Notes under the pieces: generated by a model | Database searches by the model: none | The model's input: only the letters and a program-made list of their open reading frames with translations | Told to the model about the DNA's origin: nothing | Shown here: positions 1-64,000 of the stretch, piece by piece | How positions within the stretch are numbered: the first letter of the stretch is position 1 | Layout of the letters: every line of letters starts with the position of its first letter | Source: Parachlamydiales bacterium | GTDB taxonomy: Bacteria; Chlamydiota; Chlamydiia; Chlamydiales; CALOCV01 | NCBI GenBank assembly: GCA_942491955.1 | Contig: CALOCV010000030.1 | Span: 8,473-72,472 of the forward strand | DNA length: 64,000 nucleotides | Direction: 5' to 3' | Translations under genes and position numbers: made by a program

Positions 1-366
1 AATGTCGATTTCTTTTTGTTCCAAGGTAAAGAAAAATTAAAGCATTTCTCTATGCCTATCGTCAATCTTGCCTCAGAAGGCTTGTATCATGTGCGTAAGC
101 TTCCAGAGAGAAAAAAAATCACTTACGATCTTCCAGAGGGAAGAGGTTATTTATATTTTATAATTGAAAATAAACAAGTAAATATTCGTTATCCAATTAT
201 GGAAAAAGAAGCCGAAATCGATTATCAGGAGTTATTGGAGGCTTTTTTGCAATTCCGAGAAAAAGTGCGTAGCTTTTTACGAGAAAAAACTCCACACATT
301 TTAGAACATCCTGAATGGGGTGCATGGGTAGCTGGTGAAGAACTTCCTAAAGAAATGGAAAGCTAG
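1..366 (+). CDS. Immunity-like protein, array copy 0 (5' end cut by window edge)
   Basis: Frame 1 is open from base 1 (NVDFFLF...) to TAG 364-366. The C-terminal block DYQELLEAFLQFREKVRSFLREKTPHILEHPEWGAWVAGEELPKEME is shared with the other copies. Part of the tandem array around the orphan toxin. Confidence 0.6.
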   Translation, partial: NVDFFLFQGKEKLKHFSMPIVNLASEGLYHVRKLPERKKITYDLPEGRGYLYFIIENKQVNIRYPIMEKEAEIDYQELLEAFLQFREKVRSFLREKTPHILEHPEWGAWVAGEELPKEMES

Positions 367-552
367 AGTTGCTGAAATATCATTATTAAAAATCGTTGTT
401 CGTCCTTCATCAGGAAGTATAACAACAGCTTATCCATTCACGCCTCCACAATATGGAATGCTAGAGTTGCTGAAACATCATTATTAAAAATCGTTGTTCG
501 TCCTTCATCAGGGAGTGTAACAACGGCTTATCCATTCACACCTCCATCTTAA
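367..552 (+). repeat. Two tandem relics of the toxin gene 3' end (..SLLKIVVRPSSGS(I/V)TTAYPFTPP..)
   Basis: Direct nucleotide similarity to 2440-2511, the end of the orphan toxin (ETSLLKIVVHSSGRVTTAYPFTPRT*). The second relic also carries the last ~12 nt of an immunity gene (atggaatgctag). Confidence 0.8.
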
Positions 553-563
553 GGAAAAAATAA

Positions 564-1064
564 ATGATTGAATTTGATTTTAAAGGGGAACTACTCGAAG
601 GAGATGATCTCTCTGAAAATGAAGAAGAATTTAAAGATATTATTTCAACAGCAATAGAACATACGTGTTTTATTTGTCCGATTGTATTTATTGCAAATAA
701 TGTCGATTTCTTTTTGTTCGATGATGAAGATGGCGTAGGTCATCTTTCAATGCCCATCGTCAATCTTGCCTCAGAAGGCTTGTACCATGTGCGTAAGCTT
801 CCAGAGAGAAAAAAAATCACTTATAACCTCCCAGAAGCAATGGGTTATCTCTATTTCATTTTGGAAAATGGAAAAGTGAAGCTTCGCTATCCTTTTATGG
901 AAAAAGAGGCTGAAGTCGATTATCAAGAGTTATTGGAGGCTTTTTTGCAATTCCGAGAAAAAGTACGTAGCTTTTTACGAGAAAAAACTCCACACATTTT
1001 AGAACATCCTGAATGGGGTGCATGGGTAGCTGGTGAAGAACTTCCTAAGGAAATGGAATGCTAG
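564..1064 (+). CDS. Immunity-like protein, array copy 1 (intact, 166 aa)
   Basis: Complete ORF with aaggaaaaaataaATG upstream, which is the same start context as the other copies. It serves as the reference intact member of the family. Confidence 0.65.
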   Translation: MIEFDFKGELLEGDDLSENEEEFKDIISTAIEHTCFICPIVFIANNVDFFLFDDEDGVGHLSMPIVNLASEGLYHVRKLPERKKITYNLPEAMGYLYFILENGKVKLRYPFMEKEAEVDYQELLEAFLQFREKVRSFLREKTPHILEHPEWGAWVAGEELPKEMEC

Positions 1065-1152
1065 AGTTGCTGAAATATCATTATTAAAAATCGTCGTTCG
1101 TCCTTCATCAGGGAGTGTAACAACGGCTTATCCATTCACACCTCCATCTTAA
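1065..1152 (+). repeat. Relic of toxin gene 3' end
   Basis: Same ~88 nt unit as 367-552, 3021-3108 and 3607-3694. Confidence 0.8.
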
Positions 1153-1163
1153 GGAAAAAATAA

Positions 1164-1590
1164 ATGATTGAATTTGATTTTAAAGAAGAAGAATACGTCA
1201 TTGAAAATGAAGAAGAATTTAAAGATGTCATCTCACTAGCGATATCAGAAACATGCTTTCTGTATCCCATCGTATTTATTGCAAATAATGTCGATTTCTT
1301 TTTGTTCGATGATGAAGATGGCGTGGGTCATCTTTCGATGCCCATCGTTAATCTTGCCTCAGAAGGCTTGTATCACGTCCGTAAGATTGCCAAAGAGAAA
1401 AAAAATTACTTATGATCTTCCAGAGGGACGAGGTTATTTGTATTTAATTTTTGAAAATGGTAAAGTGAAACTTCTTTTTCCTAAAAGAGAGAAAGAAGCC
1501 GAAGTCGATTATCAGGAGTTATTAGAGGCTTTTTTACAATTCCGAGAAAAAGTACGCAGCTTTTTACGAGAAAAACTCCCCATATCTTAG
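1164..1590 (+). pseudogene. Immunity-like paralog, copy 2, frameshifted
   Basis: ORFs 1164..1415 and 1279..1590 together cover the family. The frame breaks at the A8 run 1398-1405. A second shift lies in the a-run of cgagaaaaactcccc near 1567-1572, which is A5 against A6 in the other copies. Confidence 0.7.
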
Positions 1591-2511
1591 ATCATCATCC
1601 CTGAACTTGGCCGTTGGCTCACCCCCGATCCCATCGGCTTTCACGATGGATACAACCTCTACGCCTATGTCCACAACAACCCCTTCCTCTATACCGACCT
1701 CCACGGACTCTGGGCGTGGGAATTTGCCAAAGGAGCCACAGGAGCAGGCTTGCAAGTCGTCGGCCTCCGTCTGGTTGTTGCAGGAGTCACCATCCTCTTC
1801 CCTCCCGCGGGTCTTGTCCTACAATCCGCTGTCAATGTCTACGCCATGTACAACATGTACCAGATGGGAAGCACCCTCTACACCATGGGCAGCCATATCG
1901 CTACCTCTGGCTATGAAGATGGCCTGGCCGGCGTAGGACAAGCCATAGAGGACATCGGCAGCGCCTTTGGAGAACTCTCCGCTGAAGATTGGGGAGGGAT
2001 GGTAGGAGGGATCGCTGCAGGGAAAGGGATCAAGATGGCCCAAACCAGGATCTCCCCCTTTAGTAAGCCGCCTACTCTCCAAGGACGTGTCGCCCCCACT
2101 ACCGCTGGCGCCCTTGCTACAAAGACCTTCCAAAACACTCTCACCCCCAAAGCGGCCAAGCTTACTACCAAAGCAAGCCCTCTATTTCTTTGCTACTCTC
2201 CTAAAATTGCTCAAGGGAATAGAGATTATGGAATGATTCATATTCTTATGCGACACTCTTTTGATTCAACATGTAGCGGAGTCTCTCGTTTTCCAAAAGG
2301 GTGGGGAGCAACAGAAATTCGAAACGCTATCGAAGAAGCTTTGGCCATGGGACAGGGAAATTGGGAACAGGGAAGAAATCATGTGTTAAATGTCAATATG
2401 GGTAGAATGATTGGATTCGATACAAACGGTAATGAAACATCATTATTAAAAATAGTCGTTCATTCTTCAGGCAGAGTAACAACGGCTTATCCATTCACAC
2501 CTAGGACGTAA
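1591..2511 (+). CDS. Orphan Rhs C-terminal cassette: Rhs core tip plus C-terminal toxin domain (tentatively EndoU-like nuclease)
   Basis: Frame 1 is open from 1591 with no start codon. It reads IIIPELGRWLTPDPIGFHDGYNLYAYVHNNPFLYTDLHGL, which is the Rhs-associated core end motif (DPxGL type). A hydrophobic/Gly-rich linker follows, then YGMIHILMRHSFD...RFPKGW...LLKIVVHSSGRVTTAYPF. The track ORF 1750..2511 is only the part after an internal Met. Confidence 0.7.
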   Translation: MIIPELGRWLTPDPIGFHDGYNLYAYVHNNPFLYTDLHGLWAWEFAKGATGAGLQVVGLRLVVAGVTILFPPAGLVLQSAVNVYAMYNMYQMGSTLYTMGSHIATSGYEDGLAGVGQAIEDIGSAFGELSAEDWGGMVGGIAAGKGIKMAQTRISPFSKPPTLQGRVAPTTAGALATKTFQNTLTPKAAKLTTKASPLFLCYSPKIAQGNRDYGMIHILMRHSFDSTCSGVSRFPKGWGATEIRNAIEEALAMGQGNWEQGRNHVLNVNMGRMIGFDTNGNETSLLKIVVHSSGRVTTAYPFTPRT

Positions 2512-2527
2512 TACAAAAAGGAATCCA

Positions 2528-3020
2528 ATGATTCATTTAGATTTTGAAGAAGAAGAGTATCTCATTGATGATAGCACAGATCTCAAAACAATAATTTCAA
2601 CAGCAATAGAACATACGTGTTTTATTTATCCGATCGTATTTGTTGTAAATAATATCGATTTTTTTTTATTTGAAGATAAATGTGGTTTAGGTCATTTTTC
2701 AATGCCTATTGTTAATTTTGCAGTAGATGGTTTGTTCTCTGTTAGACAACTTTTTAAAGAAAAAAAATATATATTTTGATCTTCCAGAAGGAGGAGGGAG
2801 TCTCCACCTCGAAATTAATGTAAATCAAATAGTTAAACTCACCTTCCCTCCACTTAAAAAAGAAGCCGAAATCGATTATCAGGAGTTATTGGAGGCTTTT
2901 TTACAATTCCGAGAAAAAGTACGTAGCTTTTTACGAGAAAAAACTCCACACATTTTAGAACATCCTGAATGGGGTGCATGGGTAGCTGGTGAAGAACTTC
3001 CTAAAGAAATGGAAAGCTAG
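2528..3020 (+). pseudogene. Immunity-like paralog, copy 3 (divergent centre), frameshifted; cognate position directly after the toxin
   Basis: Starts 17 nt after the toxin stop. ORFs 2528..2779 and 2727..3020 join across the A8 run 2760-2767. Confidence 0.65.
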
Positions 3021-3108
3021 AGTTGCTGAAATATCATTATTAAAAATCGTCGCTCGTCCTTCATCAGGGAGTGTAACAACAGCTTATCCATTCACGCCTC
3101 CACCATAA
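3021..3108 (+). repeat. Relic of toxin gene 3' end
   Basis: Same unit as 1065-1152. Confidence 0.8.
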
Positions 3109-3117
3109 GGAAAAGAT

Positions 3118-3606
3118 ATGATTGAATTTGATTTTAAAGAAGAAGAATACGTCATTGAAAATGAAGAAGAATTTAAAGATGTTATGTCAACAGCAATAGA
3201 ACATACATGTTTTCTGTATCCAGTTGTATTTATTGCAAATAATGTCGATTTCTTTTTGTTTAAAGGTAAAGAGAGATGGAAACATCTTTCAATGCCCATC
3301 GTTAATCTTGCATCAGAGGGCTTGTATCACGTGCGACGACTACCAGAAAAAAAAAAATTATTTATGATCTTCCAGAGGGACGAGGTTATTTGTATTTAAT
3401 TTTTGAAAATCATAGAGTCAAACTCTCTTTTGCCTAAAAGAGAAAAAGAAGCCGAAGTCGATTATCAAGAGTTATTAGAGGCTTTTTTACAATTCCGAGA
3501 AAAAGTACGCAGTTTTTTACGAGAAAAAACTCCACACATTTTAGAACATCCTGAATGGGGTGCATGGGTAGCTGGTGAAGAACTTCCTAAGGAAATGGAA
3601 TGCTAG
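3118..3606 (+). pseudogene. Immunity-like paralog, copy 4, with two frameshifts that together restore the frame
   Basis: The N- and C-terminal parts are both in frame 1. The central ~75 nt, between the A11 run 3347-3357 and the T4 run 3428-3431, reads correctly (YDLPEGRGYLYLIFENHRVKLS) only in another frame. Frame 1 hits TAA at 3397-3399. Confidence 0.7.
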
Positions 3607-3694
3607 AGTTGCTGAAATATCATTATTAAAAATAGTTGTTCGTCCTTCATCAGGAAGTATAACAACAGCTTATCCATTCACGCCTCCACCATAA
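3607..3694 (+). repeat. Relic of toxin gene 3' end
   Basis: Same unit as 1065-1152. Confidence 0.8.
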
Positions 3695-3703
3695 GGAAAA
3701 GAT

Positions 3704-4129
3704 ATGATTGAATTTGATTTTAAAGAAGAAGAATACGTCATTGAGAATGAGGAAGAATTTAAAGATGTCATCTCACTAGCGATATCAGAAACATGCTTTC
3801 TCTATCCAATTGTATTGATTGCAAATAATGTCGATTTCTTTTTGTTCGATGATGAAGATGGCGTGGGTCATCTTTCAATGCCCATCGTCAATCTTGCTTC
3901 AGAAGGATTGTATCATGTGCGTAGGCTTCCAGAGAAAAAAAAAATTACTTATGATCTTCCAGATGGGACAGGTTATTTATATTTAACGCTTGAAAATCAC
4001 AGGGTCAAACTCTCTTTGCCTGTACGTAAAAAAGAGGCTGAAGTCGATTATCAGGAGTTATTGAAGGCTTTTTTACAATTCCGAGAAAAAGTGCGCAGTT
4101 TTTTACGAGAAAAAACTCCTCATATCTTA
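3704..4129 (+). pseudogene. Immunity-like paralog, copy 5, 5' part (interrupted by IS insertion)
   Basis: Reads normally to ...REKTPHIL (tta 4127-4129), then the IS inverted repeat begins. The remainder of the gene resumes at 5591. Confidence 0.8.
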
Positions 4130-4990
4130 GAACCTGTTTAAAATCTTTTTAAAAGAAGAACTACAAATGCTAAGACTACCATAGTTAAGCTAGTATTTAG
4201 CTTTCTTTCACAGTTTTTCCATAATCTTCTACACTTTTCAAGCCAGCTAAAAGAACGTTCCACAACCCATCTTTTGGGAATCACTTTAAAAGTATGCAAT
4301 TCATTTCTCTTGGCTATTTCTACTGGACAACCCAATATCTCTTGAATACCATCTGAAAATGGTTCTCCAGAGTATCCTCCATCAGCTAAAACGTTTTTTT
4401 ACTTCAGATAAAAAACTCTTCTTCAATGAACATGCTTCTAGCGCTCCTTTCCTATCTGTAATATTTGCTGTAGTTATATGAATTGCATGAGGTAATCCTT
4501 GGGTGTCTACAGCGATGTGTCGTTTTATCCCTGAAATTTTTTTTCCTGCATCATACCCTTTACTCTCAGCTGTATCGGTATTTTTAACGCTTTGCGCATC
4601 AATTATTATAAAACTGGTTTTCTCTTTCCGACCATTGTTTTGTCGGACCTCTCCAACCATTTTTTTTTAAAACTTTCTCAAGGATGCTTTCTGAATTATC
4701 ATCGCTTTCTTTCCATAACTTGAAATAGTAATAGCAAAGTTCCCATTTAGGATATTCTTTTGGCAACATACGCCACTGACAGCCACTTTTTAAAACATAT
4801 AAAATTCCACAAAAAATATCAAAAAGGTCTACGGTTCTAGGGCGTGTTTTTTTTCGCACAGACTCAAGCAAAGGTTTGATTTTGTCAAATTGCTTTCGAG
4901 AAATATCGCTTGGATAAGAGTGAGCCATCATTGCCTCCAAAGTTTTGAAAGCAATTTTTATACAGGATTAGAAAGATTTTAAACAGATTC
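4130..4990 (-). mobile_element. IS5-family insertion sequence (IS427/IS1031-like), 861 bp
   Basis: Terminal inverted repeats are GAACCTGTTTAAAATCTTT at 4130-4148 and its near-complement at 4972-4990. TTA lies on both flanks. A two-ORF transposase sits inside. Confidence 0.8.
4138..4940 (-). pseudogene. IS5-family DDE transposase (orfA/orfB, A9 slippery run, plus an extra frameshift)
   Basis: The N-terminal ORF 4599..4940 has the DUF4096-type motif (LYVLKSGCQWRMLPKEYP). The 4382..4660 ORF has IIDAQSVKNTD. The 4138..4335 ORF has PKRWVVERSFSWL. orfA and orfB overlap at the A9 run (forward T9, 4660-4668). The DDE part is additionally broken at the A7 run (forward T7, 4394-4400). Confidence 0.75.
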
Positions 4991-5025
4991 TTAAGAAACT
5001 TGGTTGACATATCTCAGCAATAAAA

Positions 5026-5307
5026 ACTACCACAGAGCCCACAGAGAGCACAGAGAGAGGGTTATATTTTCATTCGACGAATACCTTCTACCAATCGTTT
5101 CACATTAAAATTGATCAGCAATCCTCGGGCACAAGTTCCATAGAGCTTTAAATAAGATAGTCGTTGTGCTTCGTGTATTAGAGCTATTCCATTCACAGAT
5201 TTAATTTCTATAATTACCTGATCCTCTACAACTTCTTCAGACATTTCTGGATGCACTAAACAATCTATATGTCCTCCCTCTGTGTTCTCTGTGGGCTCTG
5301 TGGTAGT
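5026..5307. repeat. Small element bounded by ~35 bp inverted repeats rich in CACAGAG
   Basis: 5026-5061 (actaccacagagcccacagagagcacagagagaggg) is the reverse complement of 5273-5307 with 2 mismatches. It encloses ORF 5062..5256. Confidence 0.7.
5062..5256 (-). pseudogene. GxxExxY-family (PD-(D/E)XK-like) protein, C-terminal half only
   Basis: The pattern VIIEIKSV...IHEAQRLSYLKL...GLLINFN..RLVEGIRR matches the C-terminal half of GxxExxY proteins. The N-terminal half carrying the name motif is absent. Confidence 0.5.
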
Positions 5308-5384
5308 TTATTTTCTAAAAACTCGTTCAAAACTGTTTTACGAATAAAACGACAAAAGCAAGGATGACCATATGTAAACTGGTT

Positions 5385-5590
5385 TTTCAAACATATGAAA
5401 TGCCACAAATTACATCATATAAGTCGACCGCTCTAGGACGTGTTTTTTTTCTTGCAGATTCCAGAAGAGGTTTAATTTTGTTAAACTGTTCACGATCCAT
5501 ATCGCTAGGATAGCAATGGGGCATAAAATACCTACAATTGTCTTGGAAAATAATTGTTTATACAGGATTAGAAAGATTTTAAACAGGTTC
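5385..5590 (-). mobile_element. Truncated second, divergent IS5-family copy (right end and transposase N-terminus only)
   Basis: 5561-5590 repeats the IS end (tacaggattagaaagattttaaacaggttc). 5400-5525 encodes MPHCYPSDMDREQFNKIKPLLESARKKTRPRAVDLYDV.., which is homologous but not identical to the 4599..4940 product. Confidence 0.7.
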
Positions 5591-5668
5591 TTAGAACATC
5601 CTTATTGGGGTGCATGGGTAGCAGGTGAAGAACACGCTTATGACAAGGAGTGGATCCAGAGTTCTTGA
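5591..5668 (+). pseudogene. Immunity-like paralog copy 5, 3' part
   Basis: Reads LEHPYWGAWVAGEE.. directly after the IS end. Joining 4129 to 5591 and removing one TTA restores ...PHILEHP... Confidence 0.75.
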
Positions 5669-6067
5669 GATATCGCGATACAAAGAGGAGACGTAGAGCA
5701 CTAAAAAGCGTGGGAAGAGAGGGATGTGAGGTATATAGCGAATAGGATTCAAAATCGGGATTTTGCATGGATCCTTATCTATGCAATCTTTTGTTTGACC
5801 TCTACAGGATATCCCAGTTCTTCCAAAACTTTTTCATTGATTTTTGTGCACGAAGTTTATGTGGGTTTGTATTGAATCCTATTGAGGGTTTAAAAGAAAG
5901 CGGCCTGCGCTCTTGTTAAAAAAATAAAAAAAATATTGCTATGCTATAATGATAAGAGAGGGGTGTGCTTCTGCTTATCTTATATCGCTTTTTTTCGATA
6001 AATGCCCCCTTTTCTTGAAATAAGCAGGGGCAATCATTTATTAAGTATTTAACTAAGAGGGATTTTT

Positions 6068-8563
6068 ATGACCAATCCCATCAATCCGTTAGAACCTAGC
6101 GATATCCCCCCTATTCCACCTAGCGAAATTCCATCGATTAACGAACCTGCTCAAGGCGAGAGTGACACCATCGGAGCCTTTACCGACCCCGATTCCTTTT
6201 TTATCACCAATGCGAGCTCTTTTCTTCCTCTTCCCGATGATATCGATATTTTGACCTATTTAAAGCTTTTGGGGGATAGTATCCTTGAGTTCCAAAATGA
6301 GCTCCGCGTCTCTACCCGTTCTACCCTCGACCAACGGGCTCTTTTCCGCGGTGCCATTGTTAATGTTTTCCAAAATTTTTCCCTTCTACTCGATGCTCTA
6401 AAAGATATCGTTGAAGAAGGAGAACAACTCGTTGATGAAGCCAATGAAGACATCGATGCTGTGAATCAAAGTACCGATGCCCACAACGCAGCACTTGCGA
6501 CCGATCAACAACAACTCGAAGCCATGCAAACCGTTATTGATAATTACAATACCGCTCTACAAGCTTGGAGAGATTGTGCATCAGGTTGTGGTGCTCTTAT
6601 CCTTGCATGGGTCCAAGCAGCGACCTTCTACAATGTGCAAAGAGCCTCTTACAATACTTACCGCAATACCAGAAATCCCGAAATTGCCGACTACAACGAC
6701 GCTCTTGGAGAATATGCGTTCCAGCGCCTCTTTCAAAATGGAGATATTTTCTCCTACAATCAAGACCATGCCCAAACACCCGGATTCGTCCCGATCCACT
6801 TAATGCAAGGAACGAATCCCGATGAAGTTCCTGAACTTCCTGCATACAGTTCGGTATCGATTCCCGGTAATCCCTTATCTACTGACCCCAATACCCTCCC
6901 CCTCCTAGATCCCATCTCGCAAGCAGAAATCGATGAAGCAACGACTCCAGTAACAAAGCCCCCTAATCTAACGTTTGAAGGAAACCTAGACATCGTTAAC
7001 CAAGGACTCCTGCCCTTTCTTATCCCCGCTCTCAATTTTGCAAATCAACTAGTCACCGTTCTCGATGCACAAGAACGGTTTGATCCCGATGATGAACTCG
7101 AATCGGCACGCGATAAGCTGCTTCCTCCTGCCTTCTTCAATCAACAGACTGAGGCTATTTTAAAAACCGATACGGGTGCAGGCAGTAATATCGGCCTGAC
7201 ACAGGTGACTTTGACAGCCAATGATGCCGTTCTTGAAGGAATTATCTCTCGGTCATTGATCGAAAACGTTTTCCGACAACAACAACTCAAATTAGAATCC
7301 TCTTTTTTCGGTCAGACACAATTGATTTTAGCCAGTGTTTTTGGAACTAACTTGTTACGCGCCATTCCACCAGGATTGAGCATCATTAGCCCTCAACTCC
7401 CTAACGTAACCGCGAATTCTCCCATTTTTTCTATTGTCTTTGCCCTCTCCTTTAGCAATCGGGTCCAAGAAATCATTGAACAAGGGGTTTTAGGGGGTGC
7501 TATCGAAGACCTCATTGCGAATGCTCCCCAATTGCAATCGCTTTCTGCAGGGCAAAAAGCCGATATACAGAATGATCTTTCCAATACTGCCACCACCTCG
7601 TTCATTCTCGTTTCTGCAGGTCTTCTCGCTCGCACACTGGGCCTTCCCTCTCTTGTCTCTCAACTTCTAGCGACATTCGGCATCCTTTCACCCTCCCAAC
7701 AAAAAAGCCTATTCTCTGGCGAGGAAGATACTCTAACGCTGCGTCAACAGCAGCGAGAAGATTTGTTGAATCGATTTGTTAACCAAGGATTTGGACCCAA
7801 TGAAGCACAATTTTTGAGTGCAACCGCTGTTGATAATCTCAACCGAGGTTTTATTAATCCTCTTCTCTTTCCCATTACTCAAGACAATCTTCGGGTCGAT
7901 GCTCTCTCCTCAAATCTAGCAAGTGGGCTCGTCTTTAAAGGCATTCCATCACCAAGAGCACAATCCATTGCCGAAGCAGCGGTACAAAGTGTCCTCGGAG
8001 GAGGAACTTCTTTCAATCGCCTCACCTCTCTCCGCGATGCACTCCGCACGGCTCTACGAGCAGAAGGAGTTCCCGGTTCGACAGCGGAAGAGGTCTCGAA
8101 TGCAGCCGACTTCGAAGGAAATCTAACAGACCCTCTTGCTAACGTTCCCGTTGGAAGCCTAACGCCAGAACAACTCATTAATACGGTCGGAGAAAGAGTT
8201 TCTGCTCTTCTCGACCCTGTATTAGGATCCAAATTAACGGGGCAGATCCGTGAAGAAATCACCCGTTCTCTTGCAGGAACCGAGCCTGCTGGTATCGAAG
8301 CTGTCAAAGATGAGAAAACTCCATTTTCTCTAACAAGCCTTCTTCGCGATCACAGAATTGCCGATGAGTCATCGGCTACTGCTGAAGCCAAAGAGAACCA
8401 AGCGGCCGCATTCCAAGAAAAAATGGCCCCTCATCACAATCTTTATGAGCTCGAAAGGAGGATGATCGATCCAGCAAATATCTACCTATTTATGTACTCC
8501 AGCGCGATGAATTTGGGCCTAGAACCCAAAGAATGGAAGCAATCCATTGATATTCAGGCATAA
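6068..8563 (+). CDS. Large hypothetical protein (831 aa), candidate secreted protein
   Basis: Long ORF with an RBS-like agaggg upstream and a Pro/Ser-rich low-complexity N-terminus. First gene of a co-directional block ending in T3SS chaperone/translocator genes. Confidence 0.6.
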   Translation: MTNPINPLEPSDIPPIPPSEIPSINEPAQGESDTIGAFTDPDSFFITNASSFLPLPDDIDILTYLKLLGDSILEFQNELRVSTRSTLDQRALFRGAIVNVFQNFSLLLDALKDIVEEGEQLVDEANEDIDAVNQSTDAHNAALATDQQQLEAMQTVIDNYNTALQAWRDCASGCGALILAWVQAATFYNVQRASYNTYRNTRNPEIADYNDALGEYAFQRLFQNGDIFSYNQDHAQTPGFVPIHLMQGTNPDEVPELPAYSSVSIPGNPLSTDPNTLPLLDPISQAEIDEATTPVTKPPNLTFEGNLDIVNQGLLPFLIPALNFANQLVTVLDAQERFDPDDELESARDKLLPPAFFNQQTEAILKTDTGAGSNIGLTQVTLTANDAVLEGIISRSLIENVFRQQQLKLESSFFGQTQLILASVFGTNLLRAIPPGLSIISPQLPNVTANSPIFSIVFALSFSNRVQEIIEQGVLGGAIEDLIANAPQLQSLSAGQKADIQNDLSNTATTSFILVSAGLLARTLGLPSLVSQLLATFGILSPSQQKSLFSGEEDTLTLRQQQREDLLNRFVNQGFGPNEAQFLSATAVDNLNRGFINPLLFPITQDNLRVDALSSNLASGLVFKGIPSPRAQSIAEAAVQSVLGGGTSFNRLTSLRDALRTALRAEGVPGSTAEEVSNAADFEGNLTDPLANVPVGSLTPEQLINTVGERVSALLDPVLGSKLTGQIREEITRSLAGTEPAGIEAVKDEKTPFSLTSLLRDHRIADESSATAEAKENQAAAFQEKMAPHHNLYELERRMIDPANIYLFMYSSAMNLGLEPKEWKQSIDIQA

Positions 8564-8723
8564 AAAATAGCCAAAAACAAGGGGAAATCTGATGCAATTG
8601 ATTGAAATAAATATTTTATTTGTATTAAAATAGATGTAGAGGGGTAGATACCGTTCTCGTATTCTTTTCTTTTCCTATCATTCCCATCTTTTTAAAGAAA
8701 ATCTGGTAATTAAGGAGTCATTT

Positions 8724-10010
8724 ATGACGATTTTTGTTGAAGGCCTTGGCGAAGTCCAAATCGTCAATAACGAATATACCCACCCTGATGTCGGACGTGA
8801 GTACAAGCGACAAATCGCAGTGCTGACGGATATTTTTGCCCGCCGACCCTCCGTTACAGGAACCGACGCAAGCACTTCCTTTTCGGCTGCAGATCACGAC
8901 GCCATTGTCAATGCCATAAAGGCACTTCGAAACCTTGCGCAAAATGGTTTGGAACGAAACGTCGTTTTGGGAAATCCAAATTCCCCAACAGAGCGTTTTT
9001 TCCTCACGACAGAAATGGCAAATAACCTCGATCTCGTCCTCCGTTCTCTCAAAATAGCAGGCATCACTACCCCTCCAGCCGCTCTTAACGGTGTAGATAA
9101 AAAAAATGCCGTTATCAATTGGATCGACCTCGCTGGATTTGGTGTGGCAGAAATCTTGCAAAGCGCTGTCAGTGCAGGCATCAATAACCGTTCTATCCAA
9201 AGCCTTTTAGAACTCGAGTATGTAAAAACGGGAAATGATGTGATTTTTACGGCTCTTACCAATCTTGAAGAGGCTCTTGGGATCACAAAAGAGGTCCTAG
9301 AGACCTTAGAACAAGTACAAGCGCTGCGCAATCAAGTGGCGCTACAAAGCCTTCCCACATTGAGCGCATTCCTGGAAGAAAATTTTCCCCAACTTCTCCC
9401 TCAAGGGTCGGGTCTTCCTGTTGTCGATGGAGACCTCTGGGTAACCCAATACTCGGCAGCGCTAGCCGATTACGTCAAACTCGTTGTACCGAGTTATACA
9501 GGAGATCCCAATCAACTTGCATTTAGCATTTTTGATCTACGCGCCAAGCTCAATAGCCAACTTCTTCGCCTGGAACAAGTAAGCCCAGAAAATACCCGCA
9601 GTGTGGAAGGAACGCTCGCATTTAATATCAACGAAATCATTAAAGCAATCAGCCTGGTATTTACCAGCCGTACCATTGTATCGGGAGGCACATCTCTCGT
9701 CTTCCACGACATCAACTCTCCTCCATCCGCTCTTCGACGAGCAGCCATTAACTTTCTCCTCGTTAACACGGGCGAAGAGCAGCTACTCAGCGCAACATTT
9801 CAATCGCTTCGCGAGGAACTCAACGCCGATTTCAACTTAGAAAACTCGATTAGCACAGCAATCACTTCAGCAGAATCGCTGAATGATACGCAAAAGCAGG
9901 ATGTTCGACGGTTTTTGTTTGTTTTTGAAGAATTTTATAAATCAGCAAGTGCCGTATTAACAAAAATGTCGCAAATCATCGATAAATTTGCTCAAAATAT
10001 TGCAAGGTAA
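8724..10010 (+). CDS. Hypothetical protein (428 aa)
   Basis: Long ORF with aaggag 8 nt upstream of the ATG. Confidence 0.6.
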   Translation: MTIFVEGLGEVQIVNNEYTHPDVGREYKRQIAVLTDIFARRPSVTGTDASTSFSAADHDAIVNAIKALRNLAQNGLERNVVLGNPNSPTERFFLTTEMANNLDLVLRSLKIAGITTPPAALNGVDKKNAVINWIDLAGFGVAEILQSAVSAGINNRSIQSLLELEYVKTGNDVIFTALTNLEEALGITKEVLETLEQVQALRNQVALQSLPTLSAFLEENFPQLLPQGSGLPVVDGDLWVTQYSAALADYVKLVVPSYTGDPNQLAFSIFDLRAKLNSQLLRLEQVSPENTRSVEGTLAFNINEIIKAISLVFTSRTIVSGGTSLVFHDINSPPSALRRAAINFLLVNTGEEQLLSATFQSLREELNADFNLENSISTAITSAESLNDTQKQDVRRFLFVFEEFYKSASAVLTKMSQIIDKFAQNIAR

Positions 10011-10026
10011 TGTAAGGAGAAACAGT

Positions 10027-11358
10027 ATGGCAGTGAATGATGATTTTTTCTTTGATGATGGAGTCCAACGACTCGATTTTCTTGCGACTCTTGACGCCGA
10101 ATTTCTCGAATTCCAAGGCTCTCTTGGGGAGGATGTATTTCGCAATGGAGTTGCCCAATTTATTTTTGAAAATGCTCCAGGCTTTGTTGGAGGTCTTCTC
10201 GGAGGTGGAACCCAAGAAAACGTGGCAAAGGTGATTTCTGCTGCCTTAAGCAAATTCTCTGCAGGAGGGAATGCTCTCCCGCGTAATTTTAACATGTTTG
10301 TTGAACAATTGATTACCAATCTAGATACCCCCGTCGCCCCAGATCTTGAGGTGGTCAAAGAGGCCATTGTCCGCCAATTTGGCATTGCTGTCGGGATTCG
10401 CGATAAAACAACCGGTGAACTCCTTCCTAACCTTGGAGAGTGGGCTCCTTTAGCTAACGTCTCTGGAGGTCTTGATGAAGAGACACTCTTTGCACAAGCT
10501 TTTGGTGAATTCGTCCGCACCTATCCTTATGGAGAACAAGGACAAATTTCTGATGATATCGCACCCCCTTCAGGAGACACCTCAGCTTTTCTTAATTTTA
10601 CAGCAAACCTCCATAAATTCTTTATTCACGTCGCTCGATTACAAGAAGATCCCGTGCCAGGATCCCTTCTTTCAGAAGGTTCAGGAACCAACCTCATCAG
10701 CTACGAAAGAATCTATAATGGATTCTTTCCCGATAATCCCAACGGTTTTCAACCCCGTCTTGTCGAATTTTATCAGAAAAAAATTGAAGATGATGGATTT
10801 TTCCTACCTAGCCAAGCCGTTGACGACTGGGTCGACAGCCTAAAAAGCGAACTTTTGAGTGGGATGGAAGAACTTCTCGACGCCCCATTCCTTACTTCTG
10901 TAACCGGAAACAATTCAGAAAAAGTCGGCATCCTCAATCGCATCATATTCCTTGTCAGTCGCCTTGTGGAAACTCTACAACGCGTTGCTGCCACTCAGGC
11001 ACGCCAACTCGACATCCTCACCAACCTGCAGAAGAACTACACGGATATGCAATCCCAAATTCCTGTCGTTTCCGCTTCAACAACAGGTATTGGTCAACAA
11101 ATCAACGAACCGCCTGATGATAGTGATGACGACAGTGAACTTGCAAAAAACGATGCGGAAAGACGACAAAACATCAATACCAACATTAGTCAAAGAGCCA
11201 TCGAAACCATTCGAGGAAGAAAGCAATTAGAAGAAAATAAGGCAAAAAAAATCCAGTCGCTTGTTAACCAAGCCAATGACGCTGTTAACCAACAGGCAGA
11301 GATCGCAACGGCATTGTTGCAACAATTGAGTAGTCTGCTACAAGCGCTTTATCGTTAA
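10027..11358 (+). CDS. Hypothetical protein with C-terminal Q/N/L-rich coiled coil (about 443 aa)
   Basis: ORF 9988..11358. ATG 10027 is preferred as the start because aaggag lies at 10013-10018. The C-terminus ends ...ATALLQQLSSLLQALYR. Confidence 0.6.
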   Translation: MAVNDDFFFDDGVQRLDFLATLDAEFLEFQGSLGEDVFRNGVAQFIFENAPGFVGGLLGGGTQENVAKVISAALSKFSAGGNALPRNFNMFVEQLITNLDTPVAPDLEVVKEAIVRQFGIAVGIRDKTTGELLPNLGEWAPLANVSGGLDEETLFAQAFGEFVRTYPYGEQGQISDDIAPPSGDTSAFLNFTANLHKFFIHVARLQEDPVPGSLLSEGSGTNLISYERIYNGFFPDNPNGFQPRLVEFYQKKIEDDGFFLPSQAVDDWVDSLKSELLSGMEELLDAPFLTSVTGNNSEKVGILNRIIFLVSRLVETLQRVAATQARQLDILTNLQKNYTDMQSQIPVVSASTTGIGQQINEPPDDSDDDSELAKNDAERRQNINTNISQRAIETIRGRKQLEENKAKKIQSLVNQANDAVNQQAEIATALLQQLSSLLQALYR

Positions 11359-11382
11359 TTTTATGGAGAAAAGGAGGGGAAA

Positions 11383-11955
11383 ATGAAAAGTGGAAAAGGA
11401 GCCAAGACGCAAATGAAAAAAGCTGCGCTCGACATCGCCCAAGAAAATGCGGAAGAACTTGGTGGACAGCTCAGCCAAGTGATAGACAAAGTCCTAAAAG
11501 GAGGGATGCTTGTCAAAGACGCTATGGGCTTAAACGAGACCGTTGTCGAAGGGATCTACGCACAAGCATATCGCCTCTATAACACAGGAAAATACATCGA
11601 AGCCAGCCACCTTTTTCGAATGCTTATTGCCATCAACCCAACAGAAGCCAAATACACCCTTGGTCTAGCCGCTTGTTTTCACATGTTAAAAGAGTACCGC
11701 AATGCCGTGCAGGCCTATACGATTTGTGGATTGATCGATCCCGAAAACCCCGTCCCTCACTACCACGCTTCCGATTGCTATATCCAGCTCAAAGACATCT
11801 TATCAGCAATTGTCGCCCTCGAGATCACCATCAAGCGTTCAGGAGAGAAAAAAGAGTACACCACAATCAAAGACCGCGCTCGGATGACTCTTGAAGGCTT
11901 AAAAAAAGAGTTTAAAGAAAATCCTCCCCCTCCACCACAAAAAGAGGGTGAGTAA
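11383..11955 (+). CDS. T3SS class II (translocator) chaperone, TPR, LcrH/SycD/Scc family
   Basis: TPR pattern YRLYNTGKYIEASHLFRMLIAINPTEAKYTLGLAACFHMLKEYRNAVQAYTICGLIDPENPVPHYHASDCYIQL. Strong RBS (aaggagggg). Lies directly upstream of a hydrophobic translocator-like gene. Confidence 0.7.
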   Translation: MKSGKGAKTQMKKAALDIAQENAEELGGQLSQVIDKVLKGGMLVKDAMGLNETVVEGIYAQAYRLYNTGKYIEASHLFRMLIAINPTEAKYTLGLAACFHMLKEYRNAVQAYTICGLIDPENPVPHYHASDCYIQLKDILSAIVALEITIKRSGEKKEYTTIKDRARMTLEGLKKEFKENPPPPPQKEGE

Positions 11956-12123
11956 AATATATATTTTAACAATATACATTTGGGTAAGTGCCGCGTAACT
12001 TTGTAGATAGAGAAGCTTAGGAAAATCGTGTCCCCTCCCTAGATAACTATGTTTCTCTCATCATACCTTACAAGGGGGCAAAGCACTTACCCCATTTTTG
12101 ATTATTACCCAACGGAGGTCATC

Positions 12124-14383
12124 ATGACATCGCCAGATACCATCTCGGGTCCACGAAGAGACTGGCGAGATTTTTCGGTAGGCGCAAGCCAAACTTCTGC
12201 ATCTGAAAGAGCTTCGGGAGCGACCTTATCCCCTTTCGCTGCCGACGTTATCACAAGCCAACTCAACCAACAAGATAGCGCGGTTGAACGCCAACAATAT
12301 CACGCCAATCCGCAGAGCCCACAACTCGAAAACCCTGACGAAGAAGAAGCTCGGGAAGGAGGCGAATCGGTTGCTACAAGACGCCCCTATAAACGAACGG
12401 ATCGAGCCGTTATCTTGCGCGAATTCAGTACCGCATACCAGCAAGAAGTCGTTCGTTACGCATCGCAGCAAAGCCCCCCTCTTACAGAAGAAGAGATGGA
12501 TCGTTTAATGCGCGCCTTAGAGAATCCCGACGACCCCGATATCGATGAAGAAACCCAACAACTGGCGGAACAATTGGGTCAACAAGCCGAGCAGACAATC
12601 CGTCAACAATTCCATCTTCCTCCCACATGGACGCCAAAAAAGCACTTCACAAAGAGATTGGACCCCAACAACCGAATATGGAGGAGAATCTACAGCTGAA
12701 GAGCCCTATACCCTAGAACAACAGACAGAGATCAACAATGCTTACCAACAAACTGTGCAACAAAAGACACAAATGATATCGCGCAATGCTTACGACCCTC
12801 CACTCACTGATGAAGAAATGGCAGCCATTGCCCAACTTGCCGAAAACCCCCAATCCGGTGCAGCAGAAGGACTCCGTCCAGAGGTAGCCGCCCTTGCACA
12901 ACAAGTCCGGCAGCAATCCCTTAGCCAGATACGAGCAACCTATGCCCTCCCCGACACCTGGGTTCCTGGAACGACAGACCAGCTAAATTGGACCCCAATT
13001 ACTGTCGATGGCGTTGTGCCCAATGCCAGAGGGCAAGCAGCAGGCGACGATTTATTGATCAATACAGGACAATATTTGAATGAAAACGAAGAGGCGATGC
13101 AGAATCTTCAAGGCTCCATTCCTCCCAACCATCCAGGACAAATCTCCATTCAAGACTTCATGAAAGCCATTGCAGAAGCGATCCAAGAATTTAAGAAATT
13201 CCTCTACGAAGAGCAGTCACGTAGCGATGCAAAATGGGTGCAAGGGTTTACCGATGAAAGGCAAAAAGCGATCAAGCAACAAGGATACGAACACGAAGAG
13301 ATAATGGAACTGACCAAAAAAGGTGAAAAAAAACAAAAGATCATGTCGGGCCTGAAAATTGGTATGTACGTAGCGGCTGCTGTTATCGCTTTGGCTGGAA
13401 TGATCTCAGCGGTTTTCACAGGAGGATCTGGAGCCCTTCTTGTCGCCGTCGCCGTCACGCTCATCTCCATTGCTGTTAGCGTTGCTGACTCGCAAACCGG
13501 TTTTATGAGTAAGGGAATCACAGCTGCCGTTGACGGTTTAGCCAGTGCCGTTGTTGAGATGTCCGGAGGAGCTATTAGCGAAGATGATGCAAAAATCATT
13601 AGCGGTGTCACCCTCCTCATCATCGCCATCGCGGTTACAGTCGCCTTGGTTGCCGCATCCGGTGGAGGAGGTTCCTCGGGTGTACAAGCAACGTCGAGCA
13701 TTGTCAAAGAGACCGTCAAAGCGACGGCTCTGAACGTTTCCATGGCTCTTGTTGTCGCTGCTATCGGTCCTCTTACCATGAACGTCGTCGAACAAATCAT
13801 CAAGCAAGCCGATCCGAATATGTCTGAAGAGACCCGAAAACTCATTGCCATGCTCACTTCTCTTCTCGTCACCCTGGCAGCAGGTGCTGCAATGGGAGCT
13901 ACAATGAGCAAAGGAATGAAGAATATTGAAGGAGCTAAAGGGAGTGGTGGAACCGCACAAGCAACAGGAACCACAACAGCAACAGCGAATGAAGGAGCCA
14001 GCATGGCAAAACGCATGATGGAGCAGGCGAAACAAGCATGGAGTAATTTACCTCAAGACACCAAGAATTCCCTATCTGGAGCAGCCGATAAGATGACAGC
14101 CGGAGTCAATATTGGACTCCCCGCCACTCAAGGAGCCATGTCCATGGCAATGGGTGCCATGCTATTGCAACAGGCGCAAATCGAAAAAGAAAAAGGGTAT
14201 GCTGAAGCTGATATCCACGCGATACAAGCGTTGATCAAACTTCTCGATAAACTTTTAGAACATATGCAAAGCACGATCGGTGGAGAGATGAAAATGATCG
14301 GCTCTCTGGACAATGTACAAAAAAACATGTACAGAGGAGCTTCAGCAGAATTGAGCAAAGGCTGGAATGCCGTGCAAGCGTAA
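12124..14383 (+). pseudogene. CopB/YopB-like hydrophobic T3SS translocator candidate, frame broken at an A6 run
   Basis: ORFs 12049..12699 (frame 1) and 12545..14383 (frame 2). ggagg lies 7 nt before ATG 12124. The central region has long hydrophobic segments (IGMYVAAAVIALAGMISAVF..., LLIIAIAVTVALVAA...). The junction is at ccaaaaaagc, 12636-12641. Confidence 0.55.
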
Positions 14384-14395
14384 AGGAAGGGTTTC

Positions 14396-14953
14396 ATGAC
14401 AGATATTTTTCAACTCGACAAAGTCATGGAAGAGATTGGCGATGAAATTGCCAAAGATCTCTCTTCTGAAGAAAAGAAGGAGATGGAAGAGGCCATTCTC
14501 AAACATCTAACCACGGGAATTCCTCCTCTTCAAGCTCTTGGATTCAGCAAGGAGATGGTTGACGCTTTGTATACTGTCGGACATCAACTCTATCGCGCGC
14601 AAAAGTATGATCAAGCCGCCTCTGTCTAACAAGTATTGGCTCGCCTTGATCCGAGCAATTTTCGCGCCTATTTTGGACAAGCCATCTGTGCCCATAAGCA
14701 AAAGAAATACACCATTGCTCTGATCCATTATTTTACCTCCATTCATTACGCACAAGACGATCCCCTTCCCCGCTATCACCTCGCTCACTGTTTCCGCGAA
14801 CTCAAGCGTTACCGAGAAGCCACCATCATGCTTCGCCTAGCCATTGATTTGGCAAAGACTAACGAGAAAAAATATAGCGCTCTTGGAGAAAGAGCACGCC
14901 TTTGGCTCAAAGCCATGATTAAAGAGAGTAAAAAGAAAAAAGTTCCCGCATAA
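14396..14953 (+). pseudogene. Second LcrH/SycD-type TPR chaperone, interrupted by an in-frame TAA
   Basis: ORFs 14396..14629 and 14636..14953 are in the same frame. TAA at 14627-14629 sits inside a TPR helix (..YRAQKYDQAASV*QVLARLDPSNFRAYFGQAICAHKQKKY..PRYHLAHCF). Confidence 0.65.
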
Positions 14954-14965
14954 AGGAAAACCACC

Positions 14966-15634
14966 ATGATTCCATTTGGCAACGTCCCTATCGACCCACC
15001 CACCCGTCAGCTTCCAGGAGGATTGGAGACCGATCGTCCCGATTTCCGCCACCATCAACAAGTCACCGATCCCCATCACGGCACCAACATCAACGTCATT
15101 GCCAGCGATAGTGAGCTTAACATCGACGTCCCCATCAACGTACTTGCAAGGAATATCGGTTTCCAGCAAGCAGAAGCCTCCTATCCCCTTCTTCTTCCTA
15201 TTGCATTGCTACGTGGTGAAACACCCCGTCTTCTCGCAGAGAGTCCTTTAGCTAAAGAACGCTATAAAAAATTGTTGCGCCGCCTATCGCCTGCCTTACG
15301 CGAAGCGATCGAAGCCAATGAAGGACTGCCCAAAGAACATCGCGATGGAGCATTGACCGGTTTTGCAGAGAGTCTGCAGTGGATGGCCCTTTTCATGACC
15401 AGTTTCCAAGGTTTTGGAAAGAAAGAGGTGGAAGGAGATCCTGAGAAAGAGGCTAATGCCCTAACCATGGGATGGGGAGAAACATTAGATGAAGAAGGGA
15501 GCATTTTTGTCGGAGCTCTACAAGATTATCTTACCCAATTTGATGGAGGCGCTCCTGAAAGAGAAATTCTTTCGACCCTCTTCTATGAAATGCGCGACGC
15601 CGTCCCAGAAAGCCCAATGACAGAGGAGGAGTAA
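14966..15634 (+). CDS. Hypothetical protein (222 aa)
   Basis: ORF in the operon, with an RBS-like aaggaaa upstream. Confidence 0.5.
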   Translation: MIPFGNVPIDPPTRQLPGGLETDRPDFRHHQQVTDPHHGTNINVIASDSELNIDVPINVLARNIGFQQAEASYPLLLPIALLRGETPRLLAESPLAKERYKKLLRRLSPALREAIEANEGLPKEHRDGALTGFAESLQWMALFMTSFQGFGKKEVEGDPEKEANALTMGWGETLDEEGSIFVGALQDYLTQFDGGAPEREILSTLFYEMRDAVPESPMTEEE

Positions 15635-15635
15635 C

Positions 15636-16043
15636 ATGTCTCTCTCTCCTTATCAGCAACAGGAACGGTGGCAAACCTTGTTGGAGAAATTGGAAAACCA
15701 CCCCTATCTAGAAAACCAATTATACGCCCTCCACCCATGGATTCGGAACCGACAACTGCAACTCTCTCTCGACAATGCCGGTGTCGCTGCACCCTTTCTC
15801 GTCGGATGCTGTGCAGCAACGATCGGGATCTATAACGAAAAAAGTGCAACAGGATGGATGGGTCCTGGGATTGAAGCCATAGCAAAAGGGGTTAAAAAAT
15901 TTTGGAAGCTCTCTCTCCCCTCTCTTTCCATCGGTGATCAATGCCTTCTGGAAGCCGTGACCGACCTCTATATTCTATCGATCGCCTTTTTTTTCCCTCT
16001 ATACGTTACAAGGAGGGGCACTTGGAGGAAAAGGGTTGTCTGA
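15636..16043 (+). CDS. Hypothetical small membrane protein (135 aa)
   Basis: ORF with gaggagg upstream and hydrophobic segments (APFLVGCCAATIGIY; LYILSIAFFFPLYV). Confidence 0.45.
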   Translation: MSLSPYQQQERWQTLLEKLENHPYLENQLYALHPWIRNRQLQLSLDNAGVAAPFLVGCCAATIGIYNEKSATGWMGPGIEAIAKGVKKFWKLSLPSLSIGDQCLLEAVTDLYILSIAFFFPLYVTRRGTWRKRVV

Positions 16044-16581
16044 CGAACAAAAAAACGACAAAGAAGAGACCTACCGCATCAACACTCTGCTCTTTTTCAT
16101 GGGATCAGAAACCATGCGCACTCTTGTGATGGAAACGATGACTCTCCTAGGAAAGAGCAAAAGCATACGAAATCAAAGTGGAGAGTTAGCTCGACTGTTG
16201 AGCCTTTTTTTAAGCCTTTTATTTATCCAAAAAGAGAATCCCCAACAATTTGAAGAAGTATTTACCGAGCTACAGCCTTTTGTAGAAAAAACCATCCATA
16301 GCGTGGAAGAAAGTATCGAATCGCTACAAGAACAACCGACACAGGAAATCGCAAGATGGATCACAACCCTACAGACACTTCTATTCGCTTGGAAAAATGA
16401 AGACCCCTCTTCCTGGAAGAAGAACCTTCCCTCTCTTTGGGAAGTCCTTGGAGTCAAACAAGAAGAGATCGACCGAGATATCGAGCGTCTCCGGACAAAA
16501 ATCGAACAACTCGGTGATGAAATCCAACAATCCTTCTTACGGAGAGATGAAGCGGTGACCAGTGTTACCCAGTCCGTTTGA
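16036..16581 (+). CDS. Hypothetical protein (181 aa)
   Basis: ORF with a TTG start 7 nt after ggagg. Overlaps the previous gene by 8 nt. Confidence 0.45.
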   Translation: MSDEQKNDKEETYRINTLLFFMGSETMRTLVMETMTLLGKSKSIRNQSGELARLLSLFLSLLFIQKENPQQFEEVFTELQPFVEKTIHSVEESIESLQEQPTQEIARWITTLQTLLFAWKNEDPSSWKKNLPSLWEVLGVKQEEIDRDIERLRTKIEQLGDEIQQSFLRRDEAVTSVTQSV

Positions 16582-16605
16582 AGAAAAAAAAATATATAGG
16601 AGGAC

Positions 16606-17946
16606 GTGATGGAACCGATTGGAATCCCTCCACCCAACGTCAACCCACCTCAAGGGTGGGAAGAAGATGATGTCGAAGCAACAGAAGCCGGTACCGCAGC
16701 GGGAACAGGGGCTACTGGTCGTGTGTCGGAGAAACAGCAGAGTGATGTCCTCTCGCAAGCAGGGCATAAAAGCGGCACAGACGATGCCCAATTCTCTTTC
16801 GATGACAAGGAAATTGACCGACGGCTTGCTACGAATAGCAGCTCTTATGATCGCCTACAAGGACCAGCAACGACAAAAACCACTGCAGGAGATCCCGTTT
16901 TAGGAACGGAAGGAGTGGGCAATCAATGGTTTAATACATCGGCACTCGCCATTTTGTCGTACTATCTCCTTATGATCCAGGAAGCGTTCATGAAGTCACA
17001 GCTGCTTGATAACAACTATGTAACACAAACCATTGGCATGTTTTCTCAACTCGCAAAAGATGTGAAAAAACTCGATGAGTTCGCTGCTGACAAAAACTTC
17101 CAAAAAGAATTTGCCTCAGCGATGGGACAATTTGCCCAAGGAACGATGTCGATGAGCAATGCCGCTGTACAAGGGACGCAATTCGTGCAATCGCGCAGTG
17201 AGATGAACGCACAGCTCCAACAGAAACAGGCAGAATCCAATATGGGGTATTATAAAAATGACACCGATCAAACGATAGCCGTCGACTTAGGAACAGGAAA
17301 GGCAACTAATACAAAAACTGGAGAGAAAATACAAATTGACCATAACAAACTTAGTGATAAACAACTACGAGAAATCCACGACCAATCTGTACCCCCTCCA
17401 CAAAATGCTCCGCCGGCTGGCACTGGGCAAGTACGGTTGGCTCAATCATATCTCAATAAAAGGGAATTGGAAAGAACAAAACCCGTAAAACCCACTAGTG
17501 ATGACCCCGTCGCACAAGCGCAGCATCAGCGCGACCAAACGCGTTATGATCGCGAAGTGAGAAAGACCGATAATGATATCTACCAACAAAAAGATGATCT
17601 CAGACGGTCAGGTGATGATGTGGCCAACCTGACCCGTTTCAAAAATGCTCGTGCAATGGGAGAGGCCGACCAAAAAACTACATGGTGGACTCGAGGAGTC
17701 TCGCAAGCATTAGGAAATTGGGCCGATGGTACCTCACGGCTTTTTAGCGCCGTTTACGGTAAAGAGGCGGAAATGGCCAAAGCTCAATCTCAATACAAAC
17801 AATCGGGTGAACAACTTATTAGCCGCTGGATGGACCGTTCGACGGAAGATAGGAAAAAAAGTTACGACAACATTAACCAATTGATCGAATTTATGATGCA
17901 AATGCAAAATGAATTGGCTAAATTGGGCATTGGATATAACCGATAA
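16606..17946 (+). CDS. Hypothetical protein (446 aa), possible second translocator/secreted protein
   Basis: ORF with aggagg upstream, one hydrophobic segment (ALAILSYYLLMIQEAF) and coiled-coil-rich sequence. Last gene of the block. Fragments of it recur at 24094-24171 and 32684-32720. Confidence 0.5.
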   Translation: MMEPIGIPPPNVNPPQGWEEDDVEATEAGTAAGTGATGRVSEKQQSDVLSQAGHKSGTDDAQFSFDDKEIDRRLATNSSSYDRLQGPATTKTTAGDPVLGTEGVGNQWFNTSALAILSYYLLMIQEAFMKSQLLDNNYVTQTIGMFSQLAKDVKKLDEFAADKNFQKEFASAMGQFAQGTMSMSNAAVQGTQFVQSRSEMNAQLQQKQAESNMGYYKNDTDQTIAVDLGTGKATNTKTGEKIQIDHNKLSDKQLREIHDQSVPPPQNAPPAGTGQVRLAQSYLNKRELERTKPVKPTSDDPVAQAQHQRDQTRYDREVRKTDNDIYQQKDDLRRSGDDVANLTRFKNARAMGEADQKTTWWTRGVSQALGNWADGTSRLFSAVYGKEAEMAKAQSQYKQSGEQLISRWMDRSTEDRKKSYDNINQLIEFMMQMQNELAKLGIGYNR

Positions 17947-18305
17947 ACAAAGCCGATCACCTTTGACCACCTTCTTCGGAGAAAGAGAGAAGAGGGTGGT
18001 TTTTCTATATTTTTAAGAATCAAATCATTTTAACGCAAATTTTTGTCTATTTTTCTACGCTTTCAGCAACAGGACAAGGCACTCGCATCTAAAAATTATT
18101 GAGGTAAGTATCTCGTTTAAGTAGCAGAAAATCGAGGTTTTTATAAACTAGGGGACAAAATTTCCACTTGATCTAAGGGCTTGCATTATAACTTACTAAC
18201 ATTCTAATGCTTGTGCCTCATTAACTTTTCTTGTTTTTTTAGCAAAATTTTCTTGCTATAAAAATACGATTTATTTAACCTTGGGGCTTCTTTTAGGAGC
18301 CAAGT

Positions 18306-20519
18306 ATGGATAGGATTCCAATATATGAATGGAGACGAGATCCTTATATTGGTGGAGATGGGCACACCTATTATGAAAATAGATTTATAACTCGTTGGGC
18401 ACCTAAACCAACACCTTGTCTTAGCGAATACCGATTCGATAGTCTTCTCCAAAGCCCAGATATAGGAAAAGGAAAGACACGGCATTACGTTGTTCTTTCT
18501 CTTCCTCCACACTCACTGCTCTCTTCGATAAAACAGAAAAACGTCGATTCTCCCGTCAAAAAATGGTTCATCCAGCAAAAAGAGCAAAAACACAATGTTG
18601 AGCTCGATTGTTCTATTCAGAAGACGGATAGCGGCACCCCAATTCTCTCTTTGGGATACGATCCTCGTCCGAAAGAGATGGATGACCTCTCCCCTTCAAA
18701 AGGAAAAAATGTCTTTCTTTGTGTCCAAGTTGTTTGGAGCGCCATTACACGCAATGGCGACGGAACAATTAAGGATAGAGTGCGCTACAACCATTCTCCT
18801 GAATTTTTAGCAGATGATGAATCCTTCTACCCCGATTGCCGAACGATGCAAAAGGAAGGAATTGTCCCGGAACAATTGATGACAAATGGTTGGGATGCAT
18901 GGATGCGCATTCGTTTTTTAAAACAATATCTTTTGACACAACACGATCCCGATACACACCTTCCCCGATTGAGTGAAAAATACTCCATTACTTCTGAACC
19001 GTCTTTAGAAGATTGTTTTTGTAACTTACGCTATATTGAAACGATACGCGATGCCACCGGTGGCAGTTTCTCTCATTTTCCTATTATTCGAGAGATAGCA
19101 ATTCATTCATGGTCTAACTGCGAATTGAATATTCCTGTTGCATCCGTACTCGATAAAATCCACCACGAAGTTGGTTCGATCCGACACCGACGCATCAAAC
19201 GCAAATTAGAACCTGAAGAACCTTGGGTCTCTCAATATTTTAAACAATTTATTCACGGTTTTGTGATTGATCCTGGATTCAACTTTACATTGAATCCCTT
19301 TACTTCCTGCATCGGCTATGAACGACTCGATCTAAACTTTATTCTTTTACAGCTTGGTAATGATCGGCAATCTGTCAACAACTACCTTACCTATTTACAA
19401 TTGAAACAAAAAGACCTTCAAAACTATGGAGTCTCGCAACTAAGATTTGGCTGTTCAATCCTTGCTCCAGATATTGCCAATGCTCAAAACGAACAAGAGC
19501 AGTTCGATTTACGCAAAAAAATGCAACCTGCTTTGGTCGAAGCGCTTGAATGCATCACGATGAGTGAAAAAATCACACACGACATCGATCAAATAAAAAA
19601 AAAATTTTTAGAAAAACCATCTTTTTTGTCCTCAATAAAGCAAAAATGTGGAGACATATTAACTGATGATCCTGTTGAGATGTACCCAAGGTGCAAAAAA
19701 ATCATTCAGCCTCAATACGACTGGGTTTTTACAGAACAAAGCATTCCTCTTACGGGTGAAGAAATCATTGAATTGCCTGAATCCGATCGTGATCCCGAGC
19801 TGCCAAAGACCCTTCTTCGCATGGAAGAATTGGAAAATTTGATTCGAGCAAAATGTCGCTTAGGATCCGATGCGTTTCATATTGAACAATATGAAAAGGT
19901 GTTTGGTGACATCCAAACAAAAATTCAATCTCTTGACACCACATGGAAAATGTTGAAAGAGAAGATCCCTTCCGAAGAAGGTAAAGAGCCATTTCTCGAA
20001 CTGATAGAACAATGGACATTATGGAAACAGGAATACTCTTTTTATCAAGGTATGTTTGCTGCTGATATCAATAAGACTCTATTGACTCCTCTTACTGAGA
20101 GATTAGAGCAACACTTGAAAGCACTTAAACCGATTAAGGATTCTTCTTCACTTCCTTTTTATCAAAAATGGATGCAGAACAGTCTTTCTCAATATCGAGA
20201 AAACATCAAAAAAATCCAAGAATTGCAAAACAAGTGGCAAAGCAACCTAGAAAAGGTAAGGAGTCAATTTCTTCAAATTTCTTCTCAAGAACAGATCAAT
20301 GAATTCGATATGACTGTTGAACAAAAGAAAAAGACCTTTGATGTGTCCATTCCCCCAGTCGATGTAAACAGCCGCATCACGGCTTCTCAACTTGTAAATA
20401 ACAGTAAAAAAGATTTTGAAAAAAAAGGAATTCTTGAAATCTACAGAAAAATAGACCCATGGGCCGATGAAAAAAAGAAAGATCCAGCTTGGCTTCAGGT
20501 AGAAAACGTGTCTACGTAG
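18306..20519 (+). CDS. Large hypothetical protein (737 aa) with possible N-terminal U-box-like motif
   Basis: ORF with aggag upstream. The N-terminus RDPYIGGDGHTYYENRFITRW resembles the U-box core DPV....GHTY.R..I..W. Confidence 0.55.
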   Translation: MDRIPIYEWRRDPYIGGDGHTYYENRFITRWAPKPTPCLSEYRFDSLLQSPDIGKGKTRHYVVLSLPPHSLLSSIKQKNVDSPVKKWFIQQKEQKHNVELDCSIQKTDSGTPILSLGYDPRPKEMDDLSPSKGKNVFLCVQVVWSAITRNGDGTIKDRVRYNHSPEFLADDESFYPDCRTMQKEGIVPEQLMTNGWDAWMRIRFLKQYLLTQHDPDTHLPRLSEKYSITSEPSLEDCFCNLRYIETIRDATGGSFSHFPIIREIAIHSWSNCELNIPVASVLDKIHHEVGSIRHRRIKRKLEPEEPWVSQYFKQFIHGFVIDPGFNFTLNPFTSCIGYERLDLNFILLQLGNDRQSVNNYLTYLQLKQKDLQNYGVSQLRFGCSILAPDIANAQNEQEQFDLRKKMQPALVEALECITMSEKITHDIDQIKKKFLEKPSFLSSIKQKCGDILTDDPVEMYPRCKKIIQPQYDWVFTEQSIPLTGEEIIELPESDRDPELPKTLLRMEELENLIRAKCRLGSDAFHIEQYEKVFGDIQTKIQSLDTTWKMLKEKIPSEEGKEPFLELIEQWTLWKQEYSFYQGMFAADINKTLLTPLTERLEQHLKALKPIKDSSSLPFYQKWMQNSLSQYRENIKKIQELQNKWQSNLEKVRSQFLQISSQEQINEFDMTVEQKKKTFDVSIPPVDVNSRITASQLVNNSKKDFEKKGILEIYRKIDPWADEKKKDPAWLQVENVST

Positions 20520-20885
20520 TCATTTAACGAGTATTATCTTAAAAATACCTCACCTTAAAAGAGAATTAAATTCCACATTATCTTGCTGATTTGTTATACT
20601 AACTTTCGCAAAAGGAACTATTATTTCATTTATTCCGCATCACTCCCCGCTCTTTTGAAATTGATTTTTTGTTGTTACAAAACAGTTCTCTTTCTCGCTA
20701 CATCTAAGCAATGCGTTTTCCATTTTGTAAAATGATTGTTTTATTTTTAAAATAATTTGCATTTATTTATACAGCCTTCTATCCTTTAACGCTTTTAAAC
20801 CCAATGAGAGGAATTTTATTCCCTTATCATTGTTAACTAGAAGCTAAGTATTTTTTTATAATTATCATACACCAGGTCTCAATCT

Positions 20886-22067
20886 ATGAATTCTCTCTCT
20901 CCTATCGGTAATCACCATCTAAGCCCTCAATTGCCCGTATTAGTTCAATATGGACAGGATTGGGATAAGTTAAATCCTTGGAAGGAAAATAATTTACCGG
21001 GATATATGGCGATCGGTCATAACAACACAGTGGATAAGTGGGATGATAAAAAGTTGGAAAGAATACACACCTTTTCGGAAGGAACAAAAATTCTTTCAGG
21101 AGTGCGAGCAGGTAATGATCCCTGGATCGTTTATTTCCTTGTTCAAGAAGAAAATGGCTTAAGTATTCATGAATTTAAAAGCTCTATCTATCTAAGACAA
21201 ATCACTCAATTAGAAATTCCTTCAGAAACACAATCGGTATGCCTTATTCCAGACTACAAATGGAGTTTGAAATACGGCACATATGCCGTTTGGTTTGCTG
21301 CGATTAAAACCACTGAAATCTATGCAAAATTCATTACCGAGGGTGAACGCAAATGTGAAGATCAACACATTCCTCTTGAACGACCACTCCTAATGATTCT
21401 AAATCAATATCCCAACGATCTCATTCTCATTTCAAAAGAGGGACATCTAGACCGTTGCTCTCTCCACGAAGGGACGATAACACCACTATCATCGGATGCT
21501 CTAGGACCCATGAAAATGGGGACACAGGAATTCCCAGGATTAGCAAAAGAGTACGGCATGTCTGTTAAAGAAGATGGCACATTGCTCTATTGTAACACTT
21601 ATGACAAGAAAAAAGACCCCGTTTACCAATTGTCAACAGAGATATTATCTCTAGATTATCAAAAATACCAACAACCGACAGGCTCCTTTTCCGCCTGCTC
21701 TTTCATACCTCGCCCTATATGGATGGCTCATACCCTTTTTGTAACGACGGATCGCCGAGAAATTGCCGTATTTGGCTGTCAGCGACCAGGGACGAGTTTT
21801 TCTTTACTATTTGATCCTTTTGTTTTAAAAAAGGCTGTTGTTAAAGGACAATACGATGAGGTGCCCGTTCGAGATAGTGTGGAGTTGATCGATATTAAGT
21901 ATCTTTCCATGATAGGTCAAGGACTCGCTTTTGTCCTTGTTGGACGGGATTTACAACAAAACCAAATTCTTCTCTACCACATCTATTGTTACCATAGAAA
22001 TGGCTCTAGCGAAGAACAACGATTTAACTACATTAGAGAAATCGCTACCTACCCTTTGTCACAATAG
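20886..22067 (+). CDS. Hypothetical protein (393 aa)
   Basis: Long ORF in the AT-rich block. No motif recognised. Confidence 0.45.
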   Translation: MNSLSPIGNHHLSPQLPVLVQYGQDWDKLNPWKENNLPGYMAIGHNNTVDKWDDKKLERIHTFSEGTKILSGVRAGNDPWIVYFLVQEENGLSIHEFKSSIYLRQITQLEIPSETQSVCLIPDYKWSLKYGTYAVWFAAIKTTEIYAKFITEGERKCEDQHIPLERPLLMILNQYPNDLILISKEGHLDRCSLHEGTITPLSSDALGPMKMGTQEFPGLAKEYGMSVKEDGTLLYCNTYDKKKDPVYQLSTEILSLDYQKYQQPTGSFSACSFIPRPIWMAHTLFVTTDRREIAVFGCQRPGTSFSLLFDPFVLKKAVVKGQYDEVPVRDSVELIDIKYLSMIGQGLAFVLVGRDLQQNQILLYHIYCYHRNGSSEEQRFNYIREIATYPLSQ

Positions 22068-22070
22068 ATG

Positions 22071-23963
22071 TTAAGCAGATAAGGCCATACCTGACCATCC
22101 AAAATGCAATTGAATCTTTTTTCCCTTCTTTGCATCGACGAGGAGTTTTGCGGGCATTTTCACTTCTCCTTTCTCCCAAATTTCAGGGTGTTTAGAGAGA
22201 ACAGAGACTTGGATGCGTTGTTTGCTGCCTTGACCGTTTCTCATCGTAATGGTTGTTTTTCGGAAAAACCCTAACATGAATATTAGAACCCTTAAGAAAG
22301 CCATGCGTATTTTGTGATTTTTCGATAGCGTTCCTAGAAACACAATTTTCTTAAGCAAAAAATTATTGGGCTTCAATTGAAATAGACTCAAAGAGGTATT
22401 TAAGGGAGTTGAAGTTCCTAGGTGTTGTTGGATGGTTTCATTCGTGTAGCCTTTGTTGCGCAAGGATTTCATGGCTCCATTGAAAATCGTCTCGATCTTT
22501 TGCATGCAATTTTCTCCCGCCATTTGGAAAAGGAGGTTGTTTTTGCGAGATGCGTCTAGCATGGAATAAATGCTTGTTTGAAGGGCATTGTTTCCCTCTT
22601 TACTTAGTGGATAGACGTCAAAGCATTGGATGCGTCGGCTTTGATCGGCGATATCGGGATAGGTCATTTTTCCTTTCACGGATTTGGAGAGAAATAAAAA
22701 GGCCTCTTTTAGGTGGGCAAGATTGGGCCATTTTTTTGCGTACGCTCCAAAGGGGTAGATCTTGTATTGATTTGTTTTTGGCTGGTAGATAACCAGATCG
22801 GAAAATCCATGCCAACCTTGTAAATCGGGTTCTGTAGTCGCTCCTGAGGCTCGAACAACAAAATGGTCTTTGCCCTTTTCTACTTTTTCACCATAACGTT
22901 GTTGAAGATCTTCGAAAGAAAGAGAGTCGTAGTCGGGGAATTTTTCTAGACAATCAAAAGGAACGGGAGTTGTTGTCCCATCGGGATGGGTCCAAGCAAG
23001 GTCCTTATTATCCCAGGGAATAAATCCCTTTGCTGGAAAACACTGCCATACCTCAGTCCCCTTAGAGTGATGGTATTTAAAATCGCGGAAGAGATTTCTC
23101 ATTGTCCATCCCTCTCGGATTCCATCCATATGAATCGATGCTTCAAGATCAATTTGATGCCATTGATCGCAAATTTTCATTTCGACAACAGATCTTTTCA
23201 AAGAGGGATTGTGTTGAATGCGGAGAACCTTCTTTCCTCCTCGACCTAAAGCATCGACCATTTTGGACGAGACGAATTTATGCGTCAGCAATGCCTGCCG
23301 TACAACGAGAAATACGGGAAGATTGCGTTCAATCACATTTTCAAAGAGATAATTTGCATATTGAGGATCGGTCACTGCATAATTGACAACATCAAAATCT
23401 TGTAAAAGTTCTTGCAACTGTCTCTCTTCAATGGCATTCAAATCGGAATTCCCTAAAAAGAGTTTGTTGTTCCTTTTCCAATCGATCAATGCGTTGCGGA
23501 GTTCTATTTTATTTTGTTTTTTATCTGTGTCTGTAAGTTCCTCGGAAGGAGAGGTAACTCCATAGAATTGAAAAGAGAGGGCTTGAATTTTTTTGTTCCA
23601 TTTAGCTTCTAAACCTGCCTTTTTTATTGGTTTTAATGGGAAAGAACAAAAAAATCGGTCGCATATTTGTTTAATGCTGTTGTAAATGGTTTTCCTATTT
23701 TCATGACACATATCCTCTTGCATCGTTTTATGAAAAATTGCTTGTTTGAATGTTTTGAGAAGACGATAGTAATCTCGAGAATTGCATTGTTTTAATTCTT
23801 CTCCAATTTGTCGGCGGGAATAGGTGTTATCAATTGTAACATTCCCGGTTGTAGGATCGATTGCAATTGCTTTCGGATCTAAGAGCATCAGATCCCAGCT
23901 AAACACTCCTTCTTGATCAAACAAATTGTACGTGGTTGTTGCTGAAGAAACAGAAGCTACCAT
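22071..23963 (-). CDS. Hypothetical protein (630 aa)
   Basis: Long ORF, convergent with 20886..22067. No secure motif. Confidence 0.5.
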   Translation of the reverse strand: MVASVSSATTTYNLFDQEGVFSWDLMLLDPKAIAIDPTTGNVTIDNTYSRRQIGEELKQCNSRDYYRLLKTFKQAIFHKTMQEDMCHENRKTIYNSIKQICDRFFCSFPLKPIKKAGLEAKWNKKIQALSFQFYGVTSPSEELTDTDKKQNKIELRNALIDWKRNNKLFLGNSDLNAIEERQLQELLQDFDVVNYAVTDPQYANYLFENVIERNLPVFLVVRQALLTHKFVSSKMVDALGRGGKKVLRIQHNPSLKRSVVEMKICDQWHQIDLEASIHMDGIREGWTMRNLFRDFKYHHSKGTEVWQCFPAKGFIPWDNKDLAWTHPDGTTTPVPFDCLEKFPDYDSLSFEDLQQRYGEKVEKGKDHFVVRASGATTEPDLQGWHGFSDLVIYQPKTNQYKIYPFGAYAKKWPNLAHLKEAFLFLSKSVKGKMTYPDIADQSRRIQCFDVYPLSKEGNNALQTSIYSMLDASRKNNLLFQMAGENCMQKIETIFNGAMKSLRNKGYTNETIQQHLGTSTPLNTSLSLFQLKPNNFLLKKIVFLGTLSKNHKIRMAFLRVLIFMLGFFRKTTITMRNGQGSKQRIQVSVLSKHPEIWEKGEVKMPAKLLVDAKKGKKIQLHFGWSGMALSA

Positions 23964-24093
23964 AAATATTTACCTTTGCGTGAATTAAATTCTTGCCTTC
24001 TTGTTCACCTAACAAGGTTTCATCAACAAGAAGTCAAAGGGGGAAATCCTATACGATGATGCTTTTCTTGCCAATAGAAGGATCATTTCTTTT

Positions 24094-24171
24094 GATGACA
24101 AGGAAATTGACCGACGGCTTGCTACGAATAGCAGCTCTTATGATCGCCTACAAGGACCAGCAACGACAAAA
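24094..24171 (+). repeat. 78-nt perfect copy of an internal segment of gene 16606..17946
   Basis: 24094-24171 is identical base for base to 16801-16878 (gatgacaaggaaattgaccgacgg...caacgacaaaa). Confidence 0.9.
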
Positions 24172-24184
24172 GCAGCTGTTTGCC

Positions 24185-24352
24185 TAGGGTGTGTCATCAA
24201 TTAGATGAATTTGTAGATCATGGTAGATGATTCGACGATCGTTCGTGTGGAAGCCGAAGCAAACTGAGTTCAGTTGGCGAGGCTGAACGCAAACGATCGT
24301 CGAATCAGATGCCATGAGATGCAATTTTAGCCAATTGATGACACGCCCTAGT
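24185..24352. repeat. ~168 bp imperfect palindromic element (REP/MITE-like)
   Basis: ctagggtgtgtcatcaattag...gattcgacgatcgttcg // cgcaaacgatcgtcgaatc...ccaattgatgacacgccctag. The outer and inner arms are reverse complements. Confidence 0.75.
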
Positions 24353-24595
24353 AGCTACTCCTTTTTTAGCAAAGATGCTCGATCGCTGGATAGGTGAATT
24401 GTTTTTCTTAAAATGAGTAGAAATTTGTCCTTTTTTTGCAGCCATTTATGCCTCTTTGTTAAAGAAAATTAAATGAATACCACAATGACTCAAAAATGTG
24501 TTCTAATTTCATGCACTCTGGATCCATTTCTGATGTCACTTGACAAGAAAGCTAAATGAGTAACAAAATCGCCATTTCCTGATAAGGAGGATTAA

Positions 24596-24823
24596 ATGGA
24601 AAAATTAGACGTTACAGGAAAAAAAGAACTCACATCTTTAAAATTTGATTGGAAGATTTACCAATTGAATGCCGCTTCCACAAAGTGCTGTGCAGGAGGC
24701 ACTCGGGATGTGACCGGAAGACATGGAGGTAACAAAGGCACTTCGCTACATACCATTCCAATGCACCATGATGAAACAGATGCAAAAGACGTTGTATCAA
24801 CCTATGGATATTTGAGACATTAA
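24596..24823 (+). CDS. Small peptide (75 aa), candidate RiPP precursor
   Basis: Very strong SD (taaggaggattaaATG). Ends 20 nt before the LanM-like gene. Contains KELTSL, two Gly-Gly sites (CCAGG, RHGG) and many Ser/Thr. Confidence 0.55.
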   Translation: MEKLDVTGKKELTSLKFDWKIYQLNAASTKCCAGGTRDVTGRHGGNKGTSLHTIPMHHDETDAKDVVSTYGYLRH

Positions 24824-24843
24824 AAAAATTAGAAGATGCTAGA

Positions 24844-26379
24844 GTGAAATTTAGAGATTCCCTTCGGGCTCAGTATTATCTTGCAGTTTTAGAAAGGGGA
24901 ATTTCTAATGCAACTTTGCAATTTCCTCGACCGTCCATTTTTGCAAAAGATCTCTTTTCAATTCTTTGTGATTTTAGCACGGAATTATCGGAAGAACTTG
25001 ATCAGCTTTTACTCCCTACCATTGTCTATGAACTATATAAAAGCAAAAAGTTAGGTCATTTAGAGGGATTAACGCCTTTTGAACGCTATAAAAGCTTTTT
25101 TCTGAATCAACATGGTTATACTTCTCAGTCTCGCTCTCTCATAAAAACTTATCCTTACCTCTTTGAAATGGTGGATGAGGTTACAACTCGATCGTTCTTA
25201 AATCTAATTAAATGTTTGAAAAGACTTGAGGTGGATTTTGAAGAAATTAAGAGATATTTTAAACTCTCACCTAAGTGCCTTGTTGAGAAAGTCAAAATTC
25301 TTTCTTCTTCTGATAGACATCGCAATCAACAATCTCTGCTCTTATTTTTTTCTGATAATACGAGGCTGATTTACAAACCAGTTGATTTGCAACTTGATGA
25401 ACTTTTTGATCAATTTATTCAGAACCTAGACCTTCCTGATCCTTTCAATCTTGCATGTAGAAAAATTCTGCCTAAAGATAAATATGGCTGGCTTGAGTAT
25501 ATTTCTCCAGATTCTTGTAATTACTTAGAAGAAATTAGACACTTCTACAAAAGAGCAGGGGCTTTATTAGCGATCGCCGACACTCTTAACTATTCTGATG
25601 GTCATTGTGAGAATATTTTGGCTCATGGTTCTTTCCCTGTTCTTTTAGATGGAGAGACCTTGTTTCAAAATTACGCAATGCCTATTCAAGAAAGCAAAAG
25701 CATTATATCGACACAGCTCATTCAAAAATTCACCAGAAAACAGAAAAATAAAATAAACTATTCCGCCCTTCAAGCAACTGATGAAGAACGATTTGAATCC
25801 TTATTTACATATGCAATCGATGATCAAACAGATGAAATGAGGATTGCTTATAGCGGATATAGTCAAGAGATAAACCATCATCGCCCTGTATTTAAAGAAA
25901 AATTTTATAATTCATCTGAATTTTTAGAGGAAATCATTCATGGTTTTTGCTTTTGCTACGATTTAATAACAGAAAAAGCTCCTCAGTTTTTGAAACGTGC
26001 ATCTTGGTGGGATCAAGTTGCCACCGTACATTCGAGAATGGTTATAAGGGACACAAGCGCTTATTTTTATCTCCAAAGAAGGATTCAGCAACCCGAATAC
26101 TGCAAATCTAAAAAGAAAGCTGAAGCATTCGTGAGAAATAAGCTAGGCGATACTCCTTATACTGATTATGAAATTAAGGATATTTTAGAACTGAATATCC
26201 CCTATTTTTATCAAATACCTGGAGAACAACATCTTTATGACGGAAAAAACCGGTGCTACTTGCAGGTTTTTCCCAGTACTGCCGTCGATTGGATAAAAAA
26301 ACATCTCAAGGCGCGGTCTGAAAATAAAAAGCTATGTGACTGTAAACTTATTCGCAAATATCTGTCAAAAAAACACTGA
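24844..26379 (+). CDS. Stand-alone LanM-type lanthipeptide dehydratase domain (DUF4135-like), no LanC-like cyclase domain
   Basis: RLIYKPVDLQLDELF...KYGWLEYI...FYKRAGALLAIADTLNYSDGHCENILAHGSFPVLLDGETLF matches the kinase-like core of class II LanM N-terminal domains. At 511 aa it is too short to contain a cyclase. Confidence 0.7.
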   Translation: MKFRDSLRAQYYLAVLERGISNATLQFPRPSIFAKDLFSILCDFSTELSEELDQLLLPTIVYELYKSKKLGHLEGLTPFERYKSFFLNQHGYTSQSRSLIKTYPYLFEMVDEVTTRSFLNLIKCLKRLEVDFEEIKRYFKLSPKCLVEKVKILSSSDRHRNQQSLLLFFSDNTRLIYKPVDLQLDELFDQFIQNLDLPDPFNLACRKILPKDKYGWLEYISPDSCNYLEEIRHFYKRAGALLAIADTLNYSDGHCENILAHGSFPVLLDGETLFQNYAMPIQESKSIISTQLIQKFTRKQKNKINYSALQATDEERFESLFTYAIDDQTDEMRIAYSGYSQEINHHRPVFKEKFYNSSEFLEEIIHGFCFCYDLITEKAPQFLKRASWWDQVATVHSRMVIRDTSAYFYLQRRIQQPEYCKSKKKAEAFVRNKLGDTPYTDYEIKDILELNIPYFYQIPGEQHLYDGKNRCYLQVFPSTAVDWIKKHLKARSENKKLCDCKLIRKYLSKKH

Positions 26380-26397
26380 CTTTGTCCCCTGGCTGAC

Positions 26398-28232
26398 ATG
26401 AACATCAAAAATAAACTTTCTAATTTTCTCGATAAAATAAAGATCCACTTGTGGGGCACAAAACAAATCATTGTTGCTGCACCCAAAGAAACGGGAATTC
26501 TCTCTTTATTAATTGTTTTCCAGGGAATCATTCCTGCCTGCTCTCTTTTCATCGTGCAAGTGATCATTAATTGGATCCTATCTCCCGAAGTATTTTTTCC
26601 TTTAGGGTTAGTTCTAGCATGGAGTGGAATTCTCGTCTTGGGAACTGTGATCAGCCCAGTTATCTCTGTGATTCGCATCAAGCTCAATGAAAAAGCCCTC
26701 ACTCATTGCAACGTGCTGTTGATGGAAAAGGCTAATAGCATTGAGGGACTAGCTCCTTTTGAAAATCCCAAAGTTTATGATCAGATGCAATTTCTTAAAA
26801 ATGAATCTGCTCGGCGTCCTTTAAATTTCGTCTTCATTATCACAGGATTAGTTAAGGATTTCATTGCTCTATGCTCCATTCTCGTAGTCCTTTCAACCAT
26901 TAATCTTGGGATGCCTATTTTCATCCTAATTGTCTCTATTCCACATGCGATTTCCACCTATTGGTTTGAAAAGCAAACATGGATAGATATGCTTTTAGGA
27001 GCCCGGAGGCAAGACGATTAGCATGGTTGTCTTCTTTGACCTTAGATGAGCGTTATTCCAAAGAAATTCGTCTTTTTGGGTTTGGAGATTTTCTTGTAAC
27101 TCAATACAAAACTTTTGCTAAATCCTTTCATACTGCCTTTAGCACCGAGCGATGGAAGAAATCCTGCAGGTTTGTCTCTCTTTCATTGATCTCTGTTCTT
27201 GGTAACATCATCATTTTTATTTTTGCTATCATGCATGCTAAACAGGGTAATTTGACTGCAGGTGCTGTTGTTATGATATTACAAGCTTTAGTCATGGCAC
27301 AATTGGAGATCAATGGGCTTATTCAAGATTTTGGTATGCTAGCTCAAACAATGCTGTTCTTTGAAAAATTCTATCACTTCTTGAAGGCTGATTTTTGCTA
27401 CTTAATCACCAAAAAACAAGCTATTCCTACTGACCCTTTTCCCAAAAATATCATTCGCTTTGAAGGGGTTTCTTTCACTTATCCAGATGGAAGAAAGGTA
27501 CTTTCAAATATAAGTTTTTCTATCCCTATTGGAAAAAAAATTGCAGTTGTTGGAGAAAATGGAGCAGGCAAATCGACTCTTGTGAAGCTTTTAGCACGCT
27601 TCTATGATCCTACAGAGGGAAAAATCTTGATTGATGGGGTTGATTTACAAGAAATGGATTTGAAAACATGGAGACAATACTTGAGTGTGGTTTTTCAAGA
27701 CTTTGGTCAATACCACCTTAGTGCTAAAGAAAACATTGGGATAAGTCGTTCTTTTTTCGATCTCGAGGAAATTACAGAAGCTGCCAAAAAGGGAGGATTT
27801 GATTCTGTTGTCGCAAAACTTCCTGCTGGATTTGAATCCATGTTGGGAAAAGAATTTGGGGGGACTTCTCTATCTGGAGGAGAATGGCAAAAAATGGCCA
27901 TGTCACGTGCTTTTTTTCGAGATGCCAACATATTGATTTTAGACGAGCCTACGTCTAATTTGGATCCAAAAAGTGAACATGAAGTTTTTCAAAAGTTCTC
28001 AGAAAACACTGAAAACAAAACGACATTTTTCATTACCCATCGTCTGGGATCTGTGAGAATGGCGGACTGGATTCTCGTCTTGAAAAATGGAAAATTGATT
28101 GAAGAAGGAACGCATGAAGAACTTCTTTCAAAGAAAAATGGAGAATATGCTTGTCTTTTCTCACTTCAAGCCGATCGTTATACAACCAAAGAAGTAGGTA
28201 AACAACTCTCGCCTAAAGGCAAAAGCTTTTAG
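26398..28232 (+). pseudogene. ABC exporter (fused permease plus ATPase), frame broken between TM4 and TM5
   Basis: ORFs 26398..27021 (TM1-4) and 26979..28232 (TM5-6 plus NBD with GENGAGKSTL, LSGGEWQ, ILILDEPTS). The shift must lie near 26968-26985. No N-terminal C39 peptidase domain. Confidence 0.75.
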
Positions 28233-28436
28233 CTAAACGGCAAGCCGAATGCTAATTCGGGCACGTTTACAGGTGCCCCGCCTTCAACAAGGTCAAACCT
28301 TGGAAGGTTAAAAAGTCCGAGTGCCTTGAACAGTTAACTCGAAAGGGAAGTTTTATGCAGATACGAAAATTAAAGCAACCAAAAAAGGAGCGAGGTTTCC
28401 TCCCACCCCTAAAGGGATGGGTTTCCACCTCGTCAA

Positions 28437-30266
28437 TTGGATGAAATGAGAAGAAAAATCTATTTTTTTTTCTGTTTTTTTACTAATTTTTTCCCTTTAT
28501 TAAGCCATGTCTCTCTTGTTGAAGAGAGGCAAAATGAAGAATTTTCCTATCTTTCTCATTTGGAAAGCTTTTTTCGTTGTTTATTAGAGGAAACAGAAGC
28601 GGGTTATGTCTTATTTGGAAACAAACCCATCTGCATCGATGGCATAGAAAATATCTCATTCCTTTTGCCAGGCACAGAAGTGCACAAAAATACAGTGCTT
28701 TTTCGCGAAGGTTTGCGACTATTAACGCAGCTTCCACAGAATGATCATTCTCCTATTCTTTTTCACCGTTATAGTAAACCAGATCCAGACTCTCTCATTT
28801 GGAGGAATTTTCTCATTGTCAACCAAAAAACCACAGAAGACGTGATAAAGAAAAATATCTTCTTGTTCCAACAAATTTTGGGGCCTTATGTAGATGAAAA
28901 AATAATTATGGAGAACTTGCTTAATGAAAACATCCCTTTCTCCGAGACTTTACGAGATAACAATGCTCTCACTGGCATTCTCTTGGGATATGGCACAGAA
29001 AATGCTCTTTGCGGTTCTCGACTTGAGCAGTTAACGCTACAACAAAATAATCTCCCTTTTGTGCAAAAAGATATAGCAACAAACTTGCAAGAAGGATTCT
29101 TCTACTACTTGCTTCAAATGAGTAAGGCAAATCATTTGGTTTCCCTGACACCCAGCTTAGGATTTACCTCTTTAGAAGAAGAAATGCTTTCTTTACAACA
29201 GCAACAATGCTCTTTTCCAGAAACGCTGCTTACAGAGAAACCTTATTTCATTTGTTCCGTTTTTTCACAGGATAAAGAACATAGCCAGCGGTTAGAAAAA
29301 TGGGTGGAAACACAGGAGAAAATTAGAAGTTTCTTGCAAAAAGAAGATTTTTTTCTTACGTGTATTGAAAATATATTTCATCTGGATAGGAATGAGATCA
29401 TCCATTTTCCATTCCAAGGACCAAAAACATGTCGATCTTTGAGTCATCTGATGGCCTTAGAAATATATGAATGTCTCAGTAATCACGTGAATGATCTACT
29501 ACTTGATGACGATCCACGAACTCTCTTAACAGAATGTATTCGTGGTATACAAAACGCGGATGGGAAAAGGGAAGCTATTTCTTCAAATTGGAGAGAAATT
29601 GGAAAAAAAGCTTTTCTTCAGCTCTACAAAAAAAATCTAAAAACAGCTAATGAACTATTTCGTAATCTGGAGAAAGAATCTTCTTTTACCAGTCGTAATT
29701 CTAAAAAAATTTTCTACAAAACAATACAAAAGGGGGATGGCAAACCTCTTGTTGGCAAGGAGAGTTTAGTTACGATGAGGTATGCATTCTATAAAGCAGA
29801 CGGATCTCTTTTTTCTTTTACGGATAATCCACGAACATTGACTCTTCAGAACACTCTCCCAGGACTGGCAGAAGGCATGGAAGGGATGGAAATTGGTGAA
29901 AAAAGAGTGATTTATCTTCATCCTGATCTCATCACTGGAGCCTTAGCTGATCCAGGCATTTGTCTCAAAGCAATGATAGAAGTAGAAGACGTCTGCTCTT
30001 CCCCCTCTTCTTTACATCATGCTTTTTCTCCTGTCTCCATTGAAATCTCTGGGAAAAATCTTTCTCAAACAGGTAAAGAAGTGGCTTTTTTGATTGGACA
30101 ATCTTTTTGGGAACATTATATAAAAGAAACGAGTATTTCTGCTGCAAAAATCATTGATTTCCTTCAACAAATACAAAACAATTTTGACGAAATCCCTCTC
30201 CTCACAGAAGACGAACGAGATGCTCTGAATTTGATCCATTTTTCCCTCTATTTTAAGGACAAATAA
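28437..30266 (+). CDS. Large protein with C-terminal FKBP-type peptidyl-prolyl isomerase (Mip-like) domain
   Basis: Hydrophobic N-terminus (IYFFFCFFTNFFPLL). The C-terminus GDGKPLVGKESLVTMRYAFYKADGSLF...LPGLAEGMEGMEIGEKRVIYLHPDL is an FKBP pattern. Confidence 0.6.
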   Translation: MDEMRRKIYFFFCFFTNFFPLLSHVSLVEERQNEEFSYLSHLESFFRCLLEETEAGYVLFGNKPICIDGIENISFLLPGTEVHKNTVLFREGLRLLTQLPQNDHSPILFHRYSKPDPDSLIWRNFLIVNQKTTEDVIKKNIFLFQQILGPYVDEKIIMENLLNENIPFSETLRDNNALTGILLGYGTENALCGSRLEQLTLQQNNLPFVQKDIATNLQEGFFYYLLQMSKANHLVSLTPSLGFTSLEEEMLSLQQQQCSFPETLLTEKPYFICSVFSQDKEHSQRLEKWVETQEKIRSFLQKEDFFLTCIENIFHLDRNEIIHFPFQGPKTCRSLSHLMALEIYECLSNHVNDLLLDDDPRTLLTECIRGIQNADGKREAISSNWREIGKKAFLQLYKKNLKTANELFRNLEKESSFTSRNSKKIFYKTIQKGDGKPLVGKESLVTMRYAFYKADGSLFSFTDNPRTLTLQNTLPGLAEGMEGMEIGEKRVIYLHPDLITGALADPGICLKAMIEVEDVCSSPSSLHHAFSPVSIEISGKNLSQTGKEVAFLIGQSFWEHYIKETSISAAKIIDFLQQIQNNFDEIPLLTEDERDALNLIHFSLYFKDK

Positions 30267-30312
30267 ACTGTCTGGGACTTTTGCAAAAAGGGTTGTGCCT
30301 TTGGGACAAATA

Positions 30313-30393
30313 GATGACGTTTTGGAGGAGAGACTGGACTCCCTCCAAAACTAAAACGTCATCAACATGCGCAAAATCAAGCGCATGCTTGAT
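30313..30393 (+). terminator. Two adjacent hairpins downstream of 28437..30266
   Basis: gatgacgttttggagg...cctccaaaac.aaaacgtcatc, then atcaacatgcgc-aaaatcaa-gcgcatgcttgat. Confidence 0.45.
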
Positions 30394-30564
30394 GACTGGG
30401 CGTTAATTCGATAAACAGAATAAGAAATTTGATGATGGTGGAGGTTTAAGAAGGAAGAAACAAAGAGGATCCTTGCCTTGTCAAAAAAAAAAAATTATAA
30501 ATTCATTTTTTTTTAATGACTTAGGCAATACAATCTGTTAAAATGCTCCTTTCTTGGAGTGTCT

Positions 30565-32640
30565 ATGACGATTCACACTTTTTCTACATCTCAGATCGAT
30601 CTGGAAAAATTTCAAGGATGGGGCGAACCCCTCTACTTGAAAGGAAAGCCAAACAAGCCGTTAACCGTTCCATCGGGTAAGGAATGGTACATTTCCCTCG
30701 ATCTCAAGAATCAGAAAATTTCTATCCGCACCTTCGCCGTTTGGCAACAATTCATTCGCCGATTAGGTCTGTGGTTCTGGAGTTATAGAACGAGTGCATT
30801 GCAACGCTCCTTTCGCGAACTCGGGCTGATCGATCGCAATGAATCTATCAATAGAAAAAGTAGTACTTTTCGCCAAGAGATCAATCGCATTTGGAAAGAA
30901 CAACAGCAATCCTCTTTTAAAGATCCTCTCTTTCGCACTCTCAAAAATAAGGAGACCCTAGCCTTTGTGTTTCTCAGCACTTTAGGTGGAGATCTTGCCG
31001 CTAAAAATTCTCAGGAAACAACCCTTTTCGATCTCGCCATCGAGCAGAGTGAATCATGCCTTTCCATAAAAAGGGATATTTTCCCCCTTTTTAAGACCCA
31101 TTTCTCTAAAACACACTTCTTTGAGTGTCCACCACTACTCTCTTTACAAACGAATGTTCTAAAGAATTTTTCTGCAATCCTTACACATCAACCCAATCTC
31201 TTGAAGGAGAGAATTTCCAGCCTTTCCAGGTATGATCTCCATGAATTATTTGTCTTTTTTTCTAAAAATGGAGATCCTGAATGTGAAACATGCTGTGAAA
31301 TGATGCAAACCATTGGGACACAATATACTCCAAACGACCTTATCCATGAAGAAGAGAAACTATTTTTCCAATCTTATCAAGGAACCGAAAATTTCACACT
31401 GGTAAAATTTTTTCTTAAGGGTTTCTCTCTGGATGTCGTTGTTAAACTAGCTCTATCCAATGAAAATTTGCCCCCATCACTCCTTTCTCTTTTTTCCGAA
31501 TATCTGCAGCAGATTCCGAATAAAGAAGAGGTGGTAAAAAAACTTTCTTCTAGCGAACGTAGAAAATTTTTGTCTTTTCTATTAAAAGAAGAACAATCAC
31601 TTTTCCAAGACTGGAAAGAGACGGAGAAGCTTGCATTCGTAAAATATTTTTTTGTTGATTTCTCTCTTAATGTAGTCATTCAACTAGTCTTATCCAATGA
31701 ACATTTGTCTCCATCACTCCTTTCTTTTTTTCTTGAATATCTACAACAAGTTTCTGACAAAAAAGAAGAGATAAAAAAGCTCTCTTGCCACGATTCCAGA
31801 AAATTTTTATCGGTACTCCTCCAAAAAGGTGATCCTAATGACAAGAATTGCATCGACATGGTAGGAGCTCTTGGTCCTCAGTGTAGTATTTACAGCACTT
31901 ATGACACAGAATTTCAGGACCTCTTACTTAAGCATTGTGTGACAAACAACTCTTCTTCTTTTACTCATGCGCTTTTTACAAACCTTCCCTTAAAAACTTG
32001 GATCGAGATTCTCCGACATTCTTCTTCTTCTTCTCTGTACGCCTCAGCTGTCTCTGGAATTTCCCATTTTTTGGATTCTCTAAATCAAAATCCTTCAAAG
32101 GAAGATTTTCTTAAGCAATGGCTCATCAGTGGATATAGCGAATTCTTCCTTGATACGAAAATTTTTCCAATATTTTTCCGATTGCTGAATGACCTAAAAC
32201 TCTCATTTCCTTTTGACTGGAAAGAATGCTCAGCGAAGGAATACGAAGAATGGATTAATACACAGAACGTGGAAAAACTGGCTTCTCTTCCATTTTTCCA
32301 ACTCATTGTTTTTATTACCCACTACTATTGCCAAAGTACACCTTCACCTCTTCCCAAAGAAGAAGAGGATTTTATCATGAATTTTTTTACTGGAAATTTA
32401 GACCCAAAAAAAATCCCAAAAACGTATGAGAATCGGGACAAGGTTAAAAATTGTATTAGAACGTTATTTGATTATGGAGAACAGGGTTGTTGGGTGCTTC
32501 CGGAAAGTTATCTTTGGGGCAATGGTTTAAAAATGATTCAGAAGAAATTCCCCTGTACATTTAAAAGCATTTATGACAAAAAAGAACTATCGAATAAATC
32601 CCTTTGGGACAACTTTATCCAAAAAACTTTCCAAGCTTAA
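30565..32640 (+). CDS. Large hypothetical protein (about 691 aa) with internal tandem ~75-aa repeat
   Basis: ORF 30559..32640, with ATG at 30565. FFLKGFSLDVVVKLALSNENLPPSLLSLFSEYLQQIPNKEE..KLSSSERRKFLSFLL repeats as FFVDFSLNVVIQLVLSNEHLSPSLLSFFLEYLQQVSDKKE..KLSCHDSRKFLSVLL. Confidence 0.55.
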   Translation: MTIHTFSTSQIDLEKFQGWGEPLYLKGKPNKPLTVPSGKEWYISLDLKNQKISIRTFAVWQQFIRRLGLWFWSYRTSALQRSFRELGLIDRNESINRKSSTFRQEINRIWKEQQQSSFKDPLFRTLKNKETLAFVFLSTLGGDLAAKNSQETTLFDLAIEQSESCLSIKRDIFPLFKTHFSKTHFFECPPLLSLQTNVLKNFSAILTHQPNLLKERISSLSRYDLHELFVFFSKNGDPECETCCEMMQTIGTQYTPNDLIHEEEKLFFQSYQGTENFTLVKFFLKGFSLDVVVKLALSNENLPPSLLSLFSEYLQQIPNKEEVVKKLSSSERRKFLSFLLKEEQSLFQDWKETEKLAFVKYFFVDFSLNVVIQLVLSNEHLSPSLLSFFLEYLQQVSDKKEEIKKLSCHDSRKFLSVLLQKGDPNDKNCIDMVGALGPQCSIYSTYDTEFQDLLLKHCVTNNSSSFTHALFTNLPLKTWIEILRHSSSSSLYASAVSGISHFLDSLNQNPSKEDFLKQWLISGYSEFFLDTKIFPIFFRLLNDLKLSFPFDWKECSAKEYEEWINTQNVEKLASLPFFQLIVFITHYYCQSTPSPLPKEEEDFIMNFFTGNLDPKKIPKTYENRDKVKNCIRTLFDYGEQGCWVLPESYLWGNGLKMIQKKFPCTFKSIYDKKELSNKSLWDNFIQKTFQA

Positions 32641-32909
32641 ACTCAAAAAATGCAACACGTTATACCATTTATCAGAAATAACCGATTGAATTTATGATGC
32701 AAATACAAAACGAATCCGCTACATAGTGAATTAGCCATAATTAATTCGTGAATCCTCCCTCGTTTAAAAACGAGAGCTTCTAGGGATTGGATACCCACGC
32801 CATACATTCCTAGGGCGATAGCGCCATGGTACTGTGGCGTAGGAGTTAATGGCAAGCGGCTTATATCCCAGCCTTGAAAGACTGGGTTTTACGCCGCAAG
32901 GGATAAAAT

Positions 32910-33317
32910 ATGACCGATTCTCTCTCTTTCCAAATCCAGCGCTTGCAAGAAGAGCTCGACCTCCCTCCCTTAGAAAAAACGGAAGAAGGAGGTTACCTAT
33001 GGCCTTTAGGGCCAGATTCTTCCATTCTTATTACAGAAAATGAAGAAGAATACCTGTTTTTCTCCTCTTTCGCTCCCCTTCCTAAAGAAGGAAATGAAAT
33101 TTTCTTCACAAAAATGCTAAGGGCCAATCTGTTTGGTCAAGGTACTTCTAGTGGCACCCTCGGTCTCAATGCTGAGGGGAATCGCCTTCTTCTCCAAAAA
33201 GAAGCGTCGAAAGATATTGATTATGAGTCTTTTGTAGAAATTCTCTCCGAATTCATCACCACAATCGAAGTGTGGCAAGATGAAAGCCTACAACCCTCAC
33301 AAGAACTGGAATCCTAG
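32910..33317 (+). CDS. Class I T3SS chaperone-like protein (CesT/SycE fold type; possibly Scc4-like by position)
   Basis: 135 aa and acidic. The pattern ...YLWPLGPDSSILITENEEEYLFFSSFAPLP...FFTKMLRANLFGQGTSSGTLGLNAEGNRLLL is typical of small T3SS effector chaperones. Lies directly upstream of the cdsD-like gene. Confidence 0.5.
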   Translation: MTDSLSFQIQRLQEELDLPPLEKTEEGGYLWPLGPDSSILITENEEEYLFFSSFAPLPKEGNEIFFTKMLRANLFGQGTSSGTLGLNAEGNRLLLQKEASKDIDYESFVEILSEFITTIEVWQDESLQPSQELES

Positions 33318-33507
33318 AAAGATCCTACTGAGGAATGTATACCCAAACAACTTCAAGGTTATTTCTGATAAATATCATCAAATTCAATGATTTAACTACT
33401 CCATACCATTTATTATTTAAATATTTTAATATGCGAAAAAAGAGCCTGATTCCTGCTACACGAATTTTGCGCACTCTGCGATAAGGCTCCTATTTTAAAG
33501 GACATGC

Positions 33508-35274
33508 ATGTCGGCCCGATTGATCGCAGAACAAGGCACATTGGCAGGACTCTCCCTCCACCTCGATAAAGGGAATGAGTGGATCATTGGCCGCGATCCT
33601 GAAACCGCCTCTCTTGTGATCGAAGATCCTATGGTCTCGCGCCGTCAAGCACGCTGCTTTACCAAAGATGATGCCATTTTTATTGAAAATTTGAGTGAGA
33701 CAAATCCCACTCTGGTCAATGAAGAACCCATCAAAGAACCCCACCAACTTCGTGCAGGAGATGCCGTTCTCTTTGGTCATCAAGCGTTCCTTTTCTACCC
33801 TGAAACTACCGCTCATCTCCTCGATGAACCATCAGAAGAAAAACCCCCTTTCGAAGAAACAGCCCACGACACGATTTTTGAAGACGAAAAACTCGTCTCA
33901 GAAGATCTCCCATTTCAAAGTATTCAATTGATCGAAACAGGACGGTGGCTATTGAAAGTCATCGGAGGACCCAATAGCGGTGCGGAATTCTCGATGCAAC
34001 CAGAAAATGAATATGTCATTGGAATGGATCCAGAAGTCTGCGATATCGTCTTCCAAGATACCAGTGTTTCTCGCCAACATGCAAAAATTTTCATTGAAAA
34101 AGACCATTTGTGCTGGATCGAAGATTTGGGAAGCCGTAATGGCACTCTCATAGAAGGAAGAAAGATCACAAAAAAAGAACCCCTTCCCACTAATGCCATC
34201 CTAGCATTGGGAACCACTCTTTTTGTCGTATATGATCGTGAGGCAGAAATGCAAACCATCATCTCTCCCCTTCTTCCCTCTATAGTCAAAGTCCTGCAAG
34301 CTGAGAAAAAAGAAAAAGAAGGGAAGGGAAAAGAAAAACAACAAGAGGAGGAAACCAAACCAAAACAAACCCATATCGGCACGTTCCTTCTCATTGGAGG
34401 TCTGACTACCCTTTTTGTCATCACAAGTATCGGTGTCGTCAACCTTTTCCGCACAGCCGAAACAGTAGAGACTAAAGAAGCCGTCAATCCGAATGAACAA
34501 ATTCGAGAAGCACTAAAAGAATTTCCCAAAGTCTCCTTCAATTATAGCGATGCCACGGGCTCTGTTCTCTTAGTTGGCCACGTTCTTACAGATAACGATC
34601 GCAATCAACTCCTCTATAATTTACAAGAACTCCCATTCGTTCGAAGAATCGATGATAAAGCTCTTGTCATTGATGAATTCGTGTGGAGAGAAATCAACCA
34701 ACTTCTTGCCAACAATGAGAAATGGAAAGGAATTGCCATCCATACTCCCGCCCCCGGAAAATTTGTGATGACCGGTTATCTCAAAACAAGAAAAGATGCA
34801 GAATCCCTCTATAATTATTTGAGTATTAATTTTCCCTATCTAGAACTTCTTGATCGCAAAATCATTATCGAACAAGTCATTGTGGAAGGAATCCATCTGC
34901 AGCTGCAAAAAGCGGGTATCACCGATGTCAAAGTGGACATGAACAACGGTGATGTCACCTTCACAGGAACCATCCCTTCCGATCAAGTACCTCTCTTCAA
35001 TACAGTCGTTGACTCAACAAACAAAAAGGATGGGGTACGAACGGTACGCTCTTATGTTACAGAAGCACGTCCTCGCAAAGGAATTGCGAATATCAGCGAC
35101 GAGTATGAGGTGGGCGGACAGACAAAACTATCAGGGGGACGTATCTCTATCGTCGTTAATGGAAAATTCATTTCTGTAGGCGATGTGCTTGATGGACGAC
35201 AGGTTGTGCAGATCACTCAGAATCGCATTATCCTCGAAGATAGTGCAGGACAACTCTACCAAATTGACTATTAG
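33508..35274 (+). CDS. cdsD: T3SS inner-membrane ring protein, YscD/CdsD family, with two N-terminal FHA domains
   Basis: Two FHA signatures (IGRDPETASLVIEDPMVSRRQARC..., IGMDPEVCDIVFQDTSVSRQHAKI...GSRNGT), one TM segment (FLLIGGLTTLFVITSIGVV) and a periplasmic C-terminal domain. This architecture is characteristic of chlamydial CdsD. Confidence 0.65.
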   Translation: MSARLIAEQGTLAGLSLHLDKGNEWIIGRDPETASLVIEDPMVSRRQARCFTKDDAIFIENLSETNPTLVNEEPIKEPHQLRAGDAVLFGHQAFLFYPETTAHLLDEPSEEKPPFEETAHDTIFEDEKLVSEDLPFQSIQLIETGRWLLKVIGGPNSGAEFSMQPENEYVIGMDPEVCDIVFQDTSVSRQHAKIFIEKDHLCWIEDLGSRNGTLIEGRKITKKEPLPTNAILALGTTLFVVYDREAEMQTIISPLLPSIVKVLQAEKKEKEGKGKEKQQEEETKPKQTHIGTFLLIGGLTTLFVITSIGVVNLFRTAETVETKEAVNPNEQIREALKEFPKVSFNYSDATGSVLLVGHVLTDNDRNQLLYNLQELPFVRRIDDKALVIDEFVWREINQLLANNEKWKGIAIHTPAPGKFVMTGYLKTRKDAESLYNYLSINFPYLELLDRKIIIEQVIVEGIHLQLQKAGITDVKVDMNNGDVTFTGTIPSDQVPLFNTVVDSTNKKDGVRTVRSYVTEARPRKGIANISDEYEVGGQTKLSGGRISIVVNGKFISVGDVLDGRQVVQITQNRIILEDSAGQLYQIDY

Positions 35275-35282
35275 GGAGTGTA

Positions 35283-35322
35283 GGTCGTGTCTAAAATGGC
35301 ATTAGGTGAATGACACGCCCTA
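35283..35322. terminator. Hairpin between convergent genes; half-copy of the 24185-24352 palindrome arm
   Basis: aggtcgtgtc..(20 nt)..gacacgccct. The right arm plus flank (ggtgaatgacacgcccta) resembles ccaattgatgacacgccctag at 24332-24352. Confidence 0.45.
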
Positions 35323-35323
35323 T

Positions 35324-37162
35324 CTAATCGAGCGCTTTTTGCGCCGCTTCTAAATATTGATCAATGAAGAAAAAAGCCGTCCGAACGGGCTGTCCATCGA
35401 GAAGCTTATTTTGCGTTTTTCGCAAAAACTTCCCAAAATGAACGCGATAACAGAGCAATTGATGGCGAACCAATTCTTTTTGATGAAGATCCTTCTTGGG
35501 ACATTGTTGGGCTTTTTGAAGAAAATATTGCAATTCCTGCCGAATTGCTTGCACAATCCCCTCTAACTCCTCACCAAGAAAAAGACTCTCCCCCTTTCGG
35601 AATATCTCTTCCATCTTTTCAATCTGTTCAACGATTTTATTTTCTTGTTCGCGATCCTCTTCTGCACGATTAAGAGAAAGAATCCCCTCATGGACTCCAT
35701 AAATTTGAGAAAAAAGAGTCTGCTCCTGCAAAACATGATATTTCCAGTCGGCACGAAGAGCCCTACCAAGAACATCTTCAACATACTTGACAACTTTCCA
35801 ATCCGTACTATCGATTTCGTGACATTCAGCAAGATAAAGAAGAAGAGTCTCACTCCTTCGTTGCATCATCTCTTCCGTATTCAATGGCTGCGCCATCTCA
35901 TGCAGCGTGTATTCGATATTTTGGTAGAGTTCGCTTGAACTCAATGCAGCAAATGAAGGAGAGGGCTGGGAAAGAGCTTTGATGAAATCATCGAGCCTCT
36001 CCCGCAACTCTTTCGTCCCATAAGCAAGATTGAGAAAACGACGCGTCAAAGAAGGCTCTGGACCCACGATCCATTCAGTAAAACCCCAACGAGAACGTAC
36101 GTATGGATCAGGATCGGTTCGCAAGAGAAAATCGCGATATTTCGCCACTGTATTCATCAGAGTGCGCACCTCTTTCCGATAAACAATTAATTGCTCTTGC
36201 ATCTTTTTTCTCTCTTTCTCTTTTTGAGAAGAGCTTAATTTCTTTAATGCACGACTGCAGGCAAAAATGGATCGACGAAGCGCTTGATCATACCTCTGAA
36301 AAAGATGGTAGAGAGGATCGGGGCGTATCATTCTTTTAACGGCTTGAATGGCGTATTTTTGCGGAAAAGCTTTCGCTTTTTCATTCCTTTCCCAGAGATA
36401 GAGAGTCTTGCAAAACCGTGTCAATAACTCCGCGTCCATCTCCTTTCCTTCGTTCAAAACATGAAAATGGGAAAATTTTTTTCCAAATACATCAGTTTCC
36501 CCTTGGATCGTTTTGAATCCTTCAAAATGCTCGACAAAATCGGCATAGCTTTTTTTGCAAAATTTCTCGCTTTTTGAAAGATTGATTAAAAGAGCGGGAT
36601 CAAGAACAGGCTGCCACCAAATGAGCCATTTTTTCCAAAAATATTCTTTTCCTATCCGCTGCTCCGAAATGGAGCGATATTCTTTGAGATGATTTTCTAA
36701 ACGACGAACGGCCCACGTGATGTCATCGATCCTACGGATTAAAATTTCCTTGATCGATGTGGCTCCCTCAAAAAGGGATGCATTCCACTTCTCCACACCA
36801 ATCAGACTCACATGATGGAAGAGCTCTATAACCGCTCCTTCAAGAACTTCAATGTATTCCCAAACGGACTGATTCAATTTGCGGATCTCAAGACGCCACT
36901 CGTCAATGGATAGGGGTTCGAAGGAAGAGTGGTTAACGAGCAAACGAATGGCCTTTGCCACCCTTTCGATGGCTGTGGAGAGCTTGATTTCCTCTTCAAA
37001 AGAGCTCCCTTGGTCTTTCTGTTCATCCTTGCGGATCTTGTAGATGATTTCGGTAATATCTTGTGCTAATGCCGTCTCTTTTTCTGCTAAATAGGCTTCG
37101 AGTTGCTCAACAAGAGTTGGATCCCATTCTGTAAAACTATGTATGTCAATAGGTTGCCACAT
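35324..37162 (-). CDS. Hypothetical protein (612 aa)
   Basis: Long ORF, helical/coiled-coil-rich. No motif recognised. Confidence 0.5.
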   Translation of the reverse strand: MWQPIDIHSFTEWDPTLVEQLEAYLAEKETALAQDITEIIYKIRKDEQKDQGSSFEEEIKLSTAIERVAKAIRLLVNHSSFEPLSIDEWRLEIRKLNQSVWEYIEVLEGAVIELFHHVSLIGVEKWNASLFEGATSIKEILIRRIDDITWAVRRLENHLKEYRSISEQRIGKEYFWKKWLIWWQPVLDPALLINLSKSEKFCKKSYADFVEHFEGFKTIQGETDVFGKKFSHFHVLNEGKEMDAELLTRFCKTLYLWERNEKAKAFPQKYAIQAVKRMIRPDPLYHLFQRYDQALRRSIFACSRALKKLSSSQKEKERKKMQEQLIVYRKEVRTLMNTVAKYRDFLLRTDPDPYVRSRWGFTEWIVGPEPSLTRRFLNLAYGTKELRERLDDFIKALSQPSPSFAALSSSELYQNIEYTLHEMAQPLNTEEMMQRRSETLLLYLAECHEIDSTDWKVVKYVEDVLGRALRADWKYHVLQEQTLFSQIYGVHEGILSLNRAEEDREQENKIVEQIEKMEEIFRKGESLFLGEELEGIVQAIRQELQYFLQKAQQCPKKDLHQKELVRHQLLCYRVHFGKFLRKTQNKLLDGQPVRTAFFFIDQYLEAAQKALD

Positions 37163-37393
37163 ATATTCGCTCTGGAATTTTTTTTATCAGGGGCTTTTGC
37201 AAAGGCCCCTGTCTATTTCGGAACAAATAGAGGGTAACAAAGTTCGCATTTCCTTTCGATCGGGAAAGAGCTATTTGTATGTATACCCACACAACTTCAA
37301 GAATTGGTTTTCTTGTTGCTGACAACGAAGTAAAAATGATACTATGCAAAAATAGAGCTTTTCTTTATAGAAAAGTCATAAGGAACATGGATT

Positions 37394-37765
37394 GTGTATC
37401 ATCTATCTTTTCCCTGTATTGATTGTACCGAATTGATCCCCCTGCCTTTGTCTGACCCTTCTTCCTCTTTTTCTCGTATCCGATGCGAAAAATGTGAAAA
37501 GGTATACGATCTAAGCAATGATTTACAAAGACAAATTCAGAAATTTGTCACACTCTGTCAAACATTAAAAGATTCTGAGGAGATCTTGGGCCAAGCGAAT
37601 GTCGGTGTTGATGTCGGTCCCCACCACGTTGAAATCCCTTTTCAATTGTTGCTCACCCGTTTTGGAACCAGCATTCGCTTACAAGTCGGACAAGAAAGCG
37701 TCGTTCTCTCTTTCCGTCACGAACCCATAAGAGATCTCTCTCTTGCGCAAAAGGAGCCTTCATGA
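37394..37765 (+). CDS. Small hypothetical protein with zinc-ribbon-like CxxC...CxxC
   Basis: CIDC...CEKCEKVY. Its stop overlaps the tal start (ATGA at 37762-37765). Confidence 0.45.
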   Translation: MYHLSFPCIDCTELIPLPLSDPSSSFSRIRCEKCEKVYDLSNDLQRQIQKFVTLCQTLKDSEEILGQANVGVDVGPHHVEIPFQLLLTRFGTSIRLQVGQESVVLSFRHEPIRDLSLAQKEPS

Positions 37766-38736
37766 ACCGAGAGAGCCAGTTGGATCAACTCAAAAAAATG
37801 ACCACTGTCGTTGCCGATACAGGCGATTTTGAATCCATTCAGAAATACCGACCAACCGATGCAACGACCAATCCCTCTCTAATTTTGCAAGCTGTCACCA
37901 AAGAAGGCGATCCCTACAAACACCTCATTGAAGATGCCGTCCGCTTTGGTCATAGAGAAGGAAAGAGCAAACGACAAAAAATCACCTATATGATGGAAAA
38001 ACTCTTTGTGAATTTTGGTATTGAAATCCTTAAAGTAGTGCCCGGCCGCGTCTCTACCGAAGTCGATGCAAGACTCTCCTTTGACGTCGCAGGAAGTATC
38101 AAAAAGGCCCATCGTTTCATCGCACTCTACAAAGATGCTGGCATTTCTAAGGATCGGATTTTAATCAAACTCGCCTCCACATGGGAAGGGGCAAAAGCGT
38201 GCCGTGTCCTCGAACAAGAGGGAATCCATTGCAATATGACGTTGATGTTCAGCCTTCCACAAGCTGTTGAGTGTGCGCGAGCAGGAGCTACCCTCATCTC
38301 CCCTTTTGTTGGTCGTATCCTCGACTGGTACAAACAGGCAATGGGAGTGGCTAGCTACCCACCTCATAAAGATCCTGGCGTCCTCTCCGTACGAAAAATC
38401 TATAACTATTACAAAAAACACGGCTACCCCACACAAATCATGGGAGCAAGCTTCCGCAATAAAGAACAAATCCTACAACTTGCTGGATGCGACCTCCTTA
38501 CCATCGCCCCTAAATTCCTCGAACAACTATCCCAAGAGTTTTTGCCCGTTGACAAAAAACTCGACCCAAGCGCCACAAAGAGTTTACGGATCCCCAAACT
38601 CGCCCTAACTGAGAAAGGGTTCCGTTGGAGACTCAATGAAAATGAGATGGCTCATCACGAACTCGCTAAAGGGATTCGTCACTTCGGCGCCGATTCCAAG
38701 AAACTCGAAAAGTTCGTCGAAAAAAACTTTACCTAA
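37762..38736 (+). CDS. tal: Transaldolase
   Basis: DATTNPSLIL, PGRVSTEVDARLSFD and ILIKLASTWEGAKACRVLEQEGIHCNMTLMFS are classical TalB-type motifs. Confidence 0.9.
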   Translation: MNRESQLDQLKKMTTVVADTGDFESIQKYRPTDATTNPSLILQAVTKEGDPYKHLIEDAVRFGHREGKSKRQKITYMMEKLFVNFGIEILKVVPGRVSTEVDARLSFDVAGSIKKAHRFIALYKDAGISKDRILIKLASTWEGAKACRVLEQEGIHCNMTLMFSLPQAVECARAGATLISPFVGRILDWYKQAMGVASYPPHKDPGVLSVRKIYNYYKKHGYPTQIMGASFRNKEQILQLAGCDLLTIAPKFLEQLSQEFLPVDKKLDPSATKSLRIPKLALTEKGFRWRLNENEMAHHELAKGIRHFGADSKKLEKFVEKNFT

Positions 38737-38759
38737 TACGTTTTTTTACTGGTTTTTTT

Positions 38760-39602
38760 TTGAAACGAGCCCATCTTTTACCTAATGTCATTACCGCCTT
38801 CGGCCTCTCATGTGGGCTTTTTGTTATTTTCAAGCTCTCCATGACGCCCGTCGGAGAGGCCGACTACTTCGTCCTTCTTGCCACAGCAGGCATCCTCATC
38901 CTCGCCGCTTTTGCCGACCTCCTCGATGGAGCCCTCGCTCGTGCTATCAAAGCGGAGAGCGCCTTTGGAGGCCTTTTCGACTCGTTAGCTGATGCCGTCT
39001 CTTTTGGTGTCGCTCCATCTGTTGTCGTCCTCAAAACACTCTCCCTCCCCGCAGGAACTCCCCTCTCTTTCTTCATTACCACAGCAGCCATGGTCTTCTC
39101 TGTATGCGGTGTCCTGCGCTTAGTGCGATTCAATGTCGTCCAAAGCCATGAACGGAAAGAAGAACTCACTCTTTGGCGCAACAGTAACAAAAATTTCACC
39201 GGGCTCCCCATCCCTGCAGCAGCTGCTGCTGTTATCTCTACAAACCTATTCCTCATCTCTCCCCAAGGACAACAATGGTTCCACCTCTCCGAAGAAGGAA
39301 GAACGTGGGTACTCCTCTTCCTTATGCTTTTCCTAGGTTACCTCATGATCAGCCGATGGAAATTTTTCAGCTTCAAAGCTCTGCAAATTCGCATCACATC
39401 CTTCTTCCTTGTTATCATTACCGTCATCAGCGCCGCCATTCTTCTCTGGGGATTCATCCACCATTTCCCCCTGCTTTTTGCCCTCCTCTCCTGGGCCTAC
39501 CTCCTAACCGCCCTCTCTCTCTCCTGCGTCCGTATCATCGCCGGTAGCCAATCCAAAACTCTTGTCGACTTCGAACCCGACGACACCGGCTTCGACGAAT
39601 AG
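38760..39602 (+). CDS. pssA: CDP-diacylglycerol--serine O-phosphatidyltransferase (CDP-alcohol phosphatidyltransferase family)
   Basis: DLLDGALARAIKAESAFGGLFDSLADAVSFG matches DxxDGxxARx8Gx3Dx3D. Multiple TM segments. TTG start. Confidence 0.8.
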   Translation: MKRAHLLPNVITAFGLSCGLFVIFKLSMTPVGEADYFVLLATAGILILAAFADLLDGALARAIKAESAFGGLFDSLADAVSFGVAPSVVVLKTLSLPAGTPLSFFITTAAMVFSVCGVLRLVRFNVVQSHERKEELTLWRNSNKNFTGLPIPAAAAAVISTNLFLISPQGQQWFHLSEEGRTWVLLFLMLFLGYLMISRWKFFSFKALQIRITSFFLVIITVISAAILLWGFIHHFPLLFALLSWAYLLTALSLSCVRIIAGSQSKTLVDFEPDDTGFDE

Positions 39603-39610
39603 TTTTTGTG

Positions 39611-40252
39611 TTAAGTCCTTTCTTTTCGATGTGAAAAATAGCGCAATAGGCCGCGGATGACACCGTGGATAAAGACATCTTTTTGGTGGAGGATGATGGG
39701 CTGATAGTCTTTTTGGGTCCCTTCTAGGCGAACGTAAGATTCATCGAGAAAGTAACGTTTGATTAAGGGCACTTGAGCGTTGATTAAGGCAATAACCATC
39801 TCGCCATTTTGGACATCGGTTCGTCCTTCGACGATAAGTTGATCACCATCGCACAGTTGTTCTTCCCCAAAGCCATCGCCTTGGACAAGAAGAACGTATG
39901 TTTTTTCTTTATCGTCTACAAAAGAAGGAGGTATAGAGATCGTTTGCGTTTGAGGAAAGAGGGAGATACCTTGATCGGCGTGGAGAGTGCCTATAAATGA
40001 GATTTCGCTTTCTATAGTGGGGGAAGAAGTTTGAGCGTGATTTTCGACAAGTTCAACGGAACGGGCTTGTTTGGGCAGGTGCAGGAGGGCTCCTTTTTTC
40101 TTAAGTGCCTGAATGTGTTTGTAGACAGTCGCAGACGAGGAGAAGGAGAAGTGATGCATGATTTCGCGATAGGTAGGAGAGTAGCGATTTTTAGCAATGT
40201 AGGTTTCGATAAACGTTAAGATATGAACTTGTTGTTTGGTCAATCCTTTCAT
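39611..40252 (-). CDS. LexA-like repressor (wHTH plus S24 peptidase fold) lacking the catalytic Ser
   Basis: LTKQQVHILTFIETYIAKNRYSPTYREIMHHF..SSATVYKHIQALKKKGAL is a LexA-type DNA-binding domain. The C-terminal VQGDGFGEEQLCDGD...PLIKRY aligns to LexA VSGMSMKDIGIMDGD...VTVKRL. The start at ATG 40252 overlaps the PAP2 stop (ATGA). Confidence 0.7.
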   Translation of the reverse strand: MKGLTKQQVHILTFIETYIAKNRYSPTYREIMHHFSFSSSATVYKHIQALKKKGALLHLPKQARSVELVENHAQTSSPTIESEISFIGTLHADQGISLFPQTQTISIPPSFVDDKEKTYVLLVQGDGFGEEQLCDGDQLIVEGRTDVQNGEMVIALINAQVPLIKRYFLDESYVRLEGTQKDYQPIILHQKDVFIHGVIRGLLRYFSHRKERT

Positions 40253-40920
40253 GCAATTGCCCTTACCCGCTGGTATCCCCACTGATCGAGCCATTTGGCG
40301 AGGTACCACATGATAAGGCCTGCTGCAAGGGTGTCGGTGAAGAAGTGGGCTCCCACGGCAATCCTAGCGAAGCTAATGAGTATTCCGAGGCTCAGAGCCA
40401 AAATCCAACCGGCTCGTTCTAGAAAGGAATTCCGGTAACGACGTCCCAAAAAAACAAAAGTAAAAAAATAAAAACCCGTAGAGGCGTGGCCTGAAGCAAA
40501 AGAACGGGCTGGTTTTTCTTTTTCTCTCCATTGGGGGAGAAAGACGGGACGGAAGGTCTCATTTCCTCCCCACTCTCGGATCTCGCGCGGGCGCGGTCTC
40601 CCCCACGATTCTTTAAGGATACCGTGGATAATGAGTCCTGGGCCGATAGCCAAGGTAAGAGAGAGATAGAGAGAGGGAAAGAGCCAATGCCGTCTTCTTG
40701 GAAAAAGGTAGGCAATAAGGGCCATAATGGTAGCGACGATTCCGATAAAAAGAGCAGGCCATGCACCATAAAAATAGAGAGCATCGATAGCTGGGTGGGT
40801 TACAAATTGACCTCGGCTATAAAACCATTGGGAAATAGCCCAATCCATCCATGGCGTTATTGCGATGAAGAGGGAGAAAAGCCATATTTTCATCCCTTTA
40901 GCATACCATTGTTTTTGCAA
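40249..40920 (-). CDS. PAP2-family membrane phosphatase
   Basis: [17 protein letters not shown] and [12 protein letters not shown] match the three PAP2 motifs (KxxxxxxRP, SGH, SRxxxxxHxxxD-like). Confidence 0.8.
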
Positions 40921-40922
40921 AA

Positions 40923-42143
40923 TTGGTAACCTTTCCTCTCATGATTCCTGTACTTTTGCTCAGTCTATTTACTCTTGTTTTTATCGTTCTTTTTTGGAGA
41001 GAGCGGAAGGAAAATCGGCAATTGGTAGGAAAGCTTTATGAGGAACAAAAAGAGTCTCTTCTTCTTCGAGAAAGATTGCAGCAAGCAGAACAGAAAAAAA
41101 AAGACCTAACGGATACTTTCAAAGCGCTTTCTGCTGATGCGTTGCAATCCCAATCATCGACGTTTCTTGAGATGGCTTCGGGTCGTTTTGCACAGCTTCA
41201 TGCTACTTCAAAGGGAGATCTTCAACTCCGCCAACAATCGATTCAAGAGATGGTGAAACCGTTAAAGGAGGCTCTTGACAAAGTGGACCGTCGGATTGGT
41301 GACCTTGAGAAGTCACGAGCGACAGCTTACAGTGCTTTGCATGAGCAGATCCAAACGATCTCTTTGGCCAATCGCGAACTACAAAAAGAGACGGGAAACC
41401 TGGTACAAGCGTTAAGGACTCCTCACATTCGTGGACGTTGGGGAGAGATCCAATTAAAACGCGTTGTTGAAATGGCGGGTATGTTGGAGTACTGCGATTT
41501 TGTCCTACAGGAATCGGTACAGAGTGAAGATTTACGCCGTTTGCGTCCCGATCTTTTGGTAAAACTCCCCAATGGACGCCAAATTGTTGTGGATGCAAAA
41601 ACGCCTTTACACGCCTATTTAGAAGCTGTTGAGTGTAAAAAACACGAAGATGCAGAAGAGAAATTCAAAGTGCATGCACGTCATGTGCGGACGCATATTC
41701 AACAGCTCAGCGCTAAATCGTATTGGGATCAATTTCAACCGACACCTGAATTTGTCATTTTGTTTATTCCTGCGGAATCCTTTTTTAGTGCAGCTCTTCA
41801 GATCGATCCGGAGCTGATTGAGCATGGGGTGGAGCAGAAGGTGATTATTGCCACACCGACGACGTTGATTGCCTTGTTACGCTCTGTTGCCTATGGCTGG
41901 AACCAAGAGCAGATGACAAAAAACGCTCAGAAAATTTCCGATTTAGGGAAGACACTTTACGAGCGACTTCGGATATTATCAAGCCATTTTGCCGATATCA
42001 AGCGAGGGCTTGATAAAACGGTAGAAAGTTACAATAAAGCAGTTCGTTCGATGGAGAGTCGGGTACTCGTTACAGCGCAGAAATTCAATGACTTAGGCAT
42101 TGGCCAAGACAAAGAGCTCCCTTCTTTAAAAGAGATTGACTAG
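40923..42143 (+). CDS. rmuC: DNA recombination protein RmuC
   Basis: N-terminal TM segment, coiled coil, then [32 protein letters not shown] and [12 protein letters not shown]. The real start is probably ATG 40941. Confidence 0.8.
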
Positions 42144-42202
42144 TCGATTTTTTCCTTTATATAAAAAATGCAATATGTTATAATTGTTTTTTTAATACCT
42201 TA

Positions 42203-42947
42203 GTGTCTTTTATGCCCGCTTATTTTGAAATGAACGCCTATTTGAAAACCATGGAAAAGAATCGCGCATTCTCTGACCTCTCAAAAATATTTTCCTATGC
42301 AAGCAAAAATTCCCAATTTCGATATGGTGAGGTCTCTTTATCTTCTTTCTCTATTTACTATACGAATAAAGGGTGGTTCGGTCGCAAAATTCTCGCCATC
42401 CCCGCCGTCTTTTATTCCGGTGTGATCAAAGCGACGTATCATTTTGCAAAAATGTGTTTTTCCACCATCGGAATGATTACCTCTGAAGACAAGGAGTTTC
42501 AAAAAACACGAATAAAAGCCCATGTCTTTGCTTGGATAAGAGACTATGAGGAGGCCTTAGGTCGATTCCTCTCTTTATTTTACGATCGAATAGGACAATA
42601 CCTGGTTCAAGAAAGTCATTTTCATAAGTCATGTTACGACTGTTTTTCGGAAAAAGATCCCATTCTTGGAGGAATTGGATCTTTTTGGACTCCCTTAATC
42701 AAAAAAATCCCAACAATTAGCGGATGAAAAAAAAGCAAGAGAAACTTTAGGGGTTTCATCAAAGGCCTCACAAGCCGAGATTGAAAAAAAATTTAAAGAA
42801 ATTGCTAAGAAATATCATCCTGATAAAATCAGAAGACGTCCCGATGAAACAGAGCAACGATATTTGAAAAGAAAAGCAATATGCACTCAAGAATTTCAAA
42901 AAAAAAGCGCGAGTTATAATTTTTTAAAAAATAGAGGTCCTCTATGA
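42203..42947 (+). pseudogene. Hypothetical protein with C-terminal DnaJ J-domain, frame broken at an A run
   Basis: ORF 42203..42727 (frame 2) stops at TGA. Frame 3 is open from 42699 and encodes ..ADEKKARETLGVSSKASQAEIEKKFKEIAKKYHPDK.. with no start codon. The A7 run 42701-42707 lies at the junction. The stop overlaps the next ATG. Confidence 0.6.
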
Positions 42948-43792
42948 AGATATCCTTATCGAATATTCAGAATTTCAATAATTTAGATGATTTTTCCTAT
43001 AAAAAGACTTCTTGCAATGATTGGATTCATTATAAAAGAACTTCTACATGGACTTGGAACAAAACAATGGTAGTGATTGATCAACAAGGAATTTTGCATA
43101 TCAACTGGCAAAATCCCTTTAAGCGCTTGTTGAATCCTTTACTTCACTGGGTTTTCAAAAAATTTAAGATTTCTCATCTTTCTGCCGACAAAAACGATCT
43201 TATTGATGCGTTTAAAAAAGTCAATATTGGTGTTAATGATTCAACTGATTTCAAAGGAAAAATTATTCGTCCGAGTTTAGGAAAATGGATTGCACAACTT
43301 GTAGTAAAAGGGCCATCTTCCCAGTCAAAGGACTACGATCCTATACGTGATATTTCAATGGAGGATTTTCAACGTTTTGTCTATTTTATGAGCGAAGCGA
43401 AAATAGAAGAAGCAAAAGAACTTTGTGCAAAACTTGAATCATTGGATTCCTGCTTTGAAAAAGCGATTGATACTCCTTTAACTCTTTCGATTAAGAAAGA
43501 GGCTATTGAATTGGTAAAATGGCTTTTGGACAATAAAGTGAATCCAAATCTTCCAACAAAAAATGGGCAATCTCCTCTTGTATTGGCTGCTGAAAAGGAT
43601 CTTCCGCGTTCGTTTTTTATGGCTTTGTTTGATGCTGGAGCGAAGCCACAAAATCAGAACGAGGCGGATATGATTATTAAGTTGGCTGGAGGGCGAACGG
43701 ATATATCTCGTAATCAACGATTAATTGCTGCCATTGACGCTCTTATGAAAGGAGACGCAGTTGATTGGCCCGATCCAAAGCAAACTGGATGA
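42944..43792 (+). CDS. Hypothetical protein with C-terminal ankyrin-like repeats
   Basis: ..AIELVKWLLDNKVNPNLPTKNGQSPLVLAAEKD..FFMALFDAGAKP.. is an ankyrin pattern. Confidence 0.55.
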   Translation: MKISLSNIQNFNNLDDFSYKKTSCNDWIHYKRTSTWTWNKTMVVIDQQGILHINWQNPFKRLLNPLLHWVFKKFKISHLSADKNDLIDAFKKVNIGVNDSTDFKGKIIRPSLGKWIAQLVVKGPSSQSKDYDPIRDISMEDFQRFVYFMSEAKIEEAKELCAKLESLDSCFEKAIDTPLTLSIKKEAIELVKWLLDNKVNPNLPTKNGQSPLVLAAEKDLPRSFFMALFDAGAKPQNQNEADMIIKLAGGRTDISRNQRLIAAIDALMKGDAVDWPDPKQTG

Positions 43793-43916
43793 AGGCGAGT
43801 TGCACCAATTTCCAAAAATAAATACATTGCATCCAAAAATCATGTAGCTCAAATCAAAATAAACATTTACAATAAATATTTATTTTGATATCATCTCTTT
43901 TTCATGGAGGGCTAAC

Positions 43917-44858
43917 ATGATTTTTTCCACAGTTTCTCAAAAAAGAACCCATATCGCGCAGGATACCCACTATTTGGGCAGCGTGAATAGTTATAACAAT
44001 TTCCTTACCAAATTTGTTGCTAAACTCTTTCGCAAAGGGATTGATATTGATTTTTCGGGAAAAAAACGCACTTTGAATCGAAAAAGTTACCAAAAACATC
44101 TGCAACAATTAGGTATTACCGATAAAAGAGTGCAGGAGTGCCTCTCTTACACCTCCTTGATTACACCTCTTCCCCCCTGCCAGCTTCCTCGATTGGGATA
44201 TTTGCGCGATCATATCCATCACAAGAAGCGCAATAAGCAATTTAATAAGCTCATTCATGCTTTGGCAGGCAAAGATGAACAAAAGGCAAAAAAAGCGATT
44301 TGTAAAGGGGCTGAAGTTAATCAATATTTTTATCTAGAAGGGAACCGAGCTTCTACAGAGCATCCTCGTCACCGGCTTAACCGTTCGGAAGGAAGCATCT
44401 CTTTTATTGAAGCAACGCCATTAATTGCTGCAGTACAAAATAACACGTCTTCTGTAGCCGATCTTCTTGCTCAAGCGGGGGCGAACCTTCATGCTGTGGG
44501 CAATAAAACAGAGATACATCGACATCTTCAATCCATTGAACAAGATACTTCTCTTCATCATGGCCATCGCGTGATTTATACACCTACCTATCATCACCAT
44601 CGACGTCCCCATCATCACAGACATCGACACCCTCATCATCGGCGTCCCCATGTCCACTATCAACCTCATGTCGTCTCTACACCCTATGTGGAAAAGAGAA
44701 CCTACAAAGTGATCCAAGAGCGCGAGCAGGAAATAGAGACCTATACTCTTCAGGGTAGACCGGAAATTTTGCGTCAAGTGAGCAAAAAAGACCCCTCAAC
44801 CAAGCAGTATCGGCGATTATCGGATGTTTATCGTCGGCGTGCTTTCCTTTGGTTTTAA
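43917..44858 (+). CDS. Paralog family protein A (313 aa) with ankyrin-like segment and His/Arg/Pro-rich tract
   Basis: The N-terminal ~70 aa are homologous to 44870..45667. Contains TPLIAAVQNNTSSVADLLAQAGANLHA and HHGHRVIYTPTYHHHRRPHHHRHRHPHHRRPHVHYQPH. Confidence 0.55.
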   Translation: MIFSTVSQKRTHIAQDTHYLGSVNSYNNFLTKFVAKLFRKGIDIDFSGKKRTLNRKSYQKHLQQLGITDKRVQECLSYTSLITPLPPCQLPRLGYLRDHIHHKKRNKQFNKLIHALAGKDEQKAKKAICKGAEVNQYFYLEGNRASTEHPRHRLNRSEGSISFIEATPLIAAVQNNTSSVADLLAQAGANLHAVGNKTEIHRHLQSIEQDTSLHHGHRVIYTPTYHHHRRPHHHRHRHPHHRRPHVHYQPHVVSTPYVEKRTYKVIQEREQEIETYTLQGRPEILRQVSKKDPSTKQYRRLSDVYRRRAFLWF

Positions 44859-44869
44859 TGGAGTAGTTC

Positions 44870-45667
44870 ATGATCATCACAACACGTAGTCAAGGAAGAA
44901 CCCATATCGCAGATGAGTTGGACTATTTGGGAAGTGTCAATAGTTATAACCATCTCATTACGCGGTTATTTGCCAAAATTTTCCGCAAATCGATCGTGGT
45001 CGATTTTTCGGGAAAAAAGCGCTCTCTTAATAAAAAAAGTTATTACAAACACCTTAAAACTCTAGGTATTGCTTCGCTTGATATCAGCCATTCAACCAAT
45101 TATTCTGCAATTACCCAAAATCTCGATCTTTCTGCCACAACGAAAGGTAAGAAGATGCGTGATCATATTGCCCCGAAGGATCGTGAAAAGCAATCTCTCA
45201 AGCTCGCCCGTGCCATTTACAAAACCAAAGATGAGAACAAGGCTTGTCGAGCCGTATACAAAGGCGCCGATCCAAACACCTATTTTTATCTCTATCCCGC
45301 ACATAAGCAATCGTTACCTGTTGGTGACGAAAAAATTCTCCTTAATCCTCCTAAATTGGAAGGCGACTTTGAACAATCGATAGTGTATTGGAGACTCCAT
45401 CCATGTATTGCTACGCAACAAAATGCTCTTGTAAAAACATGGCATCTTTTAAAAAAAGCGGGAGCATCGCCATACCCCATGGGAGAAAAAGTACGCATTA
45501 CCAAAATTTTTAAAGAATACATCCACGCAACTCCGATATCAAGCCCCGCTTTCTCCGACCCTTTTAACCCCTTCGATCCGCCGATAACGCCCACTTTAAT
45601 ACCCATCTATGAAGAGCAAAAACAGGTTCTTGCAACCTATACATCCGAAATTCCACAGAAAGCCTAA
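44870..45667 (+). CDS. Paralog family protein B (265 aa)
   Basis: MIITTRSQGRTHIADELDYLGSVNSYNHLITRLFAKIFRKSIVVDFSGKKRSLNKKSYYKHL parallels the N-terminus of 43917..44858. Confidence 0.55.
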   Translation: MIITTRSQGRTHIADELDYLGSVNSYNHLITRLFAKIFRKSIVVDFSGKKRSLNKKSYYKHLKTLGIASLDISHSTNYSAITQNLDLSATTKGKKMRDHIAPKDREKQSLKLARAIYKTKDENKACRAVYKGADPNTYFYLYPAHKQSLPVGDEKILLNPPKLEGDFEQSIVYWRLHPCIATQQNALVKTWHLLKKAGASPYPMGEKVRITKIFKEYIHATPISSPAFSDPFNPFDPPITPTLIPIYEEQKQVLATYTSEIPQKA

Positions 45668-45686
45668 TACATTGGGGTCACATTGG

Positions 45687-45742
45687 GGTCAAGGCCTGAC
45701 ATTCGGACATTTGTTCCAAATGTCCGAATGTCAGGCCTGACC
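45687..45742. terminator. Long near-perfect palindrome (about 26 bp stem, 3 nt loop) between convergent genes
   Basis: ggtcaaggcctgacattcggacatttg-ttc-caaatgtccgaatgtcaggcctgacc, preceded by the direct repeat cattggggtca x2. Confidence 0.6.
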
Positions 45743-45751
45743 CTAATGCAA

Positions 45752-47269
45752 TTATACAGTTGCAACCGTTGGAGTAAGATCGCGGTATTGGAGGGCTTCG
45801 AGGAGGTGATCGGAGTGGATTTGATCTTGGTTATCGAGGTCGGCGATAGTACGGGCGACGCGGAGGAGACGGTCGATGCCTCGCGCAGAGGAGTGGAGTT
45901 CTTCCATGGCGTAGCGGATGAGGCGCTTGGATTCATCGTCAAGGGGTTCGTTGCGCAGTTGTTGGCCAAGGATTTGGGCATTGGTTTTAATGCTTTTCCA
46001 TCGGTCGTATTGCCGTTTTCGACTGTTGATGACGCGTTGTTGGACTTGGGAGGAGGATTCTCCTTGGGAGAGTTTTTCTCGATCCGTGTAGCGCAATGGG
46101 GAGACGGCGATTTGCATGTCGATGCGATCCCAGAGAGGTTCTGAGATTTTCCCTCGGTAGCGAAGCCGTTGTAGCTCGGTGTCGCGACAGGGGCGATCCG
46201 GATGTCCCCACATCCCGCAAGGACAGGGATTCATAGCACTGACGAAAAGGAAGCTTGCTGGGAAGGTGAGGTTGCCTTTAGCGCGGGAGATGGTGATACT
46301 GCGGTCTTCGAGGGGTTGCCGGAGGGTTTCTAGGAGTGTTCGGGAAAACTCTGGGAGTTCATCGAGAAAGAGGACTCCACGATGAGCTAGGGAGATCTCC
46401 CCTGGGCGTGGAACAGAGCCTCCGCCCATAAGACCCGCATAACTGATGGTGTGGTGAGGAGAGCGAAAGGGTCGATACTGAACAAGTCCACTGTCTTCTT
46501 TGATTCCGGCGAGAGAATGGATTTTTGTAACCTCAAGTACCTCTTCGAATTCTAGGGGTGGCATGATACTAGGAAGAGCTTTAGCTAAGAGAGTTTTTCC
46601 AGTCCCCGGGGGACCTATTAAGAGAATGTTATGCCCTCCGCTTGCAGCAATCTCAACGGCTCTTTTGGGAACCTCTTGTCCATAGATATCGGAAAAATCA
46701 ACATATGGAGTGGGGTCTTTCGCTGGAGAAGAGGGAGGTATGGGGAAAATTTTTTGAGGGTTTTGGATCACTTGTATGGCTTCAAGAAGGGAAGAGAGAC
46801 CATAAGAGGCGAGATTGGGCACAACAGAGGCTTCCTGAATATTTTTTTTGGGAAGGAGAATGCCCTGAAATCCTCTGTCTCGTGCAAGGAGCGCTGCAGG
46901 AAGAGCGCCTCGGATTGAACGCAGGTCACCGGTAAGTCCTAACTCTCCAACAACGAGGTAGGGAGAGATGTTGTTTTGCAGTTTTCCTGTGGCTTGGAGA
47001 ATGCCCAATGCGATGGGTAAATCGTAGAGAGCTCCTTCCTTGCGTAAGTTGCCAGGAGCGAGATTCACAGTAAACCGCCAGTGGTCGTAGGAAAAACCGG
47101 CATTGCGTAAGGCTGCAAGCACGCGATCTTTGGATTCGCGAACGGCACTATCGGGCAATCCCACAATGACAAAAGAGGGGTTGTCAGAGGGGATGGCATC
47201 GACTTCTACATCGACAAGGAGGGCATCTAACCCCAAAAAGGCAACAGAATGGATACGAGATACGGACAT
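45752..47269 (-). CDS. comM: Mg-chelatase-like AAA+ protein YifB/ComM
   Basis: ILLIGPPGTGKTLLAKALPSIMPPL, GVLFLDELPEF and FLFVSAMNPCPCG, plus an N-terminal Lon-protease-like domain. Confidence 0.85.
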   Translation of the reverse strand: MSVSRIHSVAFLGLDALLVDVEVDAIPSDNPSFVIVGLPDSAVRESKDRVLAALRNAGFSYDHWRFTVNLAPGNLRKEGALYDLPIALGILQATGKLQNNISPYLVVGELGLTGDLRSIRGALPAALLARDRGFQGILLPKKNIQEASVVPNLASYGLSSLLEAIQVIQNPQKIFPIPPSSPAKDPTPYVDFSDIYGQEVPKRAVEIAASGGHNILLIGPPGTGKTLLAKALPSIMPPLEFEEVLEVTKIHSLAGIKEDSGLVQYRPFRSPHHTISYAGLMGGGSVPRPGEISLAHRGVLFLDELPEFSRTLLETLRQPLEDRSITISRAKGNLTFPASFLFVSAMNPCPCGMWGHPDRPCRDTELQRLRYRGKISEPLWDRIDMQIAVSPLRYTDREKLSQGESSSQVQQRVINSRKRQYDRWKSIKTNAQILGQQLRNEPLDDESKRLIRYAMEELHSSARGIDRLLRVARTIADLDNQDQIHSDHLLEALQYRDLTPTVATV

Positions 47270-47305
47270 AAAAAAACCTGCCTATCGATACCGATTAGGC
47301 AGGTT
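47270..47305 (-). terminator. Intrinsic terminator after rpoC
   Basis: On the minus strand: aacctgcct-(13 nt loop)-aggcaggtt followed by T7. Abuts the comM ATG. Confidence 0.6.
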
Positions 47306-47336
47306 ACCATGGTTGCGCCAATAGGAACAACCGATC

Positions 47337-50300
47337 TTATGCTGCAGGAGCCGTTATTTCATCGGAAAAATCAAAAACGAGGTCTTCCTCATCTTCGAGG
47401 CCTACTCTTCGTTTCGCTGCCTTATGTCGATGAAATCCTGTTCCCCCTGGGATGATATGCCCCATAATCACATTTTCTTTAAAGCCCATGAGATTATCCG
47501 TTTTCTTTGCACAGGCTGCTTCTGTCAACACACGAGTTGTGTCTTGGAAAGAGGCAGCTGAAATAAACGATTCGGTTCCAAGAGAGGATTTTGTGATACC
47601 AAGGAGAATAGGAGCGGCTGTTGCGGCTCTCCCCCCTTCTTGCGTTGCCTTGCGGTTTTCTCTTTCAAACTCTCTTTTATCGACTTCTTCTCCGAAAAGA
47701 AGATTGGTATCTCCAGGTTCAACAATGCGAACTTTTTTCAACATTTGTCGAATGATGATTTCGATATGCTTATCATTAATATCAACCCCTTGGAGACGGT
47801 AGACCTCTTGCACTTGGTTGACCATATATTTTTGGAGCTCCCGAACACCACATACCTCAAGAATTTCATGAGGAATGACCAATCCGTCGGTGAGCTGCTG
47901 CCCCTTAACAACGTGATCGCCTCGCTGAACAAAGAGATGCTTTGTATGAGGAATAAGGTGTTCTTCTTCCATGCCTGAGATGGGATCGCGAACGAGGACG
48001 ATCCTTTTACCTTTATGAACGCGAAAGTCAACTTCACCGTCGATCTTAGATATTTCGGCAGCATTTTTGGGTTTTCTAGCTTCTAGAAGCTCGGCAACAC
48101 GAGGGAGGCCTCCGGTAATATCTTTTGTCTTGATAGCCCCACGAGGAATCCGCGCAAGAAGGGTACCTGCTTTAGCAAAATCTCCCTCACTTACGGACAA
48201 GATAGCCCCTGGAGGAAGAGGATATGTTCCAATAAGACTTTGATACTCTTTATCGGAGTAAATGGCGACGTGGGGATGGAGCTCTCCACGATGCTGTTTC
48301 ACAACGAGTTCTGTTTGTCCTGTTTGTTTATTAAGATCTTTTTCGCTAGAAATTCCTTCCACGAGATCTTCATACTTCACATACCCGGGACGATCACAGA
48401 TAATCGGAACGTTATGGGGTTCGAACTCGGCAATTTTTTGGCCGGGACGTACCTGTGAACCGTCTTCGGTAAAAACACGGGTCCCTAATTCAAGGGTAAA
48501 TGTTTGCAAAGGCTCAATCGACTTTGTTGCGAGCAGTTTTTTATATTCTTCTAAGGATCTTCCTTCGTCGCGAACGACATGGAGAGAACCATTTTTATTC
48601 AGGACAACCCACTCCCCTGCTTCGTTGCGTACAGTTCGCAGTTCAAAATAGACAAGAATACCTTGTTGTTCTGTAACCAATTCGGGTGTTAATGAAGCTG
48701 AAGCAACCCCTCCCAAGTGGAACGTACGCATCGTCAGCTGTGTTCCGGGTTCTCCGATTGACTGGGCGGCAATAATGCCAACAGCTTCTCCTTGACTTGC
48801 AGAACGGCCATCGGCCAAGTTCATTCCGTAACATTTTGCACAAACACCCCATTTGACCTCACATGTCAGGGCTGAACGGATACGCACGGTATCAATCCCT
48901 GCGTCATCGATGGCTTCGGCCTGTTTGACAGTGAGCAGATCTCCTGCTTTTGCAAGTTGTTTTGTGCTATCACCTGGTAGGTAAATATCATCGCAGCAAG
49001 TCCGCCCAAAGATACGATCTCTTAAAGGGAGAAGTTCTTCTTGTCCTTGTTTGATTGCTGAGACTTCAATGCCGTTCAGGGTACCACAATCGTCATCGGT
49101 AATGATGAGATCTTGAGCGACATCGACAAGACGTCGGGTCAGGTATCCGGAGTCGGCAGTTTTCAAAGCGGTATCGGCCAATCCCTTCCTTGCACCGTGG
49201 GAGGAGATCGAGTACTCCATAACGGTCAATCCTTCCCGGAAGTTGGAAGTAATGGGCGACTCAAGGATTTCTCCTGAAGGACGTGCCATGAGTCCCCGTT
49301 GAGCACCGAGCTGCCGTACTTGCTGCTTATTTCCTCGAGCTCCAGAGTCGAGCATGAGATAGAGAGGATTCATTATCCCTGAGGTCGTGTCACTGAGCAA
49401 ACGGAATAATTCATCAGAGAGTTGTTCGGAAACTTCTGTCCAAATACTAATCGTTTTTGAATGGCGTTCTCCATCGGTAATAACACCATCGGCGTATTGT
49501 TTTTTGACATGAGCCACTTTTTTATGGGCTTCATTGAGAATTTTTTGCTTGTTAGAAGGAATCATGACATCTTTAACGCCAATGGATATTGCCGCTTTTG
49601 TTGCTTCTCGAAAACCCAATGCTTTCAAATTGTCAAGGAAGCGAACGGTGCGTTCGAGCCCGACGAGTTTGTAGCACTGCATGACAAGCTCTCCCATCTT
49701 CTTTTTTGGTAAGGGATAGTTTTGAAATCCGAGTTCATCCGGAACGATTTGGTTAAAAATCACACGTCCTGGTGTCGTTTCGATGATTCCGTGTGCTGTA
49801 CGCAATTTGATTTTCTCATGCAAATAAATTCCTTTACTATCGGCATAATCGGATGATTTTTCTTCGCCTTGACGGAACCACAGGTAACGATTACTTGCAT
49901 TCAGAGCGAGCAATACCTCTTCTTCATTCCTAAAGATATGTCGTTTTTTTCCATGTTCTTCAGGATCATAGAGGGCATCGATCATCAAATAGTACAATCC
50001 GAGAGTCATATCTTTGGATGGTGTTGCGACGGGTTTTCCTGATGAAGGCAAGAAAATATTGTCGGGAGCCATCATGAGCAATTTCGCTTCAAGCTGTGCC
50101 TCGACAGAAAGAGGGACGTAAACCCCCATTTGGTCTCCATCAAAGTCGGCGTTGAATGCGGCGCAAACAAGCGGGTGAACGCGAATGGCTTTTCCCTCAA
50201 TGAGTACGGGTTCAAAGGCTTGGATCCCTAAACGGTGAAGAGTGGGTGCTCGGTTGAGAAGGACGGGGTGTCCTTGAATAATTTCCTCGAGAACATCCCA

Positions 50301-51605
50301 TACTTCTGGTGCTTGTCTTTGGATCATGCGTTTTGCTGAACGAATGGTATAGACATAACCTAAATCTTTTAAACGTTTTACAATGAAGGGTTCGAATAAT
50401 TCCAATGCCATTAATTTGGGCAAACCACATTGATTGAAGTTCAATTCGGGACCAACGACGATAACGGAACGGCCTGAATAGTCGACGCGTTTTCCCAAAA
50501 GGTTTTGACGGAAACGGCCCTGTTTCCCTTTTAGCATTTCTGCAAGAGATTTTAGAGGGCGATTTCCGGCCCCCATAACGGGATGTCCGTGACGGCCGTT
50601 ATCAAAAAGAGCGTCAACAGATTCTTGCAACATTCTTTTTTCGTTTCGAACAATCACTTCTGGAGTTTTTAGTTTGAGGATCGCTTTGAGTCGATTATTC
50701 CTATTGATGACACGTCGATAGAGATCATTGAGATCCGACGTAGCGAAACGTCCTCCGTCAAGAGGAACAAGAGGGCGTAGTTCTGGAGGAATGACGGGGA
50801 CACAAGAGAGAACCATCCAACTCGGATCATTTCCTGAAGAGACAAAGGACTCGACGATTTTTAATCGCTTGGCGAGCTTGATTCGTGCTTGTTGCGATTT
50901 GGTTTTGCGAAGTTTTTCTTTAAGTTCAAAGAGACTGGCTTGGAGATCTTCTGTTCGCAGTAAATCGCGAATGGCTTCTCCTCCCATTTTTGCAACAAAA
51001 GAATCACGTCCCCATTTTTCAACGGCTTCTCTCAATTCCTGATCAGTAAGGAGTTGTTTTCGTTCTAATTCTGTTGAACCAGGATCGACAACGACCCATT
51101 CTTCGTAGTAGATAATTCTTTCGAGATCGGTCGAGGTCATTCCTAGAACGTTTCCAATACGTGAGGGCATGGTTTTGAAAAACCAAATATGGACCACAGG
51201 GACGGCGAGATCGATATGTGCCATTCGGTCGCGTCGGACGCTAGAGACGGTCACTTCCACGCCACATCGATCGCAGACGATCCCTTTGTGTTTAATTTTT
51301 TTGTACTTTCCACAAGCACATTCCCAATCGCGTGTAGGACCAAAGATTTTTTCGCAGAACAATCCCCCTTTTTCGGGTTTGAATGTTCGATAATTGATCG
51401 TTTCGGGTTTTTTAATTTCTCCTCGCGACCATTTATTTCGAATCACATCTTCGGAAGCAATTCCAATGGTAAGACGATCAAACTCTGCAAGATCGTCGTC
51501 TTCCTCAATGGCAACCTCTTTTGCTTTCACGGGAGATTGTTTAAGAGGATCATCCCAAAGTGATTTCTTCTCTTTTTCTTGTTCTGCGCGTTCTTCTTCA
51601 GCCAT
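47337..51605 (-). CDS. rpoC: DNA-directed RNA polymerase subunit beta'
   Basis: 1422 aa with NADFDGDQM, the zinc-binding CxCGKY..C..CGV motif, and its position after rpoB. Confidence 0.97.
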   Translation of the reverse strand: MAEEERAEQEKEKKSLWDDPLKQSPVKAKEVAIEEDDDLAEFDRLTIGIASEDVIRNKWSRGEIKKPETINYRTFKPEKGGLFCEKIFGPTRDWECACGKYKKIKHKGIVCDRCGVEVTVSSVRRDRMAHIDLAVPVVHIWFFKTMPSRIGNVLGMTSTDLERIIYYEEWVVVDPGSTELERKQLLTDQELREAVEKWGRDSFVAKMGGEAIRDLLRTEDLQASLFELKEKLRKTKSQQARIKLAKRLKIVESFVSSGNDPSWMVLSCVPVIPPELRPLVPLDGGRFATSDLNDLYRRVINRNNRLKAILKLKTPEVIVRNEKRMLQESVDALFDNGRHGHPVMGAGNRPLKSLAEMLKGKQGRFRQNLLGKRVDYSGRSVIVVGPELNFNQCGLPKLMALELFEPFIVKRLKDLGYVYTIRSAKRMIQRQAPEVWDVLEEIIQGHPVLLNRAPTLHRLGIQAFEPVLIEGKAIRVHPLVCAAFNADFDGDQMGVYVPLSVEAQLEAKLLMMAPDNIFLPSSGKPVATPSKDMTLGLYYLMIDALYDPEEHGKKRHIFRNEEEVLLALNASNRYLWFRQGEEKSSDYADSKGIYLHEKIKLRTAHGIIETTPGRVIFNQIVPDELGFQNYPLPKKKMGELVMQCYKLVGLERTVRFLDNLKALGFREATKAAISIGVKDVMIPSNKQKILNEAHKKVAHVKKQYADGVITDGERHSKTISIWTEVSEQLSDELFRLLSDTTSGIMNPLYLMLDSGARGNKQQVRQLGAQRGLMARPSGEILESPITSNFREGLTVMEYSISSHGARKGLADTALKTADSGYLTRRLVDVAQDLIITDDDCGTLNGIEVSAIKQGQEELLPLRDRIFGRTCCDDIYLPGDSTKQLAKAGDLLTVKQAEAIDDAGIDTVRIRSALTCEVKWGVCAKCYGMNLADGRSASQGEAVGIIAAQSIGEPGTQLTMRTFHLGGVASASLTPELVTEQQGILVYFELRTVRNEAGEWVVLNKNGSLHVVRDEGRSLEEYKKLLATKSIEPLQTFTLELGTRVFTEDGSQVRPGQKIAEFEPHNVPIICDRPGYVKYEDLVEGISSEKDLNKQTGQTELVVKQHRGELHPHVAIYSDKEYQSLIGTYPLPPGAILSVSEGDFAKAGTLLARIPRGAIKTKDITGGLPRVAELLEARKPKNAAEISKIDGEVDFRVHKGKRIVLVRDPISGMEEEHLIPHTKHLFVQRGDHVVKGQQLTDGLVIPHEILEVCGVRELQKYMVNQVQEVYRLQGVDINDKHIEIIIRQMLKKVRIVEPGDTNLLFGEEVDKREFERENRKATQEGGRAATAAPILLGITKSSLGTESFISAASFQDTTRVLTEAACAKKTDNLMGFKENVIMGHIIPGGTGFHRHKAAKRRVGLEDEEDLVFDFSDEITAPAA

Positions 51606-51622
51606 GAATTACCTCATCCACA

Positions 51623-54600
51623 TCATGTTCCCAGGGTTTCTGCCCGTACGTCGAGACCGAGACCTTGCATTTCTTTGATTAATACGTTAAAGGATTCAGG
51701 AGTCCCTGCTCTAAGTAGGTTCTCCCCTTTAACAATGGACTCATAAATACGAGTCCGTCCATTGACATCATCTGATTTGACTGTCAGCAATTCTTGTAAT
51801 AAGTTTGCAGCGCCATAGGCTTCTGCAGCCCAAACTTCCATCTCTCCGAAACGTTGCCCTCCTTTCTGCGCTTTACCACCGAGCGGTTGTTGGGTAACAA
51901 GAGAATAGGGTCCTGTTGCGCGTGCGTGAATTTTATCGGCAACAAGGTGTCCTAATTTCATCATGTAAATATAACCAACAGCGACGCGATGATCAAAACG
52001 AGAACCTGTCATTCCATCAAAAAGGGTGAATTTTCCATCGTCGGGCATTCCTTCTTCGCGCATCATTTTCCAGATTTCTTCTTCTGGGAAACCTTCGAAT
52101 ACAGGGCTTTGGACGTAAATTCCCTTCTTGTATGCAGCAAACCCGAGATGGGTCTCAAACAATTGGCCCATATTCATCCGAGAGGGTACACCAAGAGGAT
52201 TGAGAATGATATCGATAGAACGGCCATCTTCCATAAAAGGCATATCGGCTTCGGGAACAATAATGGAGACAACGCCTTTATTTCCATGGCGTCCCGCCAT
52301 TTTATCTCCAACTTGCAGTTTCCGTTTCGAGCCAATATAGACCTTTACTTGACAAATGACACCAGGATCGAGATCAATATCTCCTTTTCGGAGGTATTCC
52401 AATTTCCCTTTGTATTTTAATTCAAGCTTTTGCAAAGCCACTTCATAGTCCCGCAAGATATTTTTTAAGGTGTCGTAAGTGGGATGAGAAGGAGTGAGAA
52501 GGTCGTCGACCTCTTCTCCTTCTAACATTTCAATAATCTCTTGGGTGAACAGGGTTCCCTCTTCGACTAAAATCTCTGCAGAAGTTCGATGGATAATGGG
52601 AGTTGGTGCTTTTTCGTTGAGGAGTAGAGCTCCCATTCTTTCATGAAACTGGAGTTTTGTCTCTTCAAGATGGGTTTTATATTCCTTTTGAATCGATTTA
52701 ACACTTGAAGCCTCTTCAATGAGGTCTTCATCGGTTTTTGTTAGACGATCCAGCTTTCGAAATTCTTTGACACCCATCACATCTCCTTCCGTTCCTGGAG
52801 GAGCAATAAGAGAAGCATCGCGAACATCTGCTGCTTTTTCACCAAAGATGGCCCTTAGTAAGCGCTCTTCGGGAGAGAGTTCTGTCTCGGATTTCGGGGT
52901 AATCTTTCCAACGAGTATATCACCAGGTTTTACTTGGGCTCCGATACGAATGATTCCATCATCACCTAAATCTTTGAGAGCTTCTTCAGAGACATTGGGA
53001 ATGTCTCGTGTGATTTCTTCTTTACCGAGTTTGGTATCACGAGCTGTCAATTCAAATTCTTCGATATAGATCGAAGTAAAAGCATCTTCTCTGAGAAGCT
53101 TTTCTGAAATAATAATAGCATCCTCAAAATTATATCCATTCCACGGCATGAAGGCGACAAGAGCATTCCTTCCCAGAGCCACTTCTCCATTTTCGGTAGC
53201 GGGACCATCAGCAATAACATCACCTGCTTTTATTTGATCTCCAACAGAAACAAGGGGTTGTTGATTGATGCATGTTCCTGCATTAGAACGGAGAAATTTC
53301 TTCAGCAAGTAGGTGCGTTTCTTTTTTGGATTTCGCGTAGGAGCGATGATGATTTCTAAACCATCGACATATTCGACCACGCCGTCTTCGTCGGCGATGA
53401 CAAGGGCGCCAGAATCTCTTGCGGCGCGATGTTCGAGTCCTGTTCCGACGATAGGTGCTTGAGGCTTTAGCAAGGGAACCCCTTGCCGTTGCATATTGGA
53501 TCCCATCAAAGCGCGGTTTGCGTCATCATGTTCGAGGAAGGGGATTAAGCCGGTTACAATGGAAACGAGCTGTTTTGGAGAGACATCCATATGGGTGACT
53601 CTCTCGGTCTCGATTTCCAATTGTTCTCCACGATAACGTGACCAGACAATGTCGTTAACAAACATATTGTGATCATCGAGCTCGGCTGAAGCCTGTGCGA
53701 TCACACATTTTTCTTCTTGATCGGCGGTCATGTATTCAATTTCATCGGTTACTACTTCATCCCGAACGATTCGATAAGGGGTTTCGATAAAACCGAATTC
53801 GTTAATTTTCGCAAAGGAAGAGAGCGAAGTAATCAATCCGATATTTGGACCTTCAGGAGTTTCAATGGGACAAATTCTTCCATAATGGCTGGAATGCACG
53901 TCTCGCACTTCAAAACCGGCACGATCTCGGTTAAGACCACCGGGCCCTAAAGCGGAAAGGCGTCGTTTATGTGTTAGCTCGGCAATGGGGTTGGTTTGAT
54001 CCATGAACTGCGAAAGCTGAGAGCGCCCAAAGAAATCTTTTAGAACACCTGCGAGTCCTTTTGCAGAAATGATCTTCCCTGGGGTGAGGGTATCGGAAGT
54101 GAAGTCAAATAGGTTCATTCGCTCGCGAACGATTTTTTCCATGCGAGCCAAACCAACACGGCACTGATTTTGAATCAATTCTCCTACTGAACGGACGCGA
54201 CGGTTTCCAAGATGGTCTATATCGTCAATATAAGTGGTTTGCTTTCCTCTTTTTAGATCGAGAAGATACTTTAAGGCACCGATGACATCTTCTTTACGCA
54301 ACGTGACATTTTCGAGATCTTGGTCAGTGAGAGGAAATTCCAATTTACTATTGAGCTTATACCGTCCAACACGACCTAAATTGTACCGTTTAGGATCAAA
54401 GAAAAGGCGCATCATAGCAGATCGTGCGTTCGCTAGAGTAGCGGGTTCGCCGGGTCGGATTTTCCGATAGAAATCTTTTAAAGCTGCTTCATAGGAATCG
54501 GTAGGATCTTTTGCCAACATTTTAATGATGGGATGGGTTTCATCGGCATCTTCGGCAATGGAGACTTGTTTGATTCCAGCATCAACCATTCGTTTAAGCA

Positions 54601-55381
54601 TCGCTGTGGTCAATTTTTCACCGGCTCGACCGAAAGAGAGTCCACTTTCTTCATCGATATTGTCTTCGGCAAGGATTTTTCCGAGAAGATCGGGAAAGTC
54701 CTTTTGTGATTTCAGGGGCATTTTTTTTACAACAAAAAAGACTTCAATGATGTCACTATTCGAAGAATATCCAAGAGCTCGTATAAACGTTGTCGCCAAA
54801 ATTTTTCTGCGTCGTTTTTTGCGATCGATATAGATATGAATGAGATCGTTCAAGTCAAATGAGGCTTCAAGCCAACTACCTCGATAGGGGATCATTCGAA
54901 ACGAGTAGATCATGTTGCCCCTAGGATGGCGCTCTTGCTCGAAACAAATACCAGGAGAACGGTGGAGTTGACTCACAACAACGCGTTCGGCACCATTGAT
55001 AATAAATGTTCCTTTGTCCGTCATAACGGGAATGGTTCCCATATAGACTTCTTCTTCTTTAATTCCCGTTTCGTCGGTAAGTCGAAATTTGACTTTTAGT
55101 GTCACGCTGTATGTGATTCCTCGGCGAATACATTCTTCAGGGGAATACTTGGGAACACCTAAATGGTACGCAAGAAATTCAAGAATTGTTTTTTCATCGT
55201 AAGATTGTATAGGGAAAATTTCATTGAAAATTTCTTGCAATCCAATATTTTCCCTTTTTTCAGGAAATGCGTCCGATTGCAAAAACTGATAATAGGACTT
55301 CACTTGGATTTCGATGAGATTGGGAAGATCGATGATCTCTTCCCTATTAGAAAAACTCACACGCTTCGGTGGCCTTTTCAT
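51623..55381 (-). CDS. rpoB: DNA-directed RNA polymerase subunit beta
   Basis: 1252 aa with motifs [13 protein letters not shown] and [19 protein letters not shown]. Confidence 0.97.
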
Positions 55382-55638
55382 ATAAAGGTCTCCTTAATTA
55401 TAGTACATCGTAAACGAATTGGTTTGCGCCCGTACACAAATGCTCGTCCGATTAAAGGACATGGGCAACCAATTCTTGAATTTATTTGAGCATACCGACT
55501 TCGAAATGAGAATTTTTTGCGTTGACAACACAAAAATCGCATCATTTTCGAATTTGGCAAGAGCCTCGAAAAAAAACCGGAAAACTTGGAATAAATGCGG
55601 AACAAGAATTTGCATCGAGAGCAGCATACCACTTATAT

Positions 55639-55686
55639 AAAAAAAAAACAACAAGAAAACCAACAACGCTTATATTGCGTTGCTGG
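55639..55686 (-). terminator. Hairpin plus U-tract between rplL and rpoB (attenuator/terminator)
   Basis: On the minus strand: ccagcaacgc-aatataa-gcgttgttgg followed by a T-rich run ending in T10. Confidence 0.55.
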
Positions 55687-55707
55687 TTTACCAAAATAAA
55701 GAAATTT

Positions 55708-56109
55708 CTAAAGACCTTTAAGCGATGCTTTCGCTCCAGCTTCTTCAAGCTTTTTCTTTATTTCTTCGGCTTCTTCTTTTGGAGCAGAATCCTTGATCAC
55801 CTTCGGTGTGCTTTCAACGAGTTCTTTTGCCTCTTTAAGACCCAATCCAGTTAATTCTCGAACGATCTTAATGACAGCAATTTTCTTATCAGCAGGTGCC
55901 TCAACAAGAGTCACTTCAAAATCAGTGGACTCTTCTTCTTCAGCGGCAGCGCCTCCTCCCGCTGCAGGCATCATTCCTCCAGCAAAAGCGACAGGGGCAG
56001 CAGCTTGGACACCCCATTTGTCTTCCAAAGCCTTTTTCAGCTCGGACATTTCTAACACAGTTAGCCCACTAAGAGCTTCTACAATTTCTTCTGTACTTAA
56101 TTTACTCAC
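55708..56109 (-). CDS. rplL: 50S ribosomal protein L7/L12
   Basis: ..[43 protein letters not shown].. Confidence 0.95.
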
Positions 56110-56194
56110 GTTAACTACCTCACAATATAACTTTCTCTATGGTGTTACGAACCTAATCCCAATATGCAAATGGATCATCATTATGGAAATAGGT

Positions 56195-56710
56195 TCATCC
56201 TTCCTGTTGACTCTTGTTCTCCAAACAATACAAGACGGCTGTAAGAATCGATTGACACACCGCCAGTGTCTCTGTCATTGGAGCAACAAGTACACTTAAC
56301 AATTGAGAACGCATCTCATCCTTGCTCGGAAGTTTTGACAGTTTTTCCACTTCTGTACCGGTGTATAATTGACCGTCAAAACGTCCTCCGATTACTTCAA
56401 GAACATTCTCATTACTTTTACTGAAATCAAAAATAGTTTTTGCCGTTTCAATGGGGTCTGCTCCTCCAAAAACAAGCCCAATGTGTCCTGGAAGCTGATC
56501 CAAGTCCAAAAGGATGCCTGCTTCGTGCGCCGCTTTGACTAAAACTCTCTTGCGTACCATTTCGACATTGCCACCTAATTCAGCGACTTTATCGCGTAAG
56601 TCTCCAGCAGTAGAGGCATTTAAGCCAAAATAACGCATGATTACAAACGAACCATAATGCTCAACTTGTTCTCGGATTTCATCCAGGAGCAATTGTTTTT
56701 CTTCACGCAT
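56195..56710 (-). CDS. rplJ: 50S ribosomal protein L10
   Basis: Size and position between rplA and rplL, plus L10-like sequence. Confidence 0.9.
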   Translation of the reverse strand: MREEKQLLLDEIREQVEHYGSFVIMRYFGLNASTAGDLRDKVAELGGNVEMVRKRVLVKAAHEAGILLDLDQLPGHIGLVFGGADPIETAKTIFDFSKSNENVLEVIGGRFDGQLYTGTEVEKLSKLPSKDEMRSQLLSVLVAPMTETLAVCQSILTAVLYCLENKSQQEG

Positions 56711-56721
56711 TGGTTACCTCT

Positions 56722-57423
56722 TTAAATTTTCGCTTCCAGTTCACGCATATCGATTTTAATCCCAGGCCCCATGGTCGATGAAAGAACCAAAGACTTGAGA
56801 TAGTGCCCCTTTGCTGCAGCTGGTTTGGCTCTCCAAATAGCGGCTATAAAGGTCTCGACATTTTCTAATAATTGATTGGATTCAAAAGAGAGTTTTCCAA
56901 CGGCGTTATTAATGGCGCCTCTTTTATCAATTTTAAACTCAATTTTTCCTCCTTTCAATTCCTTAACTGCTGTAGCAACATCGTTGGTAACGGTTCCCGC
57001 TTTAGGCGTAGGCATCAACCCACGCGGCCCTAAAATTTTCCCCAATTTACCAACATCGCGCATCATTTCTGGTGTCGCAACCACTGCGTCAAATTCGATC
57101 CATCCTTTTGCCACTTTTTCAACAAAATCTTCACTACCAGCGAAATCAGCACCAGCATCAAGAGCTTGTTGAATAGCTTCTCCTTTGGCAAAAACAAGTA
57201 TCCGTGTTTTTTTTCCCGTTCCATTCGGTAGTGAAACGGTACCACGGACATGTTGATCCGAACGGCGAGGGTCGACTCCTAGTTTTATGGATACCTCCAT
57301 CGATGCATCAAATTTCACCGAAGGAGCCCGTTTTAACAAATCGATAGCATCGCTAAATGAGTAACGATCCTTAGGATCGTATAGCGACTCTATCTTCCGA
57401 AATCTTTTTGATCGACGACTCAT
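56722..57423 (-). CDS. rplA: 50S ribosomal protein L1
   Basis: ..[34 protein letters not shown].. is an L1 signature. Confidence 0.95.
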
Positions 57424-57430
57424 TGTTTTC

Positions 57431-57871
57431 CTATTTTGTAATGAGATCTATTCCCATGGATCGTGCTGTTCCCAATACGATATGAACAGCCGCCTCAAGA
57501 TCACGAGCATTAAGATCTTGCATTTTGTCTTTTGCAATCTCTTCTGCTTGTGTTCGGGTCAATTGACCCACTTTGTCCCTATTCGGGACAGCTGAACCCT
57601 TCGTGATTCCAAGAGCTTTTTTTAGCATCTCAGCAACAGGAGGTTTCTTTAAAATAAATGTGAATGATTTATCTTTCCGTACAAAGATCACAACCGGAAG
57701 AATGACGCCATTCATATGTTGGGTTGCAGCATTAAATTCTTTACAAAAACCCATGATGTTAACACCTGCAGCCCCAAGGCTTGGCCCAATAGGAGGTGCA
57801 GGCTTCGCTTGTCCACCAGGAATTTGAAGCTTAATGATCTTTTCTATCGGTTGTTGTTTTTTCTTTGCCAT
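57431..57871 (-). CDS. rplK: 50S ribosomal protein L11
   Basis: [36 protein letters not shown]. Start taken at MAKKKQ. Confidence 0.95.
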
Positions 57872-57931
57872 AACCATTCCTTAACTACGATTCCATTCCC
57901 CAAAATTCATACGGAGGAACCACACAATTTG

Positions 57932-58507
57932 TTAACTCACTTCCTCTGCATCGACTTCTTCGACTTGCCAGAATTCGAGATCATCGACACGCGTATCGCG
58001 TCCAAAAATCGAAACCATTGCACTCAAACGCCCCTTTTCAGGAAATACCTCAATGATGGTTCCAATAAAATTGACAAAAACCCCATCAATGATTTTTACA
58101 TGGTCTCCTATGGAGAATTGATGTTTCTGTGTAACACCCTGTTTTTTGTCTTCCAGATCGCGAAGCACTTGCTCTACTTCTTCTTCAGTAAGAGAAGTCG
58201 GTTTAGCTCCACCTAAAAAGTCGATAACCCCTTGAGTGTCTTTTATGTATTGCCATGAATCATCATTCATCGACATTTTTACAAGGAGATAACCCGGCCA
58301 AATCCTCTTTTCAACGATCTTTTGCTCCCCTTTTTTCACCTCGGAGACGTTTTCTGTAGGAAGAACAATTTTCTCGATCCAATCCGTCATTCCCTTAGTT
58401 TCCAATTGTTCTTCCAATGTCCTCTTCACTTTTTTCTCTTGTGAAGAAAGAACTTGGATGACGTACCATTGAGCCATATTTTTGTCTCTACTTTTTTCCA
58501 TAACCAT
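57932..58507 (-). CDS. nusG: Transcription termination/antitermination factor NusG
   Basis: WYVIQV..., a KOW region (GDHVKIIDGVFVNFIGTIIEV), and its position. The true start may be the internal MAQWY (58477). Confidence 0.9.
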   Translation of the reverse strand: MVMEKSRDKNMAQWYVIQVLSSQEKKVKRTLEEQLETKGMTDWIEKIVLPTENVSEVKKGEQKIVEKRIWPGYLLVKMSMNDDSWQYIKDTQGVIDFLGGAKPTSLTEEEVEQVLRDLEDKKQGVTQKHQFSIGDHVKIIDGVFVNFIGTIIEVFPEKGRLSAMVSIFGRDTRVDDLEFWQVEEVDAEEVS

Positions 58508-58547
58508 GTCGATTTCAAAGACTTTTAATTCATTACTAAAGAGTATA

Positions 58548-58832
58548 TTACATACCTAAAAAATGAACAACTATACGCAAAGCTTGTAATAAGCTTTGAA
58601 TCACAACATCAACAAAATAGATGCTGAGTCCCAAAAAAAACTGTTGCTGCAACGACAATTTTTGTATAAACCAAACTTCTTCTTTGGGTGTCCATGTAAT
58701 TTTTTTTAACTCACCCTTAATGCCAGCAAAAAAATCGACGAGTTTTGCCGCTTGTCGATCCTTTGCTTTCTCTTTTGCAGAAGCAGAGGGTGGCGTTTTT
58801 TTCTCTTCCATGGACTGGGTTTCCGCGACCAT
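58548..58832 (-). CDS. secE: Preprotein translocase subunit SecE (TM helix partly frame-scrambled)
   Basis: ..GELKKITWTPKEEV.. and its position between tRNA-Trp and nusG. The annotated frame gives polar LSLQQQFF where another frame gives KIVVAATVFF. Confidence 0.8.
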   Translation of the reverse strand: MVAETQSMEEKKTPPSASAKEKAKDRQAAKLVDFFAGIKGELKKITWTPKEEVWFIQKLSLQQQFFLGLSIYFVDVVIQSLLQALRIVVHFLGM

Positions 58833-58858
58833 ATTGTTAAGCCTCTTTTAGGCGGTTT

Positions 58859-58932
58859 CGAGTGCGGAGGGACTCGAACCCCCGACCCGCGGCTTTGGAG
58901 ACCGCTGCTCTACCAAGCTGAGCTACACACCC
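58859..58932 (-). tRNA. trnW: tRNA-Trp (anticodon CCA)
   Basis: On the minus strand: gggtgtgtagctcagcttggtagagcagcggtctCCAaagccgcgggtcgggggttcgagtccctccgcactcg. The cloverleaf arms pair (acceptor stem has two G-U pairs) and the T-loop is ttcgagt. Confidence 0.9.
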
Positions 58933-58987
58933 ATTCCCACCACTTTAGAGAACTTAAAAAACGAGGAAAGTAAAATTTTGCTCTTTT

Positions 58988-60174
58988 TTATTTAATGATT
59001 TCTGAAACTGTTCCTGCACCAATCGTTCTTCCACCTTCACGGATAGCAAAACGCATCCCTTTTTCAAGAGCTACAGGGGCAATAAGCTCTGCAGTGATTT
59101 CAACGTTATCGCCTGGCATTACCATTTCGCGACCTGCTTCAAGGTGAATTTCACCTGTTACATCAAGTGTGCGGATGTAGAATTGAGGACGATATTTATT
59201 ATGGAATGGAGTGTGACGTCCACCTTCTTCTTTTTTCAAGATGTAAACAGGCCCTTTAAATTCGGTATGCGGTGTGCATGTTCCAGGAGCTGCAAGAACC
59301 ATTCCACGCTGAACATCTTCTTTTGCAATTCCGCGAAGAAGAACACCTACGTTTTCTCCTGCACGAGCTTCATCAAGAAGTTTGTTGAACATTTCGATAC
59401 CGGTAGCAACTGTGTCTCTAGTTTCACCTAGTCCAACAAGTTGAACTTTGTCGTTAATCTTTAGAACTCCACGCTCAATACGACCAGTTGTAACTGTTCC
59501 TCTTCCAGAGATAGAGAAAACGTCTTCGATCGGCATTAGGAAAGGCTTATCAACTTCACGATCTGGAGTTGGGATTTTCTCATCAACAGCTTTCATTAGC
59601 TCTTCAATTGCTTCTTCGTATTTCTCATCACCTTCAAGAGCTTTAAGAGCTGAACCTCTAATAATTTGACAGTCTTTGTATCCTTTTGCTTCAAGAAGTT
59701 CCTGAAGTTCCATTTCTACAAGATCGAGTAAGTTCTTGATCACCTTCACCAAGCATGTCAACTTTGTTTAAGAATACGACAATTGTAGGAACTTGCATCT
59801 GGTGAGCTAGCAAGAATGTGCTCGCGTGTTTGAGGCATCGCTCCATCTGTTGCAGCAACAACTAGAATGGCTCCATCCATTTGGGCAGCACCTGTAATCA
59901 TGTTTTTAACATAGTCGGCGTGTCCAGGACAGTCAACGTGTGCATAGTGACGATTTTCTGTTTCGTATTCTACGTGACTTGAGTTAATGGTAATACCACG
60001 TGCTTTTTCTTCAGGAGTATTATCAATCTCCGCGAAAGAACGAGCTTTACCACCCGATTTTTTTGCCAACACATTTGTGATAGCAGCAGTTAGTGTTGTT
60101 TTACCGTGGTCAACGTGACCAATGGTTCCGATATTGACGTGCGGCTTTTTGCGTTGAAATTGTTCTTTAGCCAT
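58988..60174 (-). pseudogene. tuf: Elongation factor Tu, reading frame broken twice
   Basis: ORF 59758..60174 carries the G domain ([18 protein letters not shown]) and ORF 58988..59761 carries domains II/III. The intervening [27 protein letters not shown] reads only in the third frame. Confidence 0.85.
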
Positions 60175-60223
60175 TTATATCCTCCGTTGGACTTAAGCTA
60201 TTGTTTTACAAAAATTTTCTTTC

Positions 60224-60280
60224 TGCCCAGAATAGGAATCGAACCTACGACCGCTTGCTTACCATGCAAGTGCTCTACCA
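60224..60280 (-). tRNA. tRNA-Thr (anticodon GGU), 3' ~57 nt only; 5' acceptor and D-stem strand missing
   Basis: On the minus strand: ttggtagagcacttgcatGGTaagcaagcggtcgtaggttcgattcctattctgggca. The sequence upstream (gccttttttagtcgttatt) cannot pair with the acceptor 3' strand tctgggc or the D stem gagc. Confidence 0.7.
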
Positions 60281-60645
60281 AAATAACGACTAAAAAAGGC
60301 TTGAAAAAGGAAAAGAAAATAGACTTTCCGAGGAATATTTCCAGTCCATTTTCCAATGATAGCAGTATAGCGAGGGTCTTCAACAGAAAACTGAAACCGC
60401 TTTAGCAAATGAAAAAATAGTCTCCCGGCCCACAAAACAACCATGACTAAAAGAAGAATTTTTCGGGAAAATTTCCCATTAAAGAGAAAAAAATACGTCA
60501 ATGCGACCCAAATAAATCCCAAGGCATAGCCCAAATCGACAATGCCTGCATTTCCTTTGTAATAGTAAATGACCCAAAGTAAGGACATCCAAGAAGCGAC
60601 AATCAAAAAGGCGAGTAAAAAAATTCCTATAGAGTAAAATATCAT
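60259..60645 (-). pseudogene. DUF1295-like (steroid 5-alpha-reductase-like) membrane protein, N-terminal ~110 aa only
   Basis: ..VDLGYALGFIW...LWAGRLFFHLLKRF..EDPRY.. resembles the N-terminal half of DUF1295 proteins. The ORF runs out into the tRNA-Thr remnant. Confidence 0.45.
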
Positions 60646-60676
60646 TTCATTCTTGTCTTTTTGCTAAATTTTTTGT

Positions 60677-61150
60677 ATGCTTGCCCACAGGAATCAAGTC
60701 ATAGAATTTGCCATGGTCGAAATACAAAAAGCAACCCTATTATCCAAAGAAGAGAAAATAAAAAAACATTTTTCCCTTTGCAAGACTCCTGAAGAGATGT
60801 ATCAAGCCTTGATTGCGCTTGGGAAAAAACTCCCCCCTTTTCCTCAAAAAAAGACTCCTGATCAACAGGTCACAGGATGCCAAAGCATCGTTTTTATTGG
60901 AAGTCATTATGAAAAAGGAGTGATCGATTTTTTTGGGGAATCCAACGCTCTCATCACGGCAGGCCTTGTCTACTTACTCGTCGACCTCTATTCAGGGGAA
61001 TCCCCTGAAACCATCATCCAACACTCCCCCTCTTTTCTAGAGACACTCGGTATTCCTAGTGCTTTAACGCCAAGCCGTGCCAATGGGTTGTACCAAATCC
61101 ACACCCATATGCAACGCGAAGCCCTCCGCCAATGCCTTCATTCACAATAA
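60677..61150 (+). CDS. SufE/CsdE-like sulfur acceptor protein
   Basis: ..VTGCQSIVFIGSHYEKGVIDFFGESNALITAGLVYLLVDLYSGESPETI.. is a SufE pattern including the Cys loop. Confidence 0.7.
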   Translation: MLAHRNQVIEFAMVEIQKATLLSKEEKIKKHFSLCKTPEEMYQALIALGKKLPPFPQKKTPDQQVTGCQSIVFIGSHYEKGVIDFFGESNALITAGLVYLLVDLYSGESPETIIQHSPSFLETLGIPSALTPSRANGLYQIHTHMQREALRQCLHSQ

Positions 61151-62380
61151 TCAAAAAGAGAACAAACCAGTCCTGAGTGAATCGCACACTCCAGTAACAA
61201 GGTAAACGTGAAAAAAAGAAAAAACAGCTATTAGCAGCGATTTTCCTCCGCCAACACGAAAAGATCCTTTGTATCCAAAGTGATAACGTCCCATCCAAAC
61301 CATCAAAATGGGAATCCAACCACTGAGAATCGAATCACCATACCCCCCCGAAGTATCAATGGCTATGAGAAAAATGCGTTCGAAATAGGTCGCAAAAAAG
61401 AGCGTCGGAAGAAAAATCAATAATCCCAACAATATTTTCCCCTTCCCCTCCTTTTTCACCGATAGGCCGTCCGCAAGGAAATCAAACAATCCAAGGCCAA
61501 TCCCTAAAAATGAAGTGACAATGGCAAAGAACGCAAAAAACTCGGCAACCAGAGCCATCCATGGTGCTGTATGAAGCGGAAATACCGTTGTTACCCTCTC
61601 CCCTCGCCGTAAAACATCTCCAAGCCCCCCTTCTCCATAAAAGGGGATCATCCCCAATACGACAAATAACCAAGTGAGATAAAAAATCAAAGCAATGGAG
61701 GTCCCTCCAACAATTGCCCAACCGATTTTTTTTCCATTTCGTTGCAAATAAGGAGGAAGACTAGGTGCCATGGTCTGATGGCTAAATGAGGTGAGAAAGA
61801 ATGGAATACTCAATAAAGAGGCCCCCCATTGATGGTGGGTGAGATATTTCCATTGAACAGCGCCAATACCTCCAAAAAATAAGAGCAAGTAAGAAACCAC
61901 CATCCCTATCATCAGAATGGCATTGACTCTTCCAATAAGACGCGCGCCCAAATCGATGACAAAACCAAAAAGGATCAGAAACGCAAAGGCTCCTACGCCT
62001 TTGGAAAATACAAAACCGTTTGCATGCGAGAGAACATCGGAAATAATCCCTCCTCCTTCCGCTGTATAAGCAATCAGAGAAGCGTAGCAAACAAATAGGT
62101 AGAGAATCCAACTGACGGATTCCCCCCCTCTTCCAAGAAGATTTCTAGAAAGTGATAGATAATGGGCGCCTGCAGGAAACCATAGGGTCGCCTCAATGAG
62201 ATAAAGACCTGTCAATGTCATCATTATCCAACAAAGGAAAATGATGGCAACGGATGGAAAAAATCCTCCTACCCCAGTTACATCGGGTAGGGCTAGCATG
62301 CCCCCTCCAATGCACGTTCCTGCAACTAACAACGCAGCAGAAAATACTGAGCCTCGATCTTGTTTTTGATCATTATTCAT
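61151..62380 (-). CDS. Aromatic amino acid permease (HAAAP family, TyrP/Mtr-like)
   Basis: N-terminal SAALLVAGTCIGGGMLALP and about 11 TM segments. Confidence 0.75.
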   Translation of the reverse strand: MNNDQKQDRGSVFSAALLVAGTCIGGGMLALPDVTGVGGFFPSVAIIFLCWIMMTLTGLYLIEATLWFPAGAHYLSLSRNLLGRGGESVSWILYLFVCYASLIAYTAEGGGIISDVLSHANGFVFSKGVGAFAFLILFGFVIDLGARLIGRVNAILMIGMVVSYLLLFFGGIGAVQWKYLTHHQWGASLLSIPFFLTSFSHQTMAPSLPPYLQRNGKKIGWAIVGGTSIALIFYLTWLFVVLGMIPFYGEGGLGDVLRRGERVTTVFPLHTAPWMALVAEFFAFFAIVTSFLGIGLGLFDFLADGLSVKKEGKGKILLGLLIFLPTLFFATYFERIFLIAIDTSGGYGDSILSGWIPILMVWMGRYHFGYKGSFRVGGGKSLLIAVFSFFHVYLVTGVCDSLRTGLFSF

Positions 62381-62432
62381 GGCGGAAAAAAATTTTATTG
62401 CATAGACTGTTTAAAAACAATCATTCCTTCTA

Positions 62433-63110
62433 ATGATTACGTGTAGCAACCTCTCTTTCGGCTATGATAGTCACCCTCTTTTTGAATCCCTAAATCTTTC
62501 CGTCCAACAAGGAGATTGCCCTTTTAGGTCGGTCGGGATCGGAAAAACGACCTTGTTTCGCCTTTTAACCGGTCTGCTACAACCAAGATGCGGCCATATC
62601 TCCCTAAACGGCAAATCGCCTCCTACAGCACAAGATTCTTTTGCTTATATGACGCAACAAGACCTTTTGTTACCCTGGAGAACATTATGGGAAAATCTTC
62701 GACTTCCCTTTGAACTCGGAGAAAAAAAGGAACAGGACAACGATTCTATCATTGATGATATCTTAAAAAAAATGGGGCTTTTTCCTTTTCGCTTTCACCT
62801 TCCCGCCCAACTTTCAGGAGGTATGCGTCAACGCGCCTCTTTAGCTCACGCCCTTATTCAAGAAAAAAAGATTCTCTTCCTGGATGAACCTTTTGGCCCC
62901 CTTGACGTTTCTACCCGTGAAGACATCTATGCTCTTCTACAAGAAGAGCGCAAGCGTACACAAAAAACGATTTTTTTTATTACGCACGACTTTCGAGATG
63001 CCCTTTTCCTTAGTGATCGCATTCTTCTTTTACAAAAAGGAAATATTTCTCACTCCTGGACATCCCGACCTGGTCTGGAAAACGAAATCCGTAATGCCAT
63101 AAAAACCTAA
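62433..63110 (+). CDS. ABC transporter ATP-binding protein (NitT/TauT-like) with scrambled Walker A region
   Basis: LSGGMRQRASLAHAL and ILFLDEPFGPLD are present. The P-loop region reads GDCPFRSVGIGKTT, whereas another frame gives EIALLGRSGS. Confidence 0.7.
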   Translation: MITCSNLSFGYDSHPLFESLNLSVQQGDCPFRSVGIGKTTLFRLLTGLLQPRCGHISLNGKSPPTAQDSFAYMTQQDLLLPWRTLWENLRLPFELGEKKEQDNDSIIDDILKKMGLFPFRFHLPAQLSGGMRQRASLAHALIQEKKILFLDEPFGPLDVSTREDIYALLQEERKRTQKTIFFITHDFRDALFLSDRILLLQKGNISHSWTSRPGLENEIRNAIKT

Positions 63111-63185
63111 TACGCGAGTTTTGGACCAAACTATGATCGCTTCTCTTCACATTAAATTTGTTAATTTATCGTGACAACCATCCCG

Positions 63186-64000
63186 TTATAACAAATGATG
63201 TTCTTCCATCCAAGAAGCATACTCTTGGCAAAGAGATTCAGAAAGATCTTGCTGCCAAGGCAAAGTGGATAAAGTCTTCTCCCAACAAACCCTTTCCCAT
63301 TCCAGTGTCTCTTTCGATTTATCGGGATTCTTCGCACAATAAATGGAAAAAGCCTCCTCAGGATGATCTCTAGAGTAATCAATGCTTTTTTGCATGGCTC
63401 GTTGAAAACCTTCAACACCCTCTTGCTGGTCTTCATGCACGACAAAAATCAACTCGTGATAGGAAGGAATTCCAAACTCTTGATGGGTAAAGTAGTCGAT
63501 AGAAAGACCGAGCTTTTCACATTGAGCCATTTCAAAATTCCAATACCCTCCATAAACCGCATCGACTTTTTTGGTCGCTAGTGCACCCACTAAATCAAAA
63601 CCCACATTAACAAAAAGACTGGGCTCTACCCCTTTCTCCTTCAACATATTTGCAATATAAGATACCCCATAGGCATCCACACAGTATCCCATCTTTTTTC
63701 CATTAAGATCTTCAGGATGTGAAATTCCAAGCTCTTTTCGGTAAAGAATAGCCCCAAGAGGTCGATCGATCAATATGCCGATAATCCGAATCGGAGCTCC
63801 ATTTTTCATCGCACGAAGAGTATGCGACATATACGTCACCGCAATATCCGCTTCTCCTGATAAAAGATGCGTCAATGTATTGCCAGGATCTGCCATCTTT
63901 CGAATATGGAGGTCTATTCCTTCTTCACAAAAAAATTTTTTTTCCAAACCGACATAGAGAGGAATGTGATTGGGATTCGGAAACCAATCGAGAACGACTC
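63186..64000 (-). CDS. NMT1/THI5-like ABC substrate-binding protein (5' end beyond window)
   Basis: The ORF continues in frame to the window edge (VVLDWFPNPNHIPLYVGLEKKFF...). The pattern matches NitT/TauT-type binding proteins. Confidence 0.65.
   Translation of the reverse strand, partial: VVLDWFPNPNHIPLYVGLEKKFFCEEGIDLHIRKMADPGNTLTHLLSGEADIAVTYMSHTLRAMKNGAPIRIIGILIDRPLGAILYRKELGISHPEDLNGKKMGYCVDAYGVSYIANMLKEKGVEPSLFVNVGFDLVGALATKKVDAVYGGYWNFEMAQCEKLGLSIDYFTHQEFGIPSYHELIFVVHEDQQEGVEGFQRAMQKSIDYSRDHPEEAFSIYCAKNPDKSKETLEWERVCWEKTLSTLPWQQDLSESLCQEYASWMEEHHLL

Follow-up and report, generated by a model that had tools for sequence, protein, structure and literature searches.

The window analysed here is a 64,000-nt stretch of contig CALOCV010000030.1 of a Parachlamydiales bacterium. 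Its first 5668 nt hold a tandem array of paralogous genes, each putatively encoding an immunity protein and most followed by a relic of a toxin 3′ end, together with a 5′-truncated ("orphan") Rhs toxin cassette and two copies of an IS5-family insertion sequence. The identified features are listed in Table 1.

Table 1. Features identified in the first 5668 nt of the window.
Feature	Position	Strand	Remarks
Putative immunity copy A	1..366	+	last 121 codons and stop; intact; whole gene is P0004 (162 aa)
Two toxin-tail relics	374..543	+	374-445 and 472-543; products of a 98-bp internal duplication
Putative immunity copy B	564..1064	+	166 aa, intact
Toxin-tail relic	1072..1143	+	SLLKIVVRPSSGSVTTAYPFTPPS and stop; then AAGGA ribosome-binding site and ATG of copy C
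Putative immunity copy C, pseudogene	1164..1590	+	+1 near 1390; -1 in A-run 1571-1575
Orphan rhs-CT cassette	1591..2511	+	Rhs core end, pre-toxin region, toxin domain
Rhs core end with DLHGL	about 1600-1710	+	part of orphan
GC-rich hydrophobic pre-toxin region	about 1711-2187	+	part of orphan
Toxin domain	2188-2508	+	part of orphan
Putative immunity copy D	2528..3020	+	+1 frameshift at or near A8 run 2760-2767
Toxin-tail relic	3028..3099	+	match to real toxin end
Putative immunity copy E, pseudogene	3118..3606	+	-1 in A11 run 3347-3357; +1 near 3425
Toxin-tail relic	3614..3685	+	match to real toxin end
Putative immunity copy F, terminal copy, codons 1-142	3704..4129	+	broken after TTA codon by IS element
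IS5-family insertion sequence	4130..4991	-	terminal inverted repeats GAACCTGTTTAAAATCTTT; TTA on its flanks
Partial second copy of the same IS	5383..5590	-	75-89% identical; end abuts TTA and remainder of copy F
Displaced 3′ end of copy F	5591..5668	+	TTA duplication, then EHPYWGAWVAGEEHAYDKEWIQSS and stop

A direct-repeat unit of 586–600 bp occurs six times within positions 1–4130, with starts at about −122 (outside the window, on its 5′ side), 564, 1164, 2528, 3118 and 3704. All six copies (A to F) lie on the + strand, separated by spacers of ~100 nt wherever the orphan is absent. The start-to-start distance equals the unit length with two exceptions: from A to B it is 698 bp in register, owing to the 98-bp internal duplication, which also includes the junction and the final ~10 nt of the immunity gene, and from C to D it is 1364 bp, as the orphan cassette is placed between these copies. 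The repeat described in the first-pass annotation is real. The suggestion that the array may extend upstream held, as copy A is the 3′ part of P0004, whose start lies ~123 nt before the window.

In every complete unit the immunity stop codon is followed, after 8 nt, by the last ~24 codons of the toxin (not ~30, as first annotated). The five relics were confirmed as genuine by tblastn against the real toxin end (E = 8e-6 to 2e-4, 79–88% aa identity); at the DNA level, the identity amounts to 72% over 87 nt. All units have exactly the same junction, GCTAGAGTTGC joined to TGAAAYATCATTA, and unit A has it twice. A single identical junction indicates that the amplified entity was a toxin-tail plus immunity unit and not the immunity gene alone, as had been proposed from the first reading of the sequence.

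Only copies A and B are intact; C, D and E are frameshifted and F is split by the IS element, so that the earlier description of a 145–166-aa gene in each unit is wrong for most of them. The 3′ end of copy C is replaced by the orphan at the microhomology CATCC(C)TGAA, while copy D, the most divergent of all, starts 16 nt past the orphan toxin stop codon. Copy E contains a stop codon within the shifted stretch between its two frameshifts. The 145-aa ORF of copy F results from truncation by the inserted IS, whose transposase (DUF4096 + DDE_Tnp_1) is itself broken into three ORFs. The region 5516–5668 does not represent a further copy: it is copy F's own 3′ end, with the reading frame continuous from 4129 to 5594 across the TTA target duplication. 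This displaced end shows 82% identity to the ends of the other copies, and no toxin relic comes after it.

The frameshifts, and possibly the number of units, might be sequencing or assembly artefacts, in which case six intact copies would form a fully functional array. Two of the five frameshifts fall in A8–A11 runs and one in an A5/A6 run, an A-run occurs at the same KKK codons in every copy, and the near-identical blocks could confuse an assembler. We nevertheless consider this explanation very unlikely, given that the +1 shift in copy C is an inserted G outside any homopolymer, the second shift of copy E lies in a T-run of 4 nt, and copy E would require two independent errors 78 nt apart. 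The copies differ by 20–40% over most of their length, which argues against collapsed or expanded duplicates, and two of the features, the IS insertion and the orphan junction, concern structure and not base-calling. The copies do share stretches of up to 62 nt that are 100% identical and about 300 nt of 96% identity, so that a short-read assembly could have mis-ordered the units.

The orphan was identified as an Rhs cassette by the TIGR03696 (Rhs_assc_core) profile, with a score of 44.1 bits against a cut-off of 32.5 (residues 4–40 of the 1591–2508 translation), in agreement with its first annotation. Residues 4–43 also match the core ends of YenC2, TccC3 and Rhs proteins in the PDB (E = 8e-5); judged by these matches, the orphan is a genuine Rhs tip. 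Its core motif, NNPFLYTDLHGL, has the form DLxGL rather than DPxGL, a variant shared with P0009. The promoterless cassette is preceded by an in-frame stop codon (1588–1590) and its earliest possible start is TTG 1750; orphan modules are usually devoid of a start codon (PMC3150448). While the orphan is the only toxin body within the window, as previously noted, it does not seem to be the only one of the locus: a full-length Rhs protein of 1804 aa with the same tip (P0007; RHS_repeat E = 4e-53, DUF6531, signal-peptide-like N-terminus) appears to be encoded on the same contig, outside the window. It is recorded on a single contig of 203,441 nt, a length likewise recorded for proteins of the window; from this agreement in length, P0007 and P0001, a further member of the immunity family, may be adjacent to the array. 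Identity between the orphan and the C-terminus of P0007 amounts to 90%, beginning at IPELGRW, and nearly all differences fall within the last ~120 residues. There are three tail variants: that of the main gene, that of the orphan and that of the relics. Neither PAAR nor VgrG was seen as a T6SS context for the Rhs protein.

The toxin domain (~107 aa) is probably a BECR-type (EndoU/colicin-D-like) domain with presumed RNase activity. Like the BECR-fold RNase toxins (EndoU_bacteria PF14436, colicin D and the PBECR families), it is a small alpha+beta domain at the C-terminus of an Rhs carrier, with an invariant H...RH and a C-terminal [ST]xYP motif; H18, R22, H23 and the terminal YP do not vary among the four sequences compared. 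In contrast to these families, every score obtained here lies under the curated thresholds. The EndoU_bacteria profile gave weak matches of 19.1–21.7 bits (Pfam gathering threshold 25.3), limited to profile positions 65–128 of 129, i.e. the C-terminal half, and the specific EndoU assignment made earlier was not upheld. The relative in locus L003 matches PBECR1, also weakly (E = 0.02), and the one in L006 gave no match. The AlphaFold model of the domain is poor (pLDDT 51), and colicin D, which has the top Foldseek probabilities, is a non-significant fold match (E = 0.5–0.8, TM 0.32–0.33).

The ~160-aa gene behind the toxin domain is, from its position and co-occurrence, the putative immunity gene of this toxin. 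With a cut-off of E ≤ 1e-3, a profile search yielded 215 relatives, two-domain fusions among them. Members of the family were observed directly after an Rhs protein or toxin tail carrying the same HIxxRH...TAYP domain in L003, L006 and L005. Both the toxin family and the immunity family are absent from L001 and L002, where the related Rhs proteins have different tips. Co-occurrence in three independent loci and absence behind other tips fit an immunity protein, and thus agree with the immunity-like character first proposed for the paralogs. None of 40 family members matched Pfam (its Imm, SUKH and SuFu families included) at E ≤ 1e-3, although two of them hit DUF7878 weakly (best E = 0.0021); no match was obtained in NCBIfam, nor in a PDB fold search (best E = 0.08), and copy B gave an AlphaFold model with pLDDT 78 and pTM 0.76. 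The toxin and its candidate antidote are a pair not yet named in any database, in a well-known kind of locus.

The lack of any Imm family or PDB fold match would also suit an accessory factor of the toxin domain (a chaperone, adaptor or activator), with the conserved 3′ third of the gene as a constant partner-binding module. Such a role is highly improbable, since the family looks as immunity genes typically do (PMC3482391, PMC3150448): its members are placed strictly downstream of the toxin tip, which they overlap or follow within ~16 nt, they change with the tip and not with the Rhs shell, and they occur as tandem paralogs and two-domain fusions.

Comparison of the copies revealed a strongly uneven distribution of identity. 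The mean pairwise identity is 0.92–1.00 over 919–1156 (copy-B coordinates) and 0.70–0.80 over most of 604–918. The ~240-nt block common to the copies (92–100% identical) covers the 3′ third of the gene and the toxin relic; outside it, a 40-nt island reaches a mean of 0.90. The nearest neighbour of the copies switches between seven blocks: C equals E over nt 1–70 (100%), B is closest to F over nt 136–200 (98%), and A equals D and B equals E over nt 431–498 (100%). P0004 and copy E are identical in their first 48 aa and divergent afterwards. By these alignments the copies are old mosaics. For codons 1–115, dS between copies is 0.3–1.7 and dN/dS 0.18–0.54, and for codons 116–166 dN/dS is at most 0.11. 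The paralogs have evolved as protein-coding genes under purifying selection, and the dS values combined with low dN/dS indicate that they were retained as coding genes long after duplication. The variable N-terminal two-thirds suggest specificities for different toxin variants, i.e. a backup immunity repertoire, whose adaptive value is presumed.

It is somewhat unlikely that the array was never a repertoire, but a neutral by-product, formed in a genome under relaxed selection as an AT-rich repeat underwent slippage and unequal crossing-over, with only the copy beside the full-length toxin being of importance. Frameshifts or an interruption affect four of the six copies, the terminal copy carries an IS, the orphan is without a translation start, and the array was not found in any related genome or metagenome contig searched, all of which is in line with neutrality. 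The long retention under selection described above speaks against it, as does the presence of just one or two frameshifts per pseudogene, which indicates recent inactivation. Moreover, tandem and fused duplicates of the family recur elsewhere (in L003 and in the two-domain proteins). With copy D, the one behind the orphan, frameshifted and most copies dead, the present-day function of the array is doubtful.

We favour, as a probable explanation of the whole region, that positions 1–5668 form the distal portion of a polymorphic-toxin locus of the Rhs type, in which an array of putative immunity genes was amplified and reshuffled by recombination and is now decaying. The order of events can be envisaged as follows. 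A single illegitimate join would have set the last ~24 toxin codons, together with the immunity ribosome-binding site, 8 nt after the immunity stop codon. Unequal homologous recombination and gene conversion may then have multiplied and rearranged the resulting unit of ~590 bp, with the ~240-nt block as their substrate. A second illegitimate join, of an immunity 3′ end to the end of the rhs core at the 9–10-nt microhomology, would have placed the orphan rhs-CT/immunity module amid the array. P0007, the full-length Rhs protein, carries a Sec signal, and its tip consists of the DLHGL core end, the hydrophobic pre-toxin region and the toxin domain.

Rhs proteins, RHS-linked EndoU and other toxins, as well as Imm families, have already been recorded for Chlamydiae (PMC3482391, PMC2811131), and tandem arrays of paralogous immunity genes, some with toxin 3′ fragments inside, have also been described (PMC3482391, PMC9484751, PMC3150448). 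The claim that such an array is new for a chlamydia-like lineage is consequently weak. The architecture matches that of Rhs orphan loci, polyimmunity loci and esaG/tipC arrays.

As in the Rhs loci of E. coli, Salmonella and Dickeya, composed of a main gene and orphan rhs-CT/rhsI modules (Poole et al. 2011, PMC3150448; Koskiniemi et al. 2014, PMC3967940), a full-length rhs gene (here apparently on the same contig) is accompanied by a downstream 5′-truncated tip, which retains a core-coding piece, has no translation start and is followed by a small gene of its own; IS elements in the locus and AT-rich tip and immunity genes are further common features. In contrast to those modules, the orphan tip is nearly the same as the main tip and not an unrelated toxin, it is set among immunity paralogs of the same family, and the Rhs protein has a Sec signal, with no PAAR or VgrG seen, and DLHGL instead of DPxGL.

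The T7SS esaG, tipC and tsaI strings (Garrett et al. 2022, PMC9484751) likewise consist of non-identical immunity paralogs beside a polymorphic toxin, with blocks of high nucleotide identity between variable regions and mosaic genes resulting from recombination between paralogs. A toxin 3′-end fragment is also found there (the tspA fragment among tsaI genes), but it is single, whereas here every repeat unit contains one; in addition, the toxin is of the Sec-exported Rhs class and the protein families are different. The array resembles homogeneous polyimmunity loci (Zhang et al. 2012, PMC3482391) in having at least four paralogs of a single immunity family in tandem, all in one orientation and closely spaced, and in the existence of polyimmunity fusion proteins within that family. 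By description, toxin genes or cassettes never occur inside those loci (PMC3482391), whereas this array encloses the orphan and five toxin relics, and most of its copies are pseudogenes.

A broader and quite unlikely reading may be offered for an obligate intracellular, chlamydia-like host. A once-functional repertoire of at least 4–6 diverged paralogs beside a Sec-exported Rhs RNase could be a record of sustained warfare among related chlamydiae within one host cell or inclusion, with the relics acting as landing pads. If so, the expressed toxin gene could recombine with any unit via its relic, and the last two beta-strands of the toxin would be switched together with the partner immunity gene.

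Direct-repeat analysis of positions 1–9000 revealed families of four to six copies with a start-to-start spacing of 586–600 bp. In register, the first unit interval measures 698 bp; the one that contains the orphan, a 5′-truncated Rhs toxin tip, measures 1364 bp. A tblastn search with the intact ORF at 564–1064 located six copies (A–F) of a gene for a putative immunity protein of ~160 aa, along with an additional short match at 5567–5632. The last ~24 codons of the toxin recur five times as relics, which match the toxin end with E = 8e-6 to 2e-4 at 79–88% amino-acid identity (72% at the DNA level, over 87 nt). The E-values and identities of the relics, together with the repeat spacing, place both the repeat and the relics well beyond chance, so that the recurring unit with toxin relics described in the first-pass annotation is real.

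Coordinates of the array and of other features of the window
Feature	Position	A8–A11 run	Details
Copy A	1–363	111–118	Cut by window edge; C-terminal 121 residues of the 162-aa protein P0004; intact
Copy B	564–1061 (ORF 564–1064)	809–816	166 aa; complete
Copy C	1164–1620	1398–1405	+1 shift (G near 1390, outside homopolymer); −1 shift in A-run 1571–1575; also cut off by orphan
Copy D	2528–3017	2760–2767	+1 shift at or near the A8 run
Copy E	3118–3603	3347–3357	−1 shift in the A11 run; +1 shift near 3425; stop codon between the two shifts
Copy F	3704–4132	3935–3944	Ends at 4129; 862-bp IS5-family element inserted after TTA codon
Toxin-tail relics	374–445, 472–543, 1072–1143, 3028–3099, 3614–3685
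Orphan toxin tip	1591–2511		Between copies C and D
PD-(D/E)XK_3 (PF13366) gene fragment	5062–5256		Minus strand; between the two IS copies, within 5019–5314
42-nt inverted repeats	5019–5060, 5273–5314		90% complementary; bracket the PD-(D/E)XK_3 fragment
Displaced 3′ end of copy F	5516–5668		Stop codon at 5666–5668
ORFs of 831, 428 and 456 aa	6068–11358		Between array and T3SS chaperone gene; no Pfam or NCBIfam match
SycD/LcrH-type chaperone and translocator-like genes	11383–17946		T3SS
LanM-like region	24844–28232		511-aa ORF, then ABC exporter, apparently split (overlapping ORFs 26398–27021 and 26979–28232)
SctD with N-terminal FHA domain	33508–35274		T3SS

The small-gene family has no model in Pfam or NCBIfam, and a word-indexed search with the small gene returned only paralogs from the window's own contig; copy B is 48% identical to one of these, the 169-aa protein P0001. 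A HMMER profile search of 1.84 billion representatives identified 215 relatives at E ≤ 1e-3 (85 at E ≤ 1e-10), mostly of 150–180 aa, with several two-domain fusions of 300–380 aa. The genomic context of three relatives was covered, at loci L003, L006 and L005. At L003, the gene for P0067 overlaps the stop codon of an 1804-aa Rhs protein whose last ~105 residues (...HIMKRH...TSLIKIVVDQQGVVRTAYPCENL) are homologous to the toxin domain of the window, and a fragmented second paralog follows directly. At L006, P0072 comes after an Rhs protein ending in ...HIIKRH...STYPF, and at L005 a tail reading ...RLITAYPYN* precedes P0069. Neither the toxin family nor the small-gene family was found in the closest Rhs relatives with other tips (L001, L002, P0009, P0010, P0012 and P0014) of the full-length Rhs protein P0007; their tips have AHH-like or hydrolase-like ends, and the Rhs gene at L001 and L002 has unrelated small genes 3′ of it. 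The accepted signature of an immunity protein comprises (i) variation that follows the tip and not the shell, (ii) a position just downstream, (iii) tandem paralogs and (iv) fusion proteins (PMC3482391, PMC3150448). Since the small gene combines all four, it fits an immunity protein. The AlphaFold model of copy B is reasonably confident (pLDDT 78, pTM 0.76) and consists of two beta-sheet-plus-helix halves with a long C-terminal helix. No significant match to this predicted fold was obtained in PDB; the best one, to a PUR-repeat (E = 0.08), was rejected.

Two of these loci have further features of their own. On the unrelated metagenome contig carrying L003 (6474–12483), the second immunity paralog is broken up over two ORFs, with no toxin relic between, and the paralogs are followed by a PhdYeFM/PIN pair and then by a second rhs gene split over three ORFs. 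At L006 (5277–6734), an isolated 154-aa Rhs-shell fragment lies downstream of the toxin/immunity pair; beyond it begins a further rhs gene, which encodes a signal peptide of its own.

The Rhs identity proposed earlier for the orphan was confirmed: it passes the NCBIfam model of the Rhs-associated core, TIGR03696 (44.1 bits, cut-off 32.5; profile positions 40–76 of 76), and its start also matches the core ends of the YenC2, TccC3 and Rhs structures. Its translation begins directly after a stop codon with IIIPELGRWLTPDPIGFHDGYNLYAYVHNNPFLYTDLHGL, and no start codon is present upstream of TTG 1750. In a public collection, the orphan ORF shares a 90%-identity cluster with P0007 (1804 aa), whose N-terminus resembles a signal peptide and which contains DUF6531 and RHS repeats (E = 4e-53). 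The records of P0007, of P0001 and of all window proteins examined each name a single contig of 203,441 nt; from this we infer that P0007 and P0001 share a contig with the window and probably lie close upstream of it. From IPELGRW on, the orphan and the P0007 tip are 90% identical; the first ~200 residues are nearly identical, and the differences cluster in the toxin domain. The extreme tails differ, reading SILRIVVSRFRNVTTAYPCS in P0007, SLLKIVVHSSGRVTTAYPFTPRT in the orphan and SLLKIVVRPSSGS(V/I)TTAYPFTPP in the relics. Across the core end and the pre-toxin region (1601–2200), the latter hydrophobic and rich in Gly and Ala, G+C content is 0.56–0.57, compared with 0.28–0.38 in the array and 0.36–0.49 elsewhere in the window. 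In P0009, a similar pre-toxin region stands before a different toxin.

Comparison of four sequences showed that the last ~107 residues of the toxin share invariant P5, G10, G15, H18, I19, R22, H23, VS.F, W59, IG and C-terminal YP. EndoU_bacteria is the best Pfam match for the two versions from this genome. However, the scores (19–22 bits) fall below the threshold of 25.3, the alignment is confined to the C-terminal half of the profile and the structure model, built from only two sequences, is poor (pLDDT 51), so the toxin is not filed under EndoU. The L003 version gave a weak PBECR1 match and the L006 version no match to domain models. The best Foldseek probabilities of the model pointed to colicin D; none was significant, and they were treated as non-evidence. 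A profile of the four toxin domains compared with PDB sequences gave a tryptophanase match as its sole result, which was judged spurious. The domain is probably a BECR-type RNase.

Three features of the array's construction can be read directly from the sequence: two junctions and the mosaic make-up of the copies. The stop codon of each unit's immunity gene is followed by AGAGTTGC; from TGAAAYATCATTATTAAAAAT on come the toxin 3′-end homology, the toxin stop, an AAGGA ribosome-binding site and the ATG of the following gene. All units have an identical junction between immunity stop and toxin tail, and a 98-bp duplication within unit A carries it as well, which argues for a single founding junction and subsequent amplification rather than for repeated independent truncations. 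A second junction marks the start of the orphan: copy C reads ...TTAGATCATCATCCCTGAACTTGGCCGTTGG where an intact copy reads ...TTAGAACATCCTGAATGGGGTGCATGG, so that the immunity 3′ end (EHPE) is fused to the rhs core end (IPE) at a 9–10-nt microhomology, CATCC(C)TGAA.

Mean pairwise identity between copies is 0.92–1.00 over roughly 240 nt, from about codon 119 through the relic, 0.90 in a 40-nt island and 0.70–0.80 elsewhere. The nearest neighbour among the copies switches from block to block: C equals E (100%) at nt 1–70, B is closest to D and E at nt 71–135 and to F (98%) at nt 136–200, C is closest to E at nt 271–350, and at nt 431–498 A equals D and B equals E (100%). The same mosaic pattern has been reported in the esaG and tipC arrays, whose tandem paralogs undergo homologous recombination between conserved blocks, which alters copy number and makes mosaics; a fragment from the 3′ end of tspA, a toxin gene, likewise lies within the tsaI immunity cluster (PMC9484751). 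The array would thus have been built by two illegitimate joins, then by recombination through the conserved block.

The first-pass annotation had assigned each unit a gene of 145–166 aa. This holds for copies A and B, whereas C, D and E are frameshifted and F is IS-interrupted. An A8–A11 run occupies the same KKK codons in all copies. Of the five frameshifts, two fall within such runs and a third within a shorter A-run; because of this coincidence, some may reflect errors in base calling or sites prone to slippage. This explanation cannot account for the G inserted in C, the shift at the T-run in E, the IS or the orphan junction. Between copies, codons 1–115 show dS of 0.3–1.7 with dN/dS of 0.18–0.54, and codons 116–166 show dN/dS ≤ 0.11 with a lower dS (0.07–0.6); on these values the paralogs are old, and their evolution was that of coding genes. 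With only a few per copy, the frameshifts are probably recent.

The IS5-family element in copy F carries the terminal repeats GAACCTGTTTAAAATCTTT and a transposase (DUF4096 + DDE_Tnp_1) that is broken into three pieces. A partial second IS copy ends at 5590 and is followed by TTA and then GAA CAT CCT TAT TGG..., keeping the frame of copy F exactly up to the stop codon. The terminal fragment is consequently not a seventh copy but the displaced 3′ end of F. This end is only 82% identical to those of the other copies and has no relic after it, which fits F as the last array unit, outside the high-identity block common to the others. Located between the IS copies, the PD-(D/E)XK_3 fragment with its inverted repeats resembles a small element of mobile or palindromic type.

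The relic carries the ribosome-binding site of the next gene. Promoter-like sites in 1–6100 are not enriched over shuffled sequence (15 versus 17.7 ± 4.3), and no claim is made for a promoter in the relic.

The scattered T3SS genes and low to moderate G+C content of the window are consistent with a chlamydia-like organism. The same applies to the one relative of the tip's N-terminal part that is annotated, which is a partial RHS protein of a Parachlamydiaceae MAG. The only RNA gene in the window is tRNA-Trp, and no rRNA is present; RpoB and RpoC are encoded at 47337–55381. All window proteins examined are singletons at 90% identity; the collection therefore holds no close relative of the organism. 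The array was found on no other contig: two scans of genome contigs were negative, as were a protein scan of metagenome contigs and a search of them with a 47-nt pattern matched exactly. Elsewhere in the window, an ORF of 511 aa matches LanM, a class II lanthipeptide synthetase, over the N-terminal half of that enzyme only (TIGR03897; profile positions 30–519 of 932 at 312 bits); with the exporter 3′ of it, this region may be a decayed lanthipeptide (bacteriocin) cluster. The ORFs of 831, 428 and 456 aa are, judged by position only, candidate secreted effectors.

Loci that pair a main rhs gene with orphans and contain AT-rich tips as well as IS elements are classical (PMC3150448, PMC3967940). 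Arrays in which members of one immunity family stand in tandem are known as homogeneous polyimmunity loci, which by definition lack interruption by toxin cassettes; in 2012, extended polyimmunity loci were recorded only in proteobacteria, bacteroidetes, firmicutes and actinobacteria (PMC3482391). The window array falls outside this definition, since a toxin cassette interrupts it. Chlamydiae had already been listed as having RHS-borne toxins, Tox-EndoU being one of them, and several Imm families (PMC3482391), and clusters of predicted chlamydial outer-membrane proteins include RHS-family proteins (PMC2811131). Of the novelty first claimed for the array, RHS toxins and Imm families in Chlamydiae and immunity arrays as such were thus known already, but three points are new, modestly: (i) the unnamed toxin/immunity family pair, (ii) a repeat unit with the last 24 codons of the toxin in every copy and (iii) breakpoints readable to the base.

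The locus leaves the current understanding of polymorphic toxin systems unchanged. The toxin-domain/immunity-protein pair, unmodelled in Pfam and NCBIfam, has ~200 relatives and four independent genomic pairings, and can now be named and tested directly. The locus also shows how such an array is constructed, and takes the esaG/tipC picture from T7SS to Rhs loci. If a chlamydia-like host is confirmed, it would be added evidence of bacterium-against-bacterium competition by these intracellular bacteria.

Follow-up and report, generated by a model that had tools for sequence, protein, structure and literature searches.

Results

An orphan rhs-CT frame within an array of putative immunity genes

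The window, by which we mean the whole 64,000-nucleotide stretch of DNA that was analysed, starts within an array of tandem units of about 590 bp, each consisting of a toxin tail and an immunity gene. The features relevant to this study are as follows.

1 to 366, plus strand: immunity copy 1, C-terminal 121 codons; the full gene (P0175, 162 aa) starts about 123 bp upstream of the window
374 to 543, plus strand: two toxin-tail remnants (374-445 and 472-543; tblastn, repeat family D6), encoding E(I/T)SLLKIVVRPSSGS(I/V)TTAYPFTP
564 to 1064, plus strand: immunity copy 2, intact, 166 aa
1072 to 1143, plus strand: toxin-tail remnant before immunity copy 3 (tblastn)
1164 to 1606, plus strand: immunity copy 3, pseudogenised, which breaks off at HPE where it is fused to the Rhs core
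1591 to 1606, plus strand: zone in which immunity copy 3 joins the Rhs core (ATCATCATCCCTGAA); CCTGAA is common to both partners
1591 to 2511, plus strand: orphan rhs-CT open frame, 306 codons and a stop, identical to the C-terminus of P0152 at 271 of 302 residues
1600 to 1710, plus strand: Rhs core end, PELGRWLTPDPIG...NNPFLYTDLHGL, with the DLxGL form of the DPxGL cleavage motif (TIGR03696)
1711 to 2130, plus strand: Gly/Ala-rich hydrophobic linker, GC 58%, 100% identical to the main Rhs protein up to residue 157
2176 to 2508, plus strand: toxin domain, about 110 residues long and predicted to be a BECR-fold RNase (205 homologues, AF2 model, Foldseek)
2528 to 3020, plus strand: immunity copy 4, presumed cognate of the orphan toxin, with its ATG at 2528, 16 nt past the toxin stop
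3028 to 3099, plus strand: toxin-tail remnant before immunity copy 5 (tblastn)
3118 to 3606, plus strand: immunity copy 5, a pseudogene with a frameshift at the A11 tract 3347-3357
3614 to 3685, plus strand: toxin-tail remnant before immunity copy 6 (tblastn)
3704 to 4133, plus strand: immunity copy 6, 5' part, cut by the insertion sequence; its 3' end resumes at 5591-5668 (repeats D7, D9)
4131 to 4993, minus strand: IS5-family insertion sequence that ends the array (DUF4096, E 6e-22; DDE_Tnp_1, E 4e-16; inverted ends visible)

We find that frame 1 opens directly behind the TAG at 1588-1590, reads IIIPELGRWLTPDPIGFHDGYNLYAYVHNNPFLYTDLHGL... and runs uninterrupted to the TAA at 2509-2511, as the original prediction had stated. 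It was likewise correct that the frame has no start codon at its 5' edge; the first ATG, GTG or TTG is the TTG at 1750 and the first in-frame ATG lies at 1846. The internal methionine that had been read at 1750 is in fact this TTG, that is, a Leu codon or an alternative start. Residues 4-40 of the orphan align with positions 40-76 of the 76 positions of the NCBIfam profile TIGR03696 (Rhs_assc_core). Given that this match has an E value of 2.3e-11 and, at 44.1 bits, exceeds the cut-off of 32.5, it is not a chance match, and the earlier reading of the segment as the conserved end of the Rhs core is confirmed. The boundary or cleavage motif is PFLYTDLHGL, a PxxxxDPxGL-type motif, of which D, G and L do not vary among 168 relatives, the D being followed by L in 76 of them and by P in 63. 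The linker contains a transmembrane-like segment at approximately residues 50-83 and weakly resembles what follows the core in other chlamydial Rhs proteins. GC content falls from 55-58% over the core and linker to 41% over the toxin, and the immunity genes have 33-37%.

The 1.6 kb located 5' of the orphan consist of tandem immunity paralogs and, in agreement with the claim that no Rhs repeats lie upstream, tblastn detected neither Rhs repeats nor a second copy of the core elsewhere within the 64-kb window. Scanning positions 1-6100 for promoters and terminators yielded nothing above shuffled expectation (promoter-like sites, 15 versus 17.7 expected). Judged by its sequence, the orphan corresponds to the 3' end of an rhs polymorphic-toxin gene, comprising core end, linker and toxin domain and followed by an immunity gene. 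Because it has no Rhs shell, no export signal and no 5' start codon, it could not be made as a deliverable toxin as it stands. Five features of an orphan rhs-CT module are present: a core end, a boundary motif, the absence of a shell and of a start, an immunity gene downstream and a matching full-length rhs gene.

The core end and linker recur in a full-length Rhs protein encoded on the same contig

The matching gene encodes P0152, an 1804-aa Rhs protein with a signal-peptide-like N-terminus, DUF6531 and RHS repeats (177 bits). It is carried on the same 203,441-bp contig as the orphan, and the two products fall into one 90% cluster. The original prediction had staked itself on a search for a full rhs gene sharing the core segment, and the search came out in its favour: at the protein level, residues 1502-1656 of P0152 and residues 3-157 of the orphan are identical at 155 of 155 positions. 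Beyond this block identity falls to 44 of 48 residues (158-205) and to 72 of 99 (73%) in the toxin domain. The common segment spans 38 core residues and a 117-residue linker, about 465 bp. Thus, the proposal of a cassette retaining core sequence for recombination gains support from P0152, but what has been retained is more than the "just enough core" envisaged. Identity over 155 consecutive residues implies that the orphan segment arose very recently or is still undergoing gene conversion. The contig also carries, outside the window, a distinct immunity paralog (P0165) that is 50-53% identical to the array copies and is taken as the immunity protein belonging to P0152. The main P0152 gene is probably adjacent to the array and co-oriented with it.

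The junction with immunity copy 3

According to the original prediction, the preceding immunity copy diverges from its paralogs exactly at the TAG. The neighbour is indeed a broken paralog, but the position of the break is different. REKLPIS* differs from the paralog sequence REKTPHILEHPEW because of a 1-nt deletion in the A-run 1571-1575 (A5 instead of A6), the second lesion in this copy besides a -2 frameshift at the A8 tract 1398-1405. The shifted frame continues the immunity sequence as TPHILDHHPE, and alignment of the paralog 3' ends extends the DNA homology of copy 3 to the CCTGAA at 1601-1606. On the other side, identity of the orphan to full-length P0152 starts at Ile3, position 1597, and in blastn other chlamydial rhs genes become alignable from 1598-1609 onwards. 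Given that paralog homology ends at 1606 and P0152 identity starts at 1597, the junction lies inside 1591-1606, with a 6-bp microhomology. A single illegitimate event at the CCTGAA microhomology in this zone probably joined the orphan cassette to the truncated 3' end of the immunity paralog. Fusion by readthrough of the TAG at 1588-1590, linking the frame-1 part of pseudogene 3 to the orphan, was rejected as a frame coincidence with a one-in-three chance.

The toxin domain is predicted to adopt a BECR fold

The three sequence elements noticed earlier in the toxin domain, HILMRH (H217 and H222), RFPKGW and TAYP, are all there. Invariant positions in the toxin-domain alignment (A2) are H217 (2239-2241), H222 (2254-2256), G275 and P301. 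A word-indexed protein search with the toxin alignment returned one protein only; exhaustive phmmer uncovered a family of at least 205 homologues, counted as cluster representatives. The match forms the C-terminal end of the protein in nearly all of the 150 homologues listed, whose lengths range from 68 to 2550 aa.

The AF2 model of the domain (pLDDT 90, pTM 0.81) shows one helix-plus-sheet unit, about 100 residues in size, with helices at 24-32 and 50-63 and four strands. Its best PDB matches in Foldseek are 7m5f_C, 9v8i_B and 5e3e_B (probability 1.00, 0.99 and 0.97), followed by colicin D, all of them modest matches (TM 0.33-0.53, E 5e-3 to 5e-2). A single-sequence search of the PDB with the toxin domain gave chance matches only, and comparison of the profile with PDB sequences gave 7m5f_C as the only meaningful match (E 0.005, over 34 residues containing GNxKxGLxHIxxxH). 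The nearest solved structures are RNase toxins, two of which, the CdiA-CT of Serratia BWH57 and YxiD, are described as having the BECR fold. The model predicts a BECR-fold RNase toxin, RNase activity is its likely function, and the family appears to be related to the CdiA-CT of Serratia BWH57.

The domain had tentatively been called EndoU-like. EndoU_bacteria (PF14436) is the sole Pfam family with any signal, yet the match covers half of the model (profile positions 68-127 of 129; E 0.0026-0.00035) and misses the cut-off of 25.3 bits, scoring 18.6 with the full ORF and 21.4 with the domain alone. Among the toxin relatives, 5 of 35 match PF14436 at E<0.01. No EndoU structure occurs among the 50 Foldseek PDB matches listed. 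The sub-threshold score and the lack of an EndoU neighbour among these matches rule out membership of the Pfam EndoU family, and the label is right only in a loose sense, both belonging to the same broad BECR superfamily.

The immunity array and its relatives

Of the six immunity copies in the window, five have a toxin tail in front of them; four of these tails derive from a displaced allele, and the one before copy 4 is the orphan's own. Four copies (3, 4, 5 and 6) are broken, by frameshift, truncation or insertion of the IS element. Copy 4 carries a -1 frameshift in the A8 tract 2760-2767, and its N-terminal 110 aa are only 56-59% identical to the other array copies. Because copies 3-6 are broken, including the cognate copy 4, and an IS element has landed in the array, the array looks like decay and not like a maintained reservoir.

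Searches with the immunity proteins gave little. Pfam returned nothing meaningful for the window copies and for a homologue on an unrelated metagenome contig, L132 (one 12-bit sub-threshold match); NCBIfam gave no match to copy 2, and the immunity protein model (pLDDT 82.6) has no convincing PDB neighbour (TM at most 0.33). The immunity function of the paralogs is a likely one. On L132 a toxin homologue is followed 13 nt later by the immunity homologue, so the toxin-immunity pair is conserved.

Best nucleotide identity in a metagenome scan was 83%. A genome scan with the core peptides had a best match of 76% over 37 aa, nearly all of its matches being to environmental Chlamydiae MAGs. In related chlamydial loci, 60 of 193 core ends are orphan-like core ends situated 3' of full-length rhs genes. 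Synteny between the window genes and the compared chlamydial loci was not found, and NCBIfam gave no names for eight neighbouring ORFs.

Discussion

We consider it quite probable that 1591-2511 is an orphan rhs-CT cassette able to recombine with the full-length P0152 gene, and that the immunity array is protective. Such a cassette would consist of the last 38 core residues with the DLxGL motif, a linker of 117-150 residues, a toxin of about 110 residues and the immunity gene at 2528-3020. Homologous recombination of the RecA type within the stretch of about 465 bp common to both would give the expressed gene the orphan's toxin tip in exchange for its own, while the array of immunity paralogs would guard against toxin alleles carried by relatives. 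Switching of toxin tips between P0152 and the orphan presumably does occur. The cassette may have originated by displacement by an incoming tip, or by local duplication.

It is conceivable, although clearly less probable, that the cassette and most of the array are leftovers of earlier duplications in an rhs locus, decaying, functionless and never re-used. Breakage of four of the six immunity copies, including the one meant to protect against the orphan toxin, fits such a relic, as do the missing start codon and a frequency of promoter-like sites no higher than in shuffled sequence (15 against 17.7). Yet the orphan frame is intact over 306 codons with its candidate catalytic histidines kept, the 155 consecutive residues it shares with the main gene speak for recent origin or continuing conversion, and the frameshifts lie in homopolymer tracts, where they are reversible or could be sequencing errors. 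The same tracts invite a far more speculative and improbable idea: that the A tracts (A8-A11), whose Lys-rich codon position is the same in all immunity paralogs, might be slippage switches, slipped-strand or transcriptional, by which the cell would select the immunity specificities it produces, among them the one required before recombination of the orphan tip onto the main Rhs protein. An intracellular Chlamydia-like bacterium would then have a phase-variable system of self/non-self identity.

As has been demonstrated for an orphan Rhs toxin of Salmonella (PMC7043789), the orphan might instead be expressed from an internal start, for example the TTG at 1750, giving a 253-aa linker-toxin protein that would form a toxin-antitoxin-like module with the immunity protein. 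An AGGAG lies 5' of this TTG with a 5-nt spacer, and gene callers predict the ORF (P0001). We regard this as improbable, since the product would be self-toxic with the cognate immunity gene frameshifted, unless the frameshift is an error; the AGGAG could be fortuitous, being part of the Gly/Ala codons GGA GCA GGC, there is no conspicuous promoter signal, and the main gene presumably has the same TTG and context. That the junction of immunity gene and core is a chimeric join made by the assembler across repeats is scarcely credible: the region is highly repetitive, with its units of about 590 bp and a stretch of about 465 bp that probably duplicates part of the main gene, but the junction partners have just the 6 bp CCTGAA in common, much shorter than the k-mer of any assembler, the toxin of the orphan and the immunity gene of copy 4 are unique alleles and not copies of their main counterparts, and the same architecture occurs in many independent chlamydial loci. 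Reading the locus as a recombinable orphan cassette remains our preferred explanation.

The locus offers a clean and internally consistent example, in what is probably a Chlamydia-like host, of the Rhs orphan-cassette architecture, with a main gene that bears a Sec-type signal and not a T6SS adaptor. Both the toxin family, with its at least 205 cluster representatives, and the immunity family escape all Pfam and NCBIfam models. Our understanding of such systems is unchanged, as orphan cassettes, recombination with main genes and chlamydial RHS toxins have already been described.

Comparison with known systems

Orphan modules devoid of start codons (PMC3150448) and recombination between main and orphan genes across exact homology (PMC7043789) both have precedents. 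The closest counterparts are the enterobacterial orphan rhs-CT/rhsI modules, namely the rhs-orphan of Salmonella Typhimurium, the rhsC orphans of Dickeya dadantii 3937 and those of Yersinia pseudotuberculosis. In common with the present locus, they have a 3' rhs fragment with core and a DPxGL-type motif, no shell or proper start and an immunity gene of their own behind it (PMC3150448, PMC7043789), as well as a full-length rhs gene in the genome with exact homology that permits exchange of tips. They differ in that here the host is probably Chlamydia-like and the main Rhs protein has a Sec-type signal in place of a PAAR/VgrG-T6SS context. In addition, the main and orphan toxins are here alleles of one family (73%) instead of unrelated domains, a long linker behind the core is part of the shared segment, and the cassette is embedded in a homogeneous immunity array. 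The orphan cdiA-CT/cdiI of E. coli EC93 is likewise a detached tip with no initiation codon, which keeps its boundary motif and has a translatable immunity gene next to it (PMC3150448). Its scaffold, however, is CdiA/T5SS with a VENN motif, whereas the present one is an Rhs core with DLxGL.

With respect to the toxin, the best structural match is 7M5F (probability 1.0, TM 0.48), the CdiA-CT of Serratia marcescens BWH57, which has been described as a BECR RNase fold with H47, E51, H52 and R89 as active-site candidates (PMC8616854). GNxKxGLxHIxxxH is found in both, and H217 and H222 of the orphan toxin correspond to the proposed active-site residues H47 and H52. The two are nevertheless only 19% identical in the structural alignment, the profile match is confined to 34 residues and their immunity proteins are unrelated. 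Second comes YxiD (Ntox50, PDB 9V8I; TM 0.50-0.53), an LXG toxin of Bacillus subtilis that has been described as a tRNase of the BECR fold; it has catalytic histidines, and an immunity protein encoded downstream neutralises it (PMC12700104). In contrast to YxiD, which is delivered by a T7SS, the orphan toxin has no Pfam Ntox50 match and no HxVP, and the immunity proteins differ. Tox-EndoU has been reported in chlamydial polymorphic toxins, and the EndoU core has been described as two BECR units (PMC3482391). EndoU_bacteria/Tox-EndoU (PF14436) thus shares the broad BECR superfamily with the orphan toxin, which has one unit of about 100 residues against the two-unit BECR core of EndoU with its H, H, [SNT], [SNT] set of residues.

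The array resembles polyimmunity loci in its tandem, same-strand and closely spaced immunity paralogs. By definition, toxin genes or cassettes never interrupt a polyimmunity locus (Zhang et al. 2012; PMC3482391). Given that toxin-tail remnants and one complete cassette are present, the array is a regular polymorphic-toxin locus with remnants and not a polyimmunity locus. Set beside these systems, the orphan is a well-supported but ordinary case of a known arrangement.

An rhs tip without an initiation codon

Immediately after a TAG at 1588-1590, frame 1 is open from 1591 to a TAA at 2509-2511, giving 306 codons that begin IIIPELGRWLTPDPIGFHDGYNLYAYVHNNPFLYTDLHGL, as the original prediction had described; residues of this orphan frame are numbered from 1591. 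Orphan residues 4-40 align to the final 37 positions of TIGR03696, the NCBIfam model of the Rhs-associated core (E 2.3e-11, 44.1 bits; cut-off 32.5 bits), bearing out the proposed conserved end of an Rhs core. The claim that Rhs repeats are missing upstream also holds, as neither a second core-like sequence nor a YD-repeat region was found across the 64-kb window. The codon at 1750 had been taken for an internal Met; it is TTG, so that reading is wrong. This TTG is the earliest ATG, GTG or TTG codon of the frame, and the earliest ATG lies at 1846. Further along, eight large ORFs follow one another in 6068-32640 (831, 428, 456, 612, 737, 630, 609 and 693 aa), none with an NCBIfam match; Pfam, applied to the 831-aa ORF only, returned sub-threshold matches.

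The immunity gene array

Positions 1-4140 form a tandem array with a unit length of about 590 bp, each unit consisting of a toxin-gene tail (the last ~24 codons, E(I/T)SLLKIVVRPSSGS(V/I)TTAYPFTP) and a presumed immunity gene of 162-166 codons. The orphan frame lies between immunity copies 3 and 4. Against a GC content of 42% for the whole window, core and linker stand at 55-58%, the toxin domain at 41% and the immunity genes at 33-37%.

Features of the array and its right flank
before position 1 to 366: immunity copy 1, intact; full protein, P0175
564-1064: immunity copy 2, intact
1164 to ~1606: immunity copy 3, pseudogene
2528-3020: immunity copy 4, frameshifted
3118-3606: immunity copy 5, pseudogene
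3704-4133: immunity copy 6, interrupted by an IS5-family element; its 3' end resumes at 5591-5668
4131-4993, minus strand: IS5-family element with DUF4096 and DDE_Tnp_1 ORFs, apparently frameshifted; splits copy 6
5383-5593: second, partial IS copy, abutting the displaced 3' end of copy 6 at the same TTAGAAC site

The two IS copies flank a small ORF (5062-5256, minus strand). Between copies 1 and 2 there are tandem toxin-tail remnants (374-445 and 472-543, 98 bp apart), the other units having one each.

All immunity paralogs carry a poly-A tract at the identical, Lys-rich site LP-E/K-R/K-K-K (A8 at 111-118, 809-816, 1398-1405 and 2760-2767, A11 at 3347-3357, A10 at 3935-3944), and the KKK motif is kept in distant homologues as well. 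This very tract is where the frame is lost in three of the six copies (-2, -1, -1), namely copy 4, with a -1 shift in its A8, and copies 3 and 5. The site could be a hot spot of slipped-strand or transcriptional slippage, or the shifts could be homopolymer sequencing errors.

The junction between immunity gene and core

DNA alignment with the paralogs reveals that one A has been lost from the run at 1571-1575 of copy 3, and it is because of this loss that the copy reads REKLPIS* where the paralogs read REKTPHILEHPEW; the break had been placed exactly at the TAG on account of this difference. In the shifted frame copy 3 continues as TPHILDHHPE, and its DNA homology to the paralogs extends to CCTGAA at 1601-1606. 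Identity of the orphan to the full-length Rhs protein P0152 begins at Ile3 (position 1597), and at DNA level homology with further chlamydial rhs genes sets in at 1598-1609. Given paralog homology to 1606 and P0152 identity from 1597, the join lies inside 1591-1606, with CCTGAA common to both partners, and is an illegitimate, microhomology-type junction. An assembler-made join was rejected, since the six bases common to the partners are far too few. The frame-1 reading of pseudogene copy 3 after its poly-A frameshift (1279-1590) is in frame with the orphan, the lone TAG standing between them; this shared frame is probably a coincidence.

A full-length partner on the same contig

By exact-sequence look-up, P0001, the ORF called from TTG 1750, shares a 90% cluster with P0152, a protein of 1804 aa whose gene lies on the orphan's own 203,441-bp contig. 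The N-terminus of P0152 (MYRILFLLFFSSVFLFS) resembles a signal peptide, and the protein also carries DUF6531, RHS repeats (177 bits) and a core end reading ...YGMRYYIPELGRWLTPDPIG... Its identity to the orphan drops stepwise toward the C-terminus.

Identity of the orphan to P0152
residues 3-157: 155/155
residues 158-205: 44/48
toxin domain: 72/99 (73%)

The core segment thus does have a counterpart in an rhs gene of this genome. The original prediction, that just enough core is retained for recombination, underestimates its length, the exactly matching segment comprising 38 core residues and a 117-residue linker (~465 bp).

P0165 (169 aa), an immunity paralog encoded outside the window on this contig, shares 50-53% identity with the array copies and ends, as they do, in ...WVAGEELPEEMEC; its gene is the evident candidate for encoding immunity to the main toxin, P0152. 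Since, of the immunity genes, P0165 and the start of copy 1 alone lie outside the window, the simplest layout would be rhs(P0152) - P0165 - copy 1, directly 5' of position 1.

The toxin domain

Orphan residues 181-306, as query of an exhaustive phmmer search (E<1e-3), returned 205 cluster representatives. Among the 150 matches listed, the similarity reaches the protein C-terminus in nearly every case, in proteins of 68-2550 aa, a placement which is the signature of a polymorphic-toxin tip. Across 35 aligned homologues H217, H222, G275 and P301 are invariant, and the motifs are GNxKxGLxHILxRH and TAYP.

The tip had been called EndoU-like, which is right at superfamily level only. Pfam EndoU_bacteria is the sole family with any signal, yet its 18.6-21.4 bits fall short of the 25.3-bit cut-off, and it matches within profile positions 68-127 only and is detected in 5 of 35 family members; membership was therefore rejected. 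From the alignment AlphaFold2 gave a high-confidence model (pLDDT 90, pTM 0.81), whose best PDB neighbour is the CdiA-CT of Serratia marcescens BWH57 (7M5F; probability 1.0, TM 0.48), followed by YxiD of B. subtilis (9V8I, TM 0.50-0.53), the CdiA-CT of Y. kristensenii (5E3E) and colicin D; EndoU entries are absent from the 50 matches listed. A sequence-profile search of the PDB gave one meaningful match, the HxxxxH helix of 7M5F, aligned exactly to H217-H222. In its published description 7M5F is a BECR-fold RNase domain with active-site candidates H47, E51, H52 and R89 (PMC8616854), and YxiD is a BECR-fold tRNase, as demonstrated experimentally (PMC12700104). We conclude that the orphan toxin domain is a predicted BECR-fold toxin with putative RNase activity, closest to the BWH57 family.

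Toxin-immunity pairing

Copy 4 starts 16 nt past the orphan toxin stop. The same order is found on L132, a low-GC metagenome contig of 2.3 kb (VAPE01020104.1), where the two homologues, each 35% identical, are 13 nt apart, and the pairing is thus conserved.

Homologous pair on L132
64-408: toxin homologue
422-943: immunity homologue

Past this pair, L132 (1-2260) has another short ORF that is toxin-like (1114-1530) and a pair of short, paralogous ORFs; overall the contig resembles a multi-cassette polymorphic-toxin locus of an unrelated organism.

The immunity protein matches no Pfam or NCBIfam family, and no solved structure is convincingly related to its model (pLDDT 82.6). The paralogs are mosaic: the C-terminal ~55 residues are 85-100% identical among array copies, and the N-terminal 110 residues sort into three specificity groups (P0165; copy 4; copies 1, 2, 3, 5 and 6), a pattern suggestive of recombination or gene conversion in the conserved 3' part. 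The groups parallel three toxin alleles, namely the main one, the orphan, and a third left only as tail remnants.

Discussion

An rhs tip that lacks a start but keeps its frame intact is present, together with a full-length partner on the same contig and a conserved toxin-immunity pair. The cassette probably originated in a single illegitimate join of an immunity-gene end to an rhs core, by displacement of an older tip or by local tandem duplication, both of which predict the observed junction. Homologous recombination through the exact segment would place the orphan toxin onto the exported Rhs scaffold, as documented between main and orphan rhs in Salmonella (PMC7043789), and the immunity array would protect against the alleles of relatives.

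Is the locus instead a decaying relic, with no actively maintained reservoir? Since copies 3-6 are broken, three by frameshift and copy 6 by the IS, this is a serious rival; set against the intact orphan frame and its identical partner segment, we consider it the less likely reading. Expression of the orphan from within, at TTG 1750, would have an AGGAG 5 nt upstream in its favour, but it would be self-toxic, as the immunity gene is broken, and we regard it as quite improbable. A cassette able to recombine with the main gene remains our preferred reading. Modest interest attaches to the Sec-signal context of the Rhs protein, to the homogeneity of the allele series, with toxin and immunity families constant throughout, to the unannotated state of both families and to the recurrent poly-A hot spot.

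The nearest relative of the Rhs core is P0002, from a Parachlamydiaceae MAG, and genome matches are overwhelmingly chlamydial. Going by these relatives of the core, the source organism is probably a Chlamydia-like bacterium. Among 156 related loci (L001-L156), mostly from environmental Chlamydiae, we found 193 core-end matches, 79 of them ending ORFs of at least 800 codons and 60 orphan-like, often directly 3' of a full-length gene. DLxGL is the commonest form of the cleavage motif in the chlamydial clade, commoner than DPxGL. Environmental Chlamydiae MAGs have many rhs genes, a single 3.9-Mb MAG (CAVQMM010000001.1) supplying eight loci. Well-described precedents are orphan rhs-CT/rhsI and cdiA-CT/cdiI modules that are without initiation codons but retain the boundary motif (PMC3150448). 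Zhang et al. 2012 reported that toxin cassettes recombine with a constant gene body, and listed chlamydiae among the lineages with several RHS-repeat-associated toxin domains, including Tox-EndoU (PMC3482391).

Follow-up and report, generated by a model that had tools for sequence, protein, structure and literature searches.

Class II lanthipeptide synthetases (LanM), such as LicM2 (6ST5) and CylM (5DZT), combine a dehydratase domain with a LanC-like cyclase domain and are encoded alongside an ABC exporter. Their LanA precursors carry an ELXXBX-type leader motif, a documented class II signature (PMC11877530), followed by a double-Gly site, with a C39 peptidase in the transporter (LanT), and contain both Ser/Thr and Cys in the part that is modified. 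According to work cited in PMC10676384, the excised dehydratase domains of CylM, HalM2, and NukM suffice for the dehydration of Ser and Thr. A divergent DUF4135 dehydratase is found in the dehydrazole LanMbC enzyme CcaM (carnazolamide), which has no zinc-dependent cyclase activity and whose product contains no lanthionine; CcaM requires its fused, zinc-less class III-type cyclase domain, needs prior azole formation by a YcaO enzyme, and is leader independent (PMC10676384). Class III, IV, and V lanthipeptide systems and thioamitide systems share the ATP-dependent phosphorylation-elimination logic, and some of them have no canonical zinc cyclase, but they use unrelated folds (Pkinase/APH with an OspF- or HopA1-like lyase) rather than DUF4135. 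Lanthipeptide genome mining has been anchored on LanC-like cyclases (PMC7268733, PMC11251773), and thus, cyclase-less DUF4135 systems have been overlooked.

Here we describe such a system in a 64,000-nucleotide stretch of DNA (hereafter, the window) from a Parachlamydiales bacterium (contig CALOCV010000030.1, positions 8,473 to 72,472). Its chlamydia-like nature, proposed in a first-pass annotation of the sequence, was borne out by CdsD-specific T3SS domains, CesT and TPR_3 chaperones, and homologs named as Parachlamydiales, Simkania, and Protochlamydia. The same annotation had pointed to a RiPP-like cluster of a peptide, a stand-alone dehydratase, and an ABC exporter lacking a peptidase domain, and our analysis supports this composition as well as the ORF positions (Table 1). 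The gaps between the genes are short (20 nt between peptide and enzyme and 18 nt between enzyme and exporter). Promoter-like sites are no commoner in this region than expected by chance, so it is the position of the listed site that supports it. The Shine-Dalgarno site of the peptide is strong, as had been remarked, but not unique, being one of 19 AAGGAGG-type heptamers in the window.

Table 1. Features of the peptide-dehydratase-exporter cassette (positions in the window)
Feature	Position	Strand	Basis
Promoter-like site TTGACA-18 nt-CAAAAT	24540..24569	+	~27 nt upstream of peptide start; consensus scan, 10/12 matches
Shine-Dalgarno site AAGGAGG	24584..24590	+	5 nt before peptide ATG; sequence
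Putative precursor peptide gene, 75 aa	24596..24823	+	48 homologs, conservation, dN/dS, linkage to enzyme
Predicted stand-alone LanM-type dehydratase (DUF4135), 511 aa, GTG start, without cyclase domain	24844..26379	+	PF13575, TIGR03897, CylM/LicM2 alignment, AF2
ABC half-transporter (type I exporter, TMD and NBD), no C39 domain, split in two ORFs (26398-27021, 207 aa; 26979-28232, 417 aa)	26398..28232	+	ABC_tran, tblastn
Frameshift site, T4 run (...GATATGC-TTTTAGG...)	26993..26996	+	DNA alignment with L090 and L001; protein-level frame switch

Pfam profile searches with the enzyme recovered DUF4135 (PF13575) with an E value of 2.7e-69 over profile positions 1 to 376 of 378, whereas the match to the LanM model TIGR03897 is limited to positions 30 to 519 of 932, so that the protein ends before the cyclase half; no Pfam match to LANC_like was found in it. 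Thus, judged from these profiles, the dehydratase domain of a class II lanthipeptide synthetase is complete in this ORF, in agreement with the stand-alone LanM dehydratase domain recognized earlier. An alignment to LicM2 and CylM unified nine residues of the enzyme with catalytic residues of CylM (CylM counterparts in parentheses), namely, D157 (D252), H159 (H254), K178 (K274), D252 (D347), H254 (H349), N257 (N352), D269 (D364), R398 (R506), and T404 (T512). The enzyme is therefore predicted to possess both a kinase-like site for ATP-dependent phosphorylation of Ser/Thr and a phosphate-elimination site. The catalytic residues are retained in 62 to 64 of the 64 members of the clade described below, and the conservation of the elimination residues R398 and T404 (62 to 63 of 64) argues against a role in phosphorylation only, weakening the phosphopeptide option raised in the first-pass annotation. 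The AF2 model of the enzyme (pLDDT, 89.8) has the fold of the known synthetases; in Foldseek, it matched LicM2 (TMq, 0.80; TMt, 0.46) and CylM (0.75 and 0.45), and the value of only ~0.45 when normalized over these targets was counted as a sign of the absent cyclase domain.

To search for a cyclase, we built a LanC-domain hidden Markov model from 66 LanM C termini, with which controls scored 1e-111 to 1e-163. A six-frame translation of the 64-kb window yielded no LanC-like sequence (best E value, 0.54), confirming the earlier impression. Likewise, no LanC was found in up to 10 kb of flanking sequence at the 24 other stand-alone loci, which have unrelated neighborhoods; altogether, the LanC domain occurs at 0 of 25 stand-alone loci but at 138 of 145 canonical LanM loci. 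Unlike the LanM systems, therefore, the window cassette includes neither a LanC-like domain nor a gene for one. It also differs from CcaM in that nothing follows the dehydratase domain in the enzyme and in that the peptide bears a leader motif, and no YcaO was found among the called or scanned neighbors in the window flanks and at L001 to L015.

The 75-aa ORF is a genuine gene under purifying selection (dN/dS, 0.13 to 0.27), with 48 homologs, every one of them unnamed and without a Pfam domain. As in LanA precursors, an ELXXBX-type motif is present (ELTSLK, residues 11 to 16); it is followed by a central S29-T30-K-C31-C32-A-G-G-T36 cluster and, at the C terminus, by YGYLRH. The description of the peptide as Ser/Thr rich with two adjacent Cys holds (C31 and C32, with 13 Ser/Thr). 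Across the family, the pattern is an ELxxLK leader, a central [ST]T[KR]CCA[TG]GT[CR] cluster, and a YGxLR C terminus, with E11, L12, L15, W19, G35, G71, and L73 as conserved positions; among 45 aligned homologs, E11, L12, and L15 are at least 90% conserved. A central Cys, one or more, occurs in all 47 of the family peptides examined for it, as does an [ST]-x2-4-C spacing, which shuffled sequences reached in a mean of 29 and a maximum of 38 cases; this points to a chemical role for the thiols. Peptides of the TT[KR]CCATGTC type, such as that of L003, have three Cys. In the Simkania subgroup, the CCxTGT motif is missing and only S/T-x-x-C remains. In the subgroup of the window, Arg replaces the last Cys of TGTC, leaving T36 with N-terminal Cys partners only, an uncommon ring direction. 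As in LanA precursors, then, Ser/Thr and Cys would lie in the modified region, at a spacing that fits the predicted (Me)Lan rings.

The layout of the peptide otherwise departs from that of LanA. The putative core lies mid-peptide (residues ~29 to 38 of 75), with ~35 poorly conserved residues between it and the conserved YGxLR tail, a leader-core-follower arrangement that is atypical for RiPPs. The leader motif is followed by FDWK or FNW, with no double-Gly (GG/GA/GS) cleavage site. The two GG dipeptides pointed out earlier do occur in the window peptide; however, they are not conserved and were rejected as leader cleavage sites, since most homologs have ATGT in place of AGGT and the HGGN site varies. 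The YGxLR tail was considered as a signal for ABC export, an idea weakened by its persistence in loci without an ABC gene (L096, L097, and the rotifer loci). AF2 predicts the peptide to be mostly disordered (pTM, 0.24), in which it resembles a precursor.

A phylogenetic survey placed the enzyme among short relatives throughout: the top ~65 representatives at 50% identity are all 495 to 586 aa long, and in the neighbor-joining (NJ) tree, 64 members form a clade of short enzymes only. As far as this tree goes, the stand-alone enzyme is not a truncated relic but belongs to a real, old, monophyletic clade with 64 or more representatives. The nearest long neighbor, P0169, has a LANC_like domain and is thus a true LanM, which indicates that the clade arose by cyclase loss. 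Identity is 33 to 89% within the clade and at most 28% to canonical LanMs. The closest named relatives are from a "Verrucomicrobia" metagenome-assembled genome (MAG), SZAS-4 (72%), and from Parachlamydiaceae HS-T3 (64%), followed by others from Parachlamydiales, Simkania, and Protochlamydia R18. In contrast to the excised LanM domains, which are laboratory truncations, the window enzyme is their natural counterpart, belonging to a monophyletic family with dedicated precursors. We define the family by an enzyme of ~500 to 560 aa with nothing beyond the dehydratase domain and an adjacent peptide of 67 to 86 aa with the motif string ELxxLK ... C-x-A-[TG]-G-T ... YGxLR, and the window cassette fits this definition. 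The family, of ~65 sequence clusters, belongs mostly to Chlamydiae (one complete genome with the cassette is Simkania sp. NZ_OZ244056.1), with further members in bdelloid rotifers, and a metagenome scan added only nine further stand-alone loci. In line with the first-pass annotation, which knew of no such case in Chlamydiae, we found no description of this family of stand-alone DUF4135 enzymes and peptides in the literature that could be searched.

Matches to the peptide model adjoin the enzyme gene in the window and at L001 to L007, L011 to L015, L090 to L092, and L094 to L098. The peptide lies next to the enzyme at every stand-alone locus with enough flanking sequence and at 0 of 145 canonical LanM loci, so that the two co-occur strictly 1:1 and adjacently at ~25 loci in two domains of life. 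The ABC exporter is a usual but not a constant part of the cassette; some loci have only the pair, and on Adineta rotifer contigs, it occurs with no ABC gene. The flanking genes vary between loci (e.g., TrwB coupling protein, IS200 transposase, ParA/pGP6-D, sulfate permease, and Tgt). Two candidates for a fourth gene were rejected: BPL_LplA_LipB overlaps the ABC gene at L006 and L007, and lipoate-dependent genes are located near L003, but both are absent from the other loci, and an S41 protease adjoins the cassette only at the closely related loci L001 and L013. No further tailoring enzyme is conserved in the cassette.

The exporter has the type I architecture (TMD and NBD) of LanT and AMS-type bacteriocin transporters and, as in LanM systems, is encoded alongside the modifying enzyme. 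It matched ABC_tran (E value, 3e-32) and, below threshold, NCBIfam models of the MsbA/HlyB/NHLM-ABC2 kind, with alignments to the MsbA/HlyB-type models spanning both TMD and NBD; scores against bacteriocin_ABC and NHLM_micro_ABC1 were far under the cutoffs, and the lack of a Pfam ABC_membrane match indicates a divergent TMD. The reported lack of a peptidase domain, which sets it apart from LanT, was borne out by P0059, an intact ortholog of 623 aa in which ABC_tran is the only domain and Peptidase_C39 is absent. The frame break is real but does not lie at positions 26968 to 26985, where it had first been placed: intact orthologs have T5 or TTTTC at the site given in Table 1, and the window is 1 nt short. 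In tblastn, P0059 aligned at 87% identity over aa 1 to 200 (frame +1) and at 91% over aa 200 to 598 (frame +3). Export may thus be lost here, unless the assembly is in error at the homopolymer; since large genes elsewhere in the window are unbroken (e.g., ORFs of 1,422 and 1,252 aa), a rare sequencing error is also possible.

On balance, it is probable, from the sequence comparisons, that the cassette is a conserved, mobile RiPP-type module, composed of a precursor and a stand-alone LanM-type dehydratase core, usually with an ABC exporter, in which central Ser/Thr are dehydrated and Cys probably capture the product. A promoter just upstream of the peptide gene would drive cotranscription of the three genes, as suggested by the short gaps between them. 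We infer that the class II-type leader helix serves as the recognition element for the enzyme, which, with ATP and Mg2+, would phosphorylate Ser/Thr of the central cluster (S29, T30, and T36) and then eliminate the phosphate to give dehydroalanine (Dha) or dehydrobutyrine (Dhb); this step is proposed because the LanM kinase and elimination residues are fully conserved. The adjacent conserved Cys may then add to the dehydro residues, spontaneously or with the enzyme as a template, closing at least one small (methyl)lanthionine-type thioether ring with no dedicated cyclase. Of the proposed steps, this one is the least certain. Free thiols located within a few residues of Dha or Dhb tend to add spontaneously, but the addition is slower to Dhb than to Dha, which counts against it. 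The modified peptide would leave through the ABC half-transporter, presumably without double-Gly leader cleavage because GG site and C39 domain are both absent, and the YGxLR tail would be retained in the product or act as a second recognition element. Counting against this explanation, in a diderm cell, a half-transporter alone would take the peptide no farther than the periplasm.

Other readings of the locus were weighed against this one. The first-pass annotation had raised a linear product without ring formation; in this reading, the enzyme only dehydrates or only phosphorylates, leaving an unbridged peptide with Dha/Dhb or phospho-Ser/Thr and with Cys free or in a disulfide. The consistent absence of a cyclase, the T36 of the window subgroup without a C-terminal Cys partner, and the precedent of the dehydrazoles, in which a DUF4135 enzyme gives dehydro residues without lanthionine rings (PMC10676384), speak for it; nevertheless, the universal conservation of the central Cys and its spacing to Ser/Thr, together with the reactivity of nearby thiols, weakens this reading, and the elimination residues tell against its phosphorylation-only form, so that we consider it unlikely. 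Improbable, in our estimate, is an ordinary split class II system with a LanC-like cyclase gene at another place in the genome. LanC domains do occur in Chlamydiae, as in a Chlamydiae MAG with a full-length, 960-aa LanM (L032), but that LanM is not the sister of the stand-alone clade, and the NJ tree does not support it as the clade ancestor; the negative flank searches also count against a split system, as does the apparent transfer of peptide and enzyme together to rotifer genomes in which no cyclase lies near them.

Action on another substrate, such as a host or a bacterial protein, with the small ORF as a regulator, chaperone, or immunity factor, is compatible with the versatility of the kinase-like fold and with a conserved tail and a length that are atypical for RiPP precursors. 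We give this idea, likewise raised at the outset, very little chance, given the strict co-occurrence of peptide and enzyme, rotifer genomes included, and given the class II leader motif and conserved Ser/Thr-Cys cluster of the peptide. More plausible, yet still rather unlikely, is that the cassette of the window genome is a nonfunctional, decaying remnant, as the frameshifted ABC gene would suggest. Parachlamydiaceae HS-T3 has a fragmented enzyme gene beside an intact ABC gene, suggesting that the module is dispensable in some lineages. The lesion in the window, however, is a single base in a homopolymer within a gene whose halves are otherwise well conserved; neither the peptide gene nor the enzyme gene is broken, both are under purifying selection, and the pair does without an ABC gene at other loci. 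The suspicion of decay is thereby weakened, and we attribute the break to recent damage or to a sequencing error and not to long decay.

Returning to the RiPP-type module, we tentatively propose, at a little short of an even chance, that it defines a new RiPP subclass, a two-gene, cyclase-less module making thioether-bridged or dehydro peptides that has spread among obligate intracellular Chlamydiota and whose gene pair was horizontally acquired by bdelloid rotifers. The family provides a natural setting in which to ask whether a LanM dehydratase by itself yields a defined bridged or dehydro product, and its precursors form a new family whose leader-core-follower layout is unusual. For obligate intracellular bacteria, it is a rare candidate RiPP pathway, whose peptide could be directed at competitors or at the host. 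The pair also represents an apparent bacterium-to-animal transfer of a substrate together with its enzyme; if the proposal is true, the rotifer copies would constitute an animal-encoded lanthipeptide-like pathway.

The 511-aa protein of the cassette matches Pfam DUF4135 from end to end (E = 2.7e-69, profile positions 1 to 376 of 378) and the NCBIfam LanM model only at positions 30 to 519 of 932, so that it covers the dehydratase half of a LanM and stops before the cyclase half, bearing out the first-pass annotation of a LanM dehydratase domain without a cyclase. That annotation had also seen no LanC-like sequence in the 64 kb, and a LanC profile built on the cyclase domains at the C termini of 66 full-length LanMs likewise found no match when the whole window was searched in all six frames (best E = 0.54 versus 1e-111 to 1e-163 for the controls). 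No cyclase was found in cis across 25 stand-alone loci. An AlphaFold2 model of the enzyme (pLDDT 89.8, pTM 0.89) superposes on the LanM structures LicM2 and CylM with query-normalized TM scores of 0.80 and 0.75 and target-normalized scores of only ~0.45, which indicates that the enzyme in its entirety is equivalent to the dehydratase half alone. In a sequence alignment to LicM2 (6ST5) and CylM (5DZT), its D157, H159, K178, D252, H254, N257, D269, R398, and T404 align, respectively, with CylM D252, H254, K274, D347, H349, N352, D364, R506, and T512, which, from the CylM and LctM literature, we take to be residues required for phosphorylation and phosphate elimination. The window enzyme is a complete and probably active dehydratase rather than a truncated relic.

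ORF calls agree exactly with the three ORFs reported at first pass; their spacing is operon-like, with a strong Shine-Dalgarno site and a well-placed promoter-like site in a sequence scan. Wherever the contig of a stand-alone locus extends far enough (the window and, among the relatives' loci, L001 to L007, L011 to L015, L090 to L092, and L094 to L098), a peptide homolog adjoins the enzyme gene, lying 5' of it in most loci and 3' in one subgroup; such homologs occur in none of 145 canonical LanM loci. A profile search of a 5.8-billion-protein collection recovered 48 peptide family members, about one per enzyme (49 enzymes), all of them unnamed or "hypothetical" and none with a Pfam domain. The dN/dS of the peptide gene against three orthologs is 0.13 to 0.27. 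By these comparisons, the 75-aa ORF is a bona fide gene and encodes the dedicated partner of the dehydratase.

Coordinates of the cassette and of the features discussed in the window and in related loci
Feature	Location	Position	Strand	Basis
Peptide ORF, 75 aa	Window	24596-24823	+	ORF call
Dehydratase ORF, 511 aa, GTG start, 20 nt past peptide ORF	Window	24844-26379	+	ORF call
ABC gene, two overlapping frames	Window	26398-27021 and 26979-28232	+	ORF calls
High-G+C ORF block	Window	6068-17946		
TPR_3 class II chaperone	Window	11383-11955		
Cassette flanks	Window	18306-23963 and 28437-32640		
693-aa ORF	Window	30559-32640		
CesT chaperone	Window	32910-33317		
CdsD-specific domains	Window	33508-35274		
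Rotifer pair	L008, 297-kb Adineta steineri contig	8818-9108 and 10001-11698	- and +	
Rotifer pair	L009, 68-kb Adineta steineri contig	3324-3614 and 4507-6204	- and +	
Cassette and ParA-like/PF03677 genes	L004/L005, 123-kb contig	3071-4697 and 9760-13418		
Region of the BPL_LplA_LipB and ABC genes	L006	7143-9760	-	
Region of the BPL_LplA_LipB and ABC genes	L007	1209-3826	-	
Cassette and lipoyl genes	L003	5172-13343		
149-aa ORF	L096	5884-6333	-	Motif by eye
Peptidase_S41 gene	L001	13471-14766		
Peptidase_S41 gene	L013	4587-5498	-	
DUF4135 gene fragments	L013	5995-6873 and 7143-7556		
Full-length LanM	L032, LNES01000003.1	around 6001-7353		

The N terminus of the peptide carries an ELxxLK(F/L)(D/N)W motif (E11, L12, L15, and W19 at least 90% conserved), which AlphaFold predicts to form a short helix; ELXXBX is the documented class II leader signature (PMC11877530). 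FD or FN follows the motif instead of the usual GG, GA, or GS. The two GG sites noted at first pass are present in the window peptide and were rejected as cleavage motifs, being confined to its subgroup. The center has the family consensus [ST]T[KR]CCA[TG]GT[CR] (S29-T30-K-C31-C32-A-G-G-T36-R in the window), and the Cys residues of family peptides are confined to 39 to 46% of peptide length. An [ST]-x2-4-C pattern is found in 47 of 47 peptides versus a mean of 29 and a maximum of 38 in 500 shuffles; the Simkania subgroup has lost CCxTGT and kept S/T-x-x-C. About 30 poorly conserved residues separate this cluster from a conserved C-terminal YGxLR (G71 and L73 at least 90%). Because this tail is kept in loci without the ABC gene, it is less likely to be an export signal than to serve as a second site of recognition by the enzyme or to belong to the active product. 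The whole peptide is predicted to be disordered (AlphaFold pTM 0.24), as a precursor might be rather than a folded mini-protein.

We propose that the enzyme would dock on the ELxxLK helix, phosphorylate the central Ser/Thr residues with ATP, and then eliminate the phosphate to give Dha/Dhb. Dehydration by a stand-alone domain is plausible by analogy, because the excised dehydratase domains of CylM, HalM2, and NukM dehydrate unaided (PMC10676384). These dehydro residues could next be attacked by the conserved adjacent Cys residues, either spontaneously or with the enzyme as template, yielding one or more small thioether rings; this is the least certain step, which we put forward tentatively, at somewhat under an even chance. 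The first-pass annotation, with a dehydratase lacking a cyclase in view, had suggested that the product could be a linear dehydro- or phosphopeptide without bridging; against this stands the conservation of neighboring Cys residues in the peptide family, the main argument favoring bridging. The product would leave uncleaved through the ABC protein.

That exporter had been described as lacking a peptidase domain and as frame-broken, in a cluster possibly decaying. Its unbroken 623-aa ortholog (P0059) indeed has an ABC_tran domain and, in a domain search, no C39 peptidase; NCBIfam MsbA-, HlyB-, and NHLM-ABC2-type alignments span the exporter TMD and NBD with scores far below the family cutoffs. 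The break is also present, one T being missing at 26993-26996, where the run reads T5 in L090 and TTTTC in L001. Decay, however, finds no such agreement: each half otherwise remains close to P0059 (87% and 91% identity), which points to a lesion of very recent date or a sequencing error in the homopolymer rather than progressive decay. The ABC gene adjoins the cassette in most loci and is missing from L096, L097, and the rotifer loci, and is thus a frequent accessory outside the invariant core. The converse of the window, whose ABC gene alone is broken, is seen in Parachlamydiaceae bacterium HS-T3 (L013): its DUF4135 gene is in 292-aa and 137-aa fragments beside unbroken peptide and 612-aa ABC genes, so that the module is sometimes lost.

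The window is chlamydial DNA, marked by CdsD-specific type III secretion domains, a CesT chaperone, and a TPR_3 class II type III secretion chaperone. The last sits within a same-strand run of ORFs without Pfam matches (831, 428, 456, 612, and 446 aa, among others) in a block with a G+C content of 0.45 to 0.50 (~0.37 to 0.40 in its flanks) and a strongly positive AT skew, possibly a translocator/effector operon. The cassette is flanked by large ORFs without family assignment (737, 393, 630, and 693 aa) and by a 609-aa ORF with only a weak C-terminal FKBP_C match. The translation of the 693-aa ORF contains an internal duplication of ~75 aa (…FSLDVVVKLALSNENLPPSLLSLFSEYLQQ… / …FSLNVVIQLVLSNEHLSPSLLSFFLEYLQQ…), with no corresponding repeat detected at the DNA level.

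Two closer relatives have a Peptidase_S41 gene beside the cassette (in L001 encoding a CPAF-like, 617-aa protein with a PDZ_4 domain), which could be mere synteny or could supply a candidate protease for processing a peptide whose C terminus is conserved. In the subgroup with the peptide gene 3' of the enzyme gene, the ABC gene shares a 4-nt overlap with a gene for a 273-aa member of the biotin/lipoate ligase family (BPL_LplA_LipB; L006 and L007), and in L003 the cassette adjoins a lipoyl-dependent 2-oxoacid dehydrogenase cluster and a lipoyl synthase; these neighbors may be there by chance or may provide an additional tailoring step in this subgroup. In L096, which has no ABC gene, the peptide gene (STKCCASGTC) is preceded by a divergently oriented 149-aa ORF in which the eye picks out a GNAT acetyltransferase-like motif. 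In L004/L005, on a contig labeled as an Obscuribacterales MAG, ~5 kb separate the cassette from a ParA-like gene and from a gene of PF03677 (UPF0137), the pGP6-D family of chlamydial plasmids; this contig could be of plasmid type or misbinned chlamydial DNA, and the 72%-identical ortholog similarly bears the label "Verrucomicrobia bacterium SZAS-4." In the bdelloid rotifer Adineta steineri, a divergently oriented enzyme-peptide pair without an ABC gene lies on large contigs among eukaryotic genes (PPR-DYW and 7tm_1 GPCR). Its DUF4135 gene encodes 565 aa, and the small gene, whose call implies an intron, encodes ...MTTVCCNTSTC...QYGPLA, a peptide carrying TTVCCNTSTC. The rotifer copies look like horizontal transfer of the pair into an animal.

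The cassette appears akin to class II lanthipeptide pathways in dehydration chemistry and leader logic and differs from them in having no fused LanC cyclase, no double-Gly leader end, and no C39 exporter. Among published DUF4135 systems with an atypical cyclase, the dehydrazoles come nearest; they are a different kind of system, since a zinc-less cyclase domain is still fused, YcaO azoles are required first, and they are leader independent (PMC10676384). The first-pass annotation was aware of no prior description in Chlamydiae, and our literature searches found no paper describing a stand-alone DUF4135 and peptide family. Lanthipeptide mining pipelines begin with LanC-like proteins (PMC7268733 and PMC11251773), which explains why the family was overlooked; database labels call the enzymes "type 2 lantipeptide synthetase LanM" or "DUF4135 domain-containing protein."

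When 1.84 billion representatives were searched exhaustively with HMMER, 9004 DUF4135 proteins were recovered, the best ~65 of which (783 down to ~283 bits) are all 495 to 586 aa long, each matching from end to end; those of ~1000 aa rank only below them. In a quick neighbor-joining tree, 64 short proteins, including the window enzyme, group as an all-short clade, with the catalytic residues retained in 62 to 64 of the 64 and amino acid identities of 33 to 89% within the clade and at most 28% to canonical LanMs. The MAG Chlamydiae bacterium Ga0074140 (L032) encodes a canonical full-length LanM of 960 aa whose cyclase domain matches the LanC HMM (E = 1e-111); this LanM is not sister to the clade and shares only 27% identity with the window enzyme. 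The genes around the cassette vary between loci and are frequently those of mobile elements (TrwB coupling protein, IS200 transposase, and ParA with a pGP6-D-family gene), suggesting that the cassette moves as a unit. The nearest long neighbor of the clade (P0169; 911 aa) has a LANC_like domain, and the stand-alone enzymes therefore descend from a normal LanM that lost its cyclase and have later diversified under selection.
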